From an uncultured bacterium (lineage in GTDB: Bacteria > Verrucomicrobiota > Verrucomicrobiia > Limisphaerales > UBA11358), in contig CAVPSH010000001.1 in the NCBI GenBank assembly GCA_963708305.1, positions 864,191 to 928,190 of the forward strand: a DNA stretch of 64,000 nucleotides. The letters run 5' to 3'. The notes under the pieces were generated by a model that was given only the letters and a program-made list of their open reading frames with translations, was not told where the DNA came from and ran no database searches. The first letter of the stretch is position 1; the number at the start of each line of letters is the position of its first letter. Below, piece by piece: positions 1 to 64,000 of the stretch. Position numbers and translations under genes: made by a program.

Positions 1-114
1 GGCATGTCGCTCCACTGAAACGCGTTGGCAATTTTATTTTCAACAAAACCACGCGTCTTGCTGTCAAATCTCCGTACTGAACAAAGGAGAACACGAAACA
101 TTGCATTTCTGACT

Positions 115-786
115 ATGAAAACAATCATATTGGGTTTGGCTTTGTTGGGCCTGGTCAATTCGGCTTTGGCCGTGGATCGGGTGCAATTGGATGACCGCAT
201 CCGCCTGTTGACCGGCAAGTTTGAGGCGTTACAGGTGCAACCGGACAAGCGTATACCGGCCGACATTTTGCGCAAGGCACAGGGCATCATCCTGTTGGAT
301 ACCACCAAGGCGGGCTTTATGTTCGCCTTTCAAGGCGGCAATGGCCTGGCCATGGCCCGGGACAAGTGGGGAAACTGGAGCCCGACGGCGTTTCTCGTTG
401 CCAATGAGGGCAGTTTCGGATTCCAGGCCGGCGGCGAACAGAATTTTCGCGTCATTCTGCTGATGGACAACGACACGGTGCGTCAGTTGATCAGTCCGGA
501 GGCCGATATCGGTGCCGTAGCCCAAGGAACGGCCGGTGACAATTCCTCCGGCGTCGAAAACAGATTTAATCCGCCCCGGCAGTCCACGCTGGTGTTTTCG
601 GCGCGCTCGGGCTTTTACGGCGGCGTGGCCTTTAAAAACGGCGCGCTGGCGCCTGCCAACAGCGACAATGAAATTTACTACGGCCGCTACGTGTCCATGA
701 ACGACATCCTGTTCGGTAAGAAACTGGAGGTGACGCCGGCTGCGGCCAATCTGGCCAAAGCTATCAAGCGCTACTCTGAAAAGTGA
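115..786 (+). CDS. SYLF/Ysc84 (DUF500) lipid-binding domain protein with signal peptide
   Basis: Within ORF 25..786. The ATG at 115 gives the signal peptide MKTIILGLALLGLVNSALA. The body (GIILLDTTKAGFMFAFQGGNGLA, SGFYGGVAFKNG) matches the SYLF family as I remember it. Confidence 0.8.
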   Translation: MKTIILGLALLGLVNSALAVDRVQLDDRIRLLTGKFEALQVQPDKRIPADILRKAQGIILLDTTKAGFMFAFQGGNGLAMARDKWGNWSPTAFLVANEGSFGFQAGGEQNFRVILLMDNDTVRQLISPEADIGAVAQGTAGDNSSGVENRFNPPRQSTLVFSARSGFYGGVAFKNGALAPANSDNEIYYGRYVSMNDILFGKKLEVTPAAANLAKAIKRYSEK

Positions 787-821
787 TTCCCGCTTGCGGC
801 GGGCCGTGGGAAAACCAGCCG

Positions 822-1535
822 TCAACTGCGGCTGGCGATGAACTGCTGGGTCAATTGATTGAACCGTTTGTTGTCGGCCCGGATGCGCGCCGAGAGGGTT
901 CGGGCCGTCGCCCGTAGAAACGGCGTGGCCAGGGCGGGCGCTTCCCGCGTGAGCCGGTCAAACGCCACCACCGAAATCCGCAGCACGGTGCTGTCCACAT
1001 TCGCGATCACATCCGCCGAGCGCGGTCCGTGGTCGAACAATGACATGTCCCCGAAAAAGTCTCCGGCGGTAAACGTGGCCAGGATGGTCTCGCGATCGCC
1101 CGTCATCGTCCGGGCGCGCAATTCCCCCGACAGCACCAAGTACATCGCGTCGCCCTGCTCGCCCTGCTTCACCACCGCCGACCATTGCGACACGCGCTGC
1201 AGTTCCATGAAGTCGAGCAGATGATCCAGTTGCGCGTCGTTCAAATCGGCGAGGATTTTAATCCGGCGCAGGGAACCGGGCGTGATGCCGGCGCGGGCGG
1301 TGGCGCCGGAAATGGCCTCGGTTGGCTGATTGAAAAGCTTTTTGAATTCGGGAACATCCCCGGCCTGCTGCCAGGCGCCGGTGCGCCGCGCAAAAATCCA
1401 TGTGTCCGGCAGAACCCGCGCGTCCTTGATCCAGTCCGTCACCATCGCCAGCGCCACCGGACCGTAAGGGGCGTCGTCGATTCCCCAGATAAAAAAATCG
1501 TTGGCTACTTCTGAAATTTCTTCTTTCCCTTCCAC
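822..1535 (-). CDS. cyclic-nucleotide-binding domain protein with N-terminal GYF_2-like domain
   Basis: ORF 822..1535 with a GTG start. The C-terminal half (VVKQGEQGDAMYLVLSGELR...GDFFGDMSLFD...RSADVIA) is a cNMP-binding beta-roll. Confidence 0.75.
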   Translation of the reverse strand: MEGKEEISEVANDFFIWGIDDAPYGPVALAMVTDWIKDARVLPDTWIFARRTGAWQQAGDVPEFKKLFNQPTEAISGATARAGITPGSLRRIKILADLNDAQLDHLLDFMELQRVSQWSAVVKQGEQGDAMYLVLSGELRARTMTGDRETILATFTAGDFFGDMSLFDHGPRSADVIANVDSTVLRISVVAFDRLTREAPALATPFLRATARTLSARIRADNKRFNQLTQQFIASRS

Positions 1536-1731
1536 GATGCCATCTTATCACCTTTGATAATCGTTTGAAAAGCAAAAACTGTTGCATCCGCGCGCTTTCC
1601 GAAACTGCTTTGAAATGAAGAGGTTGGATTGTTCGGTTTTGTCGCGGCGGTCTATGACCGGCGTCGTTTTCCTCTGTAGAAACCAAAATGCGGCGCTCAC
1701 AGAGCGCCGCTACATCTATTTTGCAGGGCTC

Positions 1732-2822
1732 CTATTCCGCGTTCGGATAGGAGCCGAGGACTTTGATGAAATTGCAGTGCTCGCCGAGAAGCTCAATCGC
1801 CTTGGCCACCTTGCGGTCTTGCGCGTGCCCGTCGCAATCAATGAAGAAGAAATATTCCCACGCCTTCCGCTTGCTCGGACGCGATTCAATCTTCGTCATG
1901 TTGATTTTATACCGGCGGAAGGCCGCAATCGCCTCATGCAACGCGCCGGCCTTGTCGGCCACGCTGATAAGCAGGCTGGTGCGGTCATGGCCGGTGGGCG
2001 GACTGCATTGGCGGCCCAGCACGAGGAAACGCGTCGCGTTGGCGGCGTTGTCCTGAATGTCCTGTTCCAGCACGTCCAGGCCGTATTTTTCGGCGGCCAG
2101 AATTCCGGCAATCGCCGCCGCGTTCTTGTCCTTCGCCGCCAGTTCCGCCGACCGGGCGTTGGACGACGTCTCGATGAGTTCCACGCGCGGCAGATGATTC
2201 TGGATCCAGCCGCGGCATTGCGCGAGCGATTGCGGGTGCACGAACAGTTTTTTGATGCGCGCGCGCGTCCCCCCGGCCGCACCATCAGGCACTGCTGAAT
2301 CGGCAGGACAATCTGCGAAACGATCTTCAAATCGCTGTCCACGAACATGTCGAGCGTGTGCGTGACGACGCCTTCGGTGGAATTTTCGACCGGCACCACG
2401 CCGTAATCCGCGCGGTTTTTGCTGACCTCGGTGAAAACGTCGGCGATGGTTTTCTGCGGCGAATAACGCAGGCTGGCGCCGAACTTGCGGATGGCCGCCT
2501 GATGCGTGAAGGTCGCCTCCGGGCCGAAATAGGCGATGATCATCGTCTTCTCGAGCGCCAGCGCGCTGGACATGATTTCGCGGTAGATGGCGCGCAATTG
2601 CTCGTCGGTCACCGGCCCCTGGTTCAACTGGCAGATGCGTTGCAGCACGGCGCGTTCGCGGTGCGGCGCGTAAATCTCCTCGCCGGCCTTGAGCTTCATG
2701 GCGCCGATGGCCAGCACGTGTTTCGTGCGCTCATTGAGCAGCCGGACGATGCTCGCGTCCAGCTTGTCAATCGCCTGGCGATGTTTGGGAATGTTCACAG
2801 CCCAGGAAGAATGCAGAATCAA
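1732..2822 (-). pseudogene. pheA: bifunctional chorismate mutase / prephenate dehydratase (P-protein), split by a frameshift
   Basis: ORF 1896..2822 carries the CM domain and the start of the PDT domain, up to ..LPIQQCLMVRPGG. ORF 1732..2292, in another frame, continues GGTRARIKKLFVHPQSLAQC... through the ACT domain. The join lies in the C6 run at 2269-2274 and the adjacent (GC)n at 2257-2267. Confidence 0.85.
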
Positions 2823-2885
2823 ACCGGAAGAATCAAATCTGTTTCGCTAGCTAAAATTCCCAACTCGGAAAGAACGATAGGATTT

Positions 2886-3116
2886 TTAACTGGCAAACAA
2901 TTTGTTCGGAAATTCGCTCTGCCCAATTTTGAAATCCAATTCGCCGTTCGAGCCTTTGACCGAATACATCTCCCGCCTGTGCCGTGTTGCACTTATCCAT
3001 TCGATTGGATCATGCTGGTTGTCGAGGATCTGCTTCAATTCTGCGTAGCTCAAACACACAACGCCATCATCGCCGCAAACCAGCACAAGAAATACCCTGT
3101 CAAAATTCGATTTCAA
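2886..3116 (-). CDS. small hypothetical protein in a low-GC islet
   Basis: 76-aa ORF with a TTG start in an AT-rich patch between pheA and the next gene. I recognise no family. Confidence 0.3.
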   Translation of the reverse strand: MKSNFDRVFLVLVCGDDGVVCLSYAELKQILDNQHDPIEWISATRHRREMYSVKGSNGELDFKIGQSEFPNKLFAS

Positions 3117-3275
3117 TAGATCAATTTCTTCTTGGTGCTCCTTTGCGAAGGTAGCTGCGGTTAAAAATTCCGCTTTTTTGCGTCTTTGGGTTGTCAGTCT
3201 TGTCCTGAATCCAATTGGTGAGCCTGTTTATAATGGACGCATCTCGGCATCGCGCCTAGAGTCGTCACGAACACT

Positions 3276-3893
3276 ATGAGTTTTCTCCAAAAACTGTTCG
3301 GGCCCAGCCGGGACGAAATCTGGAAACAGTTCGCCGCCGCCGTCGGCGGTAGTTTCAATCAAAGCGGCTTTTGGAACGGCAGCAAGGTGGAAGCCGCGCA
3401 TGGCCAGTGGGTGGTCACGTTGGATACTTATACCGTGTCCAACGGCAAAACGTCCGTCACCTACACCCGGATGCGTGCGCCCTATGTGAACCCGGACGGT
3501 TTTCACTTCAACATCTATCGCCACGGCTTTTTCAGCAATCTCGGGAAAAAACTGGGGATGCAGGACGTCACCGTGGGCTATTCGCAGTTCGACGACGATT
3601 TCATCATCAAGGGCAATGACGAGTGGAAACTGCGCCGGCTCTTTGCCGATGAAAAAATCCGGGACCTGATCGCGGCCCAACCCGACATCCACTTTTCGGT
3701 CCGGGACGACGAGGAAAAAATCTGGGGTGGCCGGAATCTTCCGTCGGGCGTGAATGAACTTTATTTCCAGGTGGTGGGTGTCATCAAGGACATTGACCGG
3801 CTGAAACTGCTGTATGATTTGTTTTCGGAGACGCTGGATGAGCTTTGTCGCATGGGCTCGGCCAATGAAAACAATCCCGGCGTAAAACTCTAA
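3276..3893 (+). CDS. hypothetical protein
   Basis: 205-aa ORF with an ATG start and protein-like composition. No competing ORF is of better quality. Confidence 0.65.
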   Translation: MSFLQKLFGPSRDEIWKQFAAAVGGSFNQSGFWNGSKVEAAHGQWVVTLDTYTVSNGKTSVTYTRMRAPYVNPDGFHFNIYRHGFFSNLGKKLGMQDVTVGYSQFDDDFIIKGNDEWKLRRLFADEKIRDLIAAQPDIHFSVRDDEEKIWGGRNLPSGVNELYFQVVGVIKDIDRLKLLYDLFSETLDELCRMGSANENNPGVKL

Positions 3894-3938
3894 TTTCTGC
3901 GTTGTGCCTTCAGCGTATTTGAATCGGTGTGAATTCGT

Positions 3939-4071
3939 GAAATCTGTGTCAAAATCTTTGTGCCTTTTGTGCCTTTTTGCGGCTAAAGAAATCTGTGTTT
4001 ATCCGTGGTTAAAACCTCTTTGTCTCCGCGTCTTGGCGGTGAAGAAAACCGTGTTCCTCGCGGTTCAAGAC
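3939..4071. repeat. tandem copies of a short dispersed intergenic repeat (aaatcYgYgtt.atcYgYggttaa...gtct.ggcggtgaa type)
   Basis: About 2.5 units read by eye. They are related to the copy at 4706..4773 on the other side of the GNAT gene. Confidence 0.6.
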
Positions 4072-4083
4072 ATGGCAGGCGGC

Positions 4084-4596
4084 TCAGTCCAGCTCTTTCA
4101 GGAGCAGTTCCATGTAAACCACGTCCAGCCAGTGGCCGAATTTGAAGCCAACTTGCTTGAGGTGACCCACTTCTTCAAATCGAAACTTCGCGTGCAAGGC
4201 CACGCTGGCGGGTTGGTCGGCGTCAATGCCTGCGATGATGGCGCGATGGCCGAGACTGCGTGCGCGGGTGATCAAGTCCTGCAGCAGCAACGAGCCGAGT
4301 CCGCGACGTTGCAATTGGTGATGGACGTACACTGAATTTTCCACGGTCCGCCGATAGGCCGAGCGCGCGTGATAGGCTGAGAGCGAACCCCAGCCGGCCA
4401 CCTGCCCTTCCAATTCGGCGACGATGATCGGATGCCGGTCGCCGTGATGCTCGAACCATTGCCGTCGGCCTTCCAGCGGTTCGGGTTCTTCCTGATACGT
4501 GCACGTGGAGTGCAGCACATAGTGATTGTAAATATCGTTGATCGCGCCGAGGTCGGCGGGCGTGGCGGCGCGGATGGTGGCGGTTTGAGCGTGCAT
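4084..4596 (-). CDS. GNAT N-acetyltransferase (phosphinothricin/methionine-sulfoximine acetyltransferase-like)
   Basis: Internal ATG at 4596 within ORF 4084..4836. The protein reads MHAQTATIRAATPADLGAINDIYNHYV...VYVHHQLQRRGLGSLLL (Q/RxxGxG/A acetyl-CoA motif). The upstream part of the ORF overlaps repeat DNA. Confidence 0.85.
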   Translation of the reverse strand: MHAQTATIRAATPADLGAINDIYNHYVLHSTCTYQEEPEPLEGRRQWFEHHGDRHPIIVAELEGQVAGWGSLSAYHARSAYRRTVENSVYVHHQLQRRGLGSLLLQDLITRARSLGHRAIIAGIDADQPASVALHAKFRFEEVGHLKQVGFKFGHWLDVVYMELLLKELD

Positions 4597-4705
4597 ACGC
4601 GTGTTCGACGGATCGAGATTAGGCCGGACGCCGGTGCAGGACAACTGCGGAGTGTGGGCAAAGTTAGTCGTTGATCGGCAGTAGTCAGTCGGCTGGTCTC
4701 GTGTC

Positions 4706-4773
4706 AAAAATCCGCGTTCATCTGCGTAATCCGCGGTTAAGACCTTCGCGTCTTTGCGTCTCGGCGGTGAAAA
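4706..4773. repeat. dispersed intergenic repeat, same family as 3939..4071
   Basis: aaaatccgcgttcatctgcgtaatccgcggttaagaccttcgcgtctttgcgtctcggcggtgaaaag aligns by eye with unit b at 3988-4048. Confidence 0.6.
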
Positions 4774-4781
4774 GCTCGCAT

Positions 4782-5198
4782 TCACTCGCCGGAGACGGTC
4801 ACCACGACAGTGCGGCGGCGGGGTTTGATGTCGCATTCCAGATGAAAAATCTGTTGCCAGGTGCCCAACACCGGTTTCCCGCCGGCCACCGGCACGGTCA
4901 AGGACGGTCCCAGCAGCGTGGCCTGCAAATGTGAATGGCCGTTGCCGTCGTGCCAGGCCTGTTCGTGTCCGTAGTTGCGGCTGGGCGGCATGAGCTTGTC
5001 CAGCAGATCGGGCAGGTCTTCCATCAGTCCCGGTTCGAATTCGATGGCGCCGATGGCGCCGGTGCTGCCGACGTTGAACACGTGCGCCGTGCCCGTGCGC
5101 ACGCCAGAGTCATGGATGATTTGCACCACGTCTGCCGTCAGGTCGTGCATCTGCCGGTGACCGCGCGTTTCCAGCAGGATTTGTTTTTGATAAACCAT
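4782..5198 (-). CDS. YjbQ/UPF0047 family protein (secondary thiamine-phosphate synthase-like)
   Basis: 138-aa ORF. ..TAHVFNVGSTGAIGAIEFEPG...HSHLQATLLGPSLTVPV is typical of UPF0047. Confidence 0.85.
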   Translation of the reverse strand: MVYQKQILLETRGHRQMHDLTADVVQIIHDSGVRTGTAHVFNVGSTGAIGAIEFEPGLMEDLPDLLDKLMPPSRNYGHEQAWHDGNGHSHLQATLLGPSLTVPVAGGKPVLGTWQQIFHLECDIKPRRRTVVVTVSGE

Positions 5199-5318
5199 GC
5201 CCCTTTCTTGCGCGCAACGGTATCGGAACGCAAGTCAAAGCCTTGAAATCGCGAAATACGCCAAACACGCGAAAGGGAAACGGCGCGCACGGAGTGGCGC
5301 GCCCTACCAAATAACCCA

Positions 5319-6014
5319 CTATCCGCTGGTTGCCGGGGTCTCCGGCGCTTCTTCTTTCTTCCCTTCTTTATTTCCTAACGCCAGCTGCTCCGGCGGAGTC
5401 GTAGCCAATCCCGGTTCGACCGTGACTGGCGCGGGTGGTTTCTGGACGACAATTTTCCGAAGTTCGTCCGCAGCAGGCAAATCTTCCAGACCGCTCAAAC
5501 CAAAGTATTCGAGGAACAACAATGTGGTGCCGTAGGTTGGCGGGCGACCTACCACCTCGGCGCGGCCGACGGCCTCGACCAGACCGCGTTCCATGATGGT
5601 CTGCATGACGGCGTCCACGTTCACGCCGCGAATCTGTTCCACCTCGGCGCGTGTAATCGGCTGGCGATAGGCAATGATGGCCAGCGTTTCCAGCGCCGGT
5701 TGCGACAATCGCGGTGGCCGGATTTTCTGGCCGACCAGCGCCTTGAGCCACGGCGCATATTCGGGCTGGGAAACGAATTGCCACGCGCCCGCGACGCACG
5801 CCAGCCGGTAACTGCGCGCGGCGGTTTCGTGCTCGCCTGCCAATTGTTCCAGCGCGGCGGTCAATTCGCTGTCCTTGATTTTGGCGAGCGACTTGGCGGT
5901 GGCGTCGGCTTCCTCGGCTTCGGCGGCCGCGGCGAACACGTCGCGAAGTTCCTTTACGCTCAGCGGCTTTTGCGCGGAGAACAACAGCGATTCGAGAATG
6001 AATTTGAGTTCCAT
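5319..6014 (-). CDS. scpB: segregation and condensation protein B
   Basis: MELKFILESLLFSAQKPLSVKEL... and IAYRQPITRAEVEQIRGVN, with a low-complexity C-terminal tail. It lies downstream of scpA. Confidence 0.9.
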   Translation of the reverse strand: MELKFILESLLFSAQKPLSVKELRDVFAAAAEAEEADATAKSLAKIKDSELTAALEQLAGEHETAARSYRLACVAGAWQFVSQPEYAPWLKALVGQKIRPPRLSQPALETLAIIAYRQPITRAEVEQIRGVNVDAVMQTIMERGLVEAVGRAEVVGRPPTYGTTLLFLEYFGLSGLEDLPAADELRKIVVQKPPAPVTVEPGLATTPPEQLALGNKEGKKEEAPETPATSG

Positions 6015-6016
6015 GA

Positions 6017-6298
6017 TTAAACTTTAATGAGTGCCCATGCGGCAAATAAATTAACTATCCAAAACATCCATCCAGCCCAACGAAATACTAAAAAATAATT
6101 TCGCCATGATTGAGATGAAGCAAGTTTGGCAGCAGGCCATGTTACAATTTCGACAATTGGCAAAAGAACAATACTTAAAACCACTACTACAAAAATTTGT
6201 TTACCAAACAACGTAACAGACATTTGAGAAAGCGCGGAAACCATGACGAGCAGCCAAAATATAACCTGGATTCTAAATAGAACATGAGGGTTTTTCAT
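6017..6298 (-). CDS. small 3-TM membrane protein, AT-rich, wedged between scpA and scpB
   Basis: 93-aa ORF. Its ATG overlaps the scpA stop (ATGA), and its stop is 2 nt from the scpB start. It has three hydrophobic segments. Its GC content is visibly far below that of the flanks. Confidence 0.55.
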   Translation of the reverse strand: MKNPHVLFRIQVIFWLLVMVSALSQMSVTLFGKQIFVVVVLSIVLLPIVEIVTWPAAKLASSQSWRNYFLVFRWAGWMFWIVNLFAAWALIKV

Positions 6299-7122
6299 GG
6301 CTGCGGATTTTCAGTTTGAGACAGGCTGGAAGCCTGTCCTACGTTCTCGACCGTTAGTGCCGGGTCGGAGACCGGCGTTCCGACAACCGGCGCGGCGTTT
6401 TCTACTCGGCGGATTTCGATTTCGCCGAATTCCTCGCCCTGGGCGCAGATAAGTTGTTTCAGCCGGATCAATTCCAGCAGCGCCAGAAAAGTGCAAACGA
6501 CTTCCGACCGGCTGGCGGCGTTCTCAAACAGTTCGGCGAACCGCACAGAACCGCGTTCGGACAGCACTTTGAGAATGAACTCGATCTTTTCGCTGACAGT
6601 CCATTTGTCCTCAAAAATATCGCGGGCGTCGTCGCGCTTCTCAAAGCGCCGGAGGACGTTATTGACGGCGTTGAGCAGGTCGAAGATGGAAACGTCCGGT
6701 TTGGGCGGCGGCGCGGTGCTTTCAAATTCCAGCTTGCCCGGCAGCCGGGGGAAGACATTTTCCTGGCGGGCTTCCAGGGTCTGCAATTGGGTGGCGGCGT
6801 CCTTGAACTTCTTGTATTCGACGAGCTGCCGGATGAGTTCCCAGCGCGGGTCTTCGCCCTCCTCCTCGCCTTCGACGGCCACCTGCTGGTCCACCGGCAG
6901 CAATTCGCGGCTTTTGATGTACATGAGCGTCGAGGCCATGACGAGGAATTCGCCGGCAATCTCGAGGTCGAACTGCCGCATCAAATCAATATATTCGATG
7001 AACTGGGTGGCGAGCCTGGTGAGGTTGACCTGATAGATGTCCACTTCCTCCTTTTTGATGAGATAAAGGAGCAAATCGAGCGGTCCTTCAAAGACCTCGA
7101 ACTGGACTTTATATTCCGCCAT
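6295..7122 (-). CDS. scpA: segregation and condensation protein A (kleisin)
   Basis: FEGPLDLLLYLIKKEEVDIYQVNL...FLALLELIRLKQL is the classic ScpA signature. Confidence 0.9.
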   Translation of the reverse strand: MAEYKVQFEVFEGPLDLLLYLIKKEEVDIYQVNLTRLATQFIEYIDLMRQFDLEIAGEFLVMASTLMYIKSRELLPVDQQVAVEGEEEGEDPRWELIRQLVEYKKFKDAATQLQTLEARQENVFPRLPGKLEFESTAPPPKPDVSIFDLLNAVNNVLRRFEKRDDARDIFEDKWTVSEKIEFILKVLSERGSVRFAELFENAASRSEVVCTFLALLELIRLKQLICAQGEEFGEIEIRRVENAAPVVGTPVSDPALTVENVGQASSLSQTENPQP

Positions 7123-7281
7123 GTGCTGAATGAACCGTGAAAAATTCTAAGGCCGACGCAGGCGGTTGGCAACGCCGGAAGCAGGCGTTCGACGGCGGGA
7201 AAAACCCGCCAGGCCAAGAGTCGTTGAATTTTTGGCAAAATCCGGCGAGCCAATCGTCGTTGGCCGGCGGATGGTCAAGGT

Positions 7282-7476
7282 GTGACGAATCTGTCCTCGA
7301 CCGCGAACGGTGAAAAAGAAAACGGCGCCCTGCCGCCGGTGGACGAAATGGTGCTGGTGGAATGCGAACATTTCCGGTGCCTGGCCTTTCGGGACAAACA
7401 CGGCAAATGGCGGAGTCCGTTCAGCAAGATGGAACTGCCTAATGTCGTCCGCGTGATTGAATCCCATTCCCATTGA
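7282..7476 (+). CDS. small hypothetical protein
   Basis: 64-aa ORF with a non-ATG start. The core VLVECEHFRCLAFRDKHGKWR resembles small conserved PVC hypothetical proteins I recall. The start is uncertain. Confidence 0.4.
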   Translation: MTNLSSTANGEKENGALPPVDEMVLVECEHFRCLAFRDKHGKWRSPFSKMELPNVVRVIESHSH

Positions 7477-7540
7477 CGTTCCATCCCAACGGCCTGCGTC
7501 CCGGCCGATTCTCCTCCGGATGCGACGTGAAGCTTTGTGG

Positions 7541-7651
7541 TGTCCTGATTTGAAATTCCCGGAACGCGACTGTGCGCGCAGCGTCAGCCGTAGCGCGTCG
7601 AAAATGCTGCGGCTGGCCTTCGACACAGCCGCGCTCCGCCAAATCAGGACA
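7541..7651. repeat. about 110-bp palindromic MITE-like element, copy 1
   Basis: 12-bp terminal inverted repeats tgtcctgatttg / caaatcaggaca, plus nested inverted repeats (gcgcagcgtcagccg...cggctg). A near-identical copy in the same orientation lies at 29662..29770. Confidence 0.8.
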
Positions 7652-7713
7652 CTATCCGACCCGTCCCGAACTTGACGCGCGGCCTTCGAAAAACTAAGCT
7701 CTACCTGCTGGCT

Positions 7714-7789
7714 GGTGGCCGTAGCTCAATGGTAGAGTCCAAGCTTGTGGAGCTTGTTGTTGCGGGTTCGAGTCCCGTCGACCACCCCA
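7714..7789 (+). tRNA. tRNA-His (anticodon GTG) with encoded G-1 and 3' CCA
   Basis: Hand-folded cloverleaf. G-1 pairs with C73. D stem is GCTC/GAGT. Anticodon stem is CAAGC/GCTTG with loop TTGTGGA. T arm is GCGGG-TTCGAGT-CCCGT. The acceptor stem has one C5:A68 mismatch. Confidence 0.85.
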
Positions 7790-7790
7790 C

Positions 7791-7809
7791 TTTTCGCCCG
7801 AGGCGAAAA
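7791..7809. terminator. possible hairpin between tRNA-His and the convergent SGNH gene
   Basis: ttttcgcc-cga-ggcgaaaa forms an 8-bp stem. There is no clear U-tract, so this is weak. Confidence 0.3.
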
Positions 7810-7845
7810 ATGTGTGACTTCAGGCAGGACCCCTCCGGTCCGGTC

Positions 7846-8562
7846 TCACTTCGCGCCGGCAGGCGCGGCGGGCCCGGTCAACGCGCGATACACTGCCGCC
7901 GCCATCAGCCTGGCACCGGCGGCATTGGGATGCACGGTGTCAGGAAACAGTTCCGCCTGCCCGCTCAACGCTGTGTAAAGGTCAATGACCGCGACATCGG
8001 ATTCCTTGGCCACCCGCTTGATCATGGGAATCATTTCCACACGGATGGTTTTGTCGTTGATTCCCCAGCGGCCCGGATAATCCGGCGTCGGCAGGCAGAT
8101 GAAAATCCTGGTCTGGGGATTCGCCTGGCGGAAGGCGACAATCATCTCCCCGTAGTCAGGGACGAAATTGGTTTTGTACTGCCAGTTGTTGATGGCTTTG
8201 TCCGCGTCCAGGCTGCCATCGCCGGGGTGCTTGCTGTCGTTCGCACCGAAATCAATGACGACCACGTCCGGTTTAAACGCCAGCACCCGGGTGTAGGCCG
8301 CTTGTTTCACATAGGGCCGGTCTCCCTGATGCAACAATGTGGCGCCGTTGACGCCAAAGTTGCGCACGTCCCAATTTGTCCCCAACCGGCCGCCCAGTTG
8401 CGCCGGATAGGAATTGGATTGCCGGTTGGAAATGCCAAAGCCCCAGGTAATGCTGTCGCCCACGCAGGCGACGCGAACCGGTGACGCGAGGGCGCTGACC
8501 AGAGAAGCCAGGGCGAGCAACCCGGCCAAACAGATTTGACGGATGATTTTAGAACGCTTCAT
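7846..8562 (-). CDS. SGNH/GDSL hydrolase (carbohydrate acetylesterase-like), secreted
   Basis: The ATG at 8562 gives the signal peptide MKRSKIIRQICLAGLLALASL. Block I is ACVGDSITWG, then GANDS, and block V is DTVHPN. Confidence 0.85.
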   Translation of the reverse strand: MKRSKIIRQICLAGLLALASLVSALASPVRVACVGDSITWGFGISNRQSNSYPAQLGGRLGTNWDVRNFGVNGATLLHQGDRPYVKQAAYTRVLAFKPDVVVIDFGANDSKHPGDGSLDADKAINNWQYKTNFVPDYGEMIVAFRQANPQTRIFICLPTPDYPGRWGINDKTIRVEMIPMIKRVAKESDVAVIDLYTALSGQAELFPDTVHPNAAGARLMAAAVYRALTGPAAPAGAK

Positions 8563-8815
8563 ATCGGAATTGTGTAACCGCATTTAAGCTGATTAATCAA
8601 GCCCCGTTTGCCAGGGTTTATGCTTGCGCTCGATAAACCAAAAAGCGCCGACCCTTTCAAAACACTCTGGCGCCGGTCAAAAAAAACATGGTAAAAGTCA
8701 AAAACCGCAGGAAGGGCGACTTCATTGTGCTTGGCATGGTTCTGCAAGTGTTTCATCCTGAAAGTCGGGTTGCGGCCTTGATGCGTTCTGTCGCAATCTG
8801 TTACCGGATCATTTT

Positions 8816-10231
8816 ATGAAAACATCCACTCCCACCCTTGGCGTCATCATCGGCAATCGCGATTTCTTTCCCGATCAACTCATTACCGAAGCGCGGAAGG
8901 ATATCGTCAGTCTTTTTCAACAACGCGGCATCAAGCCCATCTGGGTTTCGCCGGATGAAACCAAACTCGGCGGTATCGAGACGCACGCCGATGCGCGCAA
9001 ATGCGCCGGTTTATTTAAACGTCACCGCGATGAGATTGACGGTGTGCTCGTGGTGCTGCCGAATTTCGGAGATGAAAAGGGCGTGGCCGACACGCTCAAA
9101 ATGTCCGGTTTAAACGTGCCGGTTTTGGTTCAGGGTTATCCCGATGATTTAAAACGGCTCGACGTCGCGCGCCGGCGCGATGCGTACTGCGGAAAAATTT
9201 CCGTGTGCAACAACCTCGTTCAGGCTGGCATCAAATTTTCCGTCACCGACAAACACGTCGTGCGACCGGCCGACGATTCGTTCATCGCGGATCTCGACCG
9301 GTTTCTGGCGGTCTGCCGCGTGGTGAACGGCTTGCGCGGATTGCGGTTGGGCGCGGTGGGTGCGCGGCCGGGCGCGTTCAACACGGTTCGTTATTCCGAA
9401 AAAATTCTCGAACGCCACGGCATCAGCGTCACCACGGTGGACCTGTCGGAAATTTTGGGCCAGGCGGAAAAGCTGGCCGCGAACGAAAAATCCGTCGCCG
9501 CCAAGCTCGCGGAAATCAAATCCTACGCGCCGAGCCAGGGGGTTCCCGATAAACCGCTCGAGCAGATGGCCAAGATGGGCGTCGTGCTGAACGACTGGAT
9601 GGCCGCCAACGCCCTCGATGCGACCGCCATTCAGTGCTGGACCTCCGTGCAGCAGAATTACGGCTGCAACATCTGCACGTTGATGAGCATGATGAGCGAG
9701 CGTTTCATGCCCAGCGCCTGCGAAGTGGATGTGACCGGCGCGCTCACGATGTACGCGATGCAGTTGGCCGGCAACACGCCCGCCGCCCTGGTGGATTGGA
9801 ACAACAATTACGCGGACGATGACGACAAGTGCGTTCTTTTCCATTGCGGCAACTGGGCGAAAACATTCCTGCCGGACATCAAAATCGCCACGGCGCCGAT
9901 CCTCGGCACAATCGTCGGCGAAGAAAACACCTACGGTGCGCTCGCGGGCCGCACGCCGGCCGGCCCGCTCACATACGGCCGGATTACCACGGCGGATGCG
10001 GAAGGAAAAATCCGTGCCTATGTCGGCGAAGGCGAACTCACCAACGATCCGCTCGAGACGTTCGGCACGCGCGCGGTTGCTCACGTGCCGAAATTGCAGA
10101 AGCTGATGCGATATGTCTGCCGGCAAGGTTTCGAGCATCACGTCGTGATGACGCAATCGAAGTCCGCAGGCATTCTGGCCGAGGCTTTCGGGAATTATCT
10201 CGGCTGGGAAATGTACGAGCACAAAAGTTAA
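8816..10231 (+). CDS. L-fucose/L-arabinose isomerase-like protein (COG2407-type)
   Basis: 471-aa ORF. The N-terminal LGVIIGNRDFFPD... and the overall length and composition fit the fucose-isomerase-like family. It is the first gene of a 4-gene same-strand cluster. Confidence 0.75.
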   Translation: MKTSTPTLGVIIGNRDFFPDQLITEARKDIVSLFQQRGIKPIWVSPDETKLGGIETHADARKCAGLFKRHRDEIDGVLVVLPNFGDEKGVADTLKMSGLNVPVLVQGYPDDLKRLDVARRRDAYCGKISVCNNLVQAGIKFSVTDKHVVRPADDSFIADLDRFLAVCRVVNGLRGLRLGAVGARPGAFNTVRYSEKILERHGISVTTVDLSEILGQAEKLAANEKSVAAKLAEIKSYAPSQGVPDKPLEQMAKMGVVLNDWMAANALDATAIQCWTSVQQNYGCNICTLMSMMSERFMPSACEVDVTGALTMYAMQLAGNTPAALVDWNNNYADDDDKCVLFHCGNWAKTFLPDIKIATAPILGTIVGEENTYGALAGRTPAGPLTYGRITTADAEGKIRAYVGEGELTNDPLETFGTRAVAHVPKLQKLMRYVCRQGFEHHVVMTQSKSAGILAEAFGNYLGWEMYEHKS

Positions 10232-10244
10232 ACCCGATATCCGA

Positions 10245-11084
10245 ATGACCGACCACGAACTCGAACTCAAATCCATCCAGCTCCGGCGCAGTTTGCTCCG
10301 GCACATTTATCATGCCGGCGCGGGCCACACCGGCGGCAGCCTTTCCTGCGTCGACATCCTGAACGTGCTCTACAACCGCATCCTCCGGGTTTCGCCGGAA
10401 ACGTTTGGCGATCCCCACCGCGACCGTTACATCCAGAGCAAGGGCCACTCGGTCGAGGCACTTTATGCGGTGCTGGCTGACCGCGGCTTTTTCCCGGAAT
10501 CGGAACTGGAAACCCTCTGCCGCTACCAGTCTCCCTTCGTCGGCCACCCGACCCGCAAAGTGCCGGGCATCGAAATGAACACCGGCGCGCTGGGCCACGG
10601 CTTGTCCATTTCCGTCGGCATGGCGTTGGCCGGGAAACTGGATGCCGCTCCTTACCGCGTCTTTACGCTGCTCGGCGACGGCGAGCTGGCCGAAGGATCA
10701 AACTGGGAAGCCGCGATGGCCGCCGCGCCATTACGAGCTCGACAATCTCACGGCCATCGTCGACCACAACACGCTCCAGATCACCGGCCGCACGCGCGAT
10801 GTGTGCAGCAACGAGCCGCTCGACGAAAAATTCCGCGCCTTCGGTTGGGCGGTCCGTGACGGTGAACGGCCATCGATTTCGCCGAGCTTACCGAAGCATT
10901 GAGCAAACCGGCTGAAACCGGCAAGCCGACCTGTGTCATCGCCAACACTGTCAAAGGCCGGGGCGTGAGCTTCATGGAAGACGTGGTCAAGTGGCATCAC
11001 GGCGTGCCGAGTGACGCGGATTTCGAGCGCGCCTTGAAGGAATTGGAAGCGGCCGGGAACCGGCTGAGGGAGGTCGCAGCATGA
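10245..11084 (+). pseudogene. transketolase N-terminal (TPP-binding) subunit, disrupted by frameshifts
   Basis: Three ORF pieces in frames 0/1/0: 10245..10859 (..AGAGHTGGSLS..GDGELAEGSNWEAAMAAA), 10642..10902 (HYELDNLTAIVDHNTLQITG...FGWAVRD) and 10899..11084 (..KPTCVIANTVKGRGVSFMED..WHHG). The expected VNGHD is readable only in the third frame at 10862-10873. Confidence 0.85.
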
Positions 11085-12085
11085 GCGCGCCGGCTCCTTC
11101 CCTGTTTTCACCCGCGGCAAAGGCAATGGCAGAAAAACTCGGCCTGAAAACAGGCCGCGCCAACCTCGATGAATTCGCCGCCACGTTGCTCGAGCTCGCG
11201 AAAGCCAACCGCAATATGGTTGCTGTCACCAGTGACTCGCGCGGTTCGGGAAAACTGGGTCCGTTTGGTGAGGCGCTGCCCAGGCAATTGATTGAGGTTG
11301 GCATCGCCGAACAAAACCTCGTCGGCATCACGGCCGGTCTGGCCGCAGCAGGCAAAAAGGCCTTTGGGGTTTCGCCGGCGTGTTTCCTGACGGCCCGTTC
11401 ATTGGAGCAGATCAAGAACGACGTTTGTTATTCGGACGTTCCCGCCGTGCTGGTCGGCATCAGCGCCGGTGTCAGTTACGGTGCGCTCGGCAGCACGCAC
11501 CATTCGCTGCACGACCTGGCGGCGTTGCGGGCGATTCACAACATCTCCATCATCGTTCCCGCGGACAATTTTGAAACCCGTGAAGCCATCCGCGCCGCCG
11601 CGCAAAGTGAGCAGCCGATGTTCATCCGATTCGGCAAGGCCGCAATGTATGGCCTGCACAAGCCGGATGCGAAATTCGAGACAGGAAAGGCGATTACGTT
11701 GCGCGAAGGCAAGGACGTGGCGTTCATTGCCACCGGTGAGACGGTGGTGCATTGCTTCCTTGCCGCGGCGAAACTGGCGGAACAGGGATTGAACTGCCGC
11801 GTTCTCAGCATGCACACGGTCAAACCACTGGATACCGAGGCGGTACTCCGCGCCGGTCGCGAGTGTCGCGCCATCGTAACCGTCGAGGAACACAGCGTTC
11901 ACGGCGGTCTGGGCGAAGGCTGCGCGGCCGTGTTGCTGCAGGCCGGTGTGTCGGTGCGCTTCCGCATCGTGGGCATTCCCGACGAGGACACCGTGACCGG
12001 CGCGCAGGCGGACATCTTTCGGCACTACGGCATTTCGATGGAAGGCCTGGCCGAGAAAGCAATGAACCTGGTGAAAGGAAAATGA
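11081..12085 (+). CDS. transketolase C-terminal (pyrimidine-binding) subunit
   Basis: LIEVGIAEQNLVGITAGLA...GSTHHSLHDLAALRAI...SMHTVKPLD. Its start overlaps the stop of the upstream subunit. Confidence 0.9.
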   Translation: MSAPAPSLFSPAAKAMAEKLGLKTGRANLDEFAATLLELAKANRNMVAVTSDSRGSGKLGPFGEALPRQLIEVGIAEQNLVGITAGLAAAGKKAFGVSPACFLTARSLEQIKNDVCYSDVPAVLVGISAGVSYGALGSTHHSLHDLAALRAIHNISIIVPADNFETREAIRAAAQSEQPMFIRFGKAAMYGLHKPDAKFETGKAITLREGKDVAFIATGETVVHCFLAAAKLAEQGLNCRVLSMHTVKPLDTEAVLRAGRECRAIVTVEEHSVHGGLGEGCAAVLLQAGVSVRFRIVGIPDEDTVTGAQADIFRHYGISMEGLAEKAMNLVKGK

Positions 12086-13560
12086 GCCTGGTGCTTGCCA
12101 TTGACCAAAGCACCTCGGCCACCAAGGCGGTGCTGTTCGATGCGCAAGGCAAGGTGTTGGACCGTGCGGCGCGCGATCATCGGCAGATTTATCCGCAGCC
12201 CGGCTGGGTCGAACACGATGCCGAAGAAATCTGGCAGAATCTTTTGACGGCGGTCCGGGAGATCGCCGGCCGGAATCGTGACCGGCTGGCGCAACTCGCC
12301 GGGGTGAGCATCACCAACCAGCGCGAAACCATTCTCGCGTTCGACCGCGCCACCGGCCGGCCGCTGCACCACGCCATCGTCTGGCAATGCCGCCGCGGCG
12401 AACCCATTTGTCAAAATCTCCGCGAACCGGGACAAGAGCGGATGGTTCGCGGGAAAACCGGGTTGAAAATTGACACCTATTTTTCGGCGTCAAAAATCAA
12501 GTGGCTGGTCCGGGAAAAGCCGGACATCGCAGCCAAAATCAAGAACGGCGAGGCTGTTGTGGGGACCATGGATGCCTATCTGGTGCATCGGTTGACCAGT
12601 GGGAAGGTTTTCGCCACAGACCATACCAATGCCAGCCGGACCCTGTTATTTGACATCAACCGGTTGCGTTGGGATGAGCAGTTGTGCGGACTTTTTGACG
12701 TGCCGTTGAGCGCACTGCCGGAAGTCCGTGAAAGCGTGGCTCAATTTGGCGAGACCGACCTGGACGGCATCCTGCCCCGCCGCGTGCCCATTTGCGGCGT
12801 CATGGGCGATTCGCAGGCTTCGCTGTTTGCGCAACGCTGTTATCAGCCGGGCATGGTCAAGGCGACGTTCGGCACGGGCACGTCCGTGTTGCTGAACATT
12901 GGCGGCAAATTCCGCCTGTCGGAGCGCGGTGCGGTTTCAGCGCTGGCCTGGGTCTGGCGCGGGCAACCCACTTACGCCCTCGAAGGCATCATCAATTTTT
13001 CGGCGGCGACGATTTCCTGGTTGAAGGATCAGCTTCACCTGATTCAAAGTTCGTCCGAAGCGGAGCAACTGGCCACCGCCGTGCCGGACAACGGCGGAGT
13101 GTATCTGGTACCGGCCTTTTCGGGGTTGAGCGCGCCGTATTGGAAACCGGAGGCGCGCGCCGCCATCATCGGCATGACCGCCCACACGCGCCGGGAACAC
13201 ATCGCCCGCGCGGCAGAGGAAGCGATTGCGTATCAAATCCGTGACGTGCTGGAAATGATGCGGGCGGACGCGCCGATCAAACTGCAGAACCTGTACGCCG
13301 ATGGCGGACCGACGCGCGACCAATTTCTCATGCAATTCACGGCGGATCTGGCGGAACTCGAACTGAACGTTTCGGAAGTCCCGGAATCTTCCGCCTGGGG
13401 CGCGGCGATGAGCGGGTTATTGGGGTTGGGAATCTGCGGTTCACTGGACGACCTGGCGGCATTGCCGCGTGACGTGCGGACCTATCAGCCGCGGATGGAC
13501 TCTGCCCAGGCCAAACGGCTTCACGACGGCTGGCTGGCGGCGGTGAGACGGACACTTTAG
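12082..13560 (+). CDS. FGGY-family carbohydrate kinase (glycerol-kinase-like)
   Basis: The ATG at 12082 overlaps the upstream stop (ATGA). The protein reads MSLVLAIDQSTSATKAVLFD..GWVEHDAEEIW..ITNQRET..GTGTS..ADGGPTRD. The 5' part of ORF 11752..13560 is an arginine-rich out-of-frame overlap artefact. Confidence 0.85.
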   Translation: MSLVLAIDQSTSATKAVLFDAQGKVLDRAARDHRQIYPQPGWVEHDAEEIWQNLLTAVREIAGRNRDRLAQLAGVSITNQRETILAFDRATGRPLHHAIVWQCRRGEPICQNLREPGQERMVRGKTGLKIDTYFSASKIKWLVREKPDIAAKIKNGEAVVGTMDAYLVHRLTSGKVFATDHTNASRTLLFDINRLRWDEQLCGLFDVPLSALPEVRESVAQFGETDLDGILPRRVPICGVMGDSQASLFAQRCYQPGMVKATFGTGTSVLLNIGGKFRLSERGAVSALAWVWRGQPTYALEGIINFSAATISWLKDQLHLIQSSSEAEQLATAVPDNGGVYLVPAFSGLSAPYWKPEARAAIIGMTAHTRREHIARAAEEAIAYQIRDVLEMMRADAPIKLQNLYADGGPTRDQFLMQFTADLAELELNVSEVPESSAWGAAMSGLLGLGICGSLDDLAALPRDVRTYQPRMDSAQAKRLHDGWLAAVRRTL

Positions 13561-13676
13561 CGTCGCCCCTTGGATTAAAGGCGTACTGGCGTTTTTCGTA
13601 AATGAATTGCCAGTTTTTATATCTTCCGTTTTTCGGATGTCCTTGTTTTGACTTCATCCAAACGTAATCATAACGC

Positions 13677-16004
13677 ATGACCCTAAGGCGCTCGCTTGGT
13701 TCGTTGTCGGTTTTTCTGCTGTTGACGCCGGCGGCGGTTGGCATTGCCCGGGGCGAAAAGATTCCGCCGCCGGTATTATGGTTCGTGCAACCGGCGGCGC
13801 AATGGACCGACGCCCTGCCCGTCGGCAATGGCCGGATGGGAGCCATGATTTTCGGCGGCGTTCCGGACGAGCGTATCCAGTTCAACGAGGACACCCTCTG
13901 GAAAGGTTATCCACATGATTACGCCCGCGCTGGCGCTCATGATCATCTGGCTGACATCCGCCAGCTTTTATTCGAGGGGAAGACCAGGGACGTTACCGAC
14001 ATCGTCCGGAAATACTTTCTCAGCGATCCCGTCCGACAAAAAGCCTATCAGCCCTTCGGGGATTTGCATTTCCATTTCATCGGCTACACCAACGCCACTG
14101 ACTACCGCCGCGAGTTGGACCTTGATTCCGCCATCGCCCAGGTCACCTATCGGGCCGACGGAGTAAATTACCGGCGCGACGTTTTCGCCAGCAATCCGGA
14201 CCAGGTCATCGTCCTGCGTTTGACTGCCGACCAACCTGGCCACATCAGCTTCACGCTCAACATGGACAGTCCGCAAACCGATTCCCGGACCCGGGCCATC
14301 TCGCCGGACACATTGGCGCTGAACGGGCAGGTTGAAACCGGCGGGCTGCGCTTCGAATCGCGGGTGCGCGTGGTCGCGGATGGCGGCCAAACCGGCACCA
14401 ACGGAAATACCCTTGCCGTCAGCAATGCCAATTCCGCCACCGTGCTTCTGGTGGCAGCCACCAGCTTCAAAAATTTCCAGGACATCAGTGGAAATCCCGA
14501 TGCCCGATGCACAGACGACATGGCCGCGCTCGACCATCGAAGCTATGAATCGCTGCTGGCCAGTCACCTGGCCGATTATCGCAACCTTTTCCGTCGCGTA
14601 ACTTTTAACCTCAGCCACACCGACCGGGCCGGGTTGCCGACGGACCAGCGTCTGGCGTCGGTGAAGACTTACGGTCTGGAGGGCGACCCGGCATTGGCTG
14701 CGCTGTATTTTCAATACGGCCGTTATCTGCTTATTTCCAGCAGCCGGCCCGGCGGGCAGCCGGCCAATCTGCAAGGCCTTTGGAACGAGGACCTCAATCC
14801 GCCGTGGGAATCCAAGTGGACGCTCAACATTAATTGCGAAATGAATTACTGGCCCGCCGAACTCGCCAACCTGGGCGAATGCGCCGGACCGCTGTTTAAC
14901 ATGATTGACGACCTGGTCATCAGCGGCGGTCGCACCGCCCGGGAGCAATACGGCTGCGGCGGCTGGGTCGTCCATCATAATACCGACCTTTGGCGCGGCA
15001 CCGCGCCCATCAACAACATTGACGGCGTCTGGCCGACCGGCGGCGCGTGGCTGTGTTATCATCTGTGGGAACATTATCTCTTCACCGGCGACAAGAAATT
15101 CCTTGCCCGCGCCTACCCGGACATGAAATCAGCGTCGCAATTTTTTGTGGATGACCTGATCAAAGACCCGAAAACCGGCTGGCGGGTCACCTCGCCTTCT
15201 TATTCGCCTGAACAAGGAACCCTGTGTTATGGCCCAACGATGGATAACCAACTGATTCGCGCCTTGTTCAACAACACCATGGCTGCTGCCAAAATTTTGG
15301 GAACCGACAAAGAGTTTGCGGACAACCTGGTCAAAGTGCGCGATCAACTGCCGCCGAATCAAGTCGGCAAGCACGGCCAGTTACAGGAGTGGATTGATGA
15401 CATTGACAAGCCGGGCAACAACCATCGCCATATGTCTCCGTTATGGGCGCTGTATCCGGGCGCAGACATCTCACCCGATAACCCCAAAATCTGGGATGCC
15501 GCCAAACTCCTGTTGAAATGGCGCGGCGACGGCAGTACCGGCTGGAGTTATGCGTGGCGCATCCCCTTGTGGGCACGCGTCGGTGATGCGGAGTTCGCCT
15601 GGCGGCAACTGGACCTGCTCTTCCAACGTCGAACCCTGCCCAATCTGTTTGACCTGTGCGGACCGTTTCAAATTGACGGCAACTTCGGCGCCACCGCCGG
15701 CATGATTGAAATGCTGCTGCAAAGCCAATGGACGGAAATGCACGACGGCCAGCCGGTGCGCATCGTCCAACTGCTGCCCGCGTTGCCGAGGGAATGGCCG
15801 ACCGGCTCGATCTCCGGCATCTGCGCCCGCGACGGATTCGTGGTGGACCTGGCCTGGGAGGATGGCCGGTTGACGCGCGCAGTCATCCACTCGAAGCTTG
15901 GCCAGCCCTGCCGGTTGCGCTACGGCGGGCATGAAGTTGAACTCAAGACCGAGACCGGTAAAACCTACGCGTTCGACGGACAATTGAAATCAATCGCTCC
16001 ATGA
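13677..16004 (+). CDS. GH95 alpha-L-fucosidase family glycoside hydrolase, secreted
   Basis: IQFNEDTLWKG, NINCEMNYWPAELANL and WSYAWRIPLWAR match the GH95 architecture. A signal peptide is present. Confidence 0.9.
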   Translation: MTLRRSLGSLSVFLLLTPAAVGIARGEKIPPPVLWFVQPAAQWTDALPVGNGRMGAMIFGGVPDERIQFNEDTLWKGYPHDYARAGAHDHLADIRQLLFEGKTRDVTDIVRKYFLSDPVRQKAYQPFGDLHFHFIGYTNATDYRRELDLDSAIAQVTYRADGVNYRRDVFASNPDQVIVLRLTADQPGHISFTLNMDSPQTDSRTRAISPDTLALNGQVETGGLRFESRVRVVADGGQTGTNGNTLAVSNANSATVLLVAATSFKNFQDISGNPDARCTDDMAALDHRSYESLLASHLADYRNLFRRVTFNLSHTDRAGLPTDQRLASVKTYGLEGDPALAALYFQYGRYLLISSSRPGGQPANLQGLWNEDLNPPWESKWTLNINCEMNYWPAELANLGECAGPLFNMIDDLVISGGRTAREQYGCGGWVVHHNTDLWRGTAPINNIDGVWPTGGAWLCYHLWEHYLFTGDKKFLARAYPDMKSASQFFVDDLIKDPKTGWRVTSPSYSPEQGTLCYGPTMDNQLIRALFNNTMAAAKILGTDKEFADNLVKVRDQLPPNQVGKHGQLQEWIDDIDKPGNNHRHMSPLWALYPGADISPDNPKIWDAAKLLLKWRGDGSTGWSYAWRIPLWARVGDAEFAWRQLDLLFQRRTLPNLFDLCGPFQIDGNFGATAGMIEMLLQSQWTEMHDGQPVRIVQLLPALPREWPTGSISGICARDGFVVDLAWEDGRLTRAVIHSKLGQPCRLRYGGHEVELKTETGKTYAFDGQLKSIAP

Positions 16005-16948
16005 ACCGCCGTCAGTTTTTCAAAACCGCCGCTGCCGGCGGCGTCGCCGGATGGTTTTCCTCCGGTGCCGGGTCGCGAGCCGCCGAAGCCGACAAAGTCG
16101 CAACGCCCGACAACACTCCGGCAGCGCCCGTCATTCCCCATTACCGCTACCCGATCGGCGTCTGTGACTGGATGATGCTCAAACGCCAGAAACCCGGCGC
16201 ATTCCCGCTGGCCAGGGAAATCGGGGCCGACGGTGTGGAAGTGGACATGGGCAGTCTCGGCAAGCGTGAAACCTTCGAAAACCATCTTGCCGATCCCCGG
16301 TTACGCCGGCAGTTCCTTGACACGGCGCGCCAGCTTGGGCTTGAAATCTGTTCACTGGCCATGTCCGGTTTTTATGCCCAGTCCTTCGCCGAGCGCCCCA
16401 CCGTGCCGCGCATGGTGCAGGACTGCATTGACACGATGACGGCGCTGAACGTGAAGATCGCATTCCTCCCGCTGGGCGTGCCGTGTGATCTGGTCAAACA
16501 TCCTGAACTGCGCCCTGCGGTCGTGGCGCGGCTGAAGGCCATCGCGTCCAGCGCTGAGGCGGCGGGCGTCGTCATCGGCATCGAAACCGCGCTGGCTGCC
16601 GCCGGCGAGGTGAAGTTGCTGACCGACATCGGCTCGCCCGCCATCCGCAGTTATTTCAACTTTTCCAACGCGGTGCAAAACGGGCGCGACTTGATTGCCG
16701 AATTGCGCACGCTTGGCCGTAATCGCATTTGCCAGATTCATTGCACCGACCAGGACGGCGTCTGGCTCCAGGACGACCCCAGGATTGACATGCGGAAGGT
16801 CAAACAAACACTGGACGACATGGGCTGGCGCGGCTGGCTGGTCATCGAACGCTCGCGCAGCGCCAAAGATCCGCACAATGTCAAATGGAACTTCAGTGCC
16901 AACGCTGCGTATTTGAAATCCGTTTTTCAGGCGAAACCGCTTTTATGA
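16001..16948 (+). CDS. xylose-isomerase-like TIM-barrel protein (sugar phosphate isomerase/epimerase family) with TAT signal
   Basis: MNRRQFFKTAAAGG is a twin-arginine motif. AP_endonuc_2-like segments are present (..GADGVEVDMG.., ..VVIGIETA.., ..WLVIE). Its start overlaps the GH95 stop (ATGA). Confidence 0.8.
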   Translation: MNRRQFFKTAAAGGVAGWFSSGAGSRAAEADKVATPDNTPAAPVIPHYRYPIGVCDWMMLKRQKPGAFPLAREIGADGVEVDMGSLGKRETFENHLADPRLRRQFLDTARQLGLEICSLAMSGFYAQSFAERPTVPRMVQDCIDTMTALNVKIAFLPLGVPCDLVKHPELRPAVVARLKAIASSAEAAGVVIGIETALAAAGEVKLLTDIGSPAIRSYFNFSNAVQNGRDLIAELRTLGRNRICQIHCTDQDGVWLQDDPRIDMRKVKQTLDDMGWRGWLVIERSRSAKDPHNVKWNFSANAAYLKSVFQAKPLL

Positions 16949-18189
16949 CCAAGTTCCCCCTGGCTCAGTTGGGAAAATTCCGGCTTGCCATGGCTGCGGG
17001 GCTTTGCGTGATCGCCATGGCCGTCAGTGCTGAGGCGAAGCTGCCCGCTCCGGAATACACCCAATGGCAAAGCCCGGTCACGAGGAAAGCCCTCGATTTG
17101 ACCATTCTCAAACCTGAAGGTTTCCGCAGCGACAAACCGTTGCCGATGATCATTTATCTCGAAAACCTTGCCGCCCCGCGCATGGGCACCGACAACGATC
17201 GGGCGATCATTCGTGATTTCCGCGCCCAGGGATATCTGGTCGTAATTCTGAATTATGCCCGGAATCCACTCGCTCGCGTACCGTTTCTCAATGATGATTT
17301 GTACCAGTTGCGCGAAGATTTATTTCATGGCCGGTTCCTGCCTCGATTCGAAATTGATCCGGCGCATATTTTTATTGTACCTGCCGGCAGCCGCTTGTTG
17401 CGCGATGTGGTGTTCTACCACGACCCGAACCGGACATTGGGCATGGACATCATTTATCCGGCGCATCCGGCGAAACCGGTCGCGGCCATCATGGAGTTTT
17501 CCTGCGACAATCTGAACCGCATGGGCAACGCTTCACTGGCGATTTGCAGCGACACGATGCTTGACGCCGAAGCCACCGAAGGTTTTGCCGTCGCCATGGC
17601 GGACCACCCGGTGGCTCCACCCTACGAAGGGCTGGATCCGATGCCCGACTGCGCCTGGAAGATCAAAGCCGCGGTCCGTACCCTGCGGGTGGAAGGCGCA
17701 AAGCTGGGAATGAGCGGAAACATCGCGGTCGCCGGTTTTTCGCGCGGCAGCGGGATGGCATTGATGCTCGTCACCACCGAGGCTCTGAAGGAGTTCGAGG
17801 GCCACGGTGAAAACCAGGGGGCCAGCAGCGGGGTGCAGGGTGCCGTCATCATGTCGGGACGTTTCACCTATCTCGACCTGCTCCCCACCGACCACATGCT
17901 GCCGCGTTATGCCAGGGCCTGGGGCGACCGGGACACGCACCTTGATTTCTGGCGTCGCGAGGGTGCGCTTGATTATCTGGACCACACCACCATCCCGCTC
18001 TTTTTAAGCATCAATTGCGCTGAAAGCCCGGACGCACTCCACCAGATGGTCGTCCTGCGCAAACGTCTGGCAGAACTCGGCAACGACGAAATCTTCATGC
18101 TGGACCCCCAGCCGCGCGGCCACAAAGTCCCGTTGGCGCCGGATATTTTGGCCGCCCTGGACCGTTACTTCAAAAAGCGGTTATACTGA
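16945..18189 (+). CDS. alpha/beta-hydrolase-fold esterase, secreted
   Basis: The ATG at 16945 overlaps the upstream stop. A signal peptide is present. The GFSRGSG nucleophile elbow has the G-x-S-x-G form. Confidence 0.7.
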   Translation: MTKFPLAQLGKFRLAMAAGLCVIAMAVSAEAKLPAPEYTQWQSPVTRKALDLTILKPEGFRSDKPLPMIIYLENLAAPRMGTDNDRAIIRDFRAQGYLVVILNYARNPLARVPFLNDDLYQLREDLFHGRFLPRFEIDPAHIFIVPAGSRLLRDVVFYHDPNRTLGMDIIYPAHPAKPVAAIMEFSCDNLNRMGNASLAICSDTMLDAEATEGFAVAMADHPVAPPYEGLDPMPDCAWKIKAAVRTLRVEGAKLGMSGNIAVAGFSRGSGMALMLVTTEALKEFEGHGENQGASSGVQGAVIMSGRFTYLDLLPTDHMLPRYARAWGDRDTHLDFWRREGALDYLDHTTIPLFLSINCAESPDALHQMVVLRKRLAELGNDEIFMLDPQPRGHKVPLAPDILAALDRYFKKRLY

Positions 18190-18205
18190 CGCGGGGGTTT
18201 TCCGC

Positions 18206-19051
18206 CTATCCTTTCAAATGCTGCCGGAATTCGGTTGGCGACATGCCGGTATGGCGGCGGAAGAAATGGCTGAAATAAAATTCGCTCGAAAAACTCAGTT
18301 GCGCCGCGACATCCTTGACGGACAAACGCTTGTCAGCCAGCAAGAGACGCGCCTGATCCAAACGCGCCTTCTGGATATGTTGATGGATCGTTCCCTGCCC
18401 ATCGTGCTGGAACAGCGCGCGCAGTCCCGAGTAACTGACCTTGCCGATGGAGGCGAGTTCTTTCGCCTTCCAGTCACGCAGGGGGTTGGCCGAGATGGCG
18501 TTGAGGACGCGCACCACCGGCGGAGACAGTTCCGCATGCGGTGAAGCCAGCAATTCCCGCGACATGAGCAGCCGTCCCAGCATCTCCGTAATCCGCAGGT
18601 GAACCTGCCACTCCCAGCCGGTGGGACGGCGGCGGACGAGACGGAGTAATTCACTTTGCATGCGGGTGGCCACCTGGAAATCGTCCACGGGAAACTCGGC
18701 ATTTTCTTCGTCGTGGAACTCCTCATGCCAGAACTCCAGGCCCGGCCCGCCGAAACGGAACCCGGTAATGGTCAGATGCCGTCCCGGGGCGGGGACGTAG
18801 GTGCGCGGTTTGGCCATGTCCACCAGCCAGATTTTTTTGCCGCGCTTCAACTCAAAGCGGCTCGAGCGGTATTCCAGTTCGCCCGCGCCTGACTGCACCC
18901 AGAACAAATGCGCCCCCGGTTTTTCAAAACGTTCATGACGATCCGCCTGTACGATGCGGCGGGAACCGATGGAGAAAAGATGCCACAACAACCGTCGCGC
19001 AATGGGTGACGGGTCCACGAAAACAAGGTTGTCCGACGAACCGGATAGCAT
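18206..19051 (-). CDS. AraC-family transcriptional regulator
   Basis: The C-terminal HTH reads LSVKDVAAQLSFSSEFYFSHFFRRHTGMSPTEFRQ, and the N-terminal domain is cupin-like. I chose the start at the internal ATG (19051); the ORF extends to 19111. Confidence 0.8.
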   Translation of the reverse strand: MLSGSSDNLVFVDPSPIARRLLWHLFSIGSRRIVQADRHERFEKPGAHLFWVQSGAGELEYRSSRFELKRGKKIWLVDMAKPRTYVPAPGRHLTITGFRFGGPGLEFWHEEFHDEENAEFPVDDFQVATRMQSELLRLVRRRPTGWEWQVHLRITEMLGRLLMSRELLASPHAELSPPVVRVLNAISANPLRDWKAKELASIGKVSYSGLRALFQHDGQGTIHQHIQKARLDQARLLLADKRLSVKDVAAQLSFSSEFYFSHFFRRHTGMSPTEFRQHLKG

Positions 19052-19082
19052 GGGCACAAGTCCCTTTCTACCAAACTGACCA

Positions 19083-20237
19083 TTATCTTGTCCACTTTGC
19101 GGGCCAGACATAAGTTCCAGGTTTGATGGTTAATAATGTGGGTTTACTGCCTTCCACCGCCAGCGTTGCCACACCGGGGGCGAGTTCACGCTGAACCGTC
19201 AGCCGTGCCCAGCCCATGCACCGCACCAACTCCGCCGAGGTCGCACCGCCCTCGGCAAACACTTTGGCAATCCGCACCTGCCGCAACACCGACTCGGCAA
19301 TCCGCACCACAAAGTGTGACAGCCCCCGCGCGATGACGAGGTCGCGCACCATGGGCAATCCCACATTCAGGATGACCCGCGGATGTGAATCAAATGCCGC
19401 CATGACCCGCTGGGTGATGGCTGCCGCAGCCGGGGCCGATAGTTCCGCTCCCCAAATCATTTCCTGCGGCAGGGAAAACACCGGTATTTTACACCGTCGC
19501 GCCACGTTTATAAATTTACGGGCCGATTCAGTGGACGTGCCGCAGACAAACAACTCGCGCCCCGGCGCTGGTTCCGGCAACAGGTCATTTCCGGCCCGCA
19601 CCGGAAAGTGTTCCGTGTCCAGCAGCGCACCGAAAAATTCCGACCCGCCCGCCGGCAGCATCCCCGCTTTGGGATACGCAGCCCAATCCTGCACATCTTC
19701 CGGCGTTGCCGCTTCGCCGACCACGATGGTGTTGTCCGACAGCGTATGGTCACCGTTGGACATGCGGATCAAAAATTTCTCCGGCAGCTTCAGCAACCGC
19801 AACACCTGGGACGTGCGGCGTGGATATTCCGGGTCATGCGCGAACTCCGTTCGATGGATCAACTTGCCGCGTACAACATATTGGCCATCGCGGATCACGC
19901 GGCCCAGGGAGGGATTGGCGGGCAGCAGCAAGGCGCGGTTTAATTGGAGTTGTTTCATGGCCGCCTCTACTTCGGCGGTAACCTGCCCGCGCAGAACGGA
20001 ATCCACCTTTTTGTAAATCCATTGCGCGCCGGCCTCGCATAACAACTTCGCCGCCGCCGCCGCGCGTTTCCCGGCTTCGTCCGGGGTGCACGACCGTGAA
20101 TCGGTGTCCACGCAGACCACCTCCGCCCGGCCGCTCGGTTTGCCGCGTTGAACAATCTCCGCGCTCAAACCATGCCGCAATCCCACCGCGCCGATTTCGG
20201 CGGCGCCCGTCAAATCGTCTGCAATGACGCCAATCAT
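19083..20237 (-). CDS. DUF1537 four-carbon acid-sugar kinase family protein
   Basis: The ATG at 20237 gives MIGVIADDLTGAAEIG, the family N-terminal motif. It has the two-domain length and lies immediately downstream of a PdxA-family gene. Confidence 0.85.
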   Translation of the reverse strand: MIGVIADDLTGAAEIGAVGLRHGLSAEIVQRGKPSGRAEVVCVDTDSRSCTPDEAGKRAAAAAKLLCEAGAQWIYKKVDSVLRGQVTAEVEAAMKQLQLNRALLLPANPSLGRVIRDGQYVVRGKLIHRTEFAHDPEYPRRTSQVLRLLKLPEKFLIRMSNGDHTLSDNTIVVGEAATPEDVQDWAAYPKAGMLPAGGSEFFGALLDTEHFPVRAGNDLLPEPAPGRELFVCGTSTESARKFINVARRCKIPVFSLPQEMIWGAELSAPAAAAITQRVMAAFDSHPRVILNVGLPMVRDLVIARGLSHFVVRIAESVLRQVRIAKVFAEGGATSAELVRCMGWARLTVQRELAPGVATLAVEGSKPTLLTIKPGTYVWPAKWTR

Positions 20238-20238
20238 G

Positions 20239-21318
20239 CTAAATTGCCATTTGCGATTCAGGGGATGCGCGGCAACCCCCATTCCGCGAGTCAATCCTGA
20301 ATCGTGAACTCTGTTTTTTTTCCCGTGCCAGTTCCGCTGCCACACGAATGGCCGAAAACAAACTTGTTGGATCAGCCTTTCCCTGCCAGGCGATGTCAAA
20401 GGCCGTGCCGTGATCGACCGACGTACGGATGATCGGCAGGCCAAGGGTGATGTTTACCCCGGTGTCAAACGCCAGCATCTTGAAGGGAATGTGTCCCTGG
20501 TCATGATAAAGCGTGACGATGGCATCATATTTCCGACGCTGGGCCAGAGTGAACGCCGCATCCGGAACGAGGGGTCCCATCACGTCAATCCCCCGTCGGC
20601 AGGCCTGCGCCACCGCCGGCTCGACGAAATTTTCCTCCTCGTGATTACCGAACAGTCCATGCTCGCCGGCATGCGGGTTCAAGCCGCAGACGCCGAGGCG
20701 CGGCGCCCGGCGCAACATCCGGCACATTGCCTCCGCCGTCAGTTCAATAACATCCAAAATTCGTCGGGCGGAGAGCTTTTGGGGAACGTCGGCATAACCG
20801 ATATGGGTGGTGACCATGCTGACGGTCAGCTTGTCCGAAGAAAGCATCATGCAACTGCGTCTCGATTTTGTGAGTGCGGAGAAGATTTCGGTGTGACCGG
20901 GAAATTTGACGCCGGCCAGATGCAACGATTCCTTGTGGATCGGTGCGGTGACGATGCCGTCAATTTTCCCGGTCTGGGCGGCCCGAATGGCGTTTTCAAC
21001 GTAACGATAGCTGGCGCGGCCGCAGGCGGCGGAAATTTTTCCCGGCATGACCTCCGCCGCGTCAATCGCCGCACAATCCACAATGAGCGGCCGGGTGATG
21101 CGGGAGATATTTGCCAGTTCGGATACAGAAATCGTCCGGCATTTTACGAGCGGGGTGCCGGTTATCCGCCTCACTTGCTCCAGAACCGCCGCATCACCGA
21201 ACAACACCGGCACGCTGTGCTCCAGTACGCCGGATTCGCGCAGAGCGCGCGAACAGATTTCCGGTCCGATGCCTGCCGGATCGCCCAACGTAAGGCCGAG
21301 AACAGGTTTGGCACTCAT
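20239..21318 (-). CDS. PdxA-family NAD-dependent (decarboxylating) dehydrogenase (PdxA2/ApnO-like)
   Basis: LGLTLGDPAGIGPEI..., GHTEIF and NPHAGEHGLFG are PdxA-family hallmarks. Confidence 0.9.
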   Translation of the reverse strand: MSAKPVLGLTLGDPAGIGPEICSRALRESGVLEHSVPVLFGDAAVLEQVRRITGTPLVKCRTISVSELANISRITRPLIVDCAAIDAAEVMPGKISAACGRASYRYVENAIRAAQTGKIDGIVTAPIHKESLHLAGVKFPGHTEIFSALTKSRRSCMMLSSDKLTVSMVTTHIGYADVPQKLSARRILDVIELTAEAMCRMLRRAPRLGVCGLNPHAGEHGLFGNHEEENFVEPAVAQACRRGIDVMGPLVPDAAFTLAQRRKYDAIVTLYHDQGHIPFKMLAFDTGVNITLGLPIIRTSVDHGTAFDIAWQGKADPTSLFSAIRVAAELAREKKQSSRFRIDSRNGGCRASPESQMAI

Positions 21319-22226
21319 GTTTGTCCGTTCAACAAATGCAGCCGTTCCATTTCGTTGCGGAGCTTTTCCAGTTGCAGTTCCGTCAACGGCTTCAACGGCG
21401 GCAAAACGTGCGGCGTGCAGAGCCCGCGAAGGTGCAGCGCGCCTTTCAAAACGGAAAGCGATTCATTGAGCGTCCGGCCATTTTGATAAAGCGCGGTGAC
21501 GGCATTCATACGCGAATAAGAAGTTTGGGCTGCGGACCAATCGCCGCTTCGGGCGGTGGCACAAAGGTTCCGGCACACGTCCGGAATCAAATTGCCGACG
21601 CTTGGAACAATTCCATCCGCGCCGAGACGCAAGCCGCTTTCCATCAGCGCGCCCACGCCCACGAACACTGAAAAATCAGGTTTGCCGCCGAGACGCCGGA
21701 GCAATTCCTCCAGCCGCTTCGGGTTATTCTCTGAATCCTTGATGCCGGCCAGCCGCGGATGTCCCGCCAGGTTTTCAATCACGTCCAGGGGAATGGAAAC
21801 TTTCGTCGTCATCGGCATGTTGTAGAGCAGCAATGGCCCGTCCAATCCGTCCAAAAGAGCTTGAAACCACGGGCCCACATCCCCGGCGGGAATTGATACC
21901 GGCGGGCGCGACACAACCGCATCAACACCGGCCTGTAAATAGTCATTACCCGCTATGATTTCCCCGGGATGTGCATCACCAATGCCGGCAAAAACCCTGG
22001 CCCTGCCTTTCACGCGAGCGACCGTCCGCTCCACCAGCCGACGCCGATGGGGACGTGGAATGGCCGTGCCTTCGCCAGTCGTGCCCATGACGAATATCCC
22101 ATCCACACCGCCCGCCAGCAGAGAGTCCACGAGCCGATCCACCGCCGGCTCATCCAGCCGGCCGTCCTCCATCACCGGTGTGATCATCGGCACCACGACG
22201 CCGCCATGTTTCAACCCCGTTTTCAT
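21315..22226 (-). CDS. DapA/N-acetylneuraminate-lyase family class I aldolase
   Basis: VVPMITPV...VDGIFVMGTTGEG carries the GTTGE motif. The length is about 300 aa. It is translationally coupled on both sides. Confidence 0.85.
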   Translation of the reverse strand: MKTGLKHGGVVVPMITPVMEDGRLDEPAVDRLVDSLLAGGVDGIFVMGTTGEGTAIPRPHRRRLVERTVARVKGRARVFAGIGDAHPGEIIAGNDYLQAGVDAVVSRPPVSIPAGDVGPWFQALLDGLDGPLLLYNMPMTTKVSIPLDVIENLAGHPRLAGIKDSENNPKRLEELLRRLGGKPDFSVFVGVGALMESGLRLGADGIVPSVGNLIPDVCRNLCATARSGDWSAAQTSYSRMNAVTALYQNGRTLNESLSVLKGALHLRGLCTPHVLPPLKPLTELQLEKLRNEMERLHLLNGQT

Positions 22227-23372
22227 TTAAAAAGTTGCTTCATAAATCCGGACCGCATCCGCCTCCGTCAACGGACGCAAATTGTTATTCAACAGGCGGG
22301 TCACCTGCATCGCAGACCTGGCCAGGGCGGGAATTGCGGTGCGCGGGACGTCCAATTCCGAAAGTTTTTGCGGCACGCCGCAATGGCGCGAAAGTGCACT
22401 CAAAAACTCCACGCCCTGTTCGGCGGTGGACAGGTTCGAACCGTTGCCGGCAACTCCCAGCGCCCGGGAAACTTCCGCGTAACGTCCCGGCGCGGCGGAA
22501 GAATTGAAGCGCAAAACGTGAGGCAGCAAAACCGCGTTGGACACGCCGTGCGCGACATGGAACCGTCCGCCCAGCGGATACGAAAGTGCATGCACGGCCG
22601 CCGTATTCACCGGACCGAGACACAACCCGCCATAAAGGCTGCCCAACGCCAGTGCGGCGCGGGCTTCAACGTCACCGCCGTTGCGTACGGCGCGGAGCAG
22701 GTTGGCGGAAATCAGTTTCATCCCTTGCAGCGCGCAGACATCCACGATGGGATGCGCGAATTTGTTGGCATAAGCTTCGATGCAATGGGTGAGCGCGTCG
22801 AACCCCGTGGCCGCGGTGACATCGGGCGGCACGGAAAGCGTGAGGAGCGGATCAATGAACGCGGCATCCGGAACAAGATGCGGGCTGACCACGCCTTTTT
22901 TCAGTTCCTCCGCCTCATCGAGCAAAATGGCGTTGGGCGAGACTTCCGCGCCCGTTCCGGCGGTAGTCGGCAGACAGACCAGCGGCAATTCGCGGCCTTC
23001 CAGCAAATTGATTCCAAACACTTCCCTCACGGTTTGCTTCCCGTCAGCGAGCGCGGCAGCCAGTTTGGCCGTGTCAATCACGCTGCCGCCGCCGATGCCG
23101 AGCACGCCATCCACTTTCTCCGCGCCCGCGACCTGCCGGATTGTCTCAAACCGGGAAAAAGTCGGCTCCGCATCCACCGCCGGCGCCGCCACCATGACCA
23201 CGCCGGATTTTTCCAACGCGTCCGTCACGGCGCCGAGCAGCGGCAAAACCGGCGAACTGGACACCAGCAACACCCGTCGGCAACCGCGCTGCGCGAGAAA
23301 TTCGGCGCATTGCGGCGCGCAGCCGTTGCCAAAGACGATGCGCGGCGGTTGCAGCAGCGTAATCGGGTTCAT
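22227..23372 (-). CDS. iron-containing (group III) alcohol dehydrogenase
   Basis: The ATG at 23372 gives MNPITLLQPPRIVFGNG. The GGGSVIDTAK motif and HxxxH-type metal ligands (..THCIEAY.., ..HALSYPLGGRFHVAHG) are present. The upstream part of ORF 22227..23651 overlaps the transporter gene. Confidence 0.85.
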   Translation of the reverse strand: MNPITLLQPPRIVFGNGCAPQCAEFLAQRGCRRVLLVSSSPVLPLLGAVTDALEKSGVVMVAAPAVDAEPTFSRFETIRQVAGAEKVDGVLGIGGGSVIDTAKLAAALADGKQTVREVFGINLLEGRELPLVCLPTTAGTGAEVSPNAILLDEAEELKKGVVSPHLVPDAAFIDPLLTLSVPPDVTAATGFDALTHCIEAYANKFAHPIVDVCALQGMKLISANLLRAVRNGGDVEARAALALGSLYGGLCLGPVNTAAVHALSYPLGGRFHVAHGVSNAVLLPHVLRFNSSAAPGRYAEVSRALGVAGNGSNLSTAEQGVEFLSALSRHCGVPQKLSELDVPRTAIPALARSAMQVTRLLNNNLRPLTEADAVRIYEATF

Positions 23373-24968
23373 GAATTCGCCTCCGCCGGCGCCGGGGAAA
23401 TGATTTTCCCCGCGCGCAACATTTTCCGTTTTTCCCGCCAGCCCTGAAATGTCCACTCGGCTCTCACGCTCGCGTCCGCCGGGAAGAACCAGCTCGCCGC
23501 GTAACCGATCACCAGCACAATAACGTGTGCGATGACCCCAATCATCACCTCCGGCCACGTGTAGTTCCAGCCGAGGTCGAGCATCTGGTTTTTGCCGCCC
23601 GTGAGCGTCGCCCACGCGGTGAAGGCGAGCGCGCAAATAATTCCAGTCCAAAGTCCCTGCCGGTTGGCCCGGCGGCTGAAAAACGCGAGCAGGAACATTC
23701 CCGCCAGGCCGGCGGAAACAATCGAGGTGGCCGCGTAGTAAAGCGCCAGCGCGCTCTCACCTTTGCGCGCGATAAACACGCCGACGCCGACGGCAATCGC
23801 GCCACAAACGGCCACGATGATTTTGCCGACGAACAACCGCTGTTGGTCCGTCGATTTCGGGCGCAGCCTGCGGTAGTAATCTTCCACGCCGACTGCGGAG
23901 AGGCAGTTCAGGTCGGACGACATCGTGGACATCGCCGCAGAAAACAGTGAAGCCATAAAAATCCCGGCGAGGCCGGCGGGAATTTTCGTCGTCAGAAAAA
24001 ACGGGAACACGCGGTCGGCGATGACCTTGCCGTGGGCGTCAAGCAGTTGCGCCGGAAACATTTCGCCGGACAACTGGTAATACGCCCACAGCAAAGTGCC
24101 GATGAGCATGAACGCGGTCCACGCCGGCACGCACAAAATCGCGCCCAGCGCCACGCCTTTGAGCGCGTCGCGGTCGGATTTGGCGACGAGGTAGCGCTGC
24201 ACGAGCGTCTGGTCGGCGGCATATTTTTGCAGATACCAGAACGCGCCGTAGAGCAGCATCACCCAGAAATTGCCGTTGGCCGAGAGGTCGAAATGAAAAC
24301 TGCCGAGGCTCATCTTGTGTTTTTCCGACGCCAGTTGCAGCGCCGCGCCCATGCCGCCGGGCATGATGGAAACCAAAACGCCGATGACAACGAGAACGCC
24401 ACAGAGCTTCACGATGCCTTGCAGCACTTCCGTCCAGATGACGGCCTCGAGTCCGCCAAAGAGTGTGTACAGAATCGTCACCAGACCCGCACCCATGATG
24501 ACCTGGTATTTGTCCCAACCGGTCATGCTGCAGATCGCGGTGGTGATGGTGAACAGGACGAAACCCATTTTGGAAAAATGTCCCGCCGAGAACGCCAGCG
24601 CGCTGTAAGCCCGCGCGCCGTAGCCAAACCGTTTCTCAAAATATTCATACGCGCTCATGCCGACGGCCTGACGGAAGAACGCAATCAACGTCGTGCCGAC
24701 GAACCAGCAACACCCCGACCGCCATGAAACCGGGCACCAGTTGGTTCCAGTCACCCTTGAATGCCGCGCCCGGATACGCGATGAAGGTGATGCTGCTGAT
24801 GATGGTGGCAAAGACCGAAAGCCCCATCGCCCAATGCGGCACCGCCCGCCGCGCGACGAAATAGGCTTCCGTTGAAGTCTGCCGCCTCGCAAACCGCAGA
24901 CCAATGGCCGCCACCGCAACGAAGTAGATGGCGATGACGATCAAATCCAATGGGCGCAGGGTATTCAT
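23369..24968 (-). pseudogene. sodium:solute symporter (SSS) family transporter, split by one frameshift
   Basis: The N-terminal piece 24645..24968 (MNTLRPLDLIVIAIYFVAVAAIG...VPGFMAVGVLL) continues in another frame in 23369..24919 (FVGTTLIAFFRQAVGMSAYEYFEKRFG...). The join is near 24704. Confidence 0.8.
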
Positions 24969-24975
24969 GATTCAG

Positions 24976-26817
24976 CTAATAACCATGCCCTCTCGTGTCG
25001 ATGTAGGTCAGCCAACTCACAAGGAACCCATTCACGAAATTACCGACATGTGTCAGTTTGCCATCTTCGCCCCATTGTTGAACCGCCCCGTCGGCAACCA
25101 GTCCGAAGAAACTCCGCTGCAAATCGCGCGCTTCGGGCTGCGTGTTCCAGGTGGATTCGACCCGCTTCCTCCCGTTCGGCCAGAACCGGCTCCAGACACT
25201 GTGATTATTTTTCAAATCGTGCGACCAGCTCCAGATTTTTTTCCCGGCCGGTGACCAGAACGTTTCCTCGCCGGCTTTGCGGCCGCTGGCATACGTCACT
25301 TCGTGTTGCTTCACTCCGTTCGCGTAAAAATCCATCTCCTGGCCGTCGAGCAAATAACGCCCATTCGGACAAATCCGCGCGCTCCATTGCGAGCGCAACC
25401 TTCCGTTCGCATAATTTTCCCGGTAGTGCCGGATGACGCCGCCACTGTCTTCCGGCGGTGTGTCACCCGCATTGGAAAAAATCCACGCTTCGTTCAACTC
25501 GTAATCCAAACACGGCTGCGTCTCGGTCGTCAAAATATGGATCACCCCATCGGGCGCCTGTCGCGCCGTGACGTAACCGAGTGTCCCGTTGGTGCCGCGG
25601 GCATGATTCGGCAATTGTACCGGCAGCGGCTTGATGTGCCAGAATGCGCCGTGGTTGGTGGAAATGGCGACGAAGCAGCCGTTGCCGAATTTCCAGCCGT
25701 CCGGCGGCAATTTATCCGCCTTGTTCAGAAATGCGTCGCTGACAAAAAACAAATTTCCGTCGGCGAGCTGGATGAGTGACGGCCGTTGCCCGCTGCCCAG
25801 CGGCGGGAACGGCGAGGCGACGCTTTTGCTCCAACTGGCGCCCCAATTGGTCGAGAAGTTTTCCGGCGACCAGCCGTTGACGCTGGAATTTTTCCCGCCG
25901 ATGGAAAGCAGATCACCTTTGTCGTCCAAAGGCACAATCACCGAGTGCCGCCCGCCGGTGCGTCCGGCCATTTCCTGCCAGTGAACCCCATCATCGGTGC
26001 TGCGCCATAAAAAACTCGTTGCCTTGTCACCGTCCATCGCGAAATAGATTGCACCGTCGGGCGCGCGGAACGCACTGGTGATCGGTTGGGGTGTAAAATC
26101 AACTGCAGGTTCATCGAGCAGAGGCAATGATAATGTCCACGTCGCCCCATCGTCGGTGGACGTCGCGATTTTAAACGGAATCCACGGCGACTGGCCCCGT
26201 CCACCGCCGAAAAACCGGATTTTATGTCCGTCGCGCCAGAGCAGGCCCGATTGGTCGTTGAGGTCTTGGGAATCCAGAAACAGCTCAGGCATATCCCATT
26301 CCTCCGCCCCGTAACGCAATCGTGCCTGAACGAAAGTGGTCGTGGTGGCGCTCTCGCTTTCGCCCGGGGGTGTGCTGAACCAGACTGCCAATGCGTCACC
26401 ATTAGGCAGAATCTCGAAGCCGGGCGAGTGATTGTGGGTGAAGACCGCCGGATCCATGCCCGTGAGGTCCGCGACATTGCTCGTTGCATTCTCCGGTGGA
26501 ACGGGCAGCGCGAAGCGCACGGTAAAATAGGGAATTTTTGGGTTCGGTCCCTGCCATGCCGGGGCCGTGTCCTGTTTTACGGCCGATTGGCAAAATGGCA
26601 GTGGCGCGTGCTCCGATGTCAGAGATAATCCAATTTCATTTGTGCCGTCGGAGACGGCGGCGTTTGTGGCCAGGGTGAATCCCGCGGCACGAACCTTGAG
26701 CGATTCCGCCTCCGAATTGACCGGCGCCGATACGGCGAGGCAAAAACTCGCCGTCAGCGTTGACCACATTGCGCAGCACATTTTCGATGACAAAATCCCG
26801 CCCCGGTTCATATTCAC
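24976..26817 (-). CDS. BNR/sialidase-like beta-propeller protein fused to C-terminal MORN/YwqK-like repeats, secreted
   Basis: It has Asp-box motifs STDDGATW, STDDGVHW and STNWGASW. The C-terminal repeats are of the form ...NGR..G.E..FY.NG... A signal peptide is present. Confidence 0.75.
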   Translation of the reverse strand: MNMNRGGILSSKMCCAMWSTLTASFCLAVSAPVNSEAESLKVRAAGFTLATNAAVSDGTNEIGLSLTSEHAPLPFCQSAVKQDTAPAWQGPNPKIPYFTVRFALPVPPENATSNVADLTGMDPAVFTHNHSPGFEILPNGDALAVWFSTPPGESESATTTTFVQARLRYGAEEWDMPELFLDSQDLNDQSGLLWRDGHKIRFFGGGRGQSPWIPFKIATSTDDGATWTLSLPLLDEPAVDFTPQPITSAFRAPDGAIYFAMDGDKATSFLWRSTDDGVHWQEMAGRTGGRHSVIVPLDDKGDLLSIGGKNSSVNGWSPENFSTNWGASWSKSVASPFPPLGSGQRPSLIQLADGNLFFVSDAFLNKADKLPPDGWKFGNGCFVAISTNHGAFWHIKPLPVQLPNHARGTNGTLGYVTARQAPDGVIHILTTETQPCLDYELNEAWIFSNAGDTPPEDSGGVIRHYRENYANGRLRSQWSARICPNGRYLLDGQEMDFYANGVKQHEVTYASGRKAGEETFWSPAGKKIWSWSHDLKNNHSVWSRFWPNGRKRVESTWNTQPEARDLQRSFFGLVADGAVQQWGEDGKLTHVGNFVNGFLVSWLTYIDTRGHGY

Positions 26818-26968
26818 CAGCGGTACAAAAACTTACCTTCAACGGGCATGATGTGTCATCCGAAAAGCGCCAAATAACTTGCCAAAATTGATAACTCATG
26901 GCAGAAAACCAACGGCACATCCTGAAACGCCCGGACGAGACGACTGGGTCAGTTCCTTTGCAAAGATG

Positions 26969-29605
26969 CTAATAACTCAGACTGTGAATGACCACCGTTG
27001 CGCTACCCAGACCGTCCGCTTGCGCCTGAACCGTGATTTTTCCCGGTTCGCCGGCTTTCCCGCGGAGGATCGCCAGACAAAGTCCGTTGAAGGCATTTCG
27101 CTCCTTTGATTGAAAGGATACGTGGCTGGTCGGGTCGCCGTTGCCGGTGGCCATAATTTCGCCGGGTCCTTCAATGCTGAATCGGATGGGGTTCATTGCG
27201 CGCGGCATCACCAAACCGTTTTTGTCTTCGATCGTGAGGGTAATAAACGATAAATCCTTTCCATCGGCGTGAATCTTCGCGCGGTCGGCTTTCAATGCCA
27301 GTTTGATCGCCGGGCCGGTGGTTTTTACGATATCCGTCGCCCATTTTTTGCCGTTCCGGCAGGCGATGACTTTGAGCGTGCCCGGTTCATAGACCACGTT
27401 GTCCCAGCGGAGCCGATACTCGTATCGGCCTTTTTGCTTTCGTCCCAGCGATTTGCCGTTGAGAAACAGCTCGGCTTCATCGCCGGAAGTATACACTTCC
27501 ACCGGCGTGGTTTTTCCAGCGCGATCCGGCCAGTCCCAGTCCTGGGGCACGAGGTGCGCCATCGGGAAATCCGGCTGCCAGCGTGATTGATAGAGATAGA
27601 ATCGGTCCTTTTTGAATCCGCAGAGGTCGAAGATACCGAAATACGAACTGCGCGACGGCACGGCGATTTTCCCGCCGGCCTGGAGCACCGCGTCCCATTT
27701 GGCTTGAATTGCGGGGTCGGTGAAAAGCAGCCGGTTGGTGGTGTCGTGGTCGTAAGGCGTTGGCTCGCCCAGATAATCAAAACCGCTCCAGACAAATTCG
27801 CCGGCTACGAACGGATTCTGATCCTGGGCCTTGAACTCCTCATCCGGCGGGTAACCCCACGGCGGTGCCGCCAGGTCATAGGAGGTCACCTGAAAATCGG
27901 CGCGACCCAGTTTCTGGTTATCGCTGACCGGAAAGAAATACTCACCGCGCGAACTGACACAGGAAACGGTTTCACTGCCAATCAGCGGCAGGCCTGGGTT
28001 GTTGGTCCGGAATTCAGCGTAATCCAGCGGCTTGTAGTTGAAACCGAAGACATCCACGACCTTTTGAAACCCGTTCGTGCTGGCGGCAACCGTATGGAGC
28101 GCCATGGTGACCGGGCGCGTTGGATCCTCAGCGTGTACGATGCCGGCGAGTTGTTGACCGGGTTTCCAGCCATCGGCGTCGTGCTGCTCGTAAACCTCGT
28201 TGCCGATGCTCCAGAGGATTATGCAGGGATGATTGCGATCACGGCGGATGAAAGCGCGCAGGTCTTTCTCATGCCATTCAGGAAAGAGCAGATGATAATC
28301 CCCTGGCCGTTTGGCGAGCGCCCAGCAGTCGAAGGCTTCGTCCATCACCAGAAAACCCATGCGGTCGCACAGATCGAGCAGTTCCGGCTCCGGTGGATTA
28401 TGGCTGGTGCGGATGGCGTTGCAGCCCATTTCCCGCAGCAACTCAAGTTGGCGTTGGCGCGCGCGCAGGTTGAAGGCCGTACCGAGCGGGCCCAGGTCGC
28501 TGTGCAGACACACGCCGTGGATTTTGACGTGCTTCCCGTTCAGCAGAAAACCATTGGTTGCGGTGAACTGAATCGTGCGGATGCCAAAGAGTGTTTCATA
28601 CCGGTCCAGGAGTTTGCCGGCCTGCTCCAATGAGGTAACCACAACGTACCGCCGGGGATCGTTGATGCTCCAGAGCTTTGGCTCTTTCACGACGATTTGT
28701 GCCGCACAGGTGCTGGTCTCGTGCGCCGCCAGACTCATCTCATCGGCGGCAAGGGACGCGATGGATTTTCCTTTCCGGCCATCACCCGTGAGTTCATAAA
28801 TTTCGTTTTTTACCGACACCATGGCCGGATCGCCGGTTTCATTGACCACGTCCACTTGAATGTTCACGGTTGCCGCTGACGGGCTGACCTTGGGCGTGGT
28901 GACAGAGGTGCCCCAGTGGCTGACATGGACCGGTCCGGTCTTTACCAGCCAGACGTTGCGGTAAATGCCGGCGCCCGGATACCAGCGCGAGGCCTCCGGC
29001 GGCGTATCGAGCCGGATGGCGAGAACATTTTCGCCGCCAAACCGGATAAACGGCGTCAAATCGAGTCCGAACGAGGTGTAACCGTACGGCCAGCCGCCGA
29101 CGAATTGGCCGTTCAACCAGACTTCCGAGCAGGACATGGCCCCATCCATATCGAGAAAGATTTCCCTGCCCGAATCCGCTGCCGATATATCAAAATGCTT
29201 TCGATACCAGACCGGCCCCCAGTATTTCAGCTTGGCCGTTTCGCCGGCGTATGTCTGCTTGAACGGCCCTGCAATCGCCCAGTCGTGGGGCAGGTTTACT
29301 GACTGCCAGCCGTGGTCATCAAAACCAGGCTGGATGCAGGCGACATCAGCGCCGGGATTCCCTGGCGGTCTGGCGGCGGGCGGATTGGTGGTGAATTCGG
29401 CGCCGGTGGCGACAATCCACGGTTTGAGACCGGGGTAGCTCAATTCATCCCCGATGCCGGCGGGGTCCCCTTTGGTGAAGTGCCAGTGATCATTCAACGC
29501 GATTCGTTCGCGCGGCGGGGAATCAGCCTCAGCCGGGCAAGGTCCCAAAAGCCCGAGCAGAATCAAAATGCCGAGGCTTGTTTGGGCCGGACGAAATCCT
29601 GACAT
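26969..29605 (-). CDS. GH2 family glycoside hydrolase (beta-galactosidase/glucuronidase-like), secreted
   Basis: The ATG at 29605 gives the signal peptide MSGFRPAQTSLGILILLGLLG. NAIRTSHNPPEPELLDLCDRMGFLVMDEAF and WSIGNE are GH2 motifs. The ORF extension to 29773 runs through a repeat element. Confidence 0.85.
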   Translation of the reverse strand: MSGFRPAQTSLGILILLGLLGPCPAEADSPPRERIALNDHWHFTKGDPAGIGDELSYPGLKPWIVATGAEFTTNPPAARPPGNPGADVACIQPGFDDHGWQSVNLPHDWAIAGPFKQTYAGETAKLKYWGPVWYRKHFDISAADSGREIFLDMDGAMSCSEVWLNGQFVGGWPYGYTSFGLDLTPFIRFGGENVLAIRLDTPPEASRWYPGAGIYRNVWLVKTGPVHVSHWGTSVTTPKVSPSAATVNIQVDVVNETGDPAMVSVKNEIYELTGDGRKGKSIASLAADEMSLAAHETSTCAAQIVVKEPKLWSINDPRRYVVVTSLEQAGKLLDRYETLFGIRTIQFTATNGFLLNGKHVKIHGVCLHSDLGPLGTAFNLRARQRQLELLREMGCNAIRTSHNPPEPELLDLCDRMGFLVMDEAFDCWALAKRPGDYHLLFPEWHEKDLRAFIRRDRNHPCIILWSIGNEVYEQHDADGWKPGQQLAGIVHAEDPTRPVTMALHTVAASTNGFQKVVDVFGFNYKPLDYAEFRTNNPGLPLIGSETVSCVSSRGEYFFPVSDNQKLGRADFQVTSYDLAAPPWGYPPDEEFKAQDQNPFVAGEFVWSGFDYLGEPTPYDHDTTNRLLFTDPAIQAKWDAVLQAGGKIAVPSRSSYFGIFDLCGFKKDRFYLYQSRWQPDFPMAHLVPQDWDWPDRAGKTTPVEVYTSGDEAELFLNGKSLGRKQKGRYEYRLRWDNVVYEPGTLKVIACRNGKKWATDIVKTTGPAIKLALKADRAKIHADGKDLSFITLTIEDKNGLVMPRAMNPIRFSIEGPGEIMATGNGDPTSHVSFQSKERNAFNGLCLAILRGKAGEPGKITVQAQADGLGSATVVIHSLSY

Positions 29606-29661
29606 GCCCCCCAGCGTAATCGGGCGCTCGCGCCGGGGCAAACCAGTTCGGTTTTTGGCAG

Positions 29662-29770
29662 TGTCCTGATTTGAAATTCCTGGAGCGCGGCTGCGCGCAG
29701 CGTCAGCCGCAGTGCGTCGAAAATGCTGCGGCTGATCTTTAATACAGCCGCGCTCCGCCAAATCAGGACA
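29662..29770. repeat. about 110-bp palindromic MITE-like element, copy 2
   Basis: Same terminal inverted repeats and internal sequence as 7541..7651. It sits in the divergent GH2/GH29 intergenic region. Confidence 0.8.
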
Positions 29771-29876
29771 CAAACCGGTTTTTTGAACGGTTTGTTCAAA
29801 ACGATGGCGGAGATGGTCAGAATGATTGGACGAAAATTTGTTGAAATGTTAACAATGGGAATCTTTCACTTAACCA

Positions 29877-31454
29877 ATGAAAGCCGCCGGCTCCATGACC
29901 CGCCGTAACGCCCTCAAACTGCTGGGCGGCGCGTTGTCTGGCCTGGCTTTCACCCGCTCGTGGGGCGCAGATCCGACCCCGGCGGGGAAAACCTCAGGAA
30001 CCGTTCCCGGACCTTTCACTGGTTCCCGCGGGTCATTGGGTGCTTATCGCTGCCCGGAGTGGTTCCGCGACGCCAAGTTCGGGATCTGGGCGCATTGGGG
30101 ACCGCAATCGGCGCCCGAGGATGGCGATTGGTATGCGCGCAATCTTTATCTCCAGGGCTCCAAACAATATCATGACCACCTGGAACGCTATGGCCATCCG
30201 ACCAAATTTGGTTACAAGGACATCATTCCCACCTGGAAGGGCGAGCAGTTCGATCCTGAGCATCTGGTCGGTCTCTATAAAAAAGCTGGCGCGAAATATT
30301 TCATGAGCATGGGGGTGCATGTGGACAATTTCGACATGTGGAACTCGAACTATCAGCGATGGAACGCGGCCAAAATGGGAATCAAGCGGGACGTGGTTGG
30401 ATTGTTCCGTCAGGCGGCACAGAAACACGGCCTCAGGTTCGGCGTGAGCGATCATTTGTGGATGGCGTACAAATGGATGTCCGTCGCGCACGCCAGCGAC
30501 CTGACCGGCCCGCTCGCCGGGGTGCCTTACGATGGCATCGATCCGCAAAGGAATGATCTTTACGGCGGTTGCCCGGAAATCTACCGCAAATTGCCATGGG
30601 ACGAGGACGGCATTCCGGATTCGTGGAAACGCGAATGGTTCCGGCGCATCCAGGACCTCGTGGACCAATACCAGCCGGACGTGCTTTATTGCGACGGCCA
30701 AATTCCTTTTGAACAATGGGGCCTGGACCTCGTCGCCCATTTTTACAACCAAAACCTCAGTTTACATGGCGGCCAACTGGAGGCCGTTTATACCAGCAAA
30801 CGTCTGTCGGATTCCGCCGCCGGCCTGTGTGTGTTTGACAAGGAACGTGGCGTGGTGGATGGCATCTGGCCGCAACCGTGGCAGACGGAAACCTGCATCG
30901 GCCAATGGCATTACGACCGCAACGTGCAATACAAAACGCCCAAGCGCGTCATTGACATGCTGGTGGATGTGGTCAGCCGCAACGGCAACTTCCTGCTGAA
31001 TTTCCCCCTTAACACTCACGGCGTCCTCGATGACCGGGAACAAAAAATCCTCGCCGCTATCACCACCTGGATGGGCATTAACGGTGACGCGATTTACGGA
31101 ACGCGGCCGTGGAAGACCTTCGGCGAAGGCCCGAACATGGTGAAACCCGAACCGGGCCAGAAATACAACGAAACCAACCGGAAAGATTTTACCTTCGAGG
31201 ACGTGCGATTCACGACCAAAGACAAAACCCTGTATGCGTTTTTCATGGGTTGGCCGGAACCACCGCGGTTGACCATCGCGGCGCTGGCCACGAGCCGCTC
31301 GTATGTCGCCGGACGGATCCAGCAGGTTAAACTGCTGGGCAGCGGCAAAAAATTGTCGTGGAAACACGATGTCACCGGACTCACCGTTGAGTTGCCGCCC
31401 GACAAACCCTGCGACTACGGCTGTGCGCTGGAAATCGAGGGACTGGAAACGTGA
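29877..31454 (+). CDS. GH29 alpha-L-fucosidase, TAT/Sec signal
   Basis: MTRRNALKLLGG is followed by FGIWAHWGPQS and ...KYFMSMGVHVDNFDMWNS, typical of GH29. Confidence 0.9.
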   Translation: MKAAGSMTRRNALKLLGGALSGLAFTRSWGADPTPAGKTSGTVPGPFTGSRGSLGAYRCPEWFRDAKFGIWAHWGPQSAPEDGDWYARNLYLQGSKQYHDHLERYGHPTKFGYKDIIPTWKGEQFDPEHLVGLYKKAGAKYFMSMGVHVDNFDMWNSNYQRWNAAKMGIKRDVVGLFRQAAQKHGLRFGVSDHLWMAYKWMSVAHASDLTGPLAGVPYDGIDPQRNDLYGGCPEIYRKLPWDEDGIPDSWKREWFRRIQDLVDQYQPDVLYCDGQIPFEQWGLDLVAHFYNQNLSLHGGQLEAVYTSKRLSDSAAGLCVFDKERGVVDGIWPQPWQTETCIGQWHYDRNVQYKTPKRVIDMLVDVVSRNGNFLLNFPLNTHGVLDDREQKILAAITTWMGINGDAIYGTRPWKTFGEGPNMVKPEPGQKYNETNRKDFTFEDVRFTTKDKTLYAFFMGWPEPPRLTIAALATSRSYVAGRIQQVKLLGSGKKLSWKHDVTGLTVELPPDKPCDYGCALEIEGLET

Positions 31455-31480
31455 CTGAAGAAGTGCGCATCATGTAATCC

Positions 31481-33427
31481 TTGGAATTGCGCGGGAGTTA
31501 CTCGAAAACCGTGAATAAAATTGTCTGCATCCTGATTTTGTCAGGCTGGTTCCTTTCACCGGCTGCCGCGGCGGAATTTTGGGTTTCACCCTCGGGCAAC
31601 GACGGGAATCCGGGTACGCAAGCACAGCCGTTTGCGTCCGTTGCCACCGCCCTACGGGAGGCGCGCAAACTTCGGCGGCTGGGAAAAGCAGCCGCCAACG
31701 AACCGTTGCATATTATTCTGCGCGATGGGGTCTATCCGCAAACCAGTCCACTGTTGTTGCGCTCGGCGGATTCGGGAACTGAAACCAGTCCGACCGTTAT
31801 TGAGGCGGCGCCCGGAGAACAGCCCGTGTTGAGCGGCGGTGTCGAAATCACCGGCTGGAAACCGTCGGGCGAAGAAATTCCTGGTTTACCCAAGGCGGCC
31901 CAGGGAAATGTTTGGATGGCTGACGCACCCACTGTCGATGGACGAATACTGGAATTTCGCCAGCTTTGGGTGAATGGCCGGAAAGCCATTCGCGCCCGCG
32001 AACCAAACGACGGCGGGCTGGCGCGCCTCGTCGCCTGGGACAAAACCAATCAGCAAGCGTGGATTTCCGCCGGGAGCGCCGGCATCCTGGCCGGCGAGTT
32101 GCGAAACGGGAAGTTTGCCGGCAAGATGCCGGCGCTCCCGGGACACCTCGAAATGGTGATTGATCAGGTTTGGGAAACCGCGGTGCTCCGCGTGAAAACT
32201 CTGCGTGTGGAGGGTGACCAGGCTTGTCTCACCTTCCAGCAACCCGAGAGCAAACTTGAATTCGAGCATCCCTGGCCGCCGGTGATGGTCAATACCAACT
32301 ATCAAGCCCCATTTTTTTTGGCCAATGCGATTGAGTTTCTGGATCAACCAGGCGAGTGGTTTGAGGACACCTCGGGCCGGAAAGTTTATTATTGGCCGAA
32401 GCCGGGCGAAGACCTGAGCCGGGCGAGCGTCGTCGCGCCGGCGCTGGAAACCCTCGTGCAGGTCACGGGTTCACTGGATGAGCCGGTGGCGAACGTGCAT
32501 TTCAAAGGCATCACGTTTGAATATGCCACGTGGTTGCGGCCATCCGAAGCCGGCGATGTGCCACTTCAGGCCGGAATGTATTTTCTGGACGCCTACCGGC
32601 TGAAACCAAAAGGAACGGTGTACCATCCCGGGCTCGACAATCAGGCCTGGATCGGCCGGCCACCGGCAGGCGTGTCGGTGAAAAACGCGAATCACATTGA
32701 GTTTGAGCGTTGCCGGTTTGAACACATGGCCGCGGCCGGTCTGGATTTCCAGTCCGGCACGCACGACGACCTGATCCAGGGCTGTGTGTTCCGCGATCTT
32801 GGCGGCAACGGCATTCAGGTGGGCAAATTCTCCGATGCCGGCGTGGAAACGCACGTTCCGTATAATCCAAAGGATGAGCGGGTCATCTGCACGCGCGAGA
32901 AAATCCGCGACAATCTGGTGACCGATTGCGGGACCGAGGATTGGGGAAGTGTCGGCATCTGCGCCGGGTACGGTCGGGAAATTGCCATCGAACACAATGA
33001 AGTCTGCAACCTGCCCTACACGGGCATCAGCGTCGGCTGGGGCTGGAACAAAGCGGCCAATTGCATGAAAGACAACCGGATCGTCGCCAATCACGTCCAC
33101 AATGTCGCCACACGCCTGGGCGACACAGGCGGTATTTACACGCTTTCGCCGCAGCCGGGCACAATCATCCGCGACAATTGCATCAGCGACATTCAGATGA
33201 GCCAATACGTTCCCGATCCCGACCACTGGTTTTACCTTTATCTCGACGAAGGTTCGTCGTTCATCACGGTCCGCGACAATTGGTGTCCGGCGGAAAAATT
33301 CAAGAAAAACGCCAACGGCCCGGGCAACCACTGGGAAAATAACGGGCCTATGGTTTCGCTAAAAATCAAAGATGCAGCCGGACTGGAGCCGGCCTTCCGG
33401 GATTTGATTCCGAAATCGACAAATTGA
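31481..33427 (+). CDS. right-handed parallel beta-helix repeat protein (putative glycoside hydrolase or lyase), secreted
   Basis: FWVSPSGNDGNPGTQAQPFASVATAL is typical of pectate-lyase-fold N-termini, and later segments are repeated beta-helix coils. The start codon is uncertain; a GTG near 31511 is possible. Confidence 0.7.
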   Translation: MELRGSYSKTVNKIVCILILSGWFLSPAAAAEFWVSPSGNDGNPGTQAQPFASVATALREARKLRRLGKAAANEPLHIILRDGVYPQTSPLLLRSADSGTETSPTVIEAAPGEQPVLSGGVEITGWKPSGEEIPGLPKAAQGNVWMADAPTVDGRILEFRQLWVNGRKAIRAREPNDGGLARLVAWDKTNQQAWISAGSAGILAGELRNGKFAGKMPALPGHLEMVIDQVWETAVLRVKTLRVEGDQACLTFQQPESKLEFEHPWPPVMVNTNYQAPFFLANAIEFLDQPGEWFEDTSGRKVYYWPKPGEDLSRASVVAPALETLVQVTGSLDEPVANVHFKGITFEYATWLRPSEAGDVPLQAGMYFLDAYRLKPKGTVYHPGLDNQAWIGRPPAGVSVKNANHIEFERCRFEHMAAAGLDFQSGTHDDLIQGCVFRDLGGNGIQVGKFSDAGVETHVPYNPKDERVICTREKIRDNLVTDCGTEDWGSVGICAGYGREIAIEHNEVCNLPYTGISVGWGWNKAANCMKDNRIVANHVHNVATRLGDTGGIYTLSPQPGTIIRDNCISDIQMSQYVPDPDHWFYLYLDEGSSFITVRDNWCPAEKFKKNANGPGNHWENNGPMVSLKIKDAAGLEPAFRDLIPKSTN

Positions 33428-33440
33428 AAATGAGGGTTGA

Positions 33441-33519
33441 GTCCTAAATTCGCTCGGAGTTCCGCCTTCAGGCGGCTTGGTACCGCGTAAACGCGGAACT
33501 CCAAAGCCTAAATTAGGAC
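33441..33519. repeat. palindromic intergenic element
   Basis: Outer arms gtcctaaatt / aaattaggac and perfect inner arms ggagttccgc (33456-65) / gcggaactcc (33492-501). A second hairpin, gggacatcgcggtgcgatgtccc, lies at 33637-33659. Confidence 0.65.
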
Positions 33520-33528
33520 GCTACCAAA

Positions 33529-36438
33529 ATGAGAATCACTTTGATCGGATCATCCATAAATCTGGTAGGAACGGCGCGCTGCGCCGTCCGCGCCGCGTTC
33601 AGCGGCGCCAAAGTTCCGCCTGCCGCCGCGCTGACAGGGACATCGCGGTGCGATGTCCCTACCCGAATCCCCTTCACAGTAAAAGGCCGTCGGCTGCCAA
33701 ACGTTTTGTTGCTGGCTTTGGTGCTGTCATTTCCTCAGCCCGCACTGTGCGGCGCTGAACTGACGCCCGCGCACTTGCGCTGCGAATATGCGGCCAATCC
33801 GCTGGGTGTGGATGTGCCGCACCCACGCCTGTTTTGGGTGGATAAAAGCAGCGAGCGTGGCCAAAACCAGTCGGGTTACGAAATTCTCGTCGCCTCCTCG
33901 GCGAATAAATTGGCAAAAGACCAGGGCGATTTGTGGGACAGCGGGAAGGTTGATTCGGATGAGACGATTCAGATTCCCTACGGGGGCCGGCCGCTGACAT
34001 CGTCACAGCCGGTTTTCTGGAAAGTCCGCGTGTGGAGCAACGCGGGCAAGGTGTCCGATTGGAGCAGGCCGGCCACCTGGACGATGGGATTGCTCAGTGC
34101 GGATGACCCGTCTTCGCCAAGCGGCTCCGACGCGGCGAGCTGGCAGGCCCAATGGATTGCCGCGCCGACGAACAGCGAATCCTTGTTGTTGCGTCATGAT
34201 TTCGCCGTCAAGCCGGGCCTCAAACGCGCCGTCGTCTTTGTTTGCGGCCTCGGCCAGTATGAAATGTCGCTCAATGGAGAAAAGGCGGGCGACGATTTCC
34301 TCTCACCCGGCTGGAGCGATTATCGGAAGACCTGCCTTTACGATACGCGCGACATCACGTCGTTCCTGCATAAAGGTAACAACGCCGTTGGCCTCTTTCT
34401 CGGCAACGGCATGTATAACGTCGAGCGGGTCCCGGACCGGTTCACCAAATTTAAAGGCTCGTTCGGTCCGCTTAAGGCCATCGCCCAGATTCAACTTGAA
34501 TACGCCGACGGGACGGTCCAGGTCGTCGGCACGGACGATCACTGGCGCGCAACGCCCGGTCCCATCACCTTTTCTTCGATCTATGGCGGCGAAGATTTTG
34601 ATGCGCGCCTGGTTCAATCGGGCTGGGACGGGCCGGGCTTCGACGATTCCAAATGGCAGACGGCACAGGTGGTTGAAGGTCCGGGTGGTGAACTCAAAGG
34701 GCTTTCCTGCGCCGCGCCACCGATTGGCGAGTTCCAAATTCACCGTCCGGTGTCAGCCCACAAACTGGCGGATGGCGACGTGGTCTATGATCTCGGCCAG
34801 AACGCTGCCCATGTGCTGAAAATTTCCGTGACCGGCCCGGCGGGCAGCCGCGTGCAGCTTTTCCCCGCTGAACTGACCAATACCGACGGTTCAGTCAACC
34901 AGGGTTCCATGGGTGGCGGGCACCGGGGCCGAGTCTGGTGCGAATATACCAAGGGAACGGACAACCGCGAAACCTGGGCGACCCGATTTTTTTACGTCGG
35001 CTGCCGTTATGTGCAGGCGCACTTTATTCCGGCGGGTTCTGGCGGCAAATTGCCTGCATTGAAAAGCATCGAAGGAATCGTCGTTCATTCCGCGTCGCCG
35101 CCGGTGGGCCAATTTGAATGCTCGAACCCATTGTTCAATCGCATCGCTGAACTGGTTCGCTGGGCGCAACAGAACAACATGGTCAGCCTGCTCACCGACT
35201 GTCCGCATCGTGAGCGGCTCGGCTGGCTGGAGCAGGACCATTTGAACGGTCCGGCTTTGCGCTATGACTTCGACCTCTCGCGATTATTTACCAAGACATT
35301 GAACGACATCTCCGATTCCCAACTGCCCGACGGCCTGGTGCCGACCACGGCCCCGGAATACACGGAGTTCAAGGGCGATTTCCGCGATGCGCCGGCCTGG
35401 GGCAGTTCCAGCATCCTCGTGCCGTGGCAACAATATGAATTCGATGGCGACGTGGAAATGTTGCGTCGGAATTATGAGGTGATGAAGAAATACGTGGCCT
35501 ATCTGGGCGCCACCGCGACCAATGACATTGTCAATCATGGCCTGGGCGACTGGTATGATCTTGGTCCCAAACCGCCGGGCTTTTCGCAATTGACGCCGGT
35601 GGCGCTGGTGGCGACCGCGTTTTATTACAACGACACACACATTCTCGCCCGGGTGGCGGCGTTGCTGGGCAAAACCGACGCGGCGAATCAATTCGAGGCC
35701 AAAGCCGGACAGATCCGCGACGCGTTCAACCAAACGTTTTTCAATCCGGCCAACCGCAATTATGCCACCGGTTCACAAACCGCCAATGCCATCCCGCTCG
35801 TGATGGGGATCGTTGACGAAACCAACCGCGCGTCCGTGCTGGACGCCATCGTGCGCGACGTTCGCGCGCATGGTGACGCGCTCACCGCCGGAGACGTCGG
35901 CTATCGCTACCTGCTCCGCGCGTTGACCGACGGCGGGCGTTCCGACGTGATTTTTGCCATGAACAATCAGACGAACAAGCCGGGTTATGGTTATCAACTG
36001 GCCAGAGGCGCCACCAGCCTGACCGAAGGCTGGGACGGATCTCACTCGCAAGATCATTTCATGCTCGGCCAGATTCAGGAATGGTTTTATCATGACCTCG
36101 CCGGCATCGGTTGCGATCCAGCCGGGCCGGGATTCAAGAAGATCATCATCCACCCGCAGCCGGTCGGCGATATCAGCTGGGTCAAAGCCAGTTACAAATC
36201 CATCCGAGGCAAGATTGTCAGCGACTGGAAAATCCGCGACAACAAATTCACTTTGCGCGTGAAGATTCCAGCGAACACGACCGCCACGATCTATCTTCCG
36301 GCAAAATCAGCGGAGTCGGTCACGGAAAACGGCCGGCGCGCAGCGCAAGCCGACGGCGTGAAATTCCTGCGGATGGCCGACGGTTGCGCTGTTTTCACCG
36401 TGGACTCAGGCCGGTACGAGTTTGAGTCAAAGTTATGA
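33529..36438 (+). CDS. GH78 alpha-L-rhamnosidase
   Basis: LRCEYAANPLGVDVPHPRLFW...GYEILVASS and DCPHRERLGWLEQD are GH78 signatures. The first ~50 codons of the ORF are translated repeat DNA, so the true start is probably 150-180 nt downstream. Confidence 0.85.
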   Translation: MRITLIGSSINLVGTARCAVRAAFSGAKVPPAAALTGTSRCDVPTRIPFTVKGRRLPNVLLLALVLSFPQPALCGAELTPAHLRCEYAANPLGVDVPHPRLFWVDKSSERGQNQSGYEILVASSANKLAKDQGDLWDSGKVDSDETIQIPYGGRPLTSSQPVFWKVRVWSNAGKVSDWSRPATWTMGLLSADDPSSPSGSDAASWQAQWIAAPTNSESLLLRHDFAVKPGLKRAVVFVCGLGQYEMSLNGEKAGDDFLSPGWSDYRKTCLYDTRDITSFLHKGNNAVGLFLGNGMYNVERVPDRFTKFKGSFGPLKAIAQIQLEYADGTVQVVGTDDHWRATPGPITFSSIYGGEDFDARLVQSGWDGPGFDDSKWQTAQVVEGPGGELKGLSCAAPPIGEFQIHRPVSAHKLADGDVVYDLGQNAAHVLKISVTGPAGSRVQLFPAELTNTDGSVNQGSMGGGHRGRVWCEYTKGTDNRETWATRFFYVGCRYVQAHFIPAGSGGKLPALKSIEGIVVHSASPPVGQFECSNPLFNRIAELVRWAQQNNMVSLLTDCPHRERLGWLEQDHLNGPALRYDFDLSRLFTKTLNDISDSQLPDGLVPTTAPEYTEFKGDFRDAPAWGSSSILVPWQQYEFDGDVEMLRRNYEVMKKYVAYLGATATNDIVNHGLGDWYDLGPKPPGFSQLTPVALVATAFYYNDTHILARVAALLGKTDAANQFEAKAGQIRDAFNQTFFNPANRNYATGSQTANAIPLVMGIVDETNRASVLDAIVRDVRAHGDALTAGDVGYRYLLRALTDGGRSDVIFAMNNQTNKPGYGYQLARGATSLTEGWDGSHSQDHFMLGQIQEWFYHDLAGIGCDPAGPGFKKIIIHPQPVGDISWVKASYKSIRGKIVSDWKIRDNKFTLRVKIPANTTATIYLPAKSAESVTENGRRAAQADGVKFLRMADGCAVFTVDSGRYEFESKL

Positions 36439-36469
36439 ATTCCGGCTTCCAAACATTGTGAAGCCTGAA

Positions 36470-37741
36470 TTAATTCAATCCCGTAACCTGTGCGTCATAG
36501 GTGATCAGCGGCTTTCCTTGCTGAACCGTGATTTTGGAATTCTCAAATCGAATGCCGCGGGCGTGATAAATTTTCAAACCCGTCTCCGCCGAGAGGTTCA
36601 CATTCGACAGTGTCATGCCGTCAATGGGCATTTCCGGCAGGCCGCGAATGGTGCCGGCAGTCGGACAATCCGTCGCCGTGACGTTGCGGATGGTGATGTT
36701 CTTGTTGATGGGCGTCCGCCCCGTCACCGGCTCCGGCTTTTCGGTGGCCGGGTCCTTGGGCGCAGTCCGTTCGGGATAAAAATCAATGATGTAAATCGGG
36801 TTTTTGACCGCGGTCATTTTGAGATTTTCATAGGTGAGGTTTTGCAACAGTCCGCCGCGGTCACGACCGCTCTTGATGCGAATGCCCGAATCGGTCTGGT
36901 CAAACGTGCAATCCTTCACCGTCACATCCTCAATTCCGCCGACAGTGCCCGAGCCGATGGAACAACCATGTCCGTGCCCGAACGCGCAATCCTGGATCAG
37001 GTAATTTTTATTTCCCGGCGTACGCACGGCGGTGGGTTTGATGGCGATGTCGTCGTCGCCCGTGTCAATCGCGCAGCCGGTGATGAGAAAATTCCAGCCC
37101 GAGGGATCGATGCCATCGGTGTTGGGCGATTTGGCAGGTGCCTGAATGTGAAGGTTCCGGATGGTCACGTCGGTGCAATTTTGCGGGACCAGATGAAACA
37201 TGGGTGAATTTCTCAGCGTCACACCGGTAACGAGCACGCGCGTGCAATTGGCAATCTTGATCAGATAAGGCCGATGCGTCATCGCCGGGCTGATGCGAAA
37301 CGCAGCCCACCAGACCGCGCCCTGACCGTCAATGGCTCCGTCGCCGCTGATCTCGATATCCTGCGCATCCGAAACTGTGATGCTGTCCTGGCGGCGGCCA
37401 GCGGTAACCGGATAATGTGCCATGTCGTCGTTGATCAGAATCACCGCGCCAGGGTCCAGATGCAGATTAATGCGGCTGGCAAGCGTGAAGGGACGGGTCA
37501 GAAATTTTCCCGTTGGCACTCGCACGATGCCGCCGCCGGCCGCTGCGGCTGCGTCAATGGCTTTTTGAATCGCGGCGGTGTCCATGGTCTTGCCATCACC
37601 AATGGCCCCATAATGGGCGATGTCGAAGGTAGCGCCAGGGATGACCGGCAGGGGCGGTGCTTCCGTCGGGGCGCCCGAAGCAGGAGTGGAAAGAAGGCCG
37701 GTCAGGAGAAAGCTGGTTAAGAGCAAGTACTTTGTGTTCAT
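36470..37741 (-). CDS. GH28 polygalacturonase-family glycoside hydrolase, secreted
   Basis: NTDGIDP, TGDDDIAIK, GHGHGCSIGS and GIRIKS are the four GH28 signature blocks. A signal peptide is present. Confidence 0.9.
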   Translation of the reverse strand: MNTKYLLLTSFLLTGLLSTPASGAPTEAPPLPVIPGATFDIAHYGAIGDGKTMDTAAIQKAIDAAAAAGGGIVRVPTGKFLTRPFTLASRINLHLDPGAVILINDDMAHYPVTAGRRQDSITVSDAQDIEISGDGAIDGQGAVWWAAFRISPAMTHRPYLIKIANCTRVLVTGVTLRNSPMFHLVPQNCTDVTIRNLHIQAPAKSPNTDGIDPSGWNFLITGCAIDTGDDDIAIKPTAVRTPGNKNYLIQDCAFGHGHGCSIGSGTVGGIEDVTVKDCTFDQTDSGIRIKSGRDRGGLLQNLTYENLKMTAVKNPIYIIDFYPERTAPKDPATEKPEPVTGRTPINKNITIRNVTATDCPTAGTIRGLPEMPIDGMTLSNVNLSAETGLKIYHARGIRFENSKITVQQGKPLITYDAQVTGLN

Positions 37742-37750
37742 GTGACAGGA

Positions 37751-40558
37751 TCAGTTGTTTTGACGGAGATCGGTTTTTTCAGTTAACGGAGATGGATGCG
37801 TTTGAGGCAGTTTGCCGAAATAGAAACTCAGCGTGCCGGAGTATTCACCGTGTGCCACAGCGCGCTGGCCCGAAGGCGCGACGACATCCGCCGCCTGAAA
37901 CTTGCTGCCGATCGGTGGAATCGCATTCAAAAATCCCAAACCACAGTGTGGCAGCACGGGGATAGTATTGCCGGCAAGATTGGCCGGCGGGAATTCCGGC
38001 GTCAGCACCTGTACAAAGGGCACGTTTTCCGGCACGACCGTGATGGTCCCTTCCGAGGTGTCGAGTTGCAGCCAACGCACGTCGGCGAAGCAGCCTTTGA
38101 ACTCCGGATAAATCCAGCCGCGCCAACCGGTGATGGTATTGTTGTAATTGTTCTGCCAAACGCCCAGCGTTACGCCCTGCCGGCGGTTTTTCCAGACGCG
38201 ATAGGGACCGTCGCCCAGCCATTGCTTCGATTTGACCAGATTTTCCGGGTAATCGAAAACGATGCCGAAATAATCGTTCGTGCCCTCGGCGTGGTAACGA
38301 TAATCGCACTGCAACCAGCCGTCATCGCGCAAGCGCCAGCTGATTTTATCCAGGGTGGAATTGGTCGTCGCCAGCCGCGGACCGCTGGCCAGCGAAAACG
38401 TTTTGCCGCCGCGTTCTACGCCGGTCAATTCGCCGGTTTGCGCGTCGAGGTGCGCCACCAGGTCGTGATTTTTCAACTCCACCACGCCGCTGTTTGTGCC
38501 GCCAAAGTTGTCGGCGCGGGCGACGATACCCGCGTCCGCCGGTAGTACTGCGTCCTGCCGCCGCGGCCAGACCCAGGTCCACAGTTCGCGGCCTTCGGGA
38601 TCCTCCACGCGCAGTGCCAATGCGTCGCCGATTGCGACTGGAATTTTTTTAAATTTCAGTTCCCCATTACCCCCGGGAGGAATTGAAGGTGATTTGAATA
38701 TTCCACTACTCACGACCGTAAAGCTTGAACCGGCTTCATTCGGTTGCGGAAAACGCCGCCATTCCCACATAAACCTGCACTGGCTCGCGTCGGTAAAGCT
38801 GAAATGGTTTTCCACTGTGAACGTAGAGTCGTTCTCCCGCGTCACCTGAATCGGGGACCAGATTTCCTTGATGGCGTAAAAGCTCGCCTCCCGTTGCCGA
38901 TACGGTCCCACAATGCCATCCGGGGCCTGATTCCCGGCGACATCAATCTCTCCGGTATCCGGCCGTTTGACGCCGTCATCGAGCAACGTCCAGATGAACC
39001 CGCCCCCGAGATATTTGCTTTGTTCCATCAAATTCCAAACGTCTGCCAGTCCGGCGCCCGCGCCGCCGTCGTAAAGCCCATGCACAAATTCCGTCGGCAT
39101 GAAAATGTATTTGGCGGGATCGTTCGTGTCGGCGAAGTAAGCGTTGCGATGGAAATAAACCGGATAGCCTGCGCAGGCGAGTTTGACAAAATCATAGGTC
39201 GGATAGTGAATGGTATCCACGCCATTGAAGGGAATCCACGGATGCAGCACCCGGCGGTGTTGCGGGTCGTACTGGCCAAACAGGTGGTCGAGGTTGGTGT
39301 TGAACCCGCCTTCGTTCCCGTTATCCCAAAAAAGTATGCACGGATGATTCACATCGCGCGTGACCATCTCCTTGACGAGTTTGGGACCGACCGTGTTGTC
39401 ATAATAATGGTGCCAGCCGGCCAGTTCATCGAGAACGTAAAGACCTTTTTCATCGCACAACTCAAGAAACCGGACGTCCGGTGGGTAATGAGACATGCGG
39501 ACGGCGTTCATGTTCGCGTCCTTGATGGTTTCGACGTCGAGCTTCTGCACCGCTTCGCTCAGGCAACGGCCCGAATCCGGCCAGAAAGAATGCCGGCACA
39601 CACCCTTGAGAATCACCCGATGGCCGTTGACATACAGTCCGTCGCCGTCGCGGACTTCCATGGTACGAAAACCAAACTGTTGCTGGAAGTGGTGAAGCAC
39701 CCGGTCACCGTCCTTGAGCCAGACCTGGGCCAGATAAAGATTCGGTGTTTCCGCCGACCAATCTCGGGGCGAAGCGACTTTGGTTTGGAGAACAACTTCC
39801 GCCTGACCCTCGGAAGCCGGGACCGGCTCGCTGAAAATCGGGCCAACCGGTTTGCCGTCCAAATCCGTGATTTGAGCGGCGACCGTCATTCCCGCATCGT
39901 TTTGGGAAATACCATCGGTAAAAACGTCCATTGTGAACGCACCGTCCGCTTGCGCGTCAACCGCCACGCGCTGAATGAATTGCGGCGGCACAGCCTCGAG
40001 ATAAACCGGACGATAAATGCCGCCGAACACCCAGTAATCCGCATCGCGTTCGGCACGGTTGACCGATTCATTGGCCGAATGTTTGGCGACGGTGACTTCC
40101 AGTTGGTTGGTTTCGCCAAATTTAACAAGTTTGGTCACTTCATACTGAAATTGGTAAAACCCGCCTTGATGGACCGGCCCGACCGATTGGCCGTTCAACT
40201 TCGCGTCCGTATCCGTCATGACGCCGTCAAAGACCAGAAAGACCCGCTGCCCTGCCCAGTTGGCCGGCACGGTGAAGTCGTGCCGGTAAAGCCCCTTTTC
40301 ATTCCAGGCCTCGGGCGGGTCCTTGCGATAATGCAACGTGCCGAAGCCGTGCATCTCCCATTGCGACGGCACGACCAGATTGGTCCAGTAACCGGACTGC
40401 GCCCCGGAGGTACACAGGAATTGCCACGGCACGCCATCATCCTTGCCCTGACCGGAAAGGTAAAGCTCCCCGGTTTCAGTGCCGGCCATCACCAACAGAG
40501 TCCGGCTGAAGAAAAACGCCAGCACGACGATCATCGCTCGAACGAATAACTTCCGCAT
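37751..40558 (-). CDS. GH2 family glycoside hydrolase with C-terminal beta-gal small-chain-like domain, secreted
   Basis: NAVRMSHYPPDVRFLELCDEKGLYVLDE and FWDNGNEGG are GH2 motifs. A signal peptide is present. The protein is 935 aa. Confidence 0.85.
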   Translation of the reverse strand: MRKLFVRAMIVVLAFFFSRTLLVMAGTETGELYLSGQGKDDGVPWQFLCTSGAQSGYWTNLVVPSQWEMHGFGTLHYRKDPPEAWNEKGLYRHDFTVPANWAGQRVFLVFDGVMTDTDAKLNGQSVGPVHQGGFYQFQYEVTKLVKFGETNQLEVTVAKHSANESVNRAERDADYWVFGGIYRPVYLEAVPPQFIQRVAVDAQADGAFTMDVFTDGISQNDAGMTVAAQITDLDGKPVGPIFSEPVPASEGQAEVVLQTKVASPRDWSAETPNLYLAQVWLKDGDRVLHHFQQQFGFRTMEVRDGDGLYVNGHRVILKGVCRHSFWPDSGRCLSEAVQKLDVETIKDANMNAVRMSHYPPDVRFLELCDEKGLYVLDELAGWHHYYDNTVGPKLVKEMVTRDVNHPCILFWDNGNEGGFNTNLDHLFGQYDPQHRRVLHPWIPFNGVDTIHYPTYDFVKLACAGYPVYFHRNAYFADTNDPAKYIFMPTEFVHGLYDGGAGAGLADVWNLMEQSKYLGGGFIWTLLDDGVKRPDTGEIDVAGNQAPDGIVGPYRQREASFYAIKEIWSPIQVTRENDSTFTVENHFSFTDASQCRFMWEWRRFPQPNEAGSSFTVVSSGIFKSPSIPPGGNGELKFKKIPVAIGDALALRVEDPEGRELWTWVWPRRQDAVLPADAGIVARADNFGGTNSGVVELKNHDLVAHLDAQTGELTGVERGGKTFSLASGPRLATTNSTLDKISWRLRDDGWLQCDYRYHAEGTNDYFGIVFDYPENLVKSKQWLGDGPYRVWKNRRQGVTLGVWQNNYNNTITGWRGWIYPEFKGCFADVRWLQLDTSEGTITVVPENVPFVQVLTPEFPPANLAGNTIPVLPHCGLGFLNAIPPIGSKFQAADVVAPSGQRAVAHGEYSGTLSFYFGKLPQTHPSPLTEKTDLRQNN

Positions 40559-40721
40559 AGGGCAATATTTGACCGGAGTGTTGTTTTAGACGATGGAAAG
40601 ATCAAGTCAGCACCGCCGACCGGCCACAACTCGCAAGGGTTTCGGCAAAAACCGCAAATCGGAAAGCAGTTTTTTCATTGTGCACTGGCGTCGGTGAAAC
40701 CTACGCTGACAACGTACCATA

Positions 40722-42161
40722 ATGGATCGCATCTCGGCCACTTACCTGATCGAAACACCGCTGCCGGTAGAAGTGGCGGCCGCCAGCCTGGCTGGCGAAC
40801 AATCCTCCGGCACGTTCGTCGCCGTGCCGGGTGAGACCGAGGAGTTGAAGCAACGTTTTGCCGCGCGGGTTGAGAAAATCACTCCGCTCGAAACGGTGAA
40901 CTCGCCCGCCCTGCCCGGAACGGAAGGCGGGGCGCGTGACTCCGTGCGCACCGTAACCCACCTTACGAAAAGCGGCGCGCAGAGGACTGACGCGCCCTAC
41001 CAGCGTGCGGAACTCGTCGTATCGTGGTCGGTCGAAAACATGGGGCACAATCTCCCGACGCTCGTCTCGACAATTCAAGGCAATCTCTACGAATTGTCTC
41101 AGTTTTCCGGGTTGAAGCTGATGGATTTGGAGTTACCGCCGTCGTTCGCGCAACATTTTCGCGGACCGAAATTCGGTGTCGCCGGGACACGCCAGTTGAC
41201 CGGCGTCCAGGGCCGGCCGCTCATCGGCACCATCATCAAGCCCAGCATCGGCCTGGCACCCGAACAAACCGCGGGGCTGGTCAAGATACTGGCCGAGGCG
41301 GATATAGACTTCATCAAAGATGATGAACTCATGGCCAATCCGCCGCACTCGCCGTTCGATGAACGCGTGGATGCCGTCATGCGCGTCCTCAACGGGCACG
41401 CCGACCGTACCGGCAAAAAAGTGATGTACGCTTTCAACCTCAGCGATGAACTGGACGCGATGTTGCGACACTATGAGAAAGTTGTTTCGGCCGAAGGCAC
41501 GGCGGCCATGGTGAGCCTGAACAGCGTTGGCTTTACGGGCGTGAAAAAAATATGCGATATCGGCGCGCTGGCGATTCACGGGCATCGCAACGGCTGGGGC
41601 ATGTTGAACCGGCATCCGTTGCTCGGTATTGAATTTCCGGCCTATCAAAAACTCTGGCGGCTGGCCGGGGTGGACCAGATTCACGTCAACGGCATCGGGA
41701 ACAAATTTTGGGAAAGTGACGATTCGGTGGTGCGTTCGATTGAATCCTGTTTGAAACCAATGTTTGGCGGAACTGCTTTCCCTTTCTCCCCGCGAGGAAC
41801 GAGCGGAGAGAGAGTCGGAGAGAGGGGCAATTTAATCAAAACGACCTCCTCTCCCCGGCCCTCTCCTCCTTTGAGGGAGGAGAGGGAGGGGCAGCGAACG
41901 GATTTTCTTTCTGTCCTGCCGGTTGTATCCTCCGGCCAATGGGGCGGCCAGGCGCCGGAGACGTTTCATCGGACGAAAACGGTGGACCTGCTCTACCTGG
42001 CCGGCGGCGGTATCATGGCGCATCCCGACGGCCCGGCGGCGGGTGTGCGTTCGCTTCGCAAATGGTGGGAGGCGGCGGTGGAAGGGCTGACGATGGAACA
42101 AGCTGCGAATAAATATCCTGAGTTAAAAAAGTCGCTAGAGAAGTTTGGAAAGAAAAAATGA
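40722..42161 (+). CDS. RuBisCO large-subunit-like protein (form IV RLP) carrying two apparent in-frame repeat insertions
   Basis: RuBisCO-fold blocks are present: LSTIQGNLYEL-like, GRPLIGTIIKPSIGL, DIDFIKDDELM, AIHGHRNG, DQIHVNGIGNKF, LPVVSSGQWGG and YLAGGGIMAHPDGPAAGVRSL. No small-subunit or prk gene is nearby. Confidence 0.85.
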   Translation: MDRISATYLIETPLPVEVAAASLAGEQSSGTFVAVPGETEELKQRFAARVEKITPLETVNSPALPGTEGGARDSVRTVTHLTKSGAQRTDAPYQRAELVVSWSVENMGHNLPTLVSTIQGNLYELSQFSGLKLMDLELPPSFAQHFRGPKFGVAGTRQLTGVQGRPLIGTIIKPSIGLAPEQTAGLVKILAEADIDFIKDDELMANPPHSPFDERVDAVMRVLNGHADRTGKKVMYAFNLSDELDAMLRHYEKVVSAEGTAAMVSLNSVGFTGVKKICDIGALAIHGHRNGWGMLNRHPLLGIEFPAYQKLWRLAGVDQIHVNGIGNKFWESDDSVVRSIESCLKPMFGGTAFPFSPRGTSGERVGERGNLIKTTSSPRPSPPLREEREGQRTDFLSVLPVVSSGQWGGQAPETFHRTKTVDLLYLAGGGIMAHPDGPAAGVRSLRKWWEAAVEGLTMEQAANKYPELKKSLEKFGKKK

Positions 42162-42163
42162 AA

Positions 42164-42257
42164 CACCCAACATCGAACATCCAACATCGAACATCCAATG
42201 AAAGCGCTTGGAGCGGGCAATTGGATGTTGGGCGTTCGATGTTGGATGTTGGATGTT
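42164..42257. repeat. long imperfect hairpin built from tandem CAACATC(C/G)-type short units, copy A
   Basis: Left arm cacccaacatcgaacatccaacatcgaacatccaat, a 20-nt loop, then right arm attggatgttgggcgttcgatgttggatgttggatgtt. It lies between the RLP and kinase genes. Confidence 0.75.
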
Positions 42258-42270
42258 TTCCCGTTCTCGC

Positions 42271-43635
42271 ATGAGCAAGCTCCTCCTCACCTTCTACGGC
42301 GACGATTTCACCGGCTCGACCGACGCACTCGAGCAACTCACGCTGGCCGGCATTCGCGCGGCTTTGTTCATCGAACCGACGACGACCATGCAACTAAAAC
42401 GTTTCCCCGGCCTTCAGGCGGTCGGTGTAGCCGGCCTGACCCGGTCGTTGCCGGCTGCCGCGATGGAAAGGGAATTACGTCCGGTGTTTAAAAAGCTCAA
42501 AGCCTTGGGCGCGCGGCATATTCATTACAAGGTTTGTTCCACGTTCGATTCGTTACCCGAAGTGGGCAGCATTGGACGCGCAATTGACGTGGGGATGAAA
42601 ATTTTTCATCCCCGTTTTGTGCCCTTGCTCGTTGCCGCACCATCGCTCGGACGTTACACAGTCTTTGGAAATCACTTTGCGCGCTTTGGCATCGGCAGCA
42701 ACGGCGAAATTCACCGGCTTGACCGACATCCGTCCATCAGCCGACATCCGGTCACGCCAATGACCGAGTCGGATCTGCGGCTGCACCTCGCCAAACAGAC
42801 ACGGAAGAAAATCGCCCTGTTTGATATCTTGAAGGTTGCATTGCCTGAAGTCGAAGCCCGCGCTGCGCTGAATAAAATTCTTGCCGGCAGCACCGATGTG
42901 ATTTTGTTCGACGCGCTCTGTCCGGAACATCTTGAGCGTGTCGGCGCATTGATTGACGCAGACGCCAGCGCGAAGCGCCCGTTGTTCTCCGTTGGCTCGT
43001 CAGGAATCGAGATGGCGCTGGCAGCGTTCTGGAAATCGGAGGGACGAGTTCCACGAGTCCGCAATCGAAAAGTCAGGGGCTCGCAGAGCTCGCCCCTCCG
43101 GGCGAAACAAATCCTCATCGGTTCCGGCAGTTGCTCGCCGGTGACGCGTAGTCAAATCGCCTGGGCGCTGAAACATGGCTTTGCCGAAGTCGCACTCGAC
43201 AGCGCGGCTTTGGTGTCACACAAAAAATCCGGAATGGAAATTCGACGCGCCACCGAAGCCGTGGCAAATCTCCTGCAAACCGGTCGCAGCGTCATGGTTC
43301 ACACGACCCCCGGTGGTTCTGTTGATCGGACAACAGCGAAATTAAAAGGCCGGACCGCGCAGATACTCGGCACGGCACTTGGCCACATTCTACGGAATGT
43401 GGTGGCGCGAAAGCCGGTGCGCCGGCTTTGTATTGCCGGCGGCGACACGTCGAGTTACGCCGCCCGCGCCCTGGGAATCGAGGCGTTGGAGATGATTGCG
43501 TCGCTGACGCCGGGCGCGCCGTTGTGCCGGGCGTTTGCGCCCGGCTCACCGGTGGACGACTGCGAAATCGTGTTCAAGGGCGGACAGGTCGGCGCTGAAA
43601 ATTATTTTGAAACCATAAAGCGCGGAAAGATTTGA
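42271..43635 (+). CDS. DUF1537 four-carbon acid-sugar kinase family protein (second copy)
   Basis: The ATG at 42271 gives MSKLLLTFYGDDFTGSTDAL, the family N-terminal motif. The C-terminal nucleotide-binding domain carries ..CIAGGDTS... The ORF extension from 42208 is translated hairpin DNA. Confidence 0.85.
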   Translation: MSKLLLTFYGDDFTGSTDALEQLTLAGIRAALFIEPTTTMQLKRFPGLQAVGVAGLTRSLPAAAMERELRPVFKKLKALGARHIHYKVCSTFDSLPEVGSIGRAIDVGMKIFHPRFVPLLVAAPSLGRYTVFGNHFARFGIGSNGEIHRLDRHPSISRHPVTPMTESDLRLHLAKQTRKKIALFDILKVALPEVEARAALNKILAGSTDVILFDALCPEHLERVGALIDADASAKRPLFSVGSSGIEMALAAFWKSEGRVPRVRNRKVRGSQSSPLRAKQILIGSGSCSPVTRSQIAWALKHGFAEVALDSAALVSHKKSGMEIRRATEAVANLLQTGRSVMVHTTPGGSVDRTTAKLKGRTAQILGTALGHILRNVVARKPVRRLCIAGGDTSSYAARALGIEALEMIASLTPGAPLCRAFAPGSPVDDCEIVFKGGQVGAENYFETIKRGKI

Positions 43636-43638
43636 TCT

Positions 43639-44298
43639 ATGAAACAAAAGAAACTGGGACTGGTCCACACTTCGGCCACGCTGGTGCCGGTGTTTGCGCA
43701 ATTGTGCAAGGCGAAGCTGCCGCAGGTGGAAGTCTTCAACATCGCTGATGACAGTCTAGTGAAAGGCATCATGGCCGCCGGCAGCCTGACGGCACAGATC
43801 TCGCGGCGCGTGGCGGGTTACTTGGAATCCGCCGAACTGGCGGGCGCGGATTACATCATGGTAACCTGTTCCTCCATTGGCCCGGCGGTGGAAGCGGCGG
43901 CCAAACTGATGGGTGTGCCGGTCCTGCGCGTGGATCAACCGATGGCTGACAAGGCGGTACAGATGGGAAAACGGATCGGCGTCATCGCTACCTTGCAAAC
44001 CACACTTGAGCCCACGGCGGATTTGGTCCAACGCCGGGCGCAAGCAGCTGGAAAAGAAGTTCAAATCAAGTCCCGGTTGTGCGAAGGGGCGTTCGACGCC
44101 TTGATGGGCGGTGATGCGGCCAAACACGACGCCATGGTGGCCGGTGCCTTAAGGGAGGTATCACAGCAGGTGGACGTGATCGTACTGGCCCAGGCCTCGA
44201 TGGCGCGCGTGGTGGAGAGTTTGGCTGAAGCAGACAAACGCGTGCCGATCCTGACCAGCCCGGGAATCGCGGTGGATTATCTGGCGACGGTGTTATGA
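43639..44298 (+). CDS. Asp/Glu/hydantoin-racemase superfamily protein
   Basis: 219 aa. It has two pseudo-symmetric halves, with ..IMVTCSSIG.. and ..VIVLAQASM.. at the positions of the catalytic Cys/Ser loops in this superfamily. Confidence 0.7.
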   Translation: MKQKKLGLVHTSATLVPVFAQLCKAKLPQVEVFNIADDSLVKGIMAAGSLTAQISRRVAGYLESAELAGADYIMVTCSSIGPAVEAAAKLMGVPVLRVDQPMADKAVQMGKRIGVIATLQTTLEPTADLVQRRAQAAGKEVQIKSRLCEGAFDALMGGDAAKHDAMVAGALREVSQQVDVIVLAQASMARVVESLAEADKRVPILTSPGIAVDYLATVL

Positions 44299-44305
44299 CC
44301 GAGGA

Positions 44306-44402
44306 AAACATCCAACAACCAACATCGAACATCGAACATCCAAGGGGCGTCGTTCGGACGGTACATTGGATATTGGGTGTTGGATGTTGGATGTTCGGTG
44401 TT
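44306..44402. repeat. long imperfect hairpin built from CAACATC(C/G)-type units, copy B
   Basis: Left arm aaacatccaacaaccaacatcgaacatcgaacatccaa, a loop, then right arm attggatattgggtgttggatgttggatgttcggtgtt. It lies between the racemase-like and BASS genes. Confidence 0.75.
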
Positions 44403-44419
44403 CCTCAAACCTGAATTAA

Positions 44420-45649
44420 ATGACTCTTTTTGGGAATTTTGTGGCGGTAGCCCTGGTCGTGGCACTGGCAATCGGCTTGCGTTTCATACCCAGGCTGCGC
44501 GGCTATCAGTTCACCGCCTGGATCATCGCGGCGGTGACGGCAGCGATGATTTATCCGGCGGCGTTCCTGAAATGGGGCAATCTGGACCTGAACAACAAAT
44601 GGCTCATCCTGTTGGTGGTGCAGACGGTGATGTTCGGGATGGGCACGCAGATGAGTCTCCGGGATTTTGCCGGTGTCGCCCGGTCCCCGCGCGGTGTCCT
44701 GGTTGGCACCCTTGGCCGTTTTACCGTGATGCCCCTGGCCGGCTGGGCACTGATCAAATTATTTCATTTCCCCGCCGAAATTGCCGCCGGCGTCATCCTG
44801 ATCGGTTCGTGCTCCAGTGGGCTGGCTTCAAATGTGATGGCATATCTGGCCCAGGCGAACCTGGCATTGTCGGTCACGATCACAGCGGTCACCACGTTGT
44901 TGGCGCCGATCATGACCCCGTTCTGGATGAAATTGCTGGCCGGCACGCTGGTCAAAATCAGCGCCTTCAAGATGATGATGGACATCATCGAGATTGTCCT
45001 CGTGCCGATCGGTGCGGCGCTGTTGCACGATTATCTCAAGCATGCCTCGGTTGCGGGCCGGAAAACGGTCCTGCTCATCGCGGCCATCGGCGCAGCCTGG
45101 CTGATATTCCTGATGGCGGGCGGCTGGTCTCTGCTAAAGGCAAACCTGGCGGACACGCCGCTCCAAATGGCGGGCGTGACCGGATTTTTATTGAGCGCAT
45201 TTGTCATCAGCGTGGTTTATCACCGGCTGACGCGCCGGTTTCCCCGTTTGGACCATTGGATGCCGCTGGCTTCGATGGCCGGGATTGTTTATTTCACGGC
45301 GGTGACGACGGCAGCCGGCCGGGACCATCTGCTCCAGATCGGCGGACTGCTGTTCATCGTGGCGGTGTTGCACAATACGACAGGCTACTTTTTGGGCTAC
45401 TGGCTGAGCCGCGCGACCGGTTTGGACAAAAATTCCGCGCGTTCAGTGGCGTTTGAAGTCGGTCTGCAAAACGGCGGCATGGCGTCGGGTCTGGCCGGCG
45501 CGATGGGCAAGCTCGGCACCGTGGGTCTGGCGGCGGCGATTTTCAGTCCATGGATGAACGTTTCCGGTTCGGTCCTGGCGAATTACTGGCGAAAGAAACC
45601 GGTCGGGGCTGTGGTTTGCGCCTCGCCGACCTGTCAACAACTCACATAA
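44420..45649 (+). CDS. bile acid:sodium symporter (BASS/SBF) family transporter
   Basis: GMGTQMSLRDF...MPLAGWAL...GSCSSGLASNVMAYLAQANLALSV is the SBF core. Multiple TM segments are present. Confidence 0.8.
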   Translation: MTLFGNFVAVALVVALAIGLRFIPRLRGYQFTAWIIAAVTAAMIYPAAFLKWGNLDLNNKWLILLVVQTVMFGMGTQMSLRDFAGVARSPRGVLVGTLGRFTVMPLAGWALIKLFHFPAEIAAGVILIGSCSSGLASNVMAYLAQANLALSVTITAVTTLLAPIMTPFWMKLLAGTLVKISAFKMMMDIIEIVLVPIGAALLHDYLKHASVAGRKTVLLIAAIGAAWLIFLMAGGWSLLKANLADTPLQMAGVTGFLLSAFVISVVYHRLTRRFPRLDHWMPLASMAGIVYFTAVTTAAGRDHLLQIGGLLFIVAVLHNTTGYFLGYWLSRATGLDKNSARSVAFEVGLQNGGMASGLAGAMGKLGTVGLAAAIFSPWMNVSGSVLANYWRKKPVGAVVCASPTCQQLT

Positions 45650-45651
45650 TC

Positions 45652-46935
45652 ATGTCAACCCAAGTTCTCCCACCGGCCACCTCCGAATCGGACGCGGCCA
45701 CCGTCACCCGGCAACAATGGAAATGGTCTGCGCTGGCGGGCATGGCTTCGTATCTGGATGCCGGCTCGATTGTCGCCCTTGGCGCCGGGCTGGCCTTGTT
45801 TCAAAGCCAGCTCCATTTGAGCAACAGCGCCGTCGGCGCCCTGGCCGCGATCGGACCCAACGCCATCGGTTGCGCCCTCGGTGCGTTCGGTGGCGGCTGG
45901 CTCGGCGACAAACTGGGACGCAAACGCATTTATCAATATGACCTTCTGGTGTATGCCGCCGGCATCCTGTGTATTGCGTTGTCGGTGAACGAGGCGATGC
46001 TGTTCATCGGAACTTTCGTTGTCGGTGTCGCAGTCGGCGCCGATGTTCCAACCTCGCTCGCTCTGGTCGGTGAATTGGCGCCGGCCAGGGCGCGCGGCAA
46101 ATTGCTCGGCTTCACCCAGGTGGCCTGGTGTCTGGGGCCAACCATCGTGCTCTGGCTCGCCGTATTGTTCGCGCCGCTGGGCCTCCTCGGTATCCGCATT
46201 ATTTTTCTGCACCTGCTGGTCGTCGCCCTGGTCACCTGGGCTTTGCGCCGCGGCCTGGCTGAATCAGCGCGCTGGGTGGCCGCCTCAACGTCGGCCCGGC
46301 AAAACGTGCGCGCGCTCTTTTCCGGCGCCAATCTGCGAGCCCTGGTGTGGACCGCCACCATCTATTTGTTTTGGAATCTGGCCGCCGGCACTGCCGGGAT
46401 TTTCAATCCTTACTTCATCAAAACACTTCACGCCGCCAGCCAGGCTGCGAGCGTGGGAATGTACAGCTCGGCCTTCGTCATCGCCATGATCGTCGCCGTG
46501 ACAGTCTTCATGCCTTACTCCGATCGCAATTACGCAACGCGGAAAAGGTTGTGGGGCGTGGGCGCCCTCATGCAAATCGTGGCTTATGGACTGTTTCTCG
46601 TCCTGCCTTTTAATATCCCGACGATCATCACCAACATCCTGTTGTTCGCCGCCGGCGGGGCTTTGGCCGGTGAGGCCTTCTACAAAGTGTTCAGCCAGGA
46701 ACTCTTTCCCACCATGCTACGCGGGACTGCGCAAGGCATCACTTTCGGCGTGGCCCGGACCTTGCTGGGTATCTGGAGCTTTTTCGTGCCGGCGCTGGCA
46801 AAAACCGGGATTGGTCCGGTTGCCGGGCTGCTGACCTTGTTCCTGATCATCAGCGGTGCTGTTGGATTCTTTTTCATGCCCGATACGTCCGGCAAAACTT
46901 TGGAGCAAATCGAAGTGGAGCGCGCCCGCACATGA
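45652..46935 (+). CDS. MFS transporter (sugar/acid porter-like)
   Basis: The ATG at 45652. GWLGDKLGRKRIY is the MFS loop 2-3 motif. The hydrophobicity suggests 12 TM segments. Confidence 0.85.
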   Translation: MSTQVLPPATSESDAATVTRQQWKWSALAGMASYLDAGSIVALGAGLALFQSQLHLSNSAVGALAAIGPNAIGCALGAFGGGWLGDKLGRKRIYQYDLLVYAAGILCIALSVNEAMLFIGTFVVGVAVGADVPTSLALVGELAPARARGKLLGFTQVAWCLGPTIVLWLAVLFAPLGLLGIRIIFLHLLVVALVTWALRRGLAESARWVAASTSARQNVRALFSGANLRALVWTATIYLFWNLAAGTAGIFNPYFIKTLHAASQAASVGMYSSAFVIAMIVAVTVFMPYSDRNYATRKRLWGVGALMQIVAYGLFLVLPFNIPTIITNILLFAAGGALAGEAFYKVFSQELFPTMLRGTAQGITFGVARTLLGIWSFFVPALAKTGIGPVAGLLTLFLIISGAVGFFFMPDTSGKTLEQIEVERART

Positions 46936-49682
46936 GTTCGTCAGACCTGAATCAACGCATCCGCATCTCACATCTGCGCTGCGAATACCTCGTGGCTCCG
47001 CTGGGCATTGATGAACCGGCACCGCGCCTGAGCTGGGCCATCGAGTCGAACCGCGGCGGTGCGCGGCAGGTGGCTTACCGCATTTGGGTCGCCAGCACAC
47101 CAGGAAAACTTGCCACCCGCAAGGGCGATTCCTGGGACAGCGGGCGCGTCGAGAGCAATCAAACGACGCAGGTCGTCTATGCCGGCCGGCCATTGCGTTC
47201 GCGCGACGTGTGCCACTGGCGCGTCGAGGTCTGGGATGAAACCGGCAAGAATGCCCGCTCGAAACCTTCGTTCTGGACGATGGGGTTGTTGAAAAAATCC
47301 GACTGGCACGCGCGCTGGATTGCCGCCAATCCCGAAATCATCAGTCGCGACCCGGACGCGATGGCGCCGACGCTGACGGACCCGGGCACGCCGGCCTGTT
47401 TCCGCAAGGAATTCAAAATTGCCGGCGCGGTGAAACGGGCCACGCTTTACGCCAGCGCCCGCGGCCTGTTTGAGTTGCGTCTCAACGGCCGGCGCGTTGG
47501 CGAAGACGTCTTCGCGCCGGAATGGACCGATTACGACAAGCGTATTCACTACCGCACTTACGACGTCACAAAGTTGATTGACCGGGATCGAAATGTCCTT
47601 GGCGCCATTCTCGGCGACGGCTGGTGGAGCGGCTATGTCGGCTGGCAGGAGACGCGCGGACGTTATGGCAGCCTCGAAAACAGCCTGCTGGTCCAACTGG
47701 AATTGGAATTGGCCGACGGCAAACGCGCTTTGGTCGGTACTGACAACACCTGGACCTGCAACACCGGCCCGATTCTCAGTTCCGATTTTATGATGGGCGA
47801 AACTTACGACGCCCGCCGCGAATGCCGTGGCTGGGATTCGGTTAAATTTTCCGGCAAAAACTGGCTCCCGGCTCGGAGCGTGGCTGCGCCTCGCGTGTGG
47901 CTGGTCGCCCAACGTTCCGAACCGGTGCGTAGCACGGAAACCATCGCGCCAGTTTCGGTGAGCGAAATCCGCCCTGGCATTTTCATCTACGACCTGGGCC
48001 AGAACATCACCGGCTGGGTCCGGTTGCGGGTCAAGGCGCCGGCCGGCACGCGCATCCAGTTTCGGCATGGCGAACGACTCAATCCTGACGGCACGCTTTA
48101 CACCGGGAACCTCCGTCGGGCCAGGGCCACCGACGTTTACATTTGCAAGGGCGGCGGCCCGGAAATCTGGGAACCGCATTTCACCTTTCACGGATTCCAA
48201 TACGTCGAACTGACCGGCCTGCCATCTGCACCCGGCAAGGCCGCGGTCACCGGTTGCGCGATTCACTCCGCGATGACGCCCGCCGGCTGTTTTGAATGTT
48301 CCCATGCCGGCGTGAACCGGCTTTGGTTGAACGGCCTCTGGTCCCAACGCGACAATTTCCTCAGTGTGCCCACCGACTGCCCGCAACGCGACGAACGCCT
48401 CGGCTGGATGGGCGATGCACAGGTGTTCCTCCGCACCGCCAGTTACAACATGGATGTCGCGGCATTTTTCACGAAGTGGATGATTGATGTCGAGGACGCC
48501 CAGACGTCAGATGGCATTTTTCCCGACACCGCACCGCGCCTGCGCGAGGGTAAGAATTTCGTCGGGCTGGATGGAATATGCGGCGCGGCCGGCTGGGCTG
48601 ACGCCGGCATCATCGTGCCGTGGACGATGTGGCGTGTTTACGGCGACAGACGAATTATTGAGCGGCATTGGCCGGCGATGACCAAATGGCTCGACTGGAT
48701 TGAACAGCACAATCCCGACGGATTGCGCACGCACGACCTCGGCAACAACTACGGCGACTGGCTCTGCATTCCCAGCGACACCACCTTCCGGACGCATTCG
48801 CCGATGAAAAACCTCCTGGCGACGGCCTACTGGGCCGACGATGCGGCCAGGATGGCCCGGATGGCAGGCGAAATCGGTCGCGAGGTGGAGGCAAAACGGT
48901 TTCGGGCGATGTTCGAAAAAGTGCGCGCCGCGTTTCAAAAGAAATTCCTCTCCGAAGACGGACGGTTGACGGTTGAGACCCAAACGGCCTACCTGCTCGC
49001 GCTCGCCTTCAACCTGTTGCCGGATAATGTGCGTGCCCGCGCTGCTGAACATCTCGTTGAAAACATCAAATCGTTGGACTGGCACCTGAGCACAGGGTTC
49101 ATCGGCATCAGTCATCTCAACCCGCAACTGACGCTGGCGGGCCGGGCTGATGTTGCCTACCGGCTGTTGCTGCGCGACGATTATCCGTCGTGGCTTTATC
49201 CGGTGAAACATGGTGCGACAACGATTTGGGAACGCTGGAACGGTTGGACGAAAGAGCATGGCTTCTTCAATCCGCAGATGAATTCGTTCAACCATTACTC
49301 GCTCGGCTCAGTGGGTGAATGGCTGTTCCGGCACGTGGCGGGCATTGAACTCGATCCCGACGTGCCCGGCTTTCAACAATTTCTACTGCGCCCGTTTATC
49401 GGAGGTGGCCTCAGTTTCGCCCGGGCGTATTACCGCACCATGCACGGCGAAATTGCCAGTGACTGGAAACGCACTGGAAAGAAACTCACCTGGACCATCC
49501 ATGTTCCGCCCAATACCACGGCCCGCGTCTCGGTGCCGAGCGAACCCGGAACGCCCGTGACCGAAAGCGGCGTGCCCGTTGAAAAAGCCGAAGGTTTGAA
49601 TGTCATCGGCCGCGACGGACGGTTTCTCGTCTGTGACGCGGAATCCGGAACCTACAAATTCGTGAGTAGCTGGAAAGATTAA
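46932..49682 (+). CDS. GH78 alpha-L-rhamnosidase (no obvious signal peptide)
   Basis: LRCEYLVAPLGIDEPAPRLSW...AYRIWVAS and DCPQRDERLGWMGDAQVF are GH78 signatures. Its start overlaps the MFS stop (ATGA). Confidence 0.9.
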   Translation: MSSSDLNQRIRISHLRCEYLVAPLGIDEPAPRLSWAIESNRGGARQVAYRIWVASTPGKLATRKGDSWDSGRVESNQTTQVVYAGRPLRSRDVCHWRVEVWDETGKNARSKPSFWTMGLLKKSDWHARWIAANPEIISRDPDAMAPTLTDPGTPACFRKEFKIAGAVKRATLYASARGLFELRLNGRRVGEDVFAPEWTDYDKRIHYRTYDVTKLIDRDRNVLGAILGDGWWSGYVGWQETRGRYGSLENSLLVQLELELADGKRALVGTDNTWTCNTGPILSSDFMMGETYDARRECRGWDSVKFSGKNWLPARSVAAPRVWLVAQRSEPVRSTETIAPVSVSEIRPGIFIYDLGQNITGWVRLRVKAPAGTRIQFRHGERLNPDGTLYTGNLRRARATDVYICKGGGPEIWEPHFTFHGFQYVELTGLPSAPGKAAVTGCAIHSAMTPAGCFECSHAGVNRLWLNGLWSQRDNFLSVPTDCPQRDERLGWMGDAQVFLRTASYNMDVAAFFTKWMIDVEDAQTSDGIFPDTAPRLREGKNFVGLDGICGAAGWADAGIIVPWTMWRVYGDRRIIERHWPAMTKWLDWIEQHNPDGLRTHDLGNNYGDWLCIPSDTTFRTHSPMKNLLATAYWADDAARMARMAGEIGREVEAKRFRAMFEKVRAAFQKKFLSEDGRLTVETQTAYLLALAFNLLPDNVRARAAEHLVENIKSLDWHLSTGFIGISHLNPQLTLAGRADVAYRLLLRDDYPSWLYPVKHGATTIWERWNGWTKEHGFFNPQMNSFNHYSLGSVGEWLFRHVAGIELDPDVPGFQQFLLRPFIGGGLSFARAYYRTMHGEIASDWKRTGKKLTWTIHVPPNTTARVSVPSEPGTPVTESGVPVEKAEGLNVIGRDGRFLVCDAESGTYKFVSSWKD

Positions 49683-49705
49683 TCCCAATAAAAGAGAATC
49701 GTCCT

Positions 49706-51406
49706 ATGAAACCAGAGAAAAATTCCGTAGCCACCGGCGCGGTCCGGCTTCATTTTCAACAATTCGGCGGCTCCGCGTGTGCTGCCATCCTGTGCCTGCT
49801 GTCCTCCATTTGCGTGTGCCAACCAGCGGTCGCCGCCGACCCGTCTTCGCCGTCTGGCTTCGGTGCGGCAAGCACGGTGGAGCAATGGGGTATTTACGAA
49901 ATTGCGTTGAATGGGCCGACCAACGGCAACCCGTTCCTCGACGTGCGGTTTTCCGCGGCCTTCGGCAATGGTTCAAAGACTGTCGAGGTGCCGGGTTTCT
50001 ACGACGGCGACGGCATCTATCGCGTGCGGTTCATGCCCGACACGCCCGGCGTCTGGCATTACGAGACGCGCGCCAATCGTTGGCCGCTGACCAAACATCT
50101 TGGCACGTTCACCGTGACGCCCGCCACCGGCAATGATCACGGCCCGGTGCGTGTCCATGACACATATCATTTCGCCTACACGGACGGGACGCCGTATTAT
50201 CCGTTCGGCACCACGTGTTACAACTGGTTGCAGGCGCCAGACGACTGGCAGGAACTGACGCTCAAAACACTGGCCAGTTCGCCGTTCAACAAGGTGCGCT
50301 TCCTCGTGTTTCCTCAGGACCAGGACTTCAAGAAATCAGTGCCGCCGACGCTGTTTCCGTTTGAGGGCAAACCGCGCAAGGACTGGGACTACACGCGGTT
50401 CAGCCCGGCGTTCTTCCAGAAAATGGAGCAGCGCGTTGGCCAGCTTCGGGACCTTGGCATCGAGGCCGACATCATCCTGTTCGATCCCTACGGCAAGTCG
50501 TGGGGTTTTGACACAATGGATTCCCTGACCGATGAGCGTTACCTGCGTTATATCGTCGCCCGCCTGTCGGCCTATCGCAACGTCTGGTGGTCCATGGCGA
50601 ATGAGTTCGATTTCCTCCGCACTAAAAACGAGGCCGATTGGGACCGTTATTTCCAGATTGTGGAACAGGCCGATCCCTACCATCACCTCCGCTCGATTCA
50701 CAACGGCTATTTTATTTACGACAACAACAAGCCCTGGGTGACGCACGCCAGCATCCAGAACGGCTCGGCGGTGGAAGACCCGGGTCGGGCCGTGCTTTAC
50801 CGCGATGTCTGGCGCAAGCCGGTCGTGTTTGACGAGGTGAAATACGAAGGGAACGAAACCGCCCGCTGGGGCCAGCTCACCGCGCAGGAGATGGTCCAGC
50901 GCATCTGGGCCGGCACGGTGGCGGGCACCTACGTGGAGCACGGTGAGTGTTACCGGAACACGAACGATACATGGCTTTCTTACGGCGGTGTATTGCGGGG
51001 CCAAAGTCCGCCGCGCATCGCGTTCCTGCGCAAAATTCTCGAAGACGCGCCGGGCTACGGTCTCGACCCGATTGACAAATACCAGGACTGGGACATGGGG
51101 GGAACACCGGGCAAATACTATCTGAAATACTTCGGCGACGCGGCGTCCAAGTCATGGACGTTTGAACTGCCACACGACGGTCTCACCGAAGGCATGGAGT
51201 TCCACGTGGATATAATTGACACGTGGGACATGACCATCACGCCGGCGGAAGGCGTTTTCACCTTGAAGGCGAAGGACCGCTACTCGTTTGTGGACAGCGA
51301 CGGCCGCGTGGTCAAGCTGCCGGGCAAACCTTACATGGCGTTGCGCATCACCTACGCCGGCGGCGCGGCGGGCCGGGCCGATACGATTGCGCCGGTTGAG
51401 CCGTGA
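49706..51406 (+). CDS. DUF5060-type N-terminal domain + clan GH-A (DUF4038/apiosidase-like or GH5-like) glycoside hydrolase, secreted
   Basis: VEQWGIYEIALNG...VPGFYDGDGIYRVRFMPDTPGVWHY matches my memory of DUF5060. It is followed by a TIM-barrel-like region (YYPFGTTCYNW, WWSMANEF). The family call is tentative. Confidence 0.6.
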   Translation: MKPEKNSVATGAVRLHFQQFGGSACAAILCLLSSICVCQPAVAADPSSPSGFGAASTVEQWGIYEIALNGPTNGNPFLDVRFSAAFGNGSKTVEVPGFYDGDGIYRVRFMPDTPGVWHYETRANRWPLTKHLGTFTVTPATGNDHGPVRVHDTYHFAYTDGTPYYPFGTTCYNWLQAPDDWQELTLKTLASSPFNKVRFLVFPQDQDFKKSVPPTLFPFEGKPRKDWDYTRFSPAFFQKMEQRVGQLRDLGIEADIILFDPYGKSWGFDTMDSLTDERYLRYIVARLSAYRNVWWSMANEFDFLRTKNEADWDRYFQIVEQADPYHHLRSIHNGYFIYDNNKPWVTHASIQNGSAVEDPGRAVLYRDVWRKPVVFDEVKYEGNETARWGQLTAQEMVQRIWAGTVAGTYVEHGECYRNTNDTWLSYGGVLRGQSPPRIAFLRKILEDAPGYGLDPIDKYQDWDMGGTPGKYYLKYFGDAASKSWTFELPHDGLTEGMEFHVDIIDTWDMTITPAEGVFTLKAKDRYSFVDSDGRVVKLPGKPYMALRITYAGGAAGRADTIAPVEP

Positions 51407-51493
51407 GTTGCGAAGCGGCGGCGAACTTCAATCCATGCGAAATCAAACCATGAAATTTCCCGTAAAAAAAAACTGGCATATTGCGCCGTCTGG

Positions 51494-52606
51494 TTGGCAG
51501 CGCTGGCGGTTACAACTTGTCCAATTGGCGGCCACGGAGCGGATGCCACGAACGCAACGGCGAATCCGTGTCAGCCTTTGGACGCGAAGACGCTCGGCGA
51601 ATGGTCGGCGCCGTTTCGCAACTGGCAATACTGGCCAACGCACGTCATCCCGGCCAGCCCACCGATTCCGGGCGCGACCAACATCATCGGCACGGACATT
51701 CCGACGGTTTATCAGATTCCCGGTGACAATAAATGGTACATGAGTTTCGTCGCGTTCGACGGCGCTGGCTACCAGTCCTGTGCGGCCGAGAGCACGGATT
51801 TGATTCATTGGGGCAGCTATCGGCTGGCGATGGGTTACGGGCCGGCAGGCGAATTTGATCATGGCGGCTGTACCATCGGTGGATTTTTACTGGAATCCTA
51901 CGACCTCAAAGCGCCACGCGTGCTCAAGAAACGCGACGGAAAGTTCTGGACGCTTTACGGCGCGTATGCCCAGCAAGGCGGCTACGAACTTCATCCCGAC
52001 GGGCAAGGTCTGGCCGTGAGTGATGACGGTTTGATCTGGCGCCGGGCGCAAGACGGGCCGGCGCTTTCCATCCATGACCCCGACTGTGGCGATTGGGAAA
52101 ACAATCGTATTTACATGCCGTGGCTCCTGGAATACCGCGGCCGGTTCTTCGACTTCTACAACGCCGCGCACAAAAACCACGAACAAACCGGCGTCGCGTT
52201 TTCAACCGATCTGACCCATTGGATTCATTACCCGGCGAACCCGGTCATTCGCAACCGGCCCGGCGGTTATGATGCCGGGTTTTGTTCCGATCCGAAGGTG
52301 TATCGGGACGGTGATCACTGGACGATGTTCTATTTCGGCGTTGGGCACGGCACGGCGAGCATCATGATTGCATTTTCACGCGATTTGATGCACTGGACTT
52401 CCGATCCGGACCCGCTTTACAAGGGAGGTGGCAATCCCAGCGGATTGGACAAGCAGTACGCCCACAAGACCTCCCTGGTTTACAATCCCGGGAACGACAC
52501 GTTTTACCTGTTTTACTGTGCGGTGCCTGGAAAAAAAGGCGACATCACCGGCGGGCGCGGCATCGGCTTGATCACCAGTAAACCACTGACAGATGTTTCA
52601 CCGTAG
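51494..52606 (+). CDS. five-bladed beta-propeller glycoside hydrolase-like protein (GH43/32/130-type fold); signal peptide separated by a frameshift
   Basis: Propeller-like repeats are present (WYMSFVAFDG, FWTLYGAY, FFDFYNAA, WTMFYFGV, FYLFYCAV). The ATG at 51450 plus an A9 tract at 51464-51472 would encode MKFPVKKKLAYCAVWLAALAVTTCPIGG if the tract were A10. Confidence 0.7.
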   Translation: MAALAVTTCPIGGHGADATNATANPCQPLDAKTLGEWSAPFRNWQYWPTHVIPASPPIPGATNIIGTDIPTVYQIPGDNKWYMSFVAFDGAGYQSCAAESTDLIHWGSYRLAMGYGPAGEFDHGGCTIGGFLLESYDLKAPRVLKKRDGKFWTLYGAYAQQGGYELHPDGQGLAVSDDGLIWRRAQDGPALSIHDPDCGDWENNRIYMPWLLEYRGRFFDFYNAAHKNHEQTGVAFSTDLTHWIHYPANPVIRNRPGGYDAGFCSDPKVYRDGDHWTMFYFGVGHGTASIMIAFSRDLMHWTSDPDPLYKGGGNPSGLDKQYAHKTSLVYNPGNDTFYLFYCAVPGKKGDITGGRGIGLITSKPLTDVSP

Positions 52607-55600
52607 AAATGATTCGTGGGCGGAGTAGCCTTCGCTGGTGAAGTGGTAATTCCCACTGCCAGCATTGAAGACAGCGTAACCGTTTTCCATACCAAGAAAT
52701 TTTATGTCGCGGACGTTAATGGCAGACCGGCCGCCTTCATAAACGTGTTCCAATTTTTTTGCCGGCACATAAACCGTGGCCGTAGTGTTCACCGGAATCG
52801 CGATGTGCCAGTCGAAGTCGGCGCCTTTCCGTCGCCAATCACTGGCAATCAGACCGTAAGGTGACCGATGCGTGGCTTGGACGAAGGTCAAGTCACCGAC
52901 CGGATGCGGTTGCATGATGATGTGCTTGAAGCCCGGCGCGGCCGGGTCGGGTTTGATGCCGGCGAGATCTTCATAGAGCCAGATCACGAGGTCACCGACG
53001 AGCATGACGTGGTTGCGGGAATTCATTTCGGGATCGGCGGTATTGCCATTCCACAATTCCCAAATCGTCGTCGCGCCGTGCTCGATCATGTAACCCCAAC
53101 TCGGATAGGTTTTCTGATCGGCCAGAGCGTAGGCCAAATCCGCCCGGCCGTTGTCGGTCAGTACCCGCATCAAATATTGGCCACCCACCAGCCCCGTGCC
53201 GATGTGGCCGCGACTTTCGTTCACAATCTTGTCCACGAGATGGTGGAAAATGCGTTGACGCATATCGTCGGGTACCAGGCCAAACGCGAGCGGCAACACG
53301 CAGGATGTTTGAGAACCGTTATCGTACTGGCCCAAATCGCGGTTGAGAAACCGGTCATTGAAAGCAGCCTTCATCTTTTCCGCCTGATCACGAAACTGCC
53401 GGGCGTCATCAGTTTTTCCAAGCATCTGCGCGTACTCTTCCATCAGACAGAGATCGTGGTAAAAATACGTGGTCGCCAGCAGCGTTTTGTCCGTCTCCCG
53501 GTTCGGGTCCCGGGAATGAATCAAGGTCGGATCCTCCGGCGGTACGCACCAGTCGCCGTAGCTGTCCTTCGAGATGAGGCCATGGGTGACAAAACCGCTC
53601 ATGAAATCCACCCATTTTTTGGCCCCGTCGTAATGGCGCGCGATGATTTCCGTGTCAGCGTATTGTTCGCGCAGCATTTCCGGGATGATAATGCCGCTGC
53701 TGGGCCAGACGACGTCGTCGGAGTAAATCGGCCAGTAAGCCGGGGCGATGTCGGGCACGCTGCCGTTGGGCCGCTGAGCGTCGGCCATGTCCTGCAGCCA
53801 CTTGGAATAAAGCGTCGAATTGTCGAACAAATAAGTTTCCCCCCGGGATTCTTCCGAGCGATCGCCGAGCCAGCCCTGCCGCTCGTCCCGTTGCGGACAA
53901 TCCGTCGGGATGCTGTGATAATTGCCGCGCACCCCCCAGACGACGGCGCGGTAAATTTGATTAAGCAAAGGATTGGAACACTCGAAGGTCCCGTTGGTGG
54001 GCAAATCGTCGTTCACGATCCGGCCTGCAATCGAATGCAGATCCGGCTTGCCGGGAAAGCCGGTCACTTGGACGTATCGGAAACCATGCCATGTGAAACG
54101 CGGTTCCCAGATTTCGGTTCCGTGGCCGTTCAGGATATAGGTATCGGTGGCCTGCGCACCCCGAAGGTTCGCCACGTACAGCGTGCCATCCGGCTTGAGC
54201 ACTTCAGCGAAACGCAGTTTTACCCGCGTACCGACCGGGCCTTTCACTTTCAGCCGCGTCCAACCGACCATGTTCTGTCCCATGTCGTAAACATAGATGC
54301 CGGGCTTCGGTTCGGTCATGGAAATGGGCTGGCGCGTGCCGGTGACGCGCTCCGGTTCAACCATCTGCGCGGCGGCCAAGCCCAGCGGTGCCTCGACGAT
54401 TTGCGCCGGTTGCCATGTTGAATCATCAAACCCAGGCTGGCTCCAGCCGGGAAATGCCTTGCGGGCGTCGTAGTCTTCGCCGTCATAATCATTGTTGGCC
54501 AGAATCGGCCCATTGGTGGTGAGCCTCCAGGAGCCGTCGCTGACAATATTGGTCACCGAACCGTCGGCGTATTCCACGCGAAGTTGCAACAGCAATTCGG
54601 GCCACCCAAAACTTTCCGTCCCGGTATAAACATGGCTGCGGTCGGCGTAATAACGGCCGTTGCCCAACACGACGCCCATCGCGTTGGCGCCGCGGCGCAG
54701 TTGTTTTGTGGCATCGTAGGTAACATAGAACACGCGTTTGTTGTATTGGGCGAAGGCCGGTGAGAGAACCGCGTCACCCACCTTGTGGCCGTTCAAATCC
54801 AACTCCGACCAGCCCAGTCCGGAGAAGGAAACCGTCGCGCGCCCGATTTTCTTGTCGACGGTGAATTGCTTCCGCAGCCAGCGCGCCGGTTGCCGGCGTG
54901 ATTCGGAAATGCGGACATCGCCCCAGGGTTGCATGCCCACCGGACCGAGCACTTTGGCGGACGTCCAGGCAGAATCGACGAAACCAGGCATGTTCCAGTT
55001 GGTCGGGTCCTGGTCGGAAACTTTCCATTGATCGTCGGTGGGAATGAGCAACGGTAGGCCATGGTCAAATTCGACCGTCAGCAGCCCGACCACGCCTGCC
55101 GGCTTCGCGTTCGTTCCCCGGTTGGATCCGGTGAGCGCGATAACATTGGTGCCCGGCCGGAGGCGATAGGTGACATCGTTGTCCTTGACGACGTGATAAC
55201 TGGCGCGCGCCCCCAGGTCACGGCCATTCAGCCAGCCACGGCACAGGCTGTCACCAGTGTAAACGAACCGGGCGTGTTTAATTTGGCGATCCGGCGGAAT
55301 CACGACCACGCGGCGGAAATATCGTTCGCCGGGCGGCGCGGCTTTTTCCGGCTCGCCTTCCGGAAACCAAATCCAACTCGTGCCGGCGAGGTAATCAGCG
55401 GCCGCTTCGCCATCCAGGCCGATCCAATGGGCCTGCCAGTCGGAAGGCTGGAGCAATCCCATGCTCCATTCTGCCGGCCCGCTCCAGGCGGACGCTTTCT
55501 CATCCTTGTCCCAAACGCGGACCTTCCAGAAACATTGTTCATTCGATACCAGCGCCTTGCCGGCGTAAGGCACCTCGAAGGATTGGTCGGAATCCACCTT

Positions 55601-55885
55601 GCCGCTGTTCCACAAATCGCCGACGTTTGCCTTGAGTCTGGCTGTGTTGCTAGCCACCAGCACTTGATAGGCCGTCTGCCGCTGGTCACGCTCCCCGGAA
55701 TTCAGAATCCAAGCCAGCCGCGGCTGCGGGGCATCAATACCCAGCGGGTTTTCCAGATGCTCGCAGCGCAATTCCGACACGGTTGGGTCGGCAAGGGCAA
55801 CGGAGGTGAAAGCGAGCACGATGCCCGGTGGAAATCTGCGGACGGTTTTCCTTACCACGGCCAAAGTCGTGTCAAACCAGTGCAT
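52598..55885 (-). CDS. GH78 alpha-L-rhamnosidase (large, 1095 aa), secreted
   Basis: LRCEHLENPLGIDAPQPRLAW...AYQVLVAS and DCPQRDERQGWLGDRS are GH78 signatures. Confidence 0.9.
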   Translation of the reverse strand: MHWFDTTLAVVRKTVRRFPPGIVLAFTSVALADPTVSELRCEHLENPLGIDAPQPRLAWILNSGERDQRQTAYQVLVASNTARLKANVGDLWNSGKVDSDQSFEVPYAGKALVSNEQCFWKVRVWDKDEKASAWSGPAEWSMGLLQPSDWQAHWIGLDGEAAADYLAGTSWIWFPEGEPEKAAPPGERYFRRVVVIPPDRQIKHARFVYTGDSLCRGWLNGRDLGARASYHVVKDNDVTYRLRPGTNVIALTGSNRGTNAKPAGVVGLLTVEFDHGLPLLIPTDDQWKVSDQDPTNWNMPGFVDSAWTSAKVLGPVGMQPWGDVRISESRRQPARWLRKQFTVDKKIGRATVSFSGLGWSELDLNGHKVGDAVLSPAFAQYNKRVFYVTYDATKQLRRGANAMGVVLGNGRYYADRSHVYTGTESFGWPELLLQLRVEYADGSVTNIVSDGSWRLTTNGPILANNDYDGEDYDARKAFPGWSQPGFDDSTWQPAQIVEAPLGLAAAQMVEPERVTGTRQPISMTEPKPGIYVYDMGQNMVGWTRLKVKGPVGTRVKLRFAEVLKPDGTLYVANLRGAQATDTYILNGHGTEIWEPRFTWHGFRYVQVTGFPGKPDLHSIAGRIVNDDLPTNGTFECSNPLLNQIYRAVVWGVRGNYHSIPTDCPQRDERQGWLGDRSEESRGETYLFDNSTLYSKWLQDMADAQRPNGSVPDIAPAYWPIYSDDVVWPSSGIIIPEMLREQYADTEIIARHYDGAKKWVDFMSGFVTHGLISKDSYGDWCVPPEDPTLIHSRDPNRETDKTLLATTYFYHDLCLMEEYAQMLGKTDDARQFRDQAEKMKAAFNDRFLNRDLGQYDNGSQTSCVLPLAFGLVPDDMRQRIFHHLVDKIVNESRGHIGTGLVGGQYLMRVLTDNGRADLAYALADQKTYPSWGYMIEHGATTIWELWNGNTADPEMNSRNHVMLVGDLVIWLYEDLAGIKPDPAAPGFKHIIMQPHPVGDLTFVQATHRSPYGLIASDWRRKGADFDWHIAIPVNTTATVYVPAKKLEHVYEGGRSAINVRDIKFLGMENGYAVFNAGSGNYHFTSEGYSAHESFLR

Positions 55886-56034
55886 TGGGTCAAAATATGT
55901 CCGTGGGCCCGGATTGTCGAGAATGCGAGACTCAACAAAACTTTTGTCTTTTTTGACAAGCTGTGTGAAATATTTTTACGCGCGGGCAATAAAGCCTATG
56001 ATGAGACCCGATTTTGGTCCAATCACTGAAAGAT

Positions 56035-58077
56035 ATGATCATGTGCCAACTGCGGAATTTTTCCTGGGGAACCGTCCTCGCCGCCACAATTTTGGGAGCC
56101 TGCGGGGTTGTCGCGGTTGAACCCGGCGTGGTGGACGACAGTGCCAGTCCGGACGCGCGGGTTTGCAGCGTGGGTTTGGACGAGGCGCATTGGACACAAG
56201 GTCTGTGGGCGGAGCGGTTCGCGCTGTGCCGCCAGACGATGATTCCGGCCATGGGGCGGTTGATGGAAGGCACCAATTACACCCAGTTTTACCAAAACTT
56301 CCGCATCGCCGCCGGGTTGGCGCCGGGCCGCCACCACGGAGCGCCGTTCAATGACGGTGATTTCTACAAATGGCTTGAAGGCGCTTCGGCCCTGTACGCC
56401 CAAACGCACGATCCAAAGCTGGAGGCGACGATTGGGGAAATCGTAAGCGTCATCGGCCAAGCCCAGCGTGCGGATGGCTATCTGCAAACGGCCACGCTGA
56501 TCCGGGAGCACAACGGCGACACGAATGCCGCGCCGTTTCAGAATCCGGATGATTTTGAAATGTACAACCTGGGTCATTTAATGACGGCTGCGTGCGTTAA
56601 TTATCGCGCCACCGGGAGGACCAACCTGCTCGCCATCGCCTGCCGGGCGGCGGATTTTCTCGACCAGACCTTCCAGCATCCCACACCGGCCCTGGCCCGG
56701 AATCTGGTTTGTCCGTCGCATTACATGGGGATTGTCGAACTGTATCGCACGACGCATAACCCGCGTTATCTGGCCCTGGCCAGGCGCCTCTTCGCCATGC
56801 GTGATCTGGTAAACGACGGCGGCGATGACAATCAGGACCGCATTGCTTTTCAAGACCAGGACGAAGCCGTGGGACACGCGGTGCGCGCCAATTACCTATA
56901 CGCCGGCGCGGCGGATTTGTTCCTGGAAACCGGCGACCCGTCATTGGGGAGGCAGTTGGAATTGATCTGGACCAACGTCGTCCAGAAGAAAATGTACATT
57001 ACCGGCGGGTGCGGCGCGCTGTGGGACGGCGCGTCGCCGGATGGCGCGAAAGATCAGAAGACCATCACGCGCGTTCATCAGGCCTACGGGCGGAATTATC
57101 AACTGCCCAACGTCACCGCCTACTGCGAAACCTGCGCGAATATCGCCAACGTGATGTGGAACTGGCGGATGTTCCTGGCGACGGGTCAGGCGCAGTTCAT
57201 GGACGTGGTCGAACTCGCGCTGGACAACAGCGTGTTGTCCGGTGGCGGGCTTGATGGAACGAACTACTTTTATGTCAATCCACTGCGGCAGCTCACTACG
57301 ATGCCGACGGAGTTACGCTGGCCGCGGGCGCGCGTGCCGTTCCTCAACTCGTTCTGCTGCCCGCCCAACCTGGTTCGCACCATCGCCGAATCCGCGAATT
57401 ATGTTTATGCCAAATCCGGCGATGGGATCTGGGTGAATCTTTATGGCGGAAGTGTGCTCGATACGACGATTGGGAATGGACGGAAAATCAAACTGGCCCA
57501 GGAAACGGAATACCCGTGGAACGGGCGTGTGCGAATCATCATCAATCAGTGTGACAACATGCCTTTTGCGTTGAAATTGCGCATCCCCGGCTGGGCGAAG
57601 AGCGCGTCGGTCCGGATCAACGACGGACCGGCGGACGATTCTCCGGCACCGGGAACATACTTTGAATTGCGCCGGACCTGGAAGTCGGGCGACATCGTTG
57701 ACCTGGACATCCCCATGCCAGCCGAGGTGGTCGAGGCGAACCCGCTGGTAGAGGATGATTTGAATCAGGTTGCTATCAAACGCGGGCCGATCGTCTATTG
57801 TCTGGAATCCACCGACCTGCCGGCCGGCGTCGGCGTCATGCAGGTCCGCGTGCCGGCAGATGTAGACTTCGCGGCCCGTTACGACCGGCGGCTGCTCGGT
57901 GGAGTGGTGGTATTGAACTGCACGCTGCGGGTGCAATCGAGGGGCGACTGGGACGGACAACTGTACCGTGAGGCAGCGGACGTTCAGACGCGACCGGTCA
58001 AAATCCAATTGATCCCTTACTGTGTCTGGGACAACCGCGGCAAATCCGAAATGAGCGTCTGGCTGCCACGGCAATAA
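56035..58077 (+). CDS. GH127 (DUF1680) beta-L-arabinofuranosidase-family glycoside hydrolase
   Basis: NDGDFYKWLEGASALY..., CETCANIANVMWNWRMF and FCCPPNLVRT form the Cys-rich GH127 catalytic region. The start was chosen at the ATG at 56035; the ORF opens at 56014. Confidence 0.85.
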   Translation: MIMCQLRNFSWGTVLAATILGACGVVAVEPGVVDDSASPDARVCSVGLDEAHWTQGLWAERFALCRQTMIPAMGRLMEGTNYTQFYQNFRIAAGLAPGRHHGAPFNDGDFYKWLEGASALYAQTHDPKLEATIGEIVSVIGQAQRADGYLQTATLIREHNGDTNAAPFQNPDDFEMYNLGHLMTAACVNYRATGRTNLLAIACRAADFLDQTFQHPTPALARNLVCPSHYMGIVELYRTTHNPRYLALARRLFAMRDLVNDGGDDNQDRIAFQDQDEAVGHAVRANYLYAGAADLFLETGDPSLGRQLELIWTNVVQKKMYITGGCGALWDGASPDGAKDQKTITRVHQAYGRNYQLPNVTAYCETCANIANVMWNWRMFLATGQAQFMDVVELALDNSVLSGGGLDGTNYFYVNPLRQLTTMPTELRWPRARVPFLNSFCCPPNLVRTIAESANYVYAKSGDGIWVNLYGGSVLDTTIGNGRKIKLAQETEYPWNGRVRIIINQCDNMPFALKLRIPGWAKSASVRINDGPADDSPAPGTYFELRRTWKSGDIVDLDIPMPAEVVEANPLVEDDLNQVAIKRGPIVYCLESTDLPAGVGVMQVRVPADVDFAARYDRRLLGGVVVLNCTLRVQSRGDWDGQLYREAADVQTRPVKIQLIPYCVWDNRGKSEMSVWLPRQ

Positions 58078-58105
58078 ACGAAAAAAATTTCCAGCAATCA
58101 AAACC

Positions 58106-59182
58106 ATGATGACCAAACTGTACCTTGCCCTGGCTGCTTTTATGTTGGCTTCATTCAATGGTTTTTCCGCCGAACCGGGCCTGGTGAAATCGGAGTTTAT
58201 TTTTACAACCGCGCCATTTCCATCCTGCCACGCTTCGACCCTCGCGGAGACAAAAGAAGGCCTGGTGGCCGCGTGGTTCGGCGGGACCGCCGAACGCAAT
58301 CCGGATGTGTGCATTTGGGTCTCGCGCGATGTCGCCGGCCAATGGGCCCCACCGGTGGAAGTGGCCGACGGCGTGATGTCGCCGACGAATCGTTACCCGT
58401 GTTGGAATCCGGTGTTGTTCCAGCCGCAGACGGGTCCGTTGCTGTTGTTCTACAAGGTCGGTCCCAGCCCTGCGACCTGGTGGGGGATGATGATGACTTC
58501 GGACGATTCCGGTAAAACATGGTCGAAACCGCATCGGTTGCCGGAGGGCGTCCTGGGTCCGATTAAAGACAAACCGGTGCAACTGGCCAACGGCGACATC
58601 CTGTCCGGCAGCAGTGACGAATCCAAGGGCCGCACGGTGCATTTTGAGCGTTCGAGCGATTTGGGGAAAACGTGGCAGGCCACGCCGCCCGTGGCCTGCG
58701 ACCCGGACATCGGGCCGATTCAGCCGTGCATTCTTTTTCATCCCGGCGGACGGCTTCAGGCGCTGGGTCGGACGAAGCTGGGCAAGATTTTTGAAACCTG
58801 GTCAGCCGACGACGGCAGGACCTGGAGCAAGATAACCCTGACCTCGTTGCCGAATCCGGATTCAGGAATAGATGCGGTGACCTTGAAGGACGGACGACAG
58901 CTGTTGGTTTACAACCACAATACTCGGACCGGTTCAAAGAACAAGGGCCGCAGCCCGCTCAATGTGGCGATTTCCAACGATGGCAAGACATGGTTTGCCG
59001 CCCTGGTGTTGGAAGACGACCCGGACGCACCCAACGGCTTTCCTTATCCGGCCGTGATTCAGACCGGCGATGGACTCGTTCACATCACCTATACCTGGGA
59101 ACGCAAACGCATCAAACACGTGGTACTCGACCCGCAAAAGTTCAAGTTGCGACCCATCGTGGACGGCGCTTGGCCAAAGTGA
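58106..59182 (+). CDS. BNR/sialidase-like (GH33-fold) exo-hydrolase, secreted
   Basis: Asp-boxes SDDSGKTW, SSDLGKTW, SADDGRTW and SNDGKTW. The N-terminal PSCHASTLAE and C-terminal YPAVIQT..HITYTW are typical of the compact BNR_2 sialidase-like family. Confidence 0.8.
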   Translation: MMTKLYLALAAFMLASFNGFSAEPGLVKSEFIFTTAPFPSCHASTLAETKEGLVAAWFGGTAERNPDVCIWVSRDVAGQWAPPVEVADGVMSPTNRYPCWNPVLFQPQTGPLLLFYKVGPSPATWWGMMMTSDDSGKTWSKPHRLPEGVLGPIKDKPVQLANGDILSGSSDESKGRTVHFERSSDLGKTWQATPPVACDPDIGPIQPCILFHPGGRLQALGRTKLGKIFETWSADDGRTWSKITLTSLPNPDSGIDAVTLKDGRQLLVYNHNTRTGSKNKGRSPLNVAISNDGKTWFAALVLEDDPDAPNGFPYPAVIQTGDGLVHITYTWERKRIKHVVLDPQKFKLRPIVDGAWPK

Positions 59183-59418
59183 CCAATCCTGACAAAACCA
59201 ATCGCTCGAAGAGTCAGGATGATTTTTTGGCCCGCTGCTGTTCAAGCCGCTGGCGGGTTAACCTGCCACGACGTTGTCACTGGGAGGATGCACGACTGCC
59301 CGATCCGGTCAGTGGTTGCCTGCCCGCTTGTGGCGCGCGATATTTTTAGCAATTGATTGGGCGTTGCTGCGGGTTGCGTCCGCAGATAAGCATGTTAGTA
59401 TTCATTAACCCTGCTAAC

Positions 59419-59607
59419 GGATGCGGTTTAACTTTTGCCGACGGTCATTCTCAAATCCATCAATGGCAGGCGGTCAACGGAAGCCCCGGATATCCAAAGA
59501 CGGTTTGGCCGGTCACAATGATCAATGGCAATTATCCGTGGAAAAACAGCGCCGGCTACAGTGCGGACTACGAATGGATGGACGACCGGATGCCCTGCCG
59601 ACAATAG
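59419..59607 (+). pseudogene. 3'-terminal remnant of a pseudopilin-like paralog
   Basis: GCGLTFADGHSQIHQWQAVNGSPGYPKTVWPVTMINGNYPWKNSAGYSADYEWMDDRMP aligns with the C-terminus of the intact gene (62410..62598). The N-terminal methylation domain is absent. The upstream motif atttttagcaattgatt (59342-58) resembles 61569-86. Confidence 0.65.
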
Positions 59608-59835
59608 CCGCGAGCGGGCGACGAGTTGGTTTGCGAATAAATCAGGAGCGCTTCCAGTTGCAGAAAAACCCGGTTGCGAAACCCGTTGCCAAACCTGACG
59701 CGACCATTGCGGCGTTGCCGTTTTCGTTACCCTGTTTTTTCTGTTGGACCTCGACTTTACTACACCCGGCCGGACGTACAAACAGAAAGGGCGGAGTTTT
59801 CTCCGCCCTTGTGAAATCAATGGCCGGCTTCTGTT

Positions 59836-60780
59836 CTACTTCCGCCGGAAGATGAGCAGCCCCAGAGCACCGAGGCCAAGGAGGGCCATGCTCGCAGGTT
59901 CAGGCACCACAACCGACATAGTCTCCACAGCATTGGCGGTGTCCCCAAATCTTATTTCATCCCCCTGCTCCATGCCGATTCCATTGGCGTTGCTGCTTCC
60001 CGCTTGAAGGCGGATGCCATTTAGCGATGATAAATCCTGAAGCGTATACGTGAAATCCGGTGTGCCGACCGGTGTAGCGCCGGTGAGGGCGGGATTGATC
60101 CAGACATTCATGGTATCGGCCGTAGTGTTAACATTATCCATGACCATTTGTATCAGGATGAAATCCGTGGCGCCACTATTCGCAGCCACAGTTGATTGAA
60201 TGGGAGCGCTGGATGAAGAAGTCTGGCCCGCCAAACCGTGTCCGCCGTACCAAAGGGAGATTTCGGGATGGACCGTGCCTACCGTGGCAGCGCTAATGTT
60301 GGGCATGCCAATATCAAGATATTCACTGCCACTTCCGGAGGCGGAGGTGGCTCCTTGAAGAAACATCATACTGGCCTGACGAAAAGTGTTCCCGTCAGCT
60401 GACGTGGTTAATCCGTTCCAAAGATAACTCATGTAAAGCGTGTTCGCCTCGTACGTATTGGCCGTGGCATAAGTGCCGAACGTGGAGCTTAAAACTCTTT
60501 CCGCTTCACTGGAAGCAGTGGTGCCTTGTGCCGCGATGCTATTGCCGACTACAGGCAATGTCGAATAGCTCAAACCTGGTGAGATCACTGCGGTCAGATT
60601 GTTCTTATCCGTCCAAGCACCAGCCCAACCGCCAACACCACCATTGCTGCCAACAAAAGTGCCCGGCGGTGCCGCTGGATAATCAAAGCCATCGTAGGCA
60701 ATGAGTTGGGCTTGCGCCGAAACCACCCCGACAAGAGAGGCTCCTACGGATAATGCCAATAGATTCAGATACTTTTTCAT
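59836..60780 (-). CDS. PEP-CTERM sorting-domain surface protein
   Basis: It has a signal peptide, MKKYLNLLALSVGASLVGVVSAQA. The C-terminus VPEPASMALLGLGALGLLIFRRK shows PEP, a TM segment and a basic tail. Confidence 0.85.
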   Translation of the reverse strand: MKKYLNLLALSVGASLVGVVSAQAQLIAYDGFDYPAAPPGTFVGSNGGVGGWAGAWTDKNNLTAVISPGLSYSTLPVVGNSIAAQGTTASSEAERVLSSTFGTYATANTYEANTLYMSYLWNGLTTSADGNTFRQASMMFLQGATSASGSGSEYLDIGMPNISAATVGTVHPEISLWYGGHGLAGQTSSSSAPIQSTVAANSGATDFILIQMVMDNVNTTADTMNVWINPALTGATPVGTPDFTYTLQDLSSLNGIRLQAGSSNANGIGMEQGDEIRFGDTANAVETMSVVVPEPASMALLGLGALGLLIFRRK

Positions 60781-60984
60781 ACTGCTTGATTTCTGAGTTG
60801 GTGTTTTACGTTGCTAGCTGATATACAGTATTATGCATTATTTTAGGCTCATGGCCAGTGGTTTGTTTTGTCACTCGTGATAGAAAAGATGCGTTTTTTG
60901 CCAGCCATATCCTGGCCACAGAGCCTGTCTGGCTTATTTTTATGCCGCCTGAGGCAAGCAGGTTAAGGCTGGACAACACACGAG

Positions 60985-61017
60985 CCAATGACTGCAAGAG
61001 CCAATTGACTGCAAGAG
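60985..61017. repeat. tandem direct repeat (2 x 16-17 bp) upstream of the PEP-CTERM gene
   Basis: ccaatgactgcaagag followed immediately by ccaattgactgcaagag, about 205-240 bp upstream of the start at 60780. Confidence 0.5.
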
Positions 61018-61652
61018 ACCTGTGCCAAACGTGAAATGGAGTCGGAGCGTAGAGCAAGGCCCCTCGGAAACCGCAGTATCAGGTCGAACCCCCCGGCGGG
61101 GTAACTGCGCAGTTCAACCCGGAGAATGGCGGGGTTTCCCGGCCGGTGATCACATTGGTGCCGGCAGTCTCTCTTCTGCCAGGGGTTGCTCCTTTGCTCC
61201 TTGATACAGCAACGGCTGAACCAGGCAGCAATATGGAATGATTTATCCGGGCAGCCATCCCAATAATCATCCGTAGATCAGTCTAAATCCGGGCGTCAGC
61301 CGGGGCTGCGAATGGATGGACGACCACATGCCTTTCGGGCAACCGGTCCCGGTTGGCTGCGGGCAGGTTTGCAAACCAATCCAGATGCTCCCAAAGCTTC
61401 ACTCGCTTCGCGGCACTGCCACAAGTCCCGTCCCGCCGGCGTTCGAGACGGGTGCGCCTGAAAATATCATCCGGATCCGGCAACTGGTGATGGCGTGCTG
61501 CTGGTCATTGGTCCATCCGTTCCACCTTTTCCAGTCCAACCACGGGTCATCCGCCGCCCCACGCTTATCATTTTTAGCAAATGATTTGATATTTTTTGCA
61601 TTCTGAGTTCACGGGGTTAAGGTTAACATTATTCAATCCTGTTATTAATAGC

Positions 61653-62598
61653 ATGAACAAGTCGCGATGCGGATTGCAACCATTGGCGTGCGTCGGTGTA
61701 GGCGCCCCAAAAAGTCGTGGGAAGGACTCCCGCCTGGAAGGTTTCACGCTGATTGAATTGCTGGTGGTGATAGCGATCATCGCCATTCTGGCGGCCATCC
61801 TGCTGCCGGCGCTGGCGGCGGCGAAGGAAAAGGCAAGGGCCACCGATTGCATGTCCAACACCCGGCAAATGATGATCGGCTGGATGCTCTATTCCGGCGA
61901 CACTCATGACGAGATGATCGACTATGCCAAGTGGGTGGGAAAAAAGTACCGGCGAAGGGTGGACGGCGGTAAAAACCGACAATACCAACACCTCGTTGCT
62001 GGTCGGAGGCGGTCCCGGAGATTTGATGGCAAAATATATCAAATCACCCAATCTCTATAAATGCCCTTCAGATACTTACAAGAAAGGCGGATGCCCCACC
62101 GGAACCGACGGCTATCGCGTCCGCAGTTATTCGATGAATGGAGCATTGGGAGGCACCGCAGGGGGAGGTGGACCTACAGTCAAAGGGACCGCGCCAGACA
62201 ACCGGAAATATTTCGGAAGCGGTGGTGGCATGGGCCGGGATGCCAATAGACTGTCGGATTTGGTTCATCCGGCCATGGTTTTTGTGATGTTGGATGAACA
62301 GGCTGACAGCATCAGCGGCACCGGCGGTGATGCGGCGTTCATGTTCGATCCCGGTTATGCTCTCGGCCAGGAACGGTGGCGCGATCTTCCCGGCGGCTAC
62401 CACAATCACGGATGCTGTATGACTTTTGCCGACGGTCATTCTGAAATCCATCAGTGGCAGGCGATCAACAACAGCCCCGGATATCCAGGGACGATTTGGC
62501 CGGTCACAATGATGGATGGCAATAATCCGTGGAAACTCAACGCCGGCTACAGCCCGGACTACGAATGGATGGACGACCACACGGCCTACAGATATTAG
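61653..62598 (+). pseudogene. prepilin-type N-terminal cleavage/methylation-domain protein (type II pseudopilin-like, DUF1559-like C-terminus), split by a frameshift
   Basis: [26 protein letters not shown] is the methylation motif, in ORF 61596..62060. The rest of the protein is in ORF 61924..62598. The frame change maps to the A6 run at 61940-61945. Confidence 0.8.
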
Positions 62599-62714
62599 GC
62601 ATGGGTGGGCCGGAAGCCGTTTTACCCGAGAATCAAAAGCGCCAAACAAAAATTGACAAATTGACAGTCAGGTTTGTGGGGAGCATAAATAGTAGAACCA
62701 ACCAAATAAAAACT

Positions 62715-64000
62715 ATGCAAACAAGCAAGCCCAATCCCAGGCACGGTGTTGCCGCCAGTTTCAACGCGTGCATTAAGTCCGTCACCGTAGCATCGGCTGG
62801 ATTTCTGACAACCGGCGCCGGCAGCCTGCTATTGCTGGCGGTGCTGGCCGTTCCGGCGCAAGCGGCGCAAACCGTGCGCATGACGACGACGCCCGTCGCG
62901 GTGACGGTGCCGCTGAACAACAACACTTCCACCTTGATCACGAACCGGGTCATCATCGGCGGCGGCACCGACCCGGTAAATTTCAACGTGTCGGGGTTGC
63001 CGACCGGCGCTACCGCCAGTTTTGACGTCAACGGTCTCACCGCCAGCGCCACAAATGTTCTGACCTTGACCACGGTAGGAGTGGCCGAAGGGGTTTACAC
63101 GTTGAGCATTGATGCCTCCGGCGGGGCGACCGGCAATACGTTTATCACCTTGCAGGTGGGAGACGTGTGGAACGGCTCGCAACAGGTCAGCGGGAACTGG
63201 TCCAGTTCGTCCAGTTGGGTGGGCGGAACCGTTCCCGGCGCCTCGGACGATGTGTTGTTTACCGATCTCGGAGCGCAAACGAACGTGTTCACCAACAGCA
63301 TCGTGGACACCAGCACGACCATCGGCTCCCTCCGCTTTTTGAACCAAACAAACCGGTATGAAATTCTTTCGATTGCCTCCGGGAATACGTTGTCCATTGT
63401 CGGAACCAACGGATTCAGCCTTTGGCGGAACGATGTGAACCTTGCCGGAACGATGAACATCAGTTTCCTCGGTGGCGGCAATCTGGTTGTCAGCAACCAA
63501 AACGCCAACTTCAACCTGTTGATTGACAATCAGGTTGCCAACACGCTCGACCTGTCCGGCTTGGGCACTTTCACGGCGTTCTTGAACCGCATGGGATTGG
63601 GTGATTATTCCTTGTATCCCAATTACTACAATTTCGTAACGAACAAGTACTCCAACACCGCTCCTTTCAGATTTATTCCGACCGTGTTTTTTGCCCGAAC
63701 CAACATTATCAAAACCCTCTACGTGGATCCAAACAACTACACGAATGCGGATAACCGTGAGTATGGGGTTTGCCTGGACAACAGCTACAGCTCGGGAACA
63801 ACGACCCACAATAATATCAATCTAGGTTTGTCCAACGTGTTCTTTGCGGATGGCGTCTGCATCAATCACGCGAACGAAGGTGGAAACCTCCAGTTCAATC
63901 CGGGTTTTGCACGATCCACAAATATTGTAGGCAGTGTAACAAACTTTATCACCAACTCGATGGTGGCTGTCTTCCGCGGACCCAGCGGCGGACGCATGAG
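62715..64000 (+). CDS. large secreted surface protein, 5' part (open at window end)
   Basis: This ORF is not in the ORF track because it has no stop in the window. My hand translation from the ATG at 62715 reads MQTSKPNPRHG...LLLLAVLAVPAQAAQTV..., then ..NWSSSSSWVGGTVPGASDDVLFTD.., an autotransporter-associated beta-strand-repeat-like motif. It stays open to 64000. Confidence 0.7.
   Translation, partial: MQTSKPNPRHGVAASFNACIKSVTVASAGFLTTGAGSLLLLAVLAVPAQAAQTVRMTTTPVAVTVPLNNNTSTLITNRVIIGGGTDPVNFNVSGLPTGATASFDVNGLTASATNVLTLTTVGVAEGVYTLSIDASGGATGNTFITLQVGDVWNGSQQVSGNWSSSSSWVGGTVPGASDDVLFTDLGAQTNVFTNSIVDTSTTIGSLRFLNQTNRYEILSIASGNTLSIVGTNGFSLWRNDVNLAGTMNISFLGGGNLVVSNQNANFNLLIDNQVANTLDLSGLGTFTAFLNRMGLGDYSLYPNYYNFVTNKYSNTAPFRFIPTVFFARTNIIKTLYVDPNNYTNADNREYGVCLDNSYSSGTTTHNNINLGLSNVFFADGVCINHANEGGNLQFNPGFARSTNIVGSVTNFITNSMVAVFRGPSGGRM

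What the first reader, a model, noticed from the sequence alone, without database searches (positions are those of the whole stretch)
40722..46935. RuBisCO-like protein + DUF1537 kinase + racemase-like enzyme + two secondary transporters: candidate undescribed acid-sugar pathway
A form-IV RuBisCO-like protein heads a same-strand, tightly spaced cluster. It retains the GTIIKPSIG and DFIKDDE blocks. Behind it come a DUF1537 kinase, an Asp/Glu-racemase-superfamily protein, a BASS transporter and an MFS transporter. Translationally coupled to these are a signal-less GH78 and then a DUF5060-type hydrolase. RLP plus DUF1537-kinase adjacency is the known signature of the oxidative D-apionate routes, where the kinase is OiaK and the RLP acts as 3-oxo-isoapionate-4-phosphate decarboxylase or transcarboxylase/hydrolase. 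Several things differ here. The racemase-like gene and the BASS/MFS importers belong to no described version. No apiose dehydrogenase or lactonase is adjacent. The only PdxA-family (ApnO-like) gene lies 20 kb away in another operon. The surrounding hydrolases (GH127, GH95, GH78, GH28, BNR) match rhamnogalacturonan-II-type substrates, whose branched or acidic sugars (apiose, aceric acid, Dha) have incompletely known catabolism. This could be a new variant of the apionate pathway or a pathway for another acid sugar.
Basis: partly seen in the sequence, partly recalled or inferred. Interest (0 to 1): 0.8.

Follow-up and report, generated by a model that had tools for sequence, protein, structure and literature searches.

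The report
Candidate aceric acid catabolism module
A RuBisCO-like enzyme, a sugar-acid kinase, an odd one-cysteine "racemase-fold" enzyme and a small-acid importer form a four-gene unit kept together in at least three to four bacterial phyla; it most often sits beside the enzyme that frees aceric acid from plant pectin, so it is probably the undescribed route for eating that rare sugar.

Summary
Window 40722-52606 (+) encodes RLP, DUF1537 kinase, Asp/Glu-racemase-fold protein ("RACE"), BASS, MFS, a signal-less GH78, a GH140-type apiosidase and a GH137-like protein, inside an RG-II degradation locus.

The conserved unit is four genes, RLP-kinase-RACE-BASS. In 65 related loci from Verrucomicrobiota, Bacteroidota and Planctomycetota with enough flank, the kinase is present in 64, RACE in 64 and BASS in 61.

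No homologue of the apionate-forming enzymes of canonical oiaX loci occurs in the window or in any of the 80 loci. The commonest neighbour is a GH127 (22 of 50 full-flank loci, 13 directly upstream). It passes NCBIfam's "aceric acid hydrolase" cutoff in Pedobacter, Arcicella and Opitutaceae. GH140 is a neighbour in only 3 of 50.

The RLP forms its own clade: 53% identity to OiaT-like proteins and 49% to OiaX. It keeps the carboxylase-type residues that OiaX has lost.

Best explanation (inferred, untested): imported L-aceric acid is isomerised to its 2-ketose, the methyl homologue of 3-oxo-isoapionate. It is then phosphorylated and cleaved by the RLP, probably to 3-phosphoglycerate and L-lactate.

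This is a new variant of a known kind, testable in cultured Pedobacter heparinus or Rufibacter tibetensis.

The parts
37751..40558 (-). Secreted GH2, transcribed divergently from the RLP operon; candidate beta-galactosidase that exposes aceric acid on RG-II side chain B (inference)
   Evidence: Pfam GH2 domains. Best NCBIfam match is an exo-beta-1,4-galactosidase model, 792 bits, below the 1700 cutoff. Signal-peptide-like N-terminus. Orthologues at 56-70% identity sit divergently upstream of the RLP in L001, L008, L011, L014 and L047.
40722..42161 (+). RuBisCO-like protein of a distinct clade beside OiaT and OiaX; predicted to act on the phosphorylated 2-ketose of aceric acid
   Evidence: PF00016. 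OiaX model 494 bits, and 515 for the insertion-free homologue P0030, against a cutoff of 700. Own clade: 74% identity inside it, 53% to OiaT-like, 49% to OiaX. The equivalents of E60, N123, K175, K201, D203, E204, H294, R295, H327, K334 and S379 are kept, as in the OiaT-like clade. OiaX has D, G, Q and G/C at four of these positions. Two in-frame palindromic insertions.
42160..42262 (+). REP-like hairpin filling the RLP-kinase gap
   Evidence: RNA fold -50.7 kcal/mol, z = -7.3. A second copy lies at 44312-44397.
42271..43635 (+). DUF1537 (four-carbon acid-sugar) kinase, OiaK-like; predicted to phosphorylate the new primary hydroxyl of the ketose
   Evidence: SBD_N plus NBD_C. OiaK model 429 bits against a cutoff of 700. 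41% identical to the kinase of a PGAP oiaX locus, with the alignment starting at 42271. Present in 64 of 65 related loci.
43639..44298 (+). Asp/Glu-racemase-fold enzyme with one catalytic cysteine (RACE); predicted aceric acid aldose-ketose isomerase
   Evidence: PF01177. AF2 model pLDDT 81, TM 0.75-0.80 to Glu/Asp/hydantoin racemases and arylmalonate decarboxylase at 13-21% identity. C77 in TCSS is invariant; the second Cys motif is replaced by an invariant AQASM. Present in 64 of 65 loci, at 51-88% identity across phyla.
44312..44397 (+). Second copy of the REP-like hairpin, in the RACE-BASS gap
   Evidence: arms on both strands; none expected by chance.
44420..45649 (+). BASS/SBF-family secondary transporter; predicted importer of the free acid sugar
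   Evidence: PF01758. PanS (ketopantoate/pantoate transporter) model 201 bits against a cutoff of 400. Present in 61 of 65 loci.
45652..46935 (+). MFS transporter, paired with the GH78 rather than with the core; candidate importer of a rhamnoside
   Evidence: Pfam MFS_1 / Sugar_tr. Found in 9 related loci, directly next to the GH78 orthologue in 7 of them.
46932..49682 (+). Cytoplasmic (signal-less) GH78 alpha-L-rhamnosidase
   Evidence: Five GH78 Pfam domains. N-terminus MSSSDLNQ... has no signal peptide. Orthologue present in 23 of 87 loci.
49706..51406 (+). GH140-type apiosidase-like protein with a signal peptide
   Evidence: DUF5060 + Apiosidase + DUF5605. N-terminus. A neighbour of the module in only 3 loci.
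51494..52606 (+). GH137-like beta-L-arabinofuranosidase-like protein; last gene of the same-strand run
   Evidence: NCBIfam BT0996-type model, N-terminal part, 107 bits.
56014..58077 (+). GH127, aceric-acid-hydrolase type; the predicted source of the module's substrate
   Evidence: NCBIfam NF049879 'aceric acid hydrolase', 923.8 bits over the full length, cutoff 950. Signal-anchor N-terminus. Its relatives next to the RLP in other genomes score 964-1209.

Best explanation
The core RLP-kinase-RACE-BASS is a self-contained module for catabolism of L-aceric acid (3-C-carboxy-5-deoxy-L-xylose), the branched acid sugar of RG-II side chain B.

Proposed sequence:
1. A secreted GH127 frees aceric acid.
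2. BASS imports it.
3. RACE, a one-cysteine member of the Asp/Glu racemase fold, moves the carbonyl from C1 to C2. The product is HOCH2-CO-C(OH)(COO-)-CH(OH)-CH3, which is 3-oxo-isoapionate with one extra methyl group.
4. The OiaK-like kinase phosphorylates the new primary hydroxyl.
5. The RLP removes the beta-keto-acid carboxyl group. Because it keeps the full carboxylase residue set, as the OiaT-like clade does, it probably re-adds CO2 and hydrolyses, giving 3-phosphoglycerate and L-lactate.

The route is redox-neutral, which fits the absence of any dehydrogenase in the module.

Shown: the gene content, its conservation, the link to aceric acid hydrolase genes, the RLP residue pattern, and the RACE fold and motif.

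Inferred: the substrate, the order of steps, the RACE reaction and the RLP products.
For: 1. The module is conserved. Of 65 non-redundant loci from Verrucomicrobiota, Bacteroidota and Planctomycetota with at least 5.5 kb downstream, the kinase is present in 64, RACE in 64 and BASS in 61. It is also present in Acidobacteriota contigs and on a Rufibacter plasmid. It often stands alone among unrelated genes.

2. The commonest neighbour is GH127, in 22 of 50 loci with 9 kb on both sides. It lies directly upstream on the same strand in 13 loci, with gaps of about 7-46 nt. These GH127s pass NCBIfam's equivalog cutoff of 950 for aceric acid hydrolase: L049 1209, L069 1177, L076 1167, L030 964. The window's own copy scores 924. 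They carry signal peptides, so an importer is needed.

3. Among 72,556 plasmids, one Rufibacter tibetensis plasmid is the top hit for the RLP (65%), for RACE (66%) and for aceric acid hydrolase (70%).

4. No dehydrogenase is conserved with the core. Related RLP-kinase pairs carry one as third gene: an SDR in L006 and a 6PGDH-C-like enzyme in L007 and L088. No homologue of the apionate-locus dehydrogenases, TPI or RpiB is in the window or in the 80 loci. Aceric acid is already an aldehyde-acid, so isomerisation alone yields the beta-keto acid.

5. Aceric acid has no primary hydroxyl. The kinase's nearest named models (OiaK, 3-oxo-tetronate kinase, D-threonate kinase) act on terminal hydroxyls, so isomerisation must come first (chemistry, inference).

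6. The RLP and kinase are nearest to OiaX/OiaT and OiaK. The RLP shares E60, N123, H327 and S379 equivalents with the OiaT-like clade, not with OiaX.

7. In Bacteroidota, a SASA acetylesterase follows the module in 12 loci. Aceric acid is reported to be acetylated in RG-II (preprint 10.64898/2026.03.13.711244).

8. A RACE subfamily member in Deinococcus lies between a GH38 and a class II aldolase, which is a sugar context and not an amino-acid one.
Against: - There is no biochemical evidence for any step.
- No member of the Asp/Glu racemase superfamily is known to catalyse aldose-ketose isomerisation. C2-H of aceric acid is alpha to the aldehyde, not to the carboxylate that this fold normally exploits.
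- 28 of 50 full-flank loci have no GH127 within 10 kb. In the window itself the GH127 lies about 14 kb downstream of the RLP stop, while an apiosidase is in the operon.
- The OiaT identity of the comparison clade rests on JGI names and taxonomy (Xanthobacteraceae), not on the characterised sequence.
- The loop after S379 (WGG) matches OiaX, not OiaT-like, so the RLP product is uncertain.
- In two loci an FAD/Fe-S glycolate/D-lactate-oxidase-type gene is adjacent. That would suit glycolate or D-lactate better than L-lactate.
- Carter et al. 2018 could not be read here. Statements about OiaT/OiaX chemistry are from memory and from a secondary citation (PMC6302742).
Confidence: 0.55

Rival explanations
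1. A variant D-apionate route. The RLP and kinase act on 3-oxo-isoapionate itself, which is made elsewhere or imported, and RACE does an accessory step.
For: The best family matches are OiaX and OiaK. JGI names two clade members OiaT. A GH140-type apiosidase is in the window's operon and in three related loci. In two loci an adjacent glycolate/D-lactate-oxidase-type gene would suit glycolate, the OiaT product.
Against: Both scores are well below the equivalog cutoffs. Identity is only 49-53% to the OiaX and OiaT-like clades, and the clade is separate. None of the 80 loci, nor the window, has the Gfo/Idh/MocA, 6PGDH-C-like, 642-aa, TPI or RpiB genes of apionate loci. GH140 is a neighbour in 3 of 50 loci against 22 of 50 for GH127. 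A candidate transketolase route for apiose is already in the window and often adjoins the module.
Confidence: 0.12
2. The module acts on a different small hydroxy-acid: another RG-II or pectin product, or a substrate unrelated to pectin. RACE would work as a true epimerase at a carbon next to a carboxylate.
For: About half of the loci show no glycoside hydrolase nearby. The fold's known chemistry is proton exchange alpha to a carboxylate. BASS is PanS-like, and two Pontibacter loci carry a ketopantoate-reductase-family gene upstream. Other RLP-kinase pairs clearly serve other, unknown acids.
Against: An RLP substrate needs a phosphorylated hydroxy-ketone, and no oxidoreductase is conserved to make one. 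RACE lacks the second base needed for racemisation. The GH127 linkage occurs in several different gene orders across three phyla.
Confidence: 0.2
3. The substrate is aceric acid, but the RLP is a plain decarboxylase like OiaX. It would give a 5-deoxypentulose 1-phosphate that an aldolase encoded elsewhere splits into DHAP and acetaldehyde, as in the 5-deoxyribose 'DHAP shunt'.
For: The only NCBIfam RLP model that matches well is the decarboxylase OiaX. The WGG loop after S379 is shared with OiaX. Aceric acid is a 5-deoxypentofuranose, like 5-deoxyribose (chemistry).
Against: No aldolase is conserved with the module. N123 and H327 equivalents, lost in OiaX, are invariant here. The module often stands alone, which implies that its products are central metabolites.
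Confidence: 0.25

Closest known systems
Oxidative D-apionate pathways: ApsD, ApnL, ApnO, OiaK, then OiaX (decarboxylase) or OiaT (transcarboxylase/hydrolase). Carter et al. 2018, Nat Chem Biol; cited from memory and via PMC6302742.
   Same: An adjacent RLP plus DUF1537 kinase. These are the nearest families by HMM and identity. The presumed substrate is an alpha-hydroxy-beta-keto acid phosphorylated on the carbon next to the ketone. Both serve a branched sugar of RG-II.
   Different: Separate RLP clade (49-53% identity), below the equivalog cutoffs. No dehydrogenase, lactonase, oxidoisomerase or downstream isomerases. The third enzyme is a non-redox racemase-fold protein. Transport is by a BASS carrier instead of an ABC system. 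The genomic partner is aceric acid hydrolase, not apiose-binding proteins.
5-deoxyribose / methylthioribose salvage (kinase, isomerase, then an aldolase or an RLP)
   Same: A 5-deoxypentofuranose is turned into a ketose 1-phosphate and then cleaved. RLPs take part in the methionine-salvage versions.
   Different: Those kinases and isomerases belong to other families (MtnK/MtnA types). Here the sugar carries a carboxyl branch, so the RLP would decarboxylate rather than deprotonate. MtnW models score only 115-163 bits, against cutoffs of 409-514.
Asp/Glu racemase superfamily (glutamate, aspartate, hydantoin and allantoin racemases; arylmalonate decarboxylase; maleate isomerase)
   Same: The fold (TM 0.75-0.80), the Pfam family and the first catalytic cysteine motif.
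   Different: 13-21% identity to every solved member. The second cysteine is replaced by an invariant AQASM. Arylmalonate decarboxylase keeps the opposite cysteine. The genomic context is sugar-acid catabolism.
PanS-type BASS transporters (ketopantoate/pantoate/pantothenate)
   Same: The family, and a cargo that is a small branched hydroxy-acid.
   Different: 201 bits against a cutoff of 400. Placed in a pectin-sugar operon.

Membership tests
[quoted passage not shown] | Score at or above the curated equivalog cutoff (700 bits) | tested here: not met
   494 bits for the window protein and 515 for the insertion-free homologue P0030. PGAP-named OiaX proteins are about 40-43% identical by tblastn.
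OiaX | Active-site pattern of PGAP-named OiaX: D, G, Q and G/C at the RuBisCO E60, N123, H327 and S379 positions | tested here: not met
   The window clade has E, N, H and S at those positions, invariant or nearly so in 83 sequences.
OiaT (3-oxo-isoapionate-4-phosphate transcarboxylase/hydrolase) | Membership of the clade that holds the characterised Xanthobacter enzyme | tested here: not met
   The window clade is separate from the Microvirga/Ancylobacter/Xanthobacteraceae clade (53% identity; NJ tree). The characterised sequence itself was not available, and the clade label rests on JGI names.
OiaT | Retention of the RuBisCO carboxylation and hydrolysis residues | tested here: met
   The same residues as the OiaT-like clade at the E60, N123, K175, K201, D203, E204, H294, R295, H327, K334 and S379 positions. 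The loop after S379 differs: WGG against SAK/R.
D-apionate oxidative pathway as a gene set | Apiose dehydrogenase, apionolactonase and apionate oxidoisomerase encoded with the RLP and kinase | tested here: not met
   tblastn with the Gfo/Idh/MocA, 642-aa and 6PGDH-C-like proteins of L088 and L007 gives no hit in the window. In the 80 loci there are only about 22%-identical Gfo/Idh/MocA paralogues.
OiaK (3-oxo-isoapionate kinase, NF042436) | Score at or above 700 bits | tested here: not met
   429 bits for the window and 442 for Rufibacter. The DUF1537 two-domain architecture is met.
Bona fide RuBisCO (forms I-III) | Curated model cutoffs, and K177 in the KPK motif | tested here: not met
   Form III model 222-233 bits against 497. 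The motif is KPS, not KPK.
MtnW/YkrW DK-MTP-1-P enolase | Curated model cutoff | tested here: not met
   115-163 bits against cutoffs of 409-514.
Asp/Glu racemase superfamily | Pfam PF01177 and the two-domain alpha/beta fold | tested here: met
   82.9 bits against a cutoff of 31. Foldseek probability 1.00 and TM 0.75-0.80 to racemases.
Two-base racemases of that superfamily | A catalytic cysteine (or threonine) in each domain | tested here: not met
   Only C77 is conserved. The second position is AQASM in 72 module-linked sequences and in 3 outliers.
GH127 aceric acid hydrolase (NF049879) | Score at or above 950 bits | tested here: inconclusive
   The window copy scores 923.8 over the full length, just below the cutoff. 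Copies next to the RLP in L049, L069, L076 and L030 pass with 964-1209, and L045 scores 923.
BASS / PanS transporter | PF01758, and the PanS equivalog cutoff (400 bits) | tested here: inconclusive
   Pfam is met (111 bits). The PanS model gives 201 bits, which is not met. The cargo cannot be tested here.

The most novel reading that the evidence does not exclude
A three-enzyme, redox-neutral route takes the plant rare sugar L-aceric acid straight into glycolysis.

- A cofactor-free, one-cysteine member of the Asp/Glu racemase fold acts as an aldose-ketose isomerase, a reaction type not known for that superfamily.
- A third functional clade of OiaT/OiaX-type RuBisCO-like proteins carries out decarboxylation, re-carboxylation and hydrolysis on a six-carbon substrate. 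The products are 3-phosphoglycerate and L-lactate.
Probability: 0.3. Interest if true: 0.85.

Novelty: new variant of a known kind. Interest (0 to 1): 0.75.

Why it matters
- How bacteria consume aceric acid is not described in any paper I could search. A March 2026 RG-II preprint lists only the apiose enzymes as known rare-sugar catabolism.
- NCBI's 2026 models name the hydrolase that frees aceric acid but give this RLP and this racemase-fold protein only generic names.
- The module is abundant. Both searches hit the 8000-candidate ceiling, with 8000 RLP and 7617 racemase-fold relatives passing, and the nearest are from soil and freshwater Verrucomicrobiota, Bacteroidota, Planctomycetota and Acidobacteriota.
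- It occurs in cultured strains, so the hypothesis can be tested directly.
- If true, it would add a new substrate class for RuBisCO-like proteins.
- It would probably add a new reaction for the Asp/Glu racemase fold.
- It would fill a gap in the carbon budget of pectin degradation.

Tried and rejected
- Carter et al. 2018 and Zhang et al. 2016 could not be opened by DOI or PMC id. The OiaT/OiaX chemistry is therefore cited from memory and from PMC6302742.
- The sigma-70 promoter and terminator scan of 40400-52900 gave chance-level counts and says nothing about operon structure.
- I looked for a conserved aldolase, lactate or glycolate dehydrogenase, or regulator next to the core. An FAD/Fe-S oxidase occurs in only 2 loci and a ketopantoate-reductase-family gene in 2. 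An SDR occurs in 10 loci, a Gfo/Idh/MocA gene in 18 (Bacteroidota only, about 22% identical to the apiose-dehydrogenase candidate) and an FGE-sulfatase-like gene in 9. None is part of the core.
- I considered that the PdxA/DUF1537 operon at 18206-24919 supplies the missing oxidation for an apionate route. I rejected this: its models are of the D-threonate type and it comes with a pyruvate aldolase. It adjoins the module in only a few loci.
- I considered Dha or Kdo as the RLP substrate. I rejected this on chemistry: neither has a primary hydroxyl next to a ketone.
- I searched the window for further copies of the two in-frame RLP insertions and found none.

Full report
**1. What is there**

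The + strand from 40722 to 52606 carries eight genes in one direction:

| Gene | Coordinates | Note |
|---|---|---|
| RuBisCO-like protein (RLP) | 40722-42161 | |
| DUF1537 kinase | ORF from 42208 | likely start ATG 42271 |
| Asp/Glu-racemase-family protein ("RACE") | 43639-44298 | 219 aa |
| BASS/SBF transporter | 44420-45649 | |
| MFS transporter | likely 45652-46935 | |
| GH78 | 46932-49682 | no signal peptide |
| DUF5060 + Apiosidase + DUF5605 protein | 49706-51406 | GH140 type |
| GH137-like protein | 51494-52606 | |

- A secreted GH2 is transcribed divergently at 37751-40558.
- The window as a whole is a rhamnogalacturonan-II (RG-II) degradation locus: GH95, two GH2, GH29, GH141, three GH78, GH28, GH127 and a BNR protein.
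- The closest relatives are from Limisphaerales (Verrucomicrobiota).

**2. The conserved unit is four genes**

- The RLP belongs to a very large family. The search reached its 8000-hit ceiling, and the best 120 hits are 71-85% identical.
- Contigs carrying relatives show RLP-kinase-RACE-BASS in Verrucomicrobiota and Acidobacteriota. The same order occurs on a plasmid of the cultured Bacteroidota strain Rufibacter tibetensis.
- A scan of one genome per species gave 80 loci. They come from Verrucomicrobiota, Planctomycetota and Bacteroidota. Cultured examples include Pedobacter heparinus, Pontibacter, Mucilaginibacter, Echinicola and Fontivita pretiosa.
- Among 65 non-redundant loci with at least 5.5 kb downstream of the RLP start, the kinase is present in 64, RACE in 64 and BASS in 61.
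- RACE is the best-conserved protein of the set, at 51-88% identity across phyla. It is not a passenger.
- The MFS gene is found in only 9 loci. In 7 of them it sits next to the GH78 orthologue, so it belongs to a separate MFS-GH78 pair.
- In many genomes the four genes stand alone among unrelated genes. This suggests that the transporter plus three enzymes suffice to reach central metabolism.

**3. What the neighbours say**

I mapped the window's proteins onto all loci and also clustered all ORFs without prior labels. After the core, the commonest neighbour is a GH127.

- It is present in 22 of 50 loci that have at least 9 kb on both sides. GH78 is in 14, the upstream GH2 in 12, GH140 in 3 and PdxA in 2.
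- In 13 loci (12 Bacteroidota, one Verrucomicrobiota) the GH127 lies directly upstream on the same strand, with gaps of about 7-46 nt.
- In Opitutaceae it is upstream with the GH78 and/or MFS in between. In one Phycisphaerae locus it is on the other strand.
- These GH127 proteins pass NCBIfam's equivalog cutoff (950 bits) for "aceric acid hydrolase": 1209, 1177, 1167 and 964 bits. One scores 923, and the window's own GH127 (56014-58077) scores 924.
- They carry signal peptides. Aceric acid would therefore be released outside the cytoplasm and would need an importer.
- Among 72,556 plasmids, the same Rufibacter plasmid is the single best hit for the RLP (65%), for RACE (66%) and for aceric acid hydrolase (70%).
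- In Bacteroidota a SASA-family acetylesterase follows the module in 12 loci. A 2026 preprint notes earlier reports that aceric acid is acetylated in RG-II.

**4. Why it is not the described apionate route**

- The RLP and kinase match the OiaX and OiaK models best, but far below the curated cutoffs: 494/515 and 429 bits against 700.
- A PGAP-named oiaX locus in Rhizobium (L088) contains NanR, oiaX, the kinase, triose-phosphate isomerase, RpiB, a 6PGDH-C/KARI-like dehydrogenase, an ABC transporter and a Gfo/Idh/MocA oxidoreductase. The Salipiger oiaX locus (L089) shows oiaX with NanR, the same ABC transporter set, a Gfo/Idh/MocA oxidoreductase, a ~600-aa hypothetical and, at the locus edge, a DUF1537 kinase. 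It shows no TPI, RpiB or 6PGDH-C-like gene within the stretch read.
- A Microvirga locus (L007) has an RLP, the kinase, the same dehydrogenase type, a Gfo/Idh/MocA gene and a 642-aa protein.
- None of these accessory proteins has a homologue in the window. In the 80 loci, only the Gfo/Idh/MocA queries hit distant (~22% identical) paralogues and the sugar-binding protein matched in 4 loci.
- Other proteobacterial RLP-kinase pairs also carry a dehydrogenase as the third gene, for example an SDR in Rhizobium etli.
- The theme is therefore: an enzyme that makes a beta-keto acid, then the kinase, then the RLP. Here the third enzyme is not an oxidoreductase.
- The window also holds a candidate non-oxidative apiose route at 8816-13560: a fucose-isomerase-like protein, a split transketolase and a GlpK-like kinase. 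That cluster adjoins the module in about nine loci. Its assignment to apiose rests on my memory of Carter et al. and was not tested.

**5. The RLP**

- In a trimmed alignment the window's clade is about 74% identical within itself.
- It is 53% identical to the Microvirga/Ancylobacter/Xanthobacteraceae clade. JGI names members of that clade 3-oxoisoapionate-4-phosphate transcarboxylase/hydrolase.
- It is 49% identical to PGAP-named OiaX. It forms its own branch in the tree.
- At the RuBisCO catalytic positions it carries E60, N123, K175, K201, D203, E204, H294, R295, H327, K334 and S379 equivalents. The OiaT-like clade carries the same set.
- OiaX has Asp, Gly, Gln and Gly/Cys at the E60, N123, H327 and S379 positions.
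- All three clades have Ser in place of K177.
- The loop after S379 (WGG) is shared with OiaX.
- I read this as favouring, not proving, a carboxylation-competent enzyme of the OiaT type.

**6. RACE**

- Sequence search finds only weak matches to solved structures. The best is a Pyrococcus hydantoin-racemase-like protein at E 2e-5.
- An AlphaFold model (pLDDT 81) matches glutamate, aspartate, hydantoin and allantoin racemases and arylmalonate decarboxylase. TM scores are 0.75-0.80 at 13-21% identity.
- In 72 module-linked sequences the first catalytic motif, T76-C77-S78-S79, is invariant. The second cysteine motif is replaced by an invariant L-A-Q-A-S-M.
- Other invariant residues are H10, T11, S12, N34, D37, S39, R57, E85, R97, D99, T118, T122, H163, D164 and R190.
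- Most of this signature, including C77-S78 and A-Q-A-S-M, also occurs in members at about 47-53% identity in other contexts:
  - In a Deinococcus plasmid, RACE lies between a GH38 mannosidase and a class II aldolase.
  - In a Croceibacterium plasmid, RACE plus an MFS lie next to a GH140-like gene. The same plasmid carries a GH127-like-RLP-kinase set elsewhere.
- A one-base active site cannot racemise. It could shuttle a proton between adjacent carbons.

**7. Proposed mechanism (inference)**

- L-aceric acid is OHC-CHOH-C(OH)(COO-)-CHOH-CH3.
- It has no primary hydroxyl, whereas the kinase's nearest characterised relatives act on terminal hydroxyls. It is already at the oxidation level of an oxo-acid.
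- Moving the carbonyl to C2 gives HOCH2-CO-C(OH)(COO-)-CH(OH)-CH3. This differs from 3-oxo-isoapionate, HOCH2-CO-C(OH)(COO-)-CH2OH, by one methyl group.
- Phosphorylation of C1 then gives the motif that OiaT and OiaX act on.
- Decarboxylation gives an enediolate. Re-carboxylation at C2 followed by hydrolysis would give 3-phosphoglycerate plus lactate.
- Lactate keeps the L configuration of C4, so it would be L-lactate. The overall balance is C6H10O6 + H2O.
- The alternative is plain decarboxylation to a 5-deoxypentulose 1-phosphate. That would need an aldolase encoded elsewhere.
- A variant order is also possible: anomeric phosphorylation first, then isomerisation, as in 5-deoxyribose salvage.
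- The rest of the window's operon fits the stub of side chain B, AceA-Rha-Api. GH127 removes aceric acid, the MFS and the cytoplasmic GH78 handle a rhamnoside, and GH140 handles apiose.

**8. What is known**

- Full-text searches found no description of aceric acid catabolism and no link between aceric acid and RuBisCO-like proteins. They also found no description of a DUF1537/RLP module with a racemase-fold enzyme.
- The 2026 RG-II preprint cites only the apiose enzymes as described bacterial rare-sugar catabolism.
- Subscription journals are not covered by these searches, so prior description cannot be fully excluded.

**9. Limits**

- All functional statements are inferences from gene context, family models, residue patterns and chemistry.
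- The OiaT label of the comparison clade is indirect.
- The tree is neighbour-joining with midpoint rooting.
- About half of the loci show no GH127 within 10 kb.
- Co-occurrence across whole genomes was not tested.

Noticed in passing
window 18206-24919 (- strand): A second acid-sugar operon: SSF transporter, Fe-alcohol dehydrogenase, DHDPS-family pyruvate aldolase, PdxA (also matches the D-threonate-4-phosphate dehydrogenase model), a DtnK-like DUF1537 kinase and an AraC regulator. It fits a route for Dha (3-deoxy-D-lyxo-heptulosaric acid): the aldolase gives pyruvate plus a four-carbon aldehyde-acid, reduction gives D-threonate (the stereochemistry works out), and then kinase and PdxA-type oxidative decarboxylation give DHAP. 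A full-text search for 'heptulosaric' together with 'threonate' found no paper. The operon adjoins the RLP module in L025, L026, L028, L029 and L042.
   Followed up: partly
window 8816-13560 (+ strand): A fucose-isomerase-like protein, a split transketolase (N and C subunits) and a GlpK-like FGGY kinase, upstream of GH95. This is a candidate non-oxidative (transketolase) apiose route. The same cluster lies just upstream of GH127 and the RLP module in about nine Opitutaceae and other loci. The assignment rests on memory of Carter et al. 2018.
   Followed up: partly
window 10245-11081: The transketolase N-subunit gene is disrupted. Compared with the L030 orthologue, the reading frame shifts near 10716, 10855 and 10868, and there are in-frame stops at 10857 and 10863. 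This is either a pseudogene or assembly indels.
   Followed up: partly
window 40915-41000 and 41780-41905 (inside the RLP gene): Two in-frame insertions relative to the 414-416 aa homologues, each holding inverted repeats. The second encodes 'GERVGERGN...SSPRPSPPLREERE'. Similar peptides sit at the second site in other Limisphaerales-type RLPs (P0003, P0006, P0018) and at the first site in P0001. DNA matches occur only in the RLP genes of L009, L011 and L014. They look like palindromic elements tolerated in surface loops.
   Followed up: partly
window 42160-42262 and 44312-44397: Two copies of a REP-like hairpin built from (CCAACATCGAACAT)-type repeats fill the RLP-kinase and RACE-BASS gaps (RNA fold -50.7 kcal/mol, z = -7.3). 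In related loci these genes abut or overlap. The hairpins might act as mRNA-stability or attenuation elements.
   Followed up: partly
L005 and L090 (Croceibacterium plasmid NZ_CP156083): A more distant version (RLP 51% identical) is split. A GH127-like gene (not of the aceric-acid-hydrolase type, 87 bits), the RLP, the kinase and a GDSL esterase are at one site. A RACE homologue (53%) plus an MFS sit next to a GH140-like gene at another site on the same plasmid.
   Followed up: partly
L006 (Rhizobium etli plasmid) and L007 (Microvirga plasmid): Other RLP + DUF1537 kinase pairs carry different third enzymes and transporters: an SDR with a KDG permease, and a 6PGDH-C-like dehydrogenase with an ABC system. 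This suggests several further uncharacterised acid-sugar routes built on the same two-enzyme core.
   Followed up: no
L049, L054, L069 and other Pedobacter loci: A long same-strand cluster: SBP_bac_1, Gfo/Idh/MocA, MaoC-like dehydratase, MFS, GH106, GH127, RLP, kinase, RACE, BASS, SASA esterase, DUF5703. The role of the first four genes is unknown.
   Followed up: no
L092 (Deinococcus sp. QL22 plasmid): A RACE-subfamily member with most of the one-cysteine signature, including C77-S78 and A-Q-A-S-M, lies between a GH38 alpha-mannosidase and a class II fructose-bisphosphate-type aldolase. This hints that the subfamily acts on sugars more generally.
   Followed up: no
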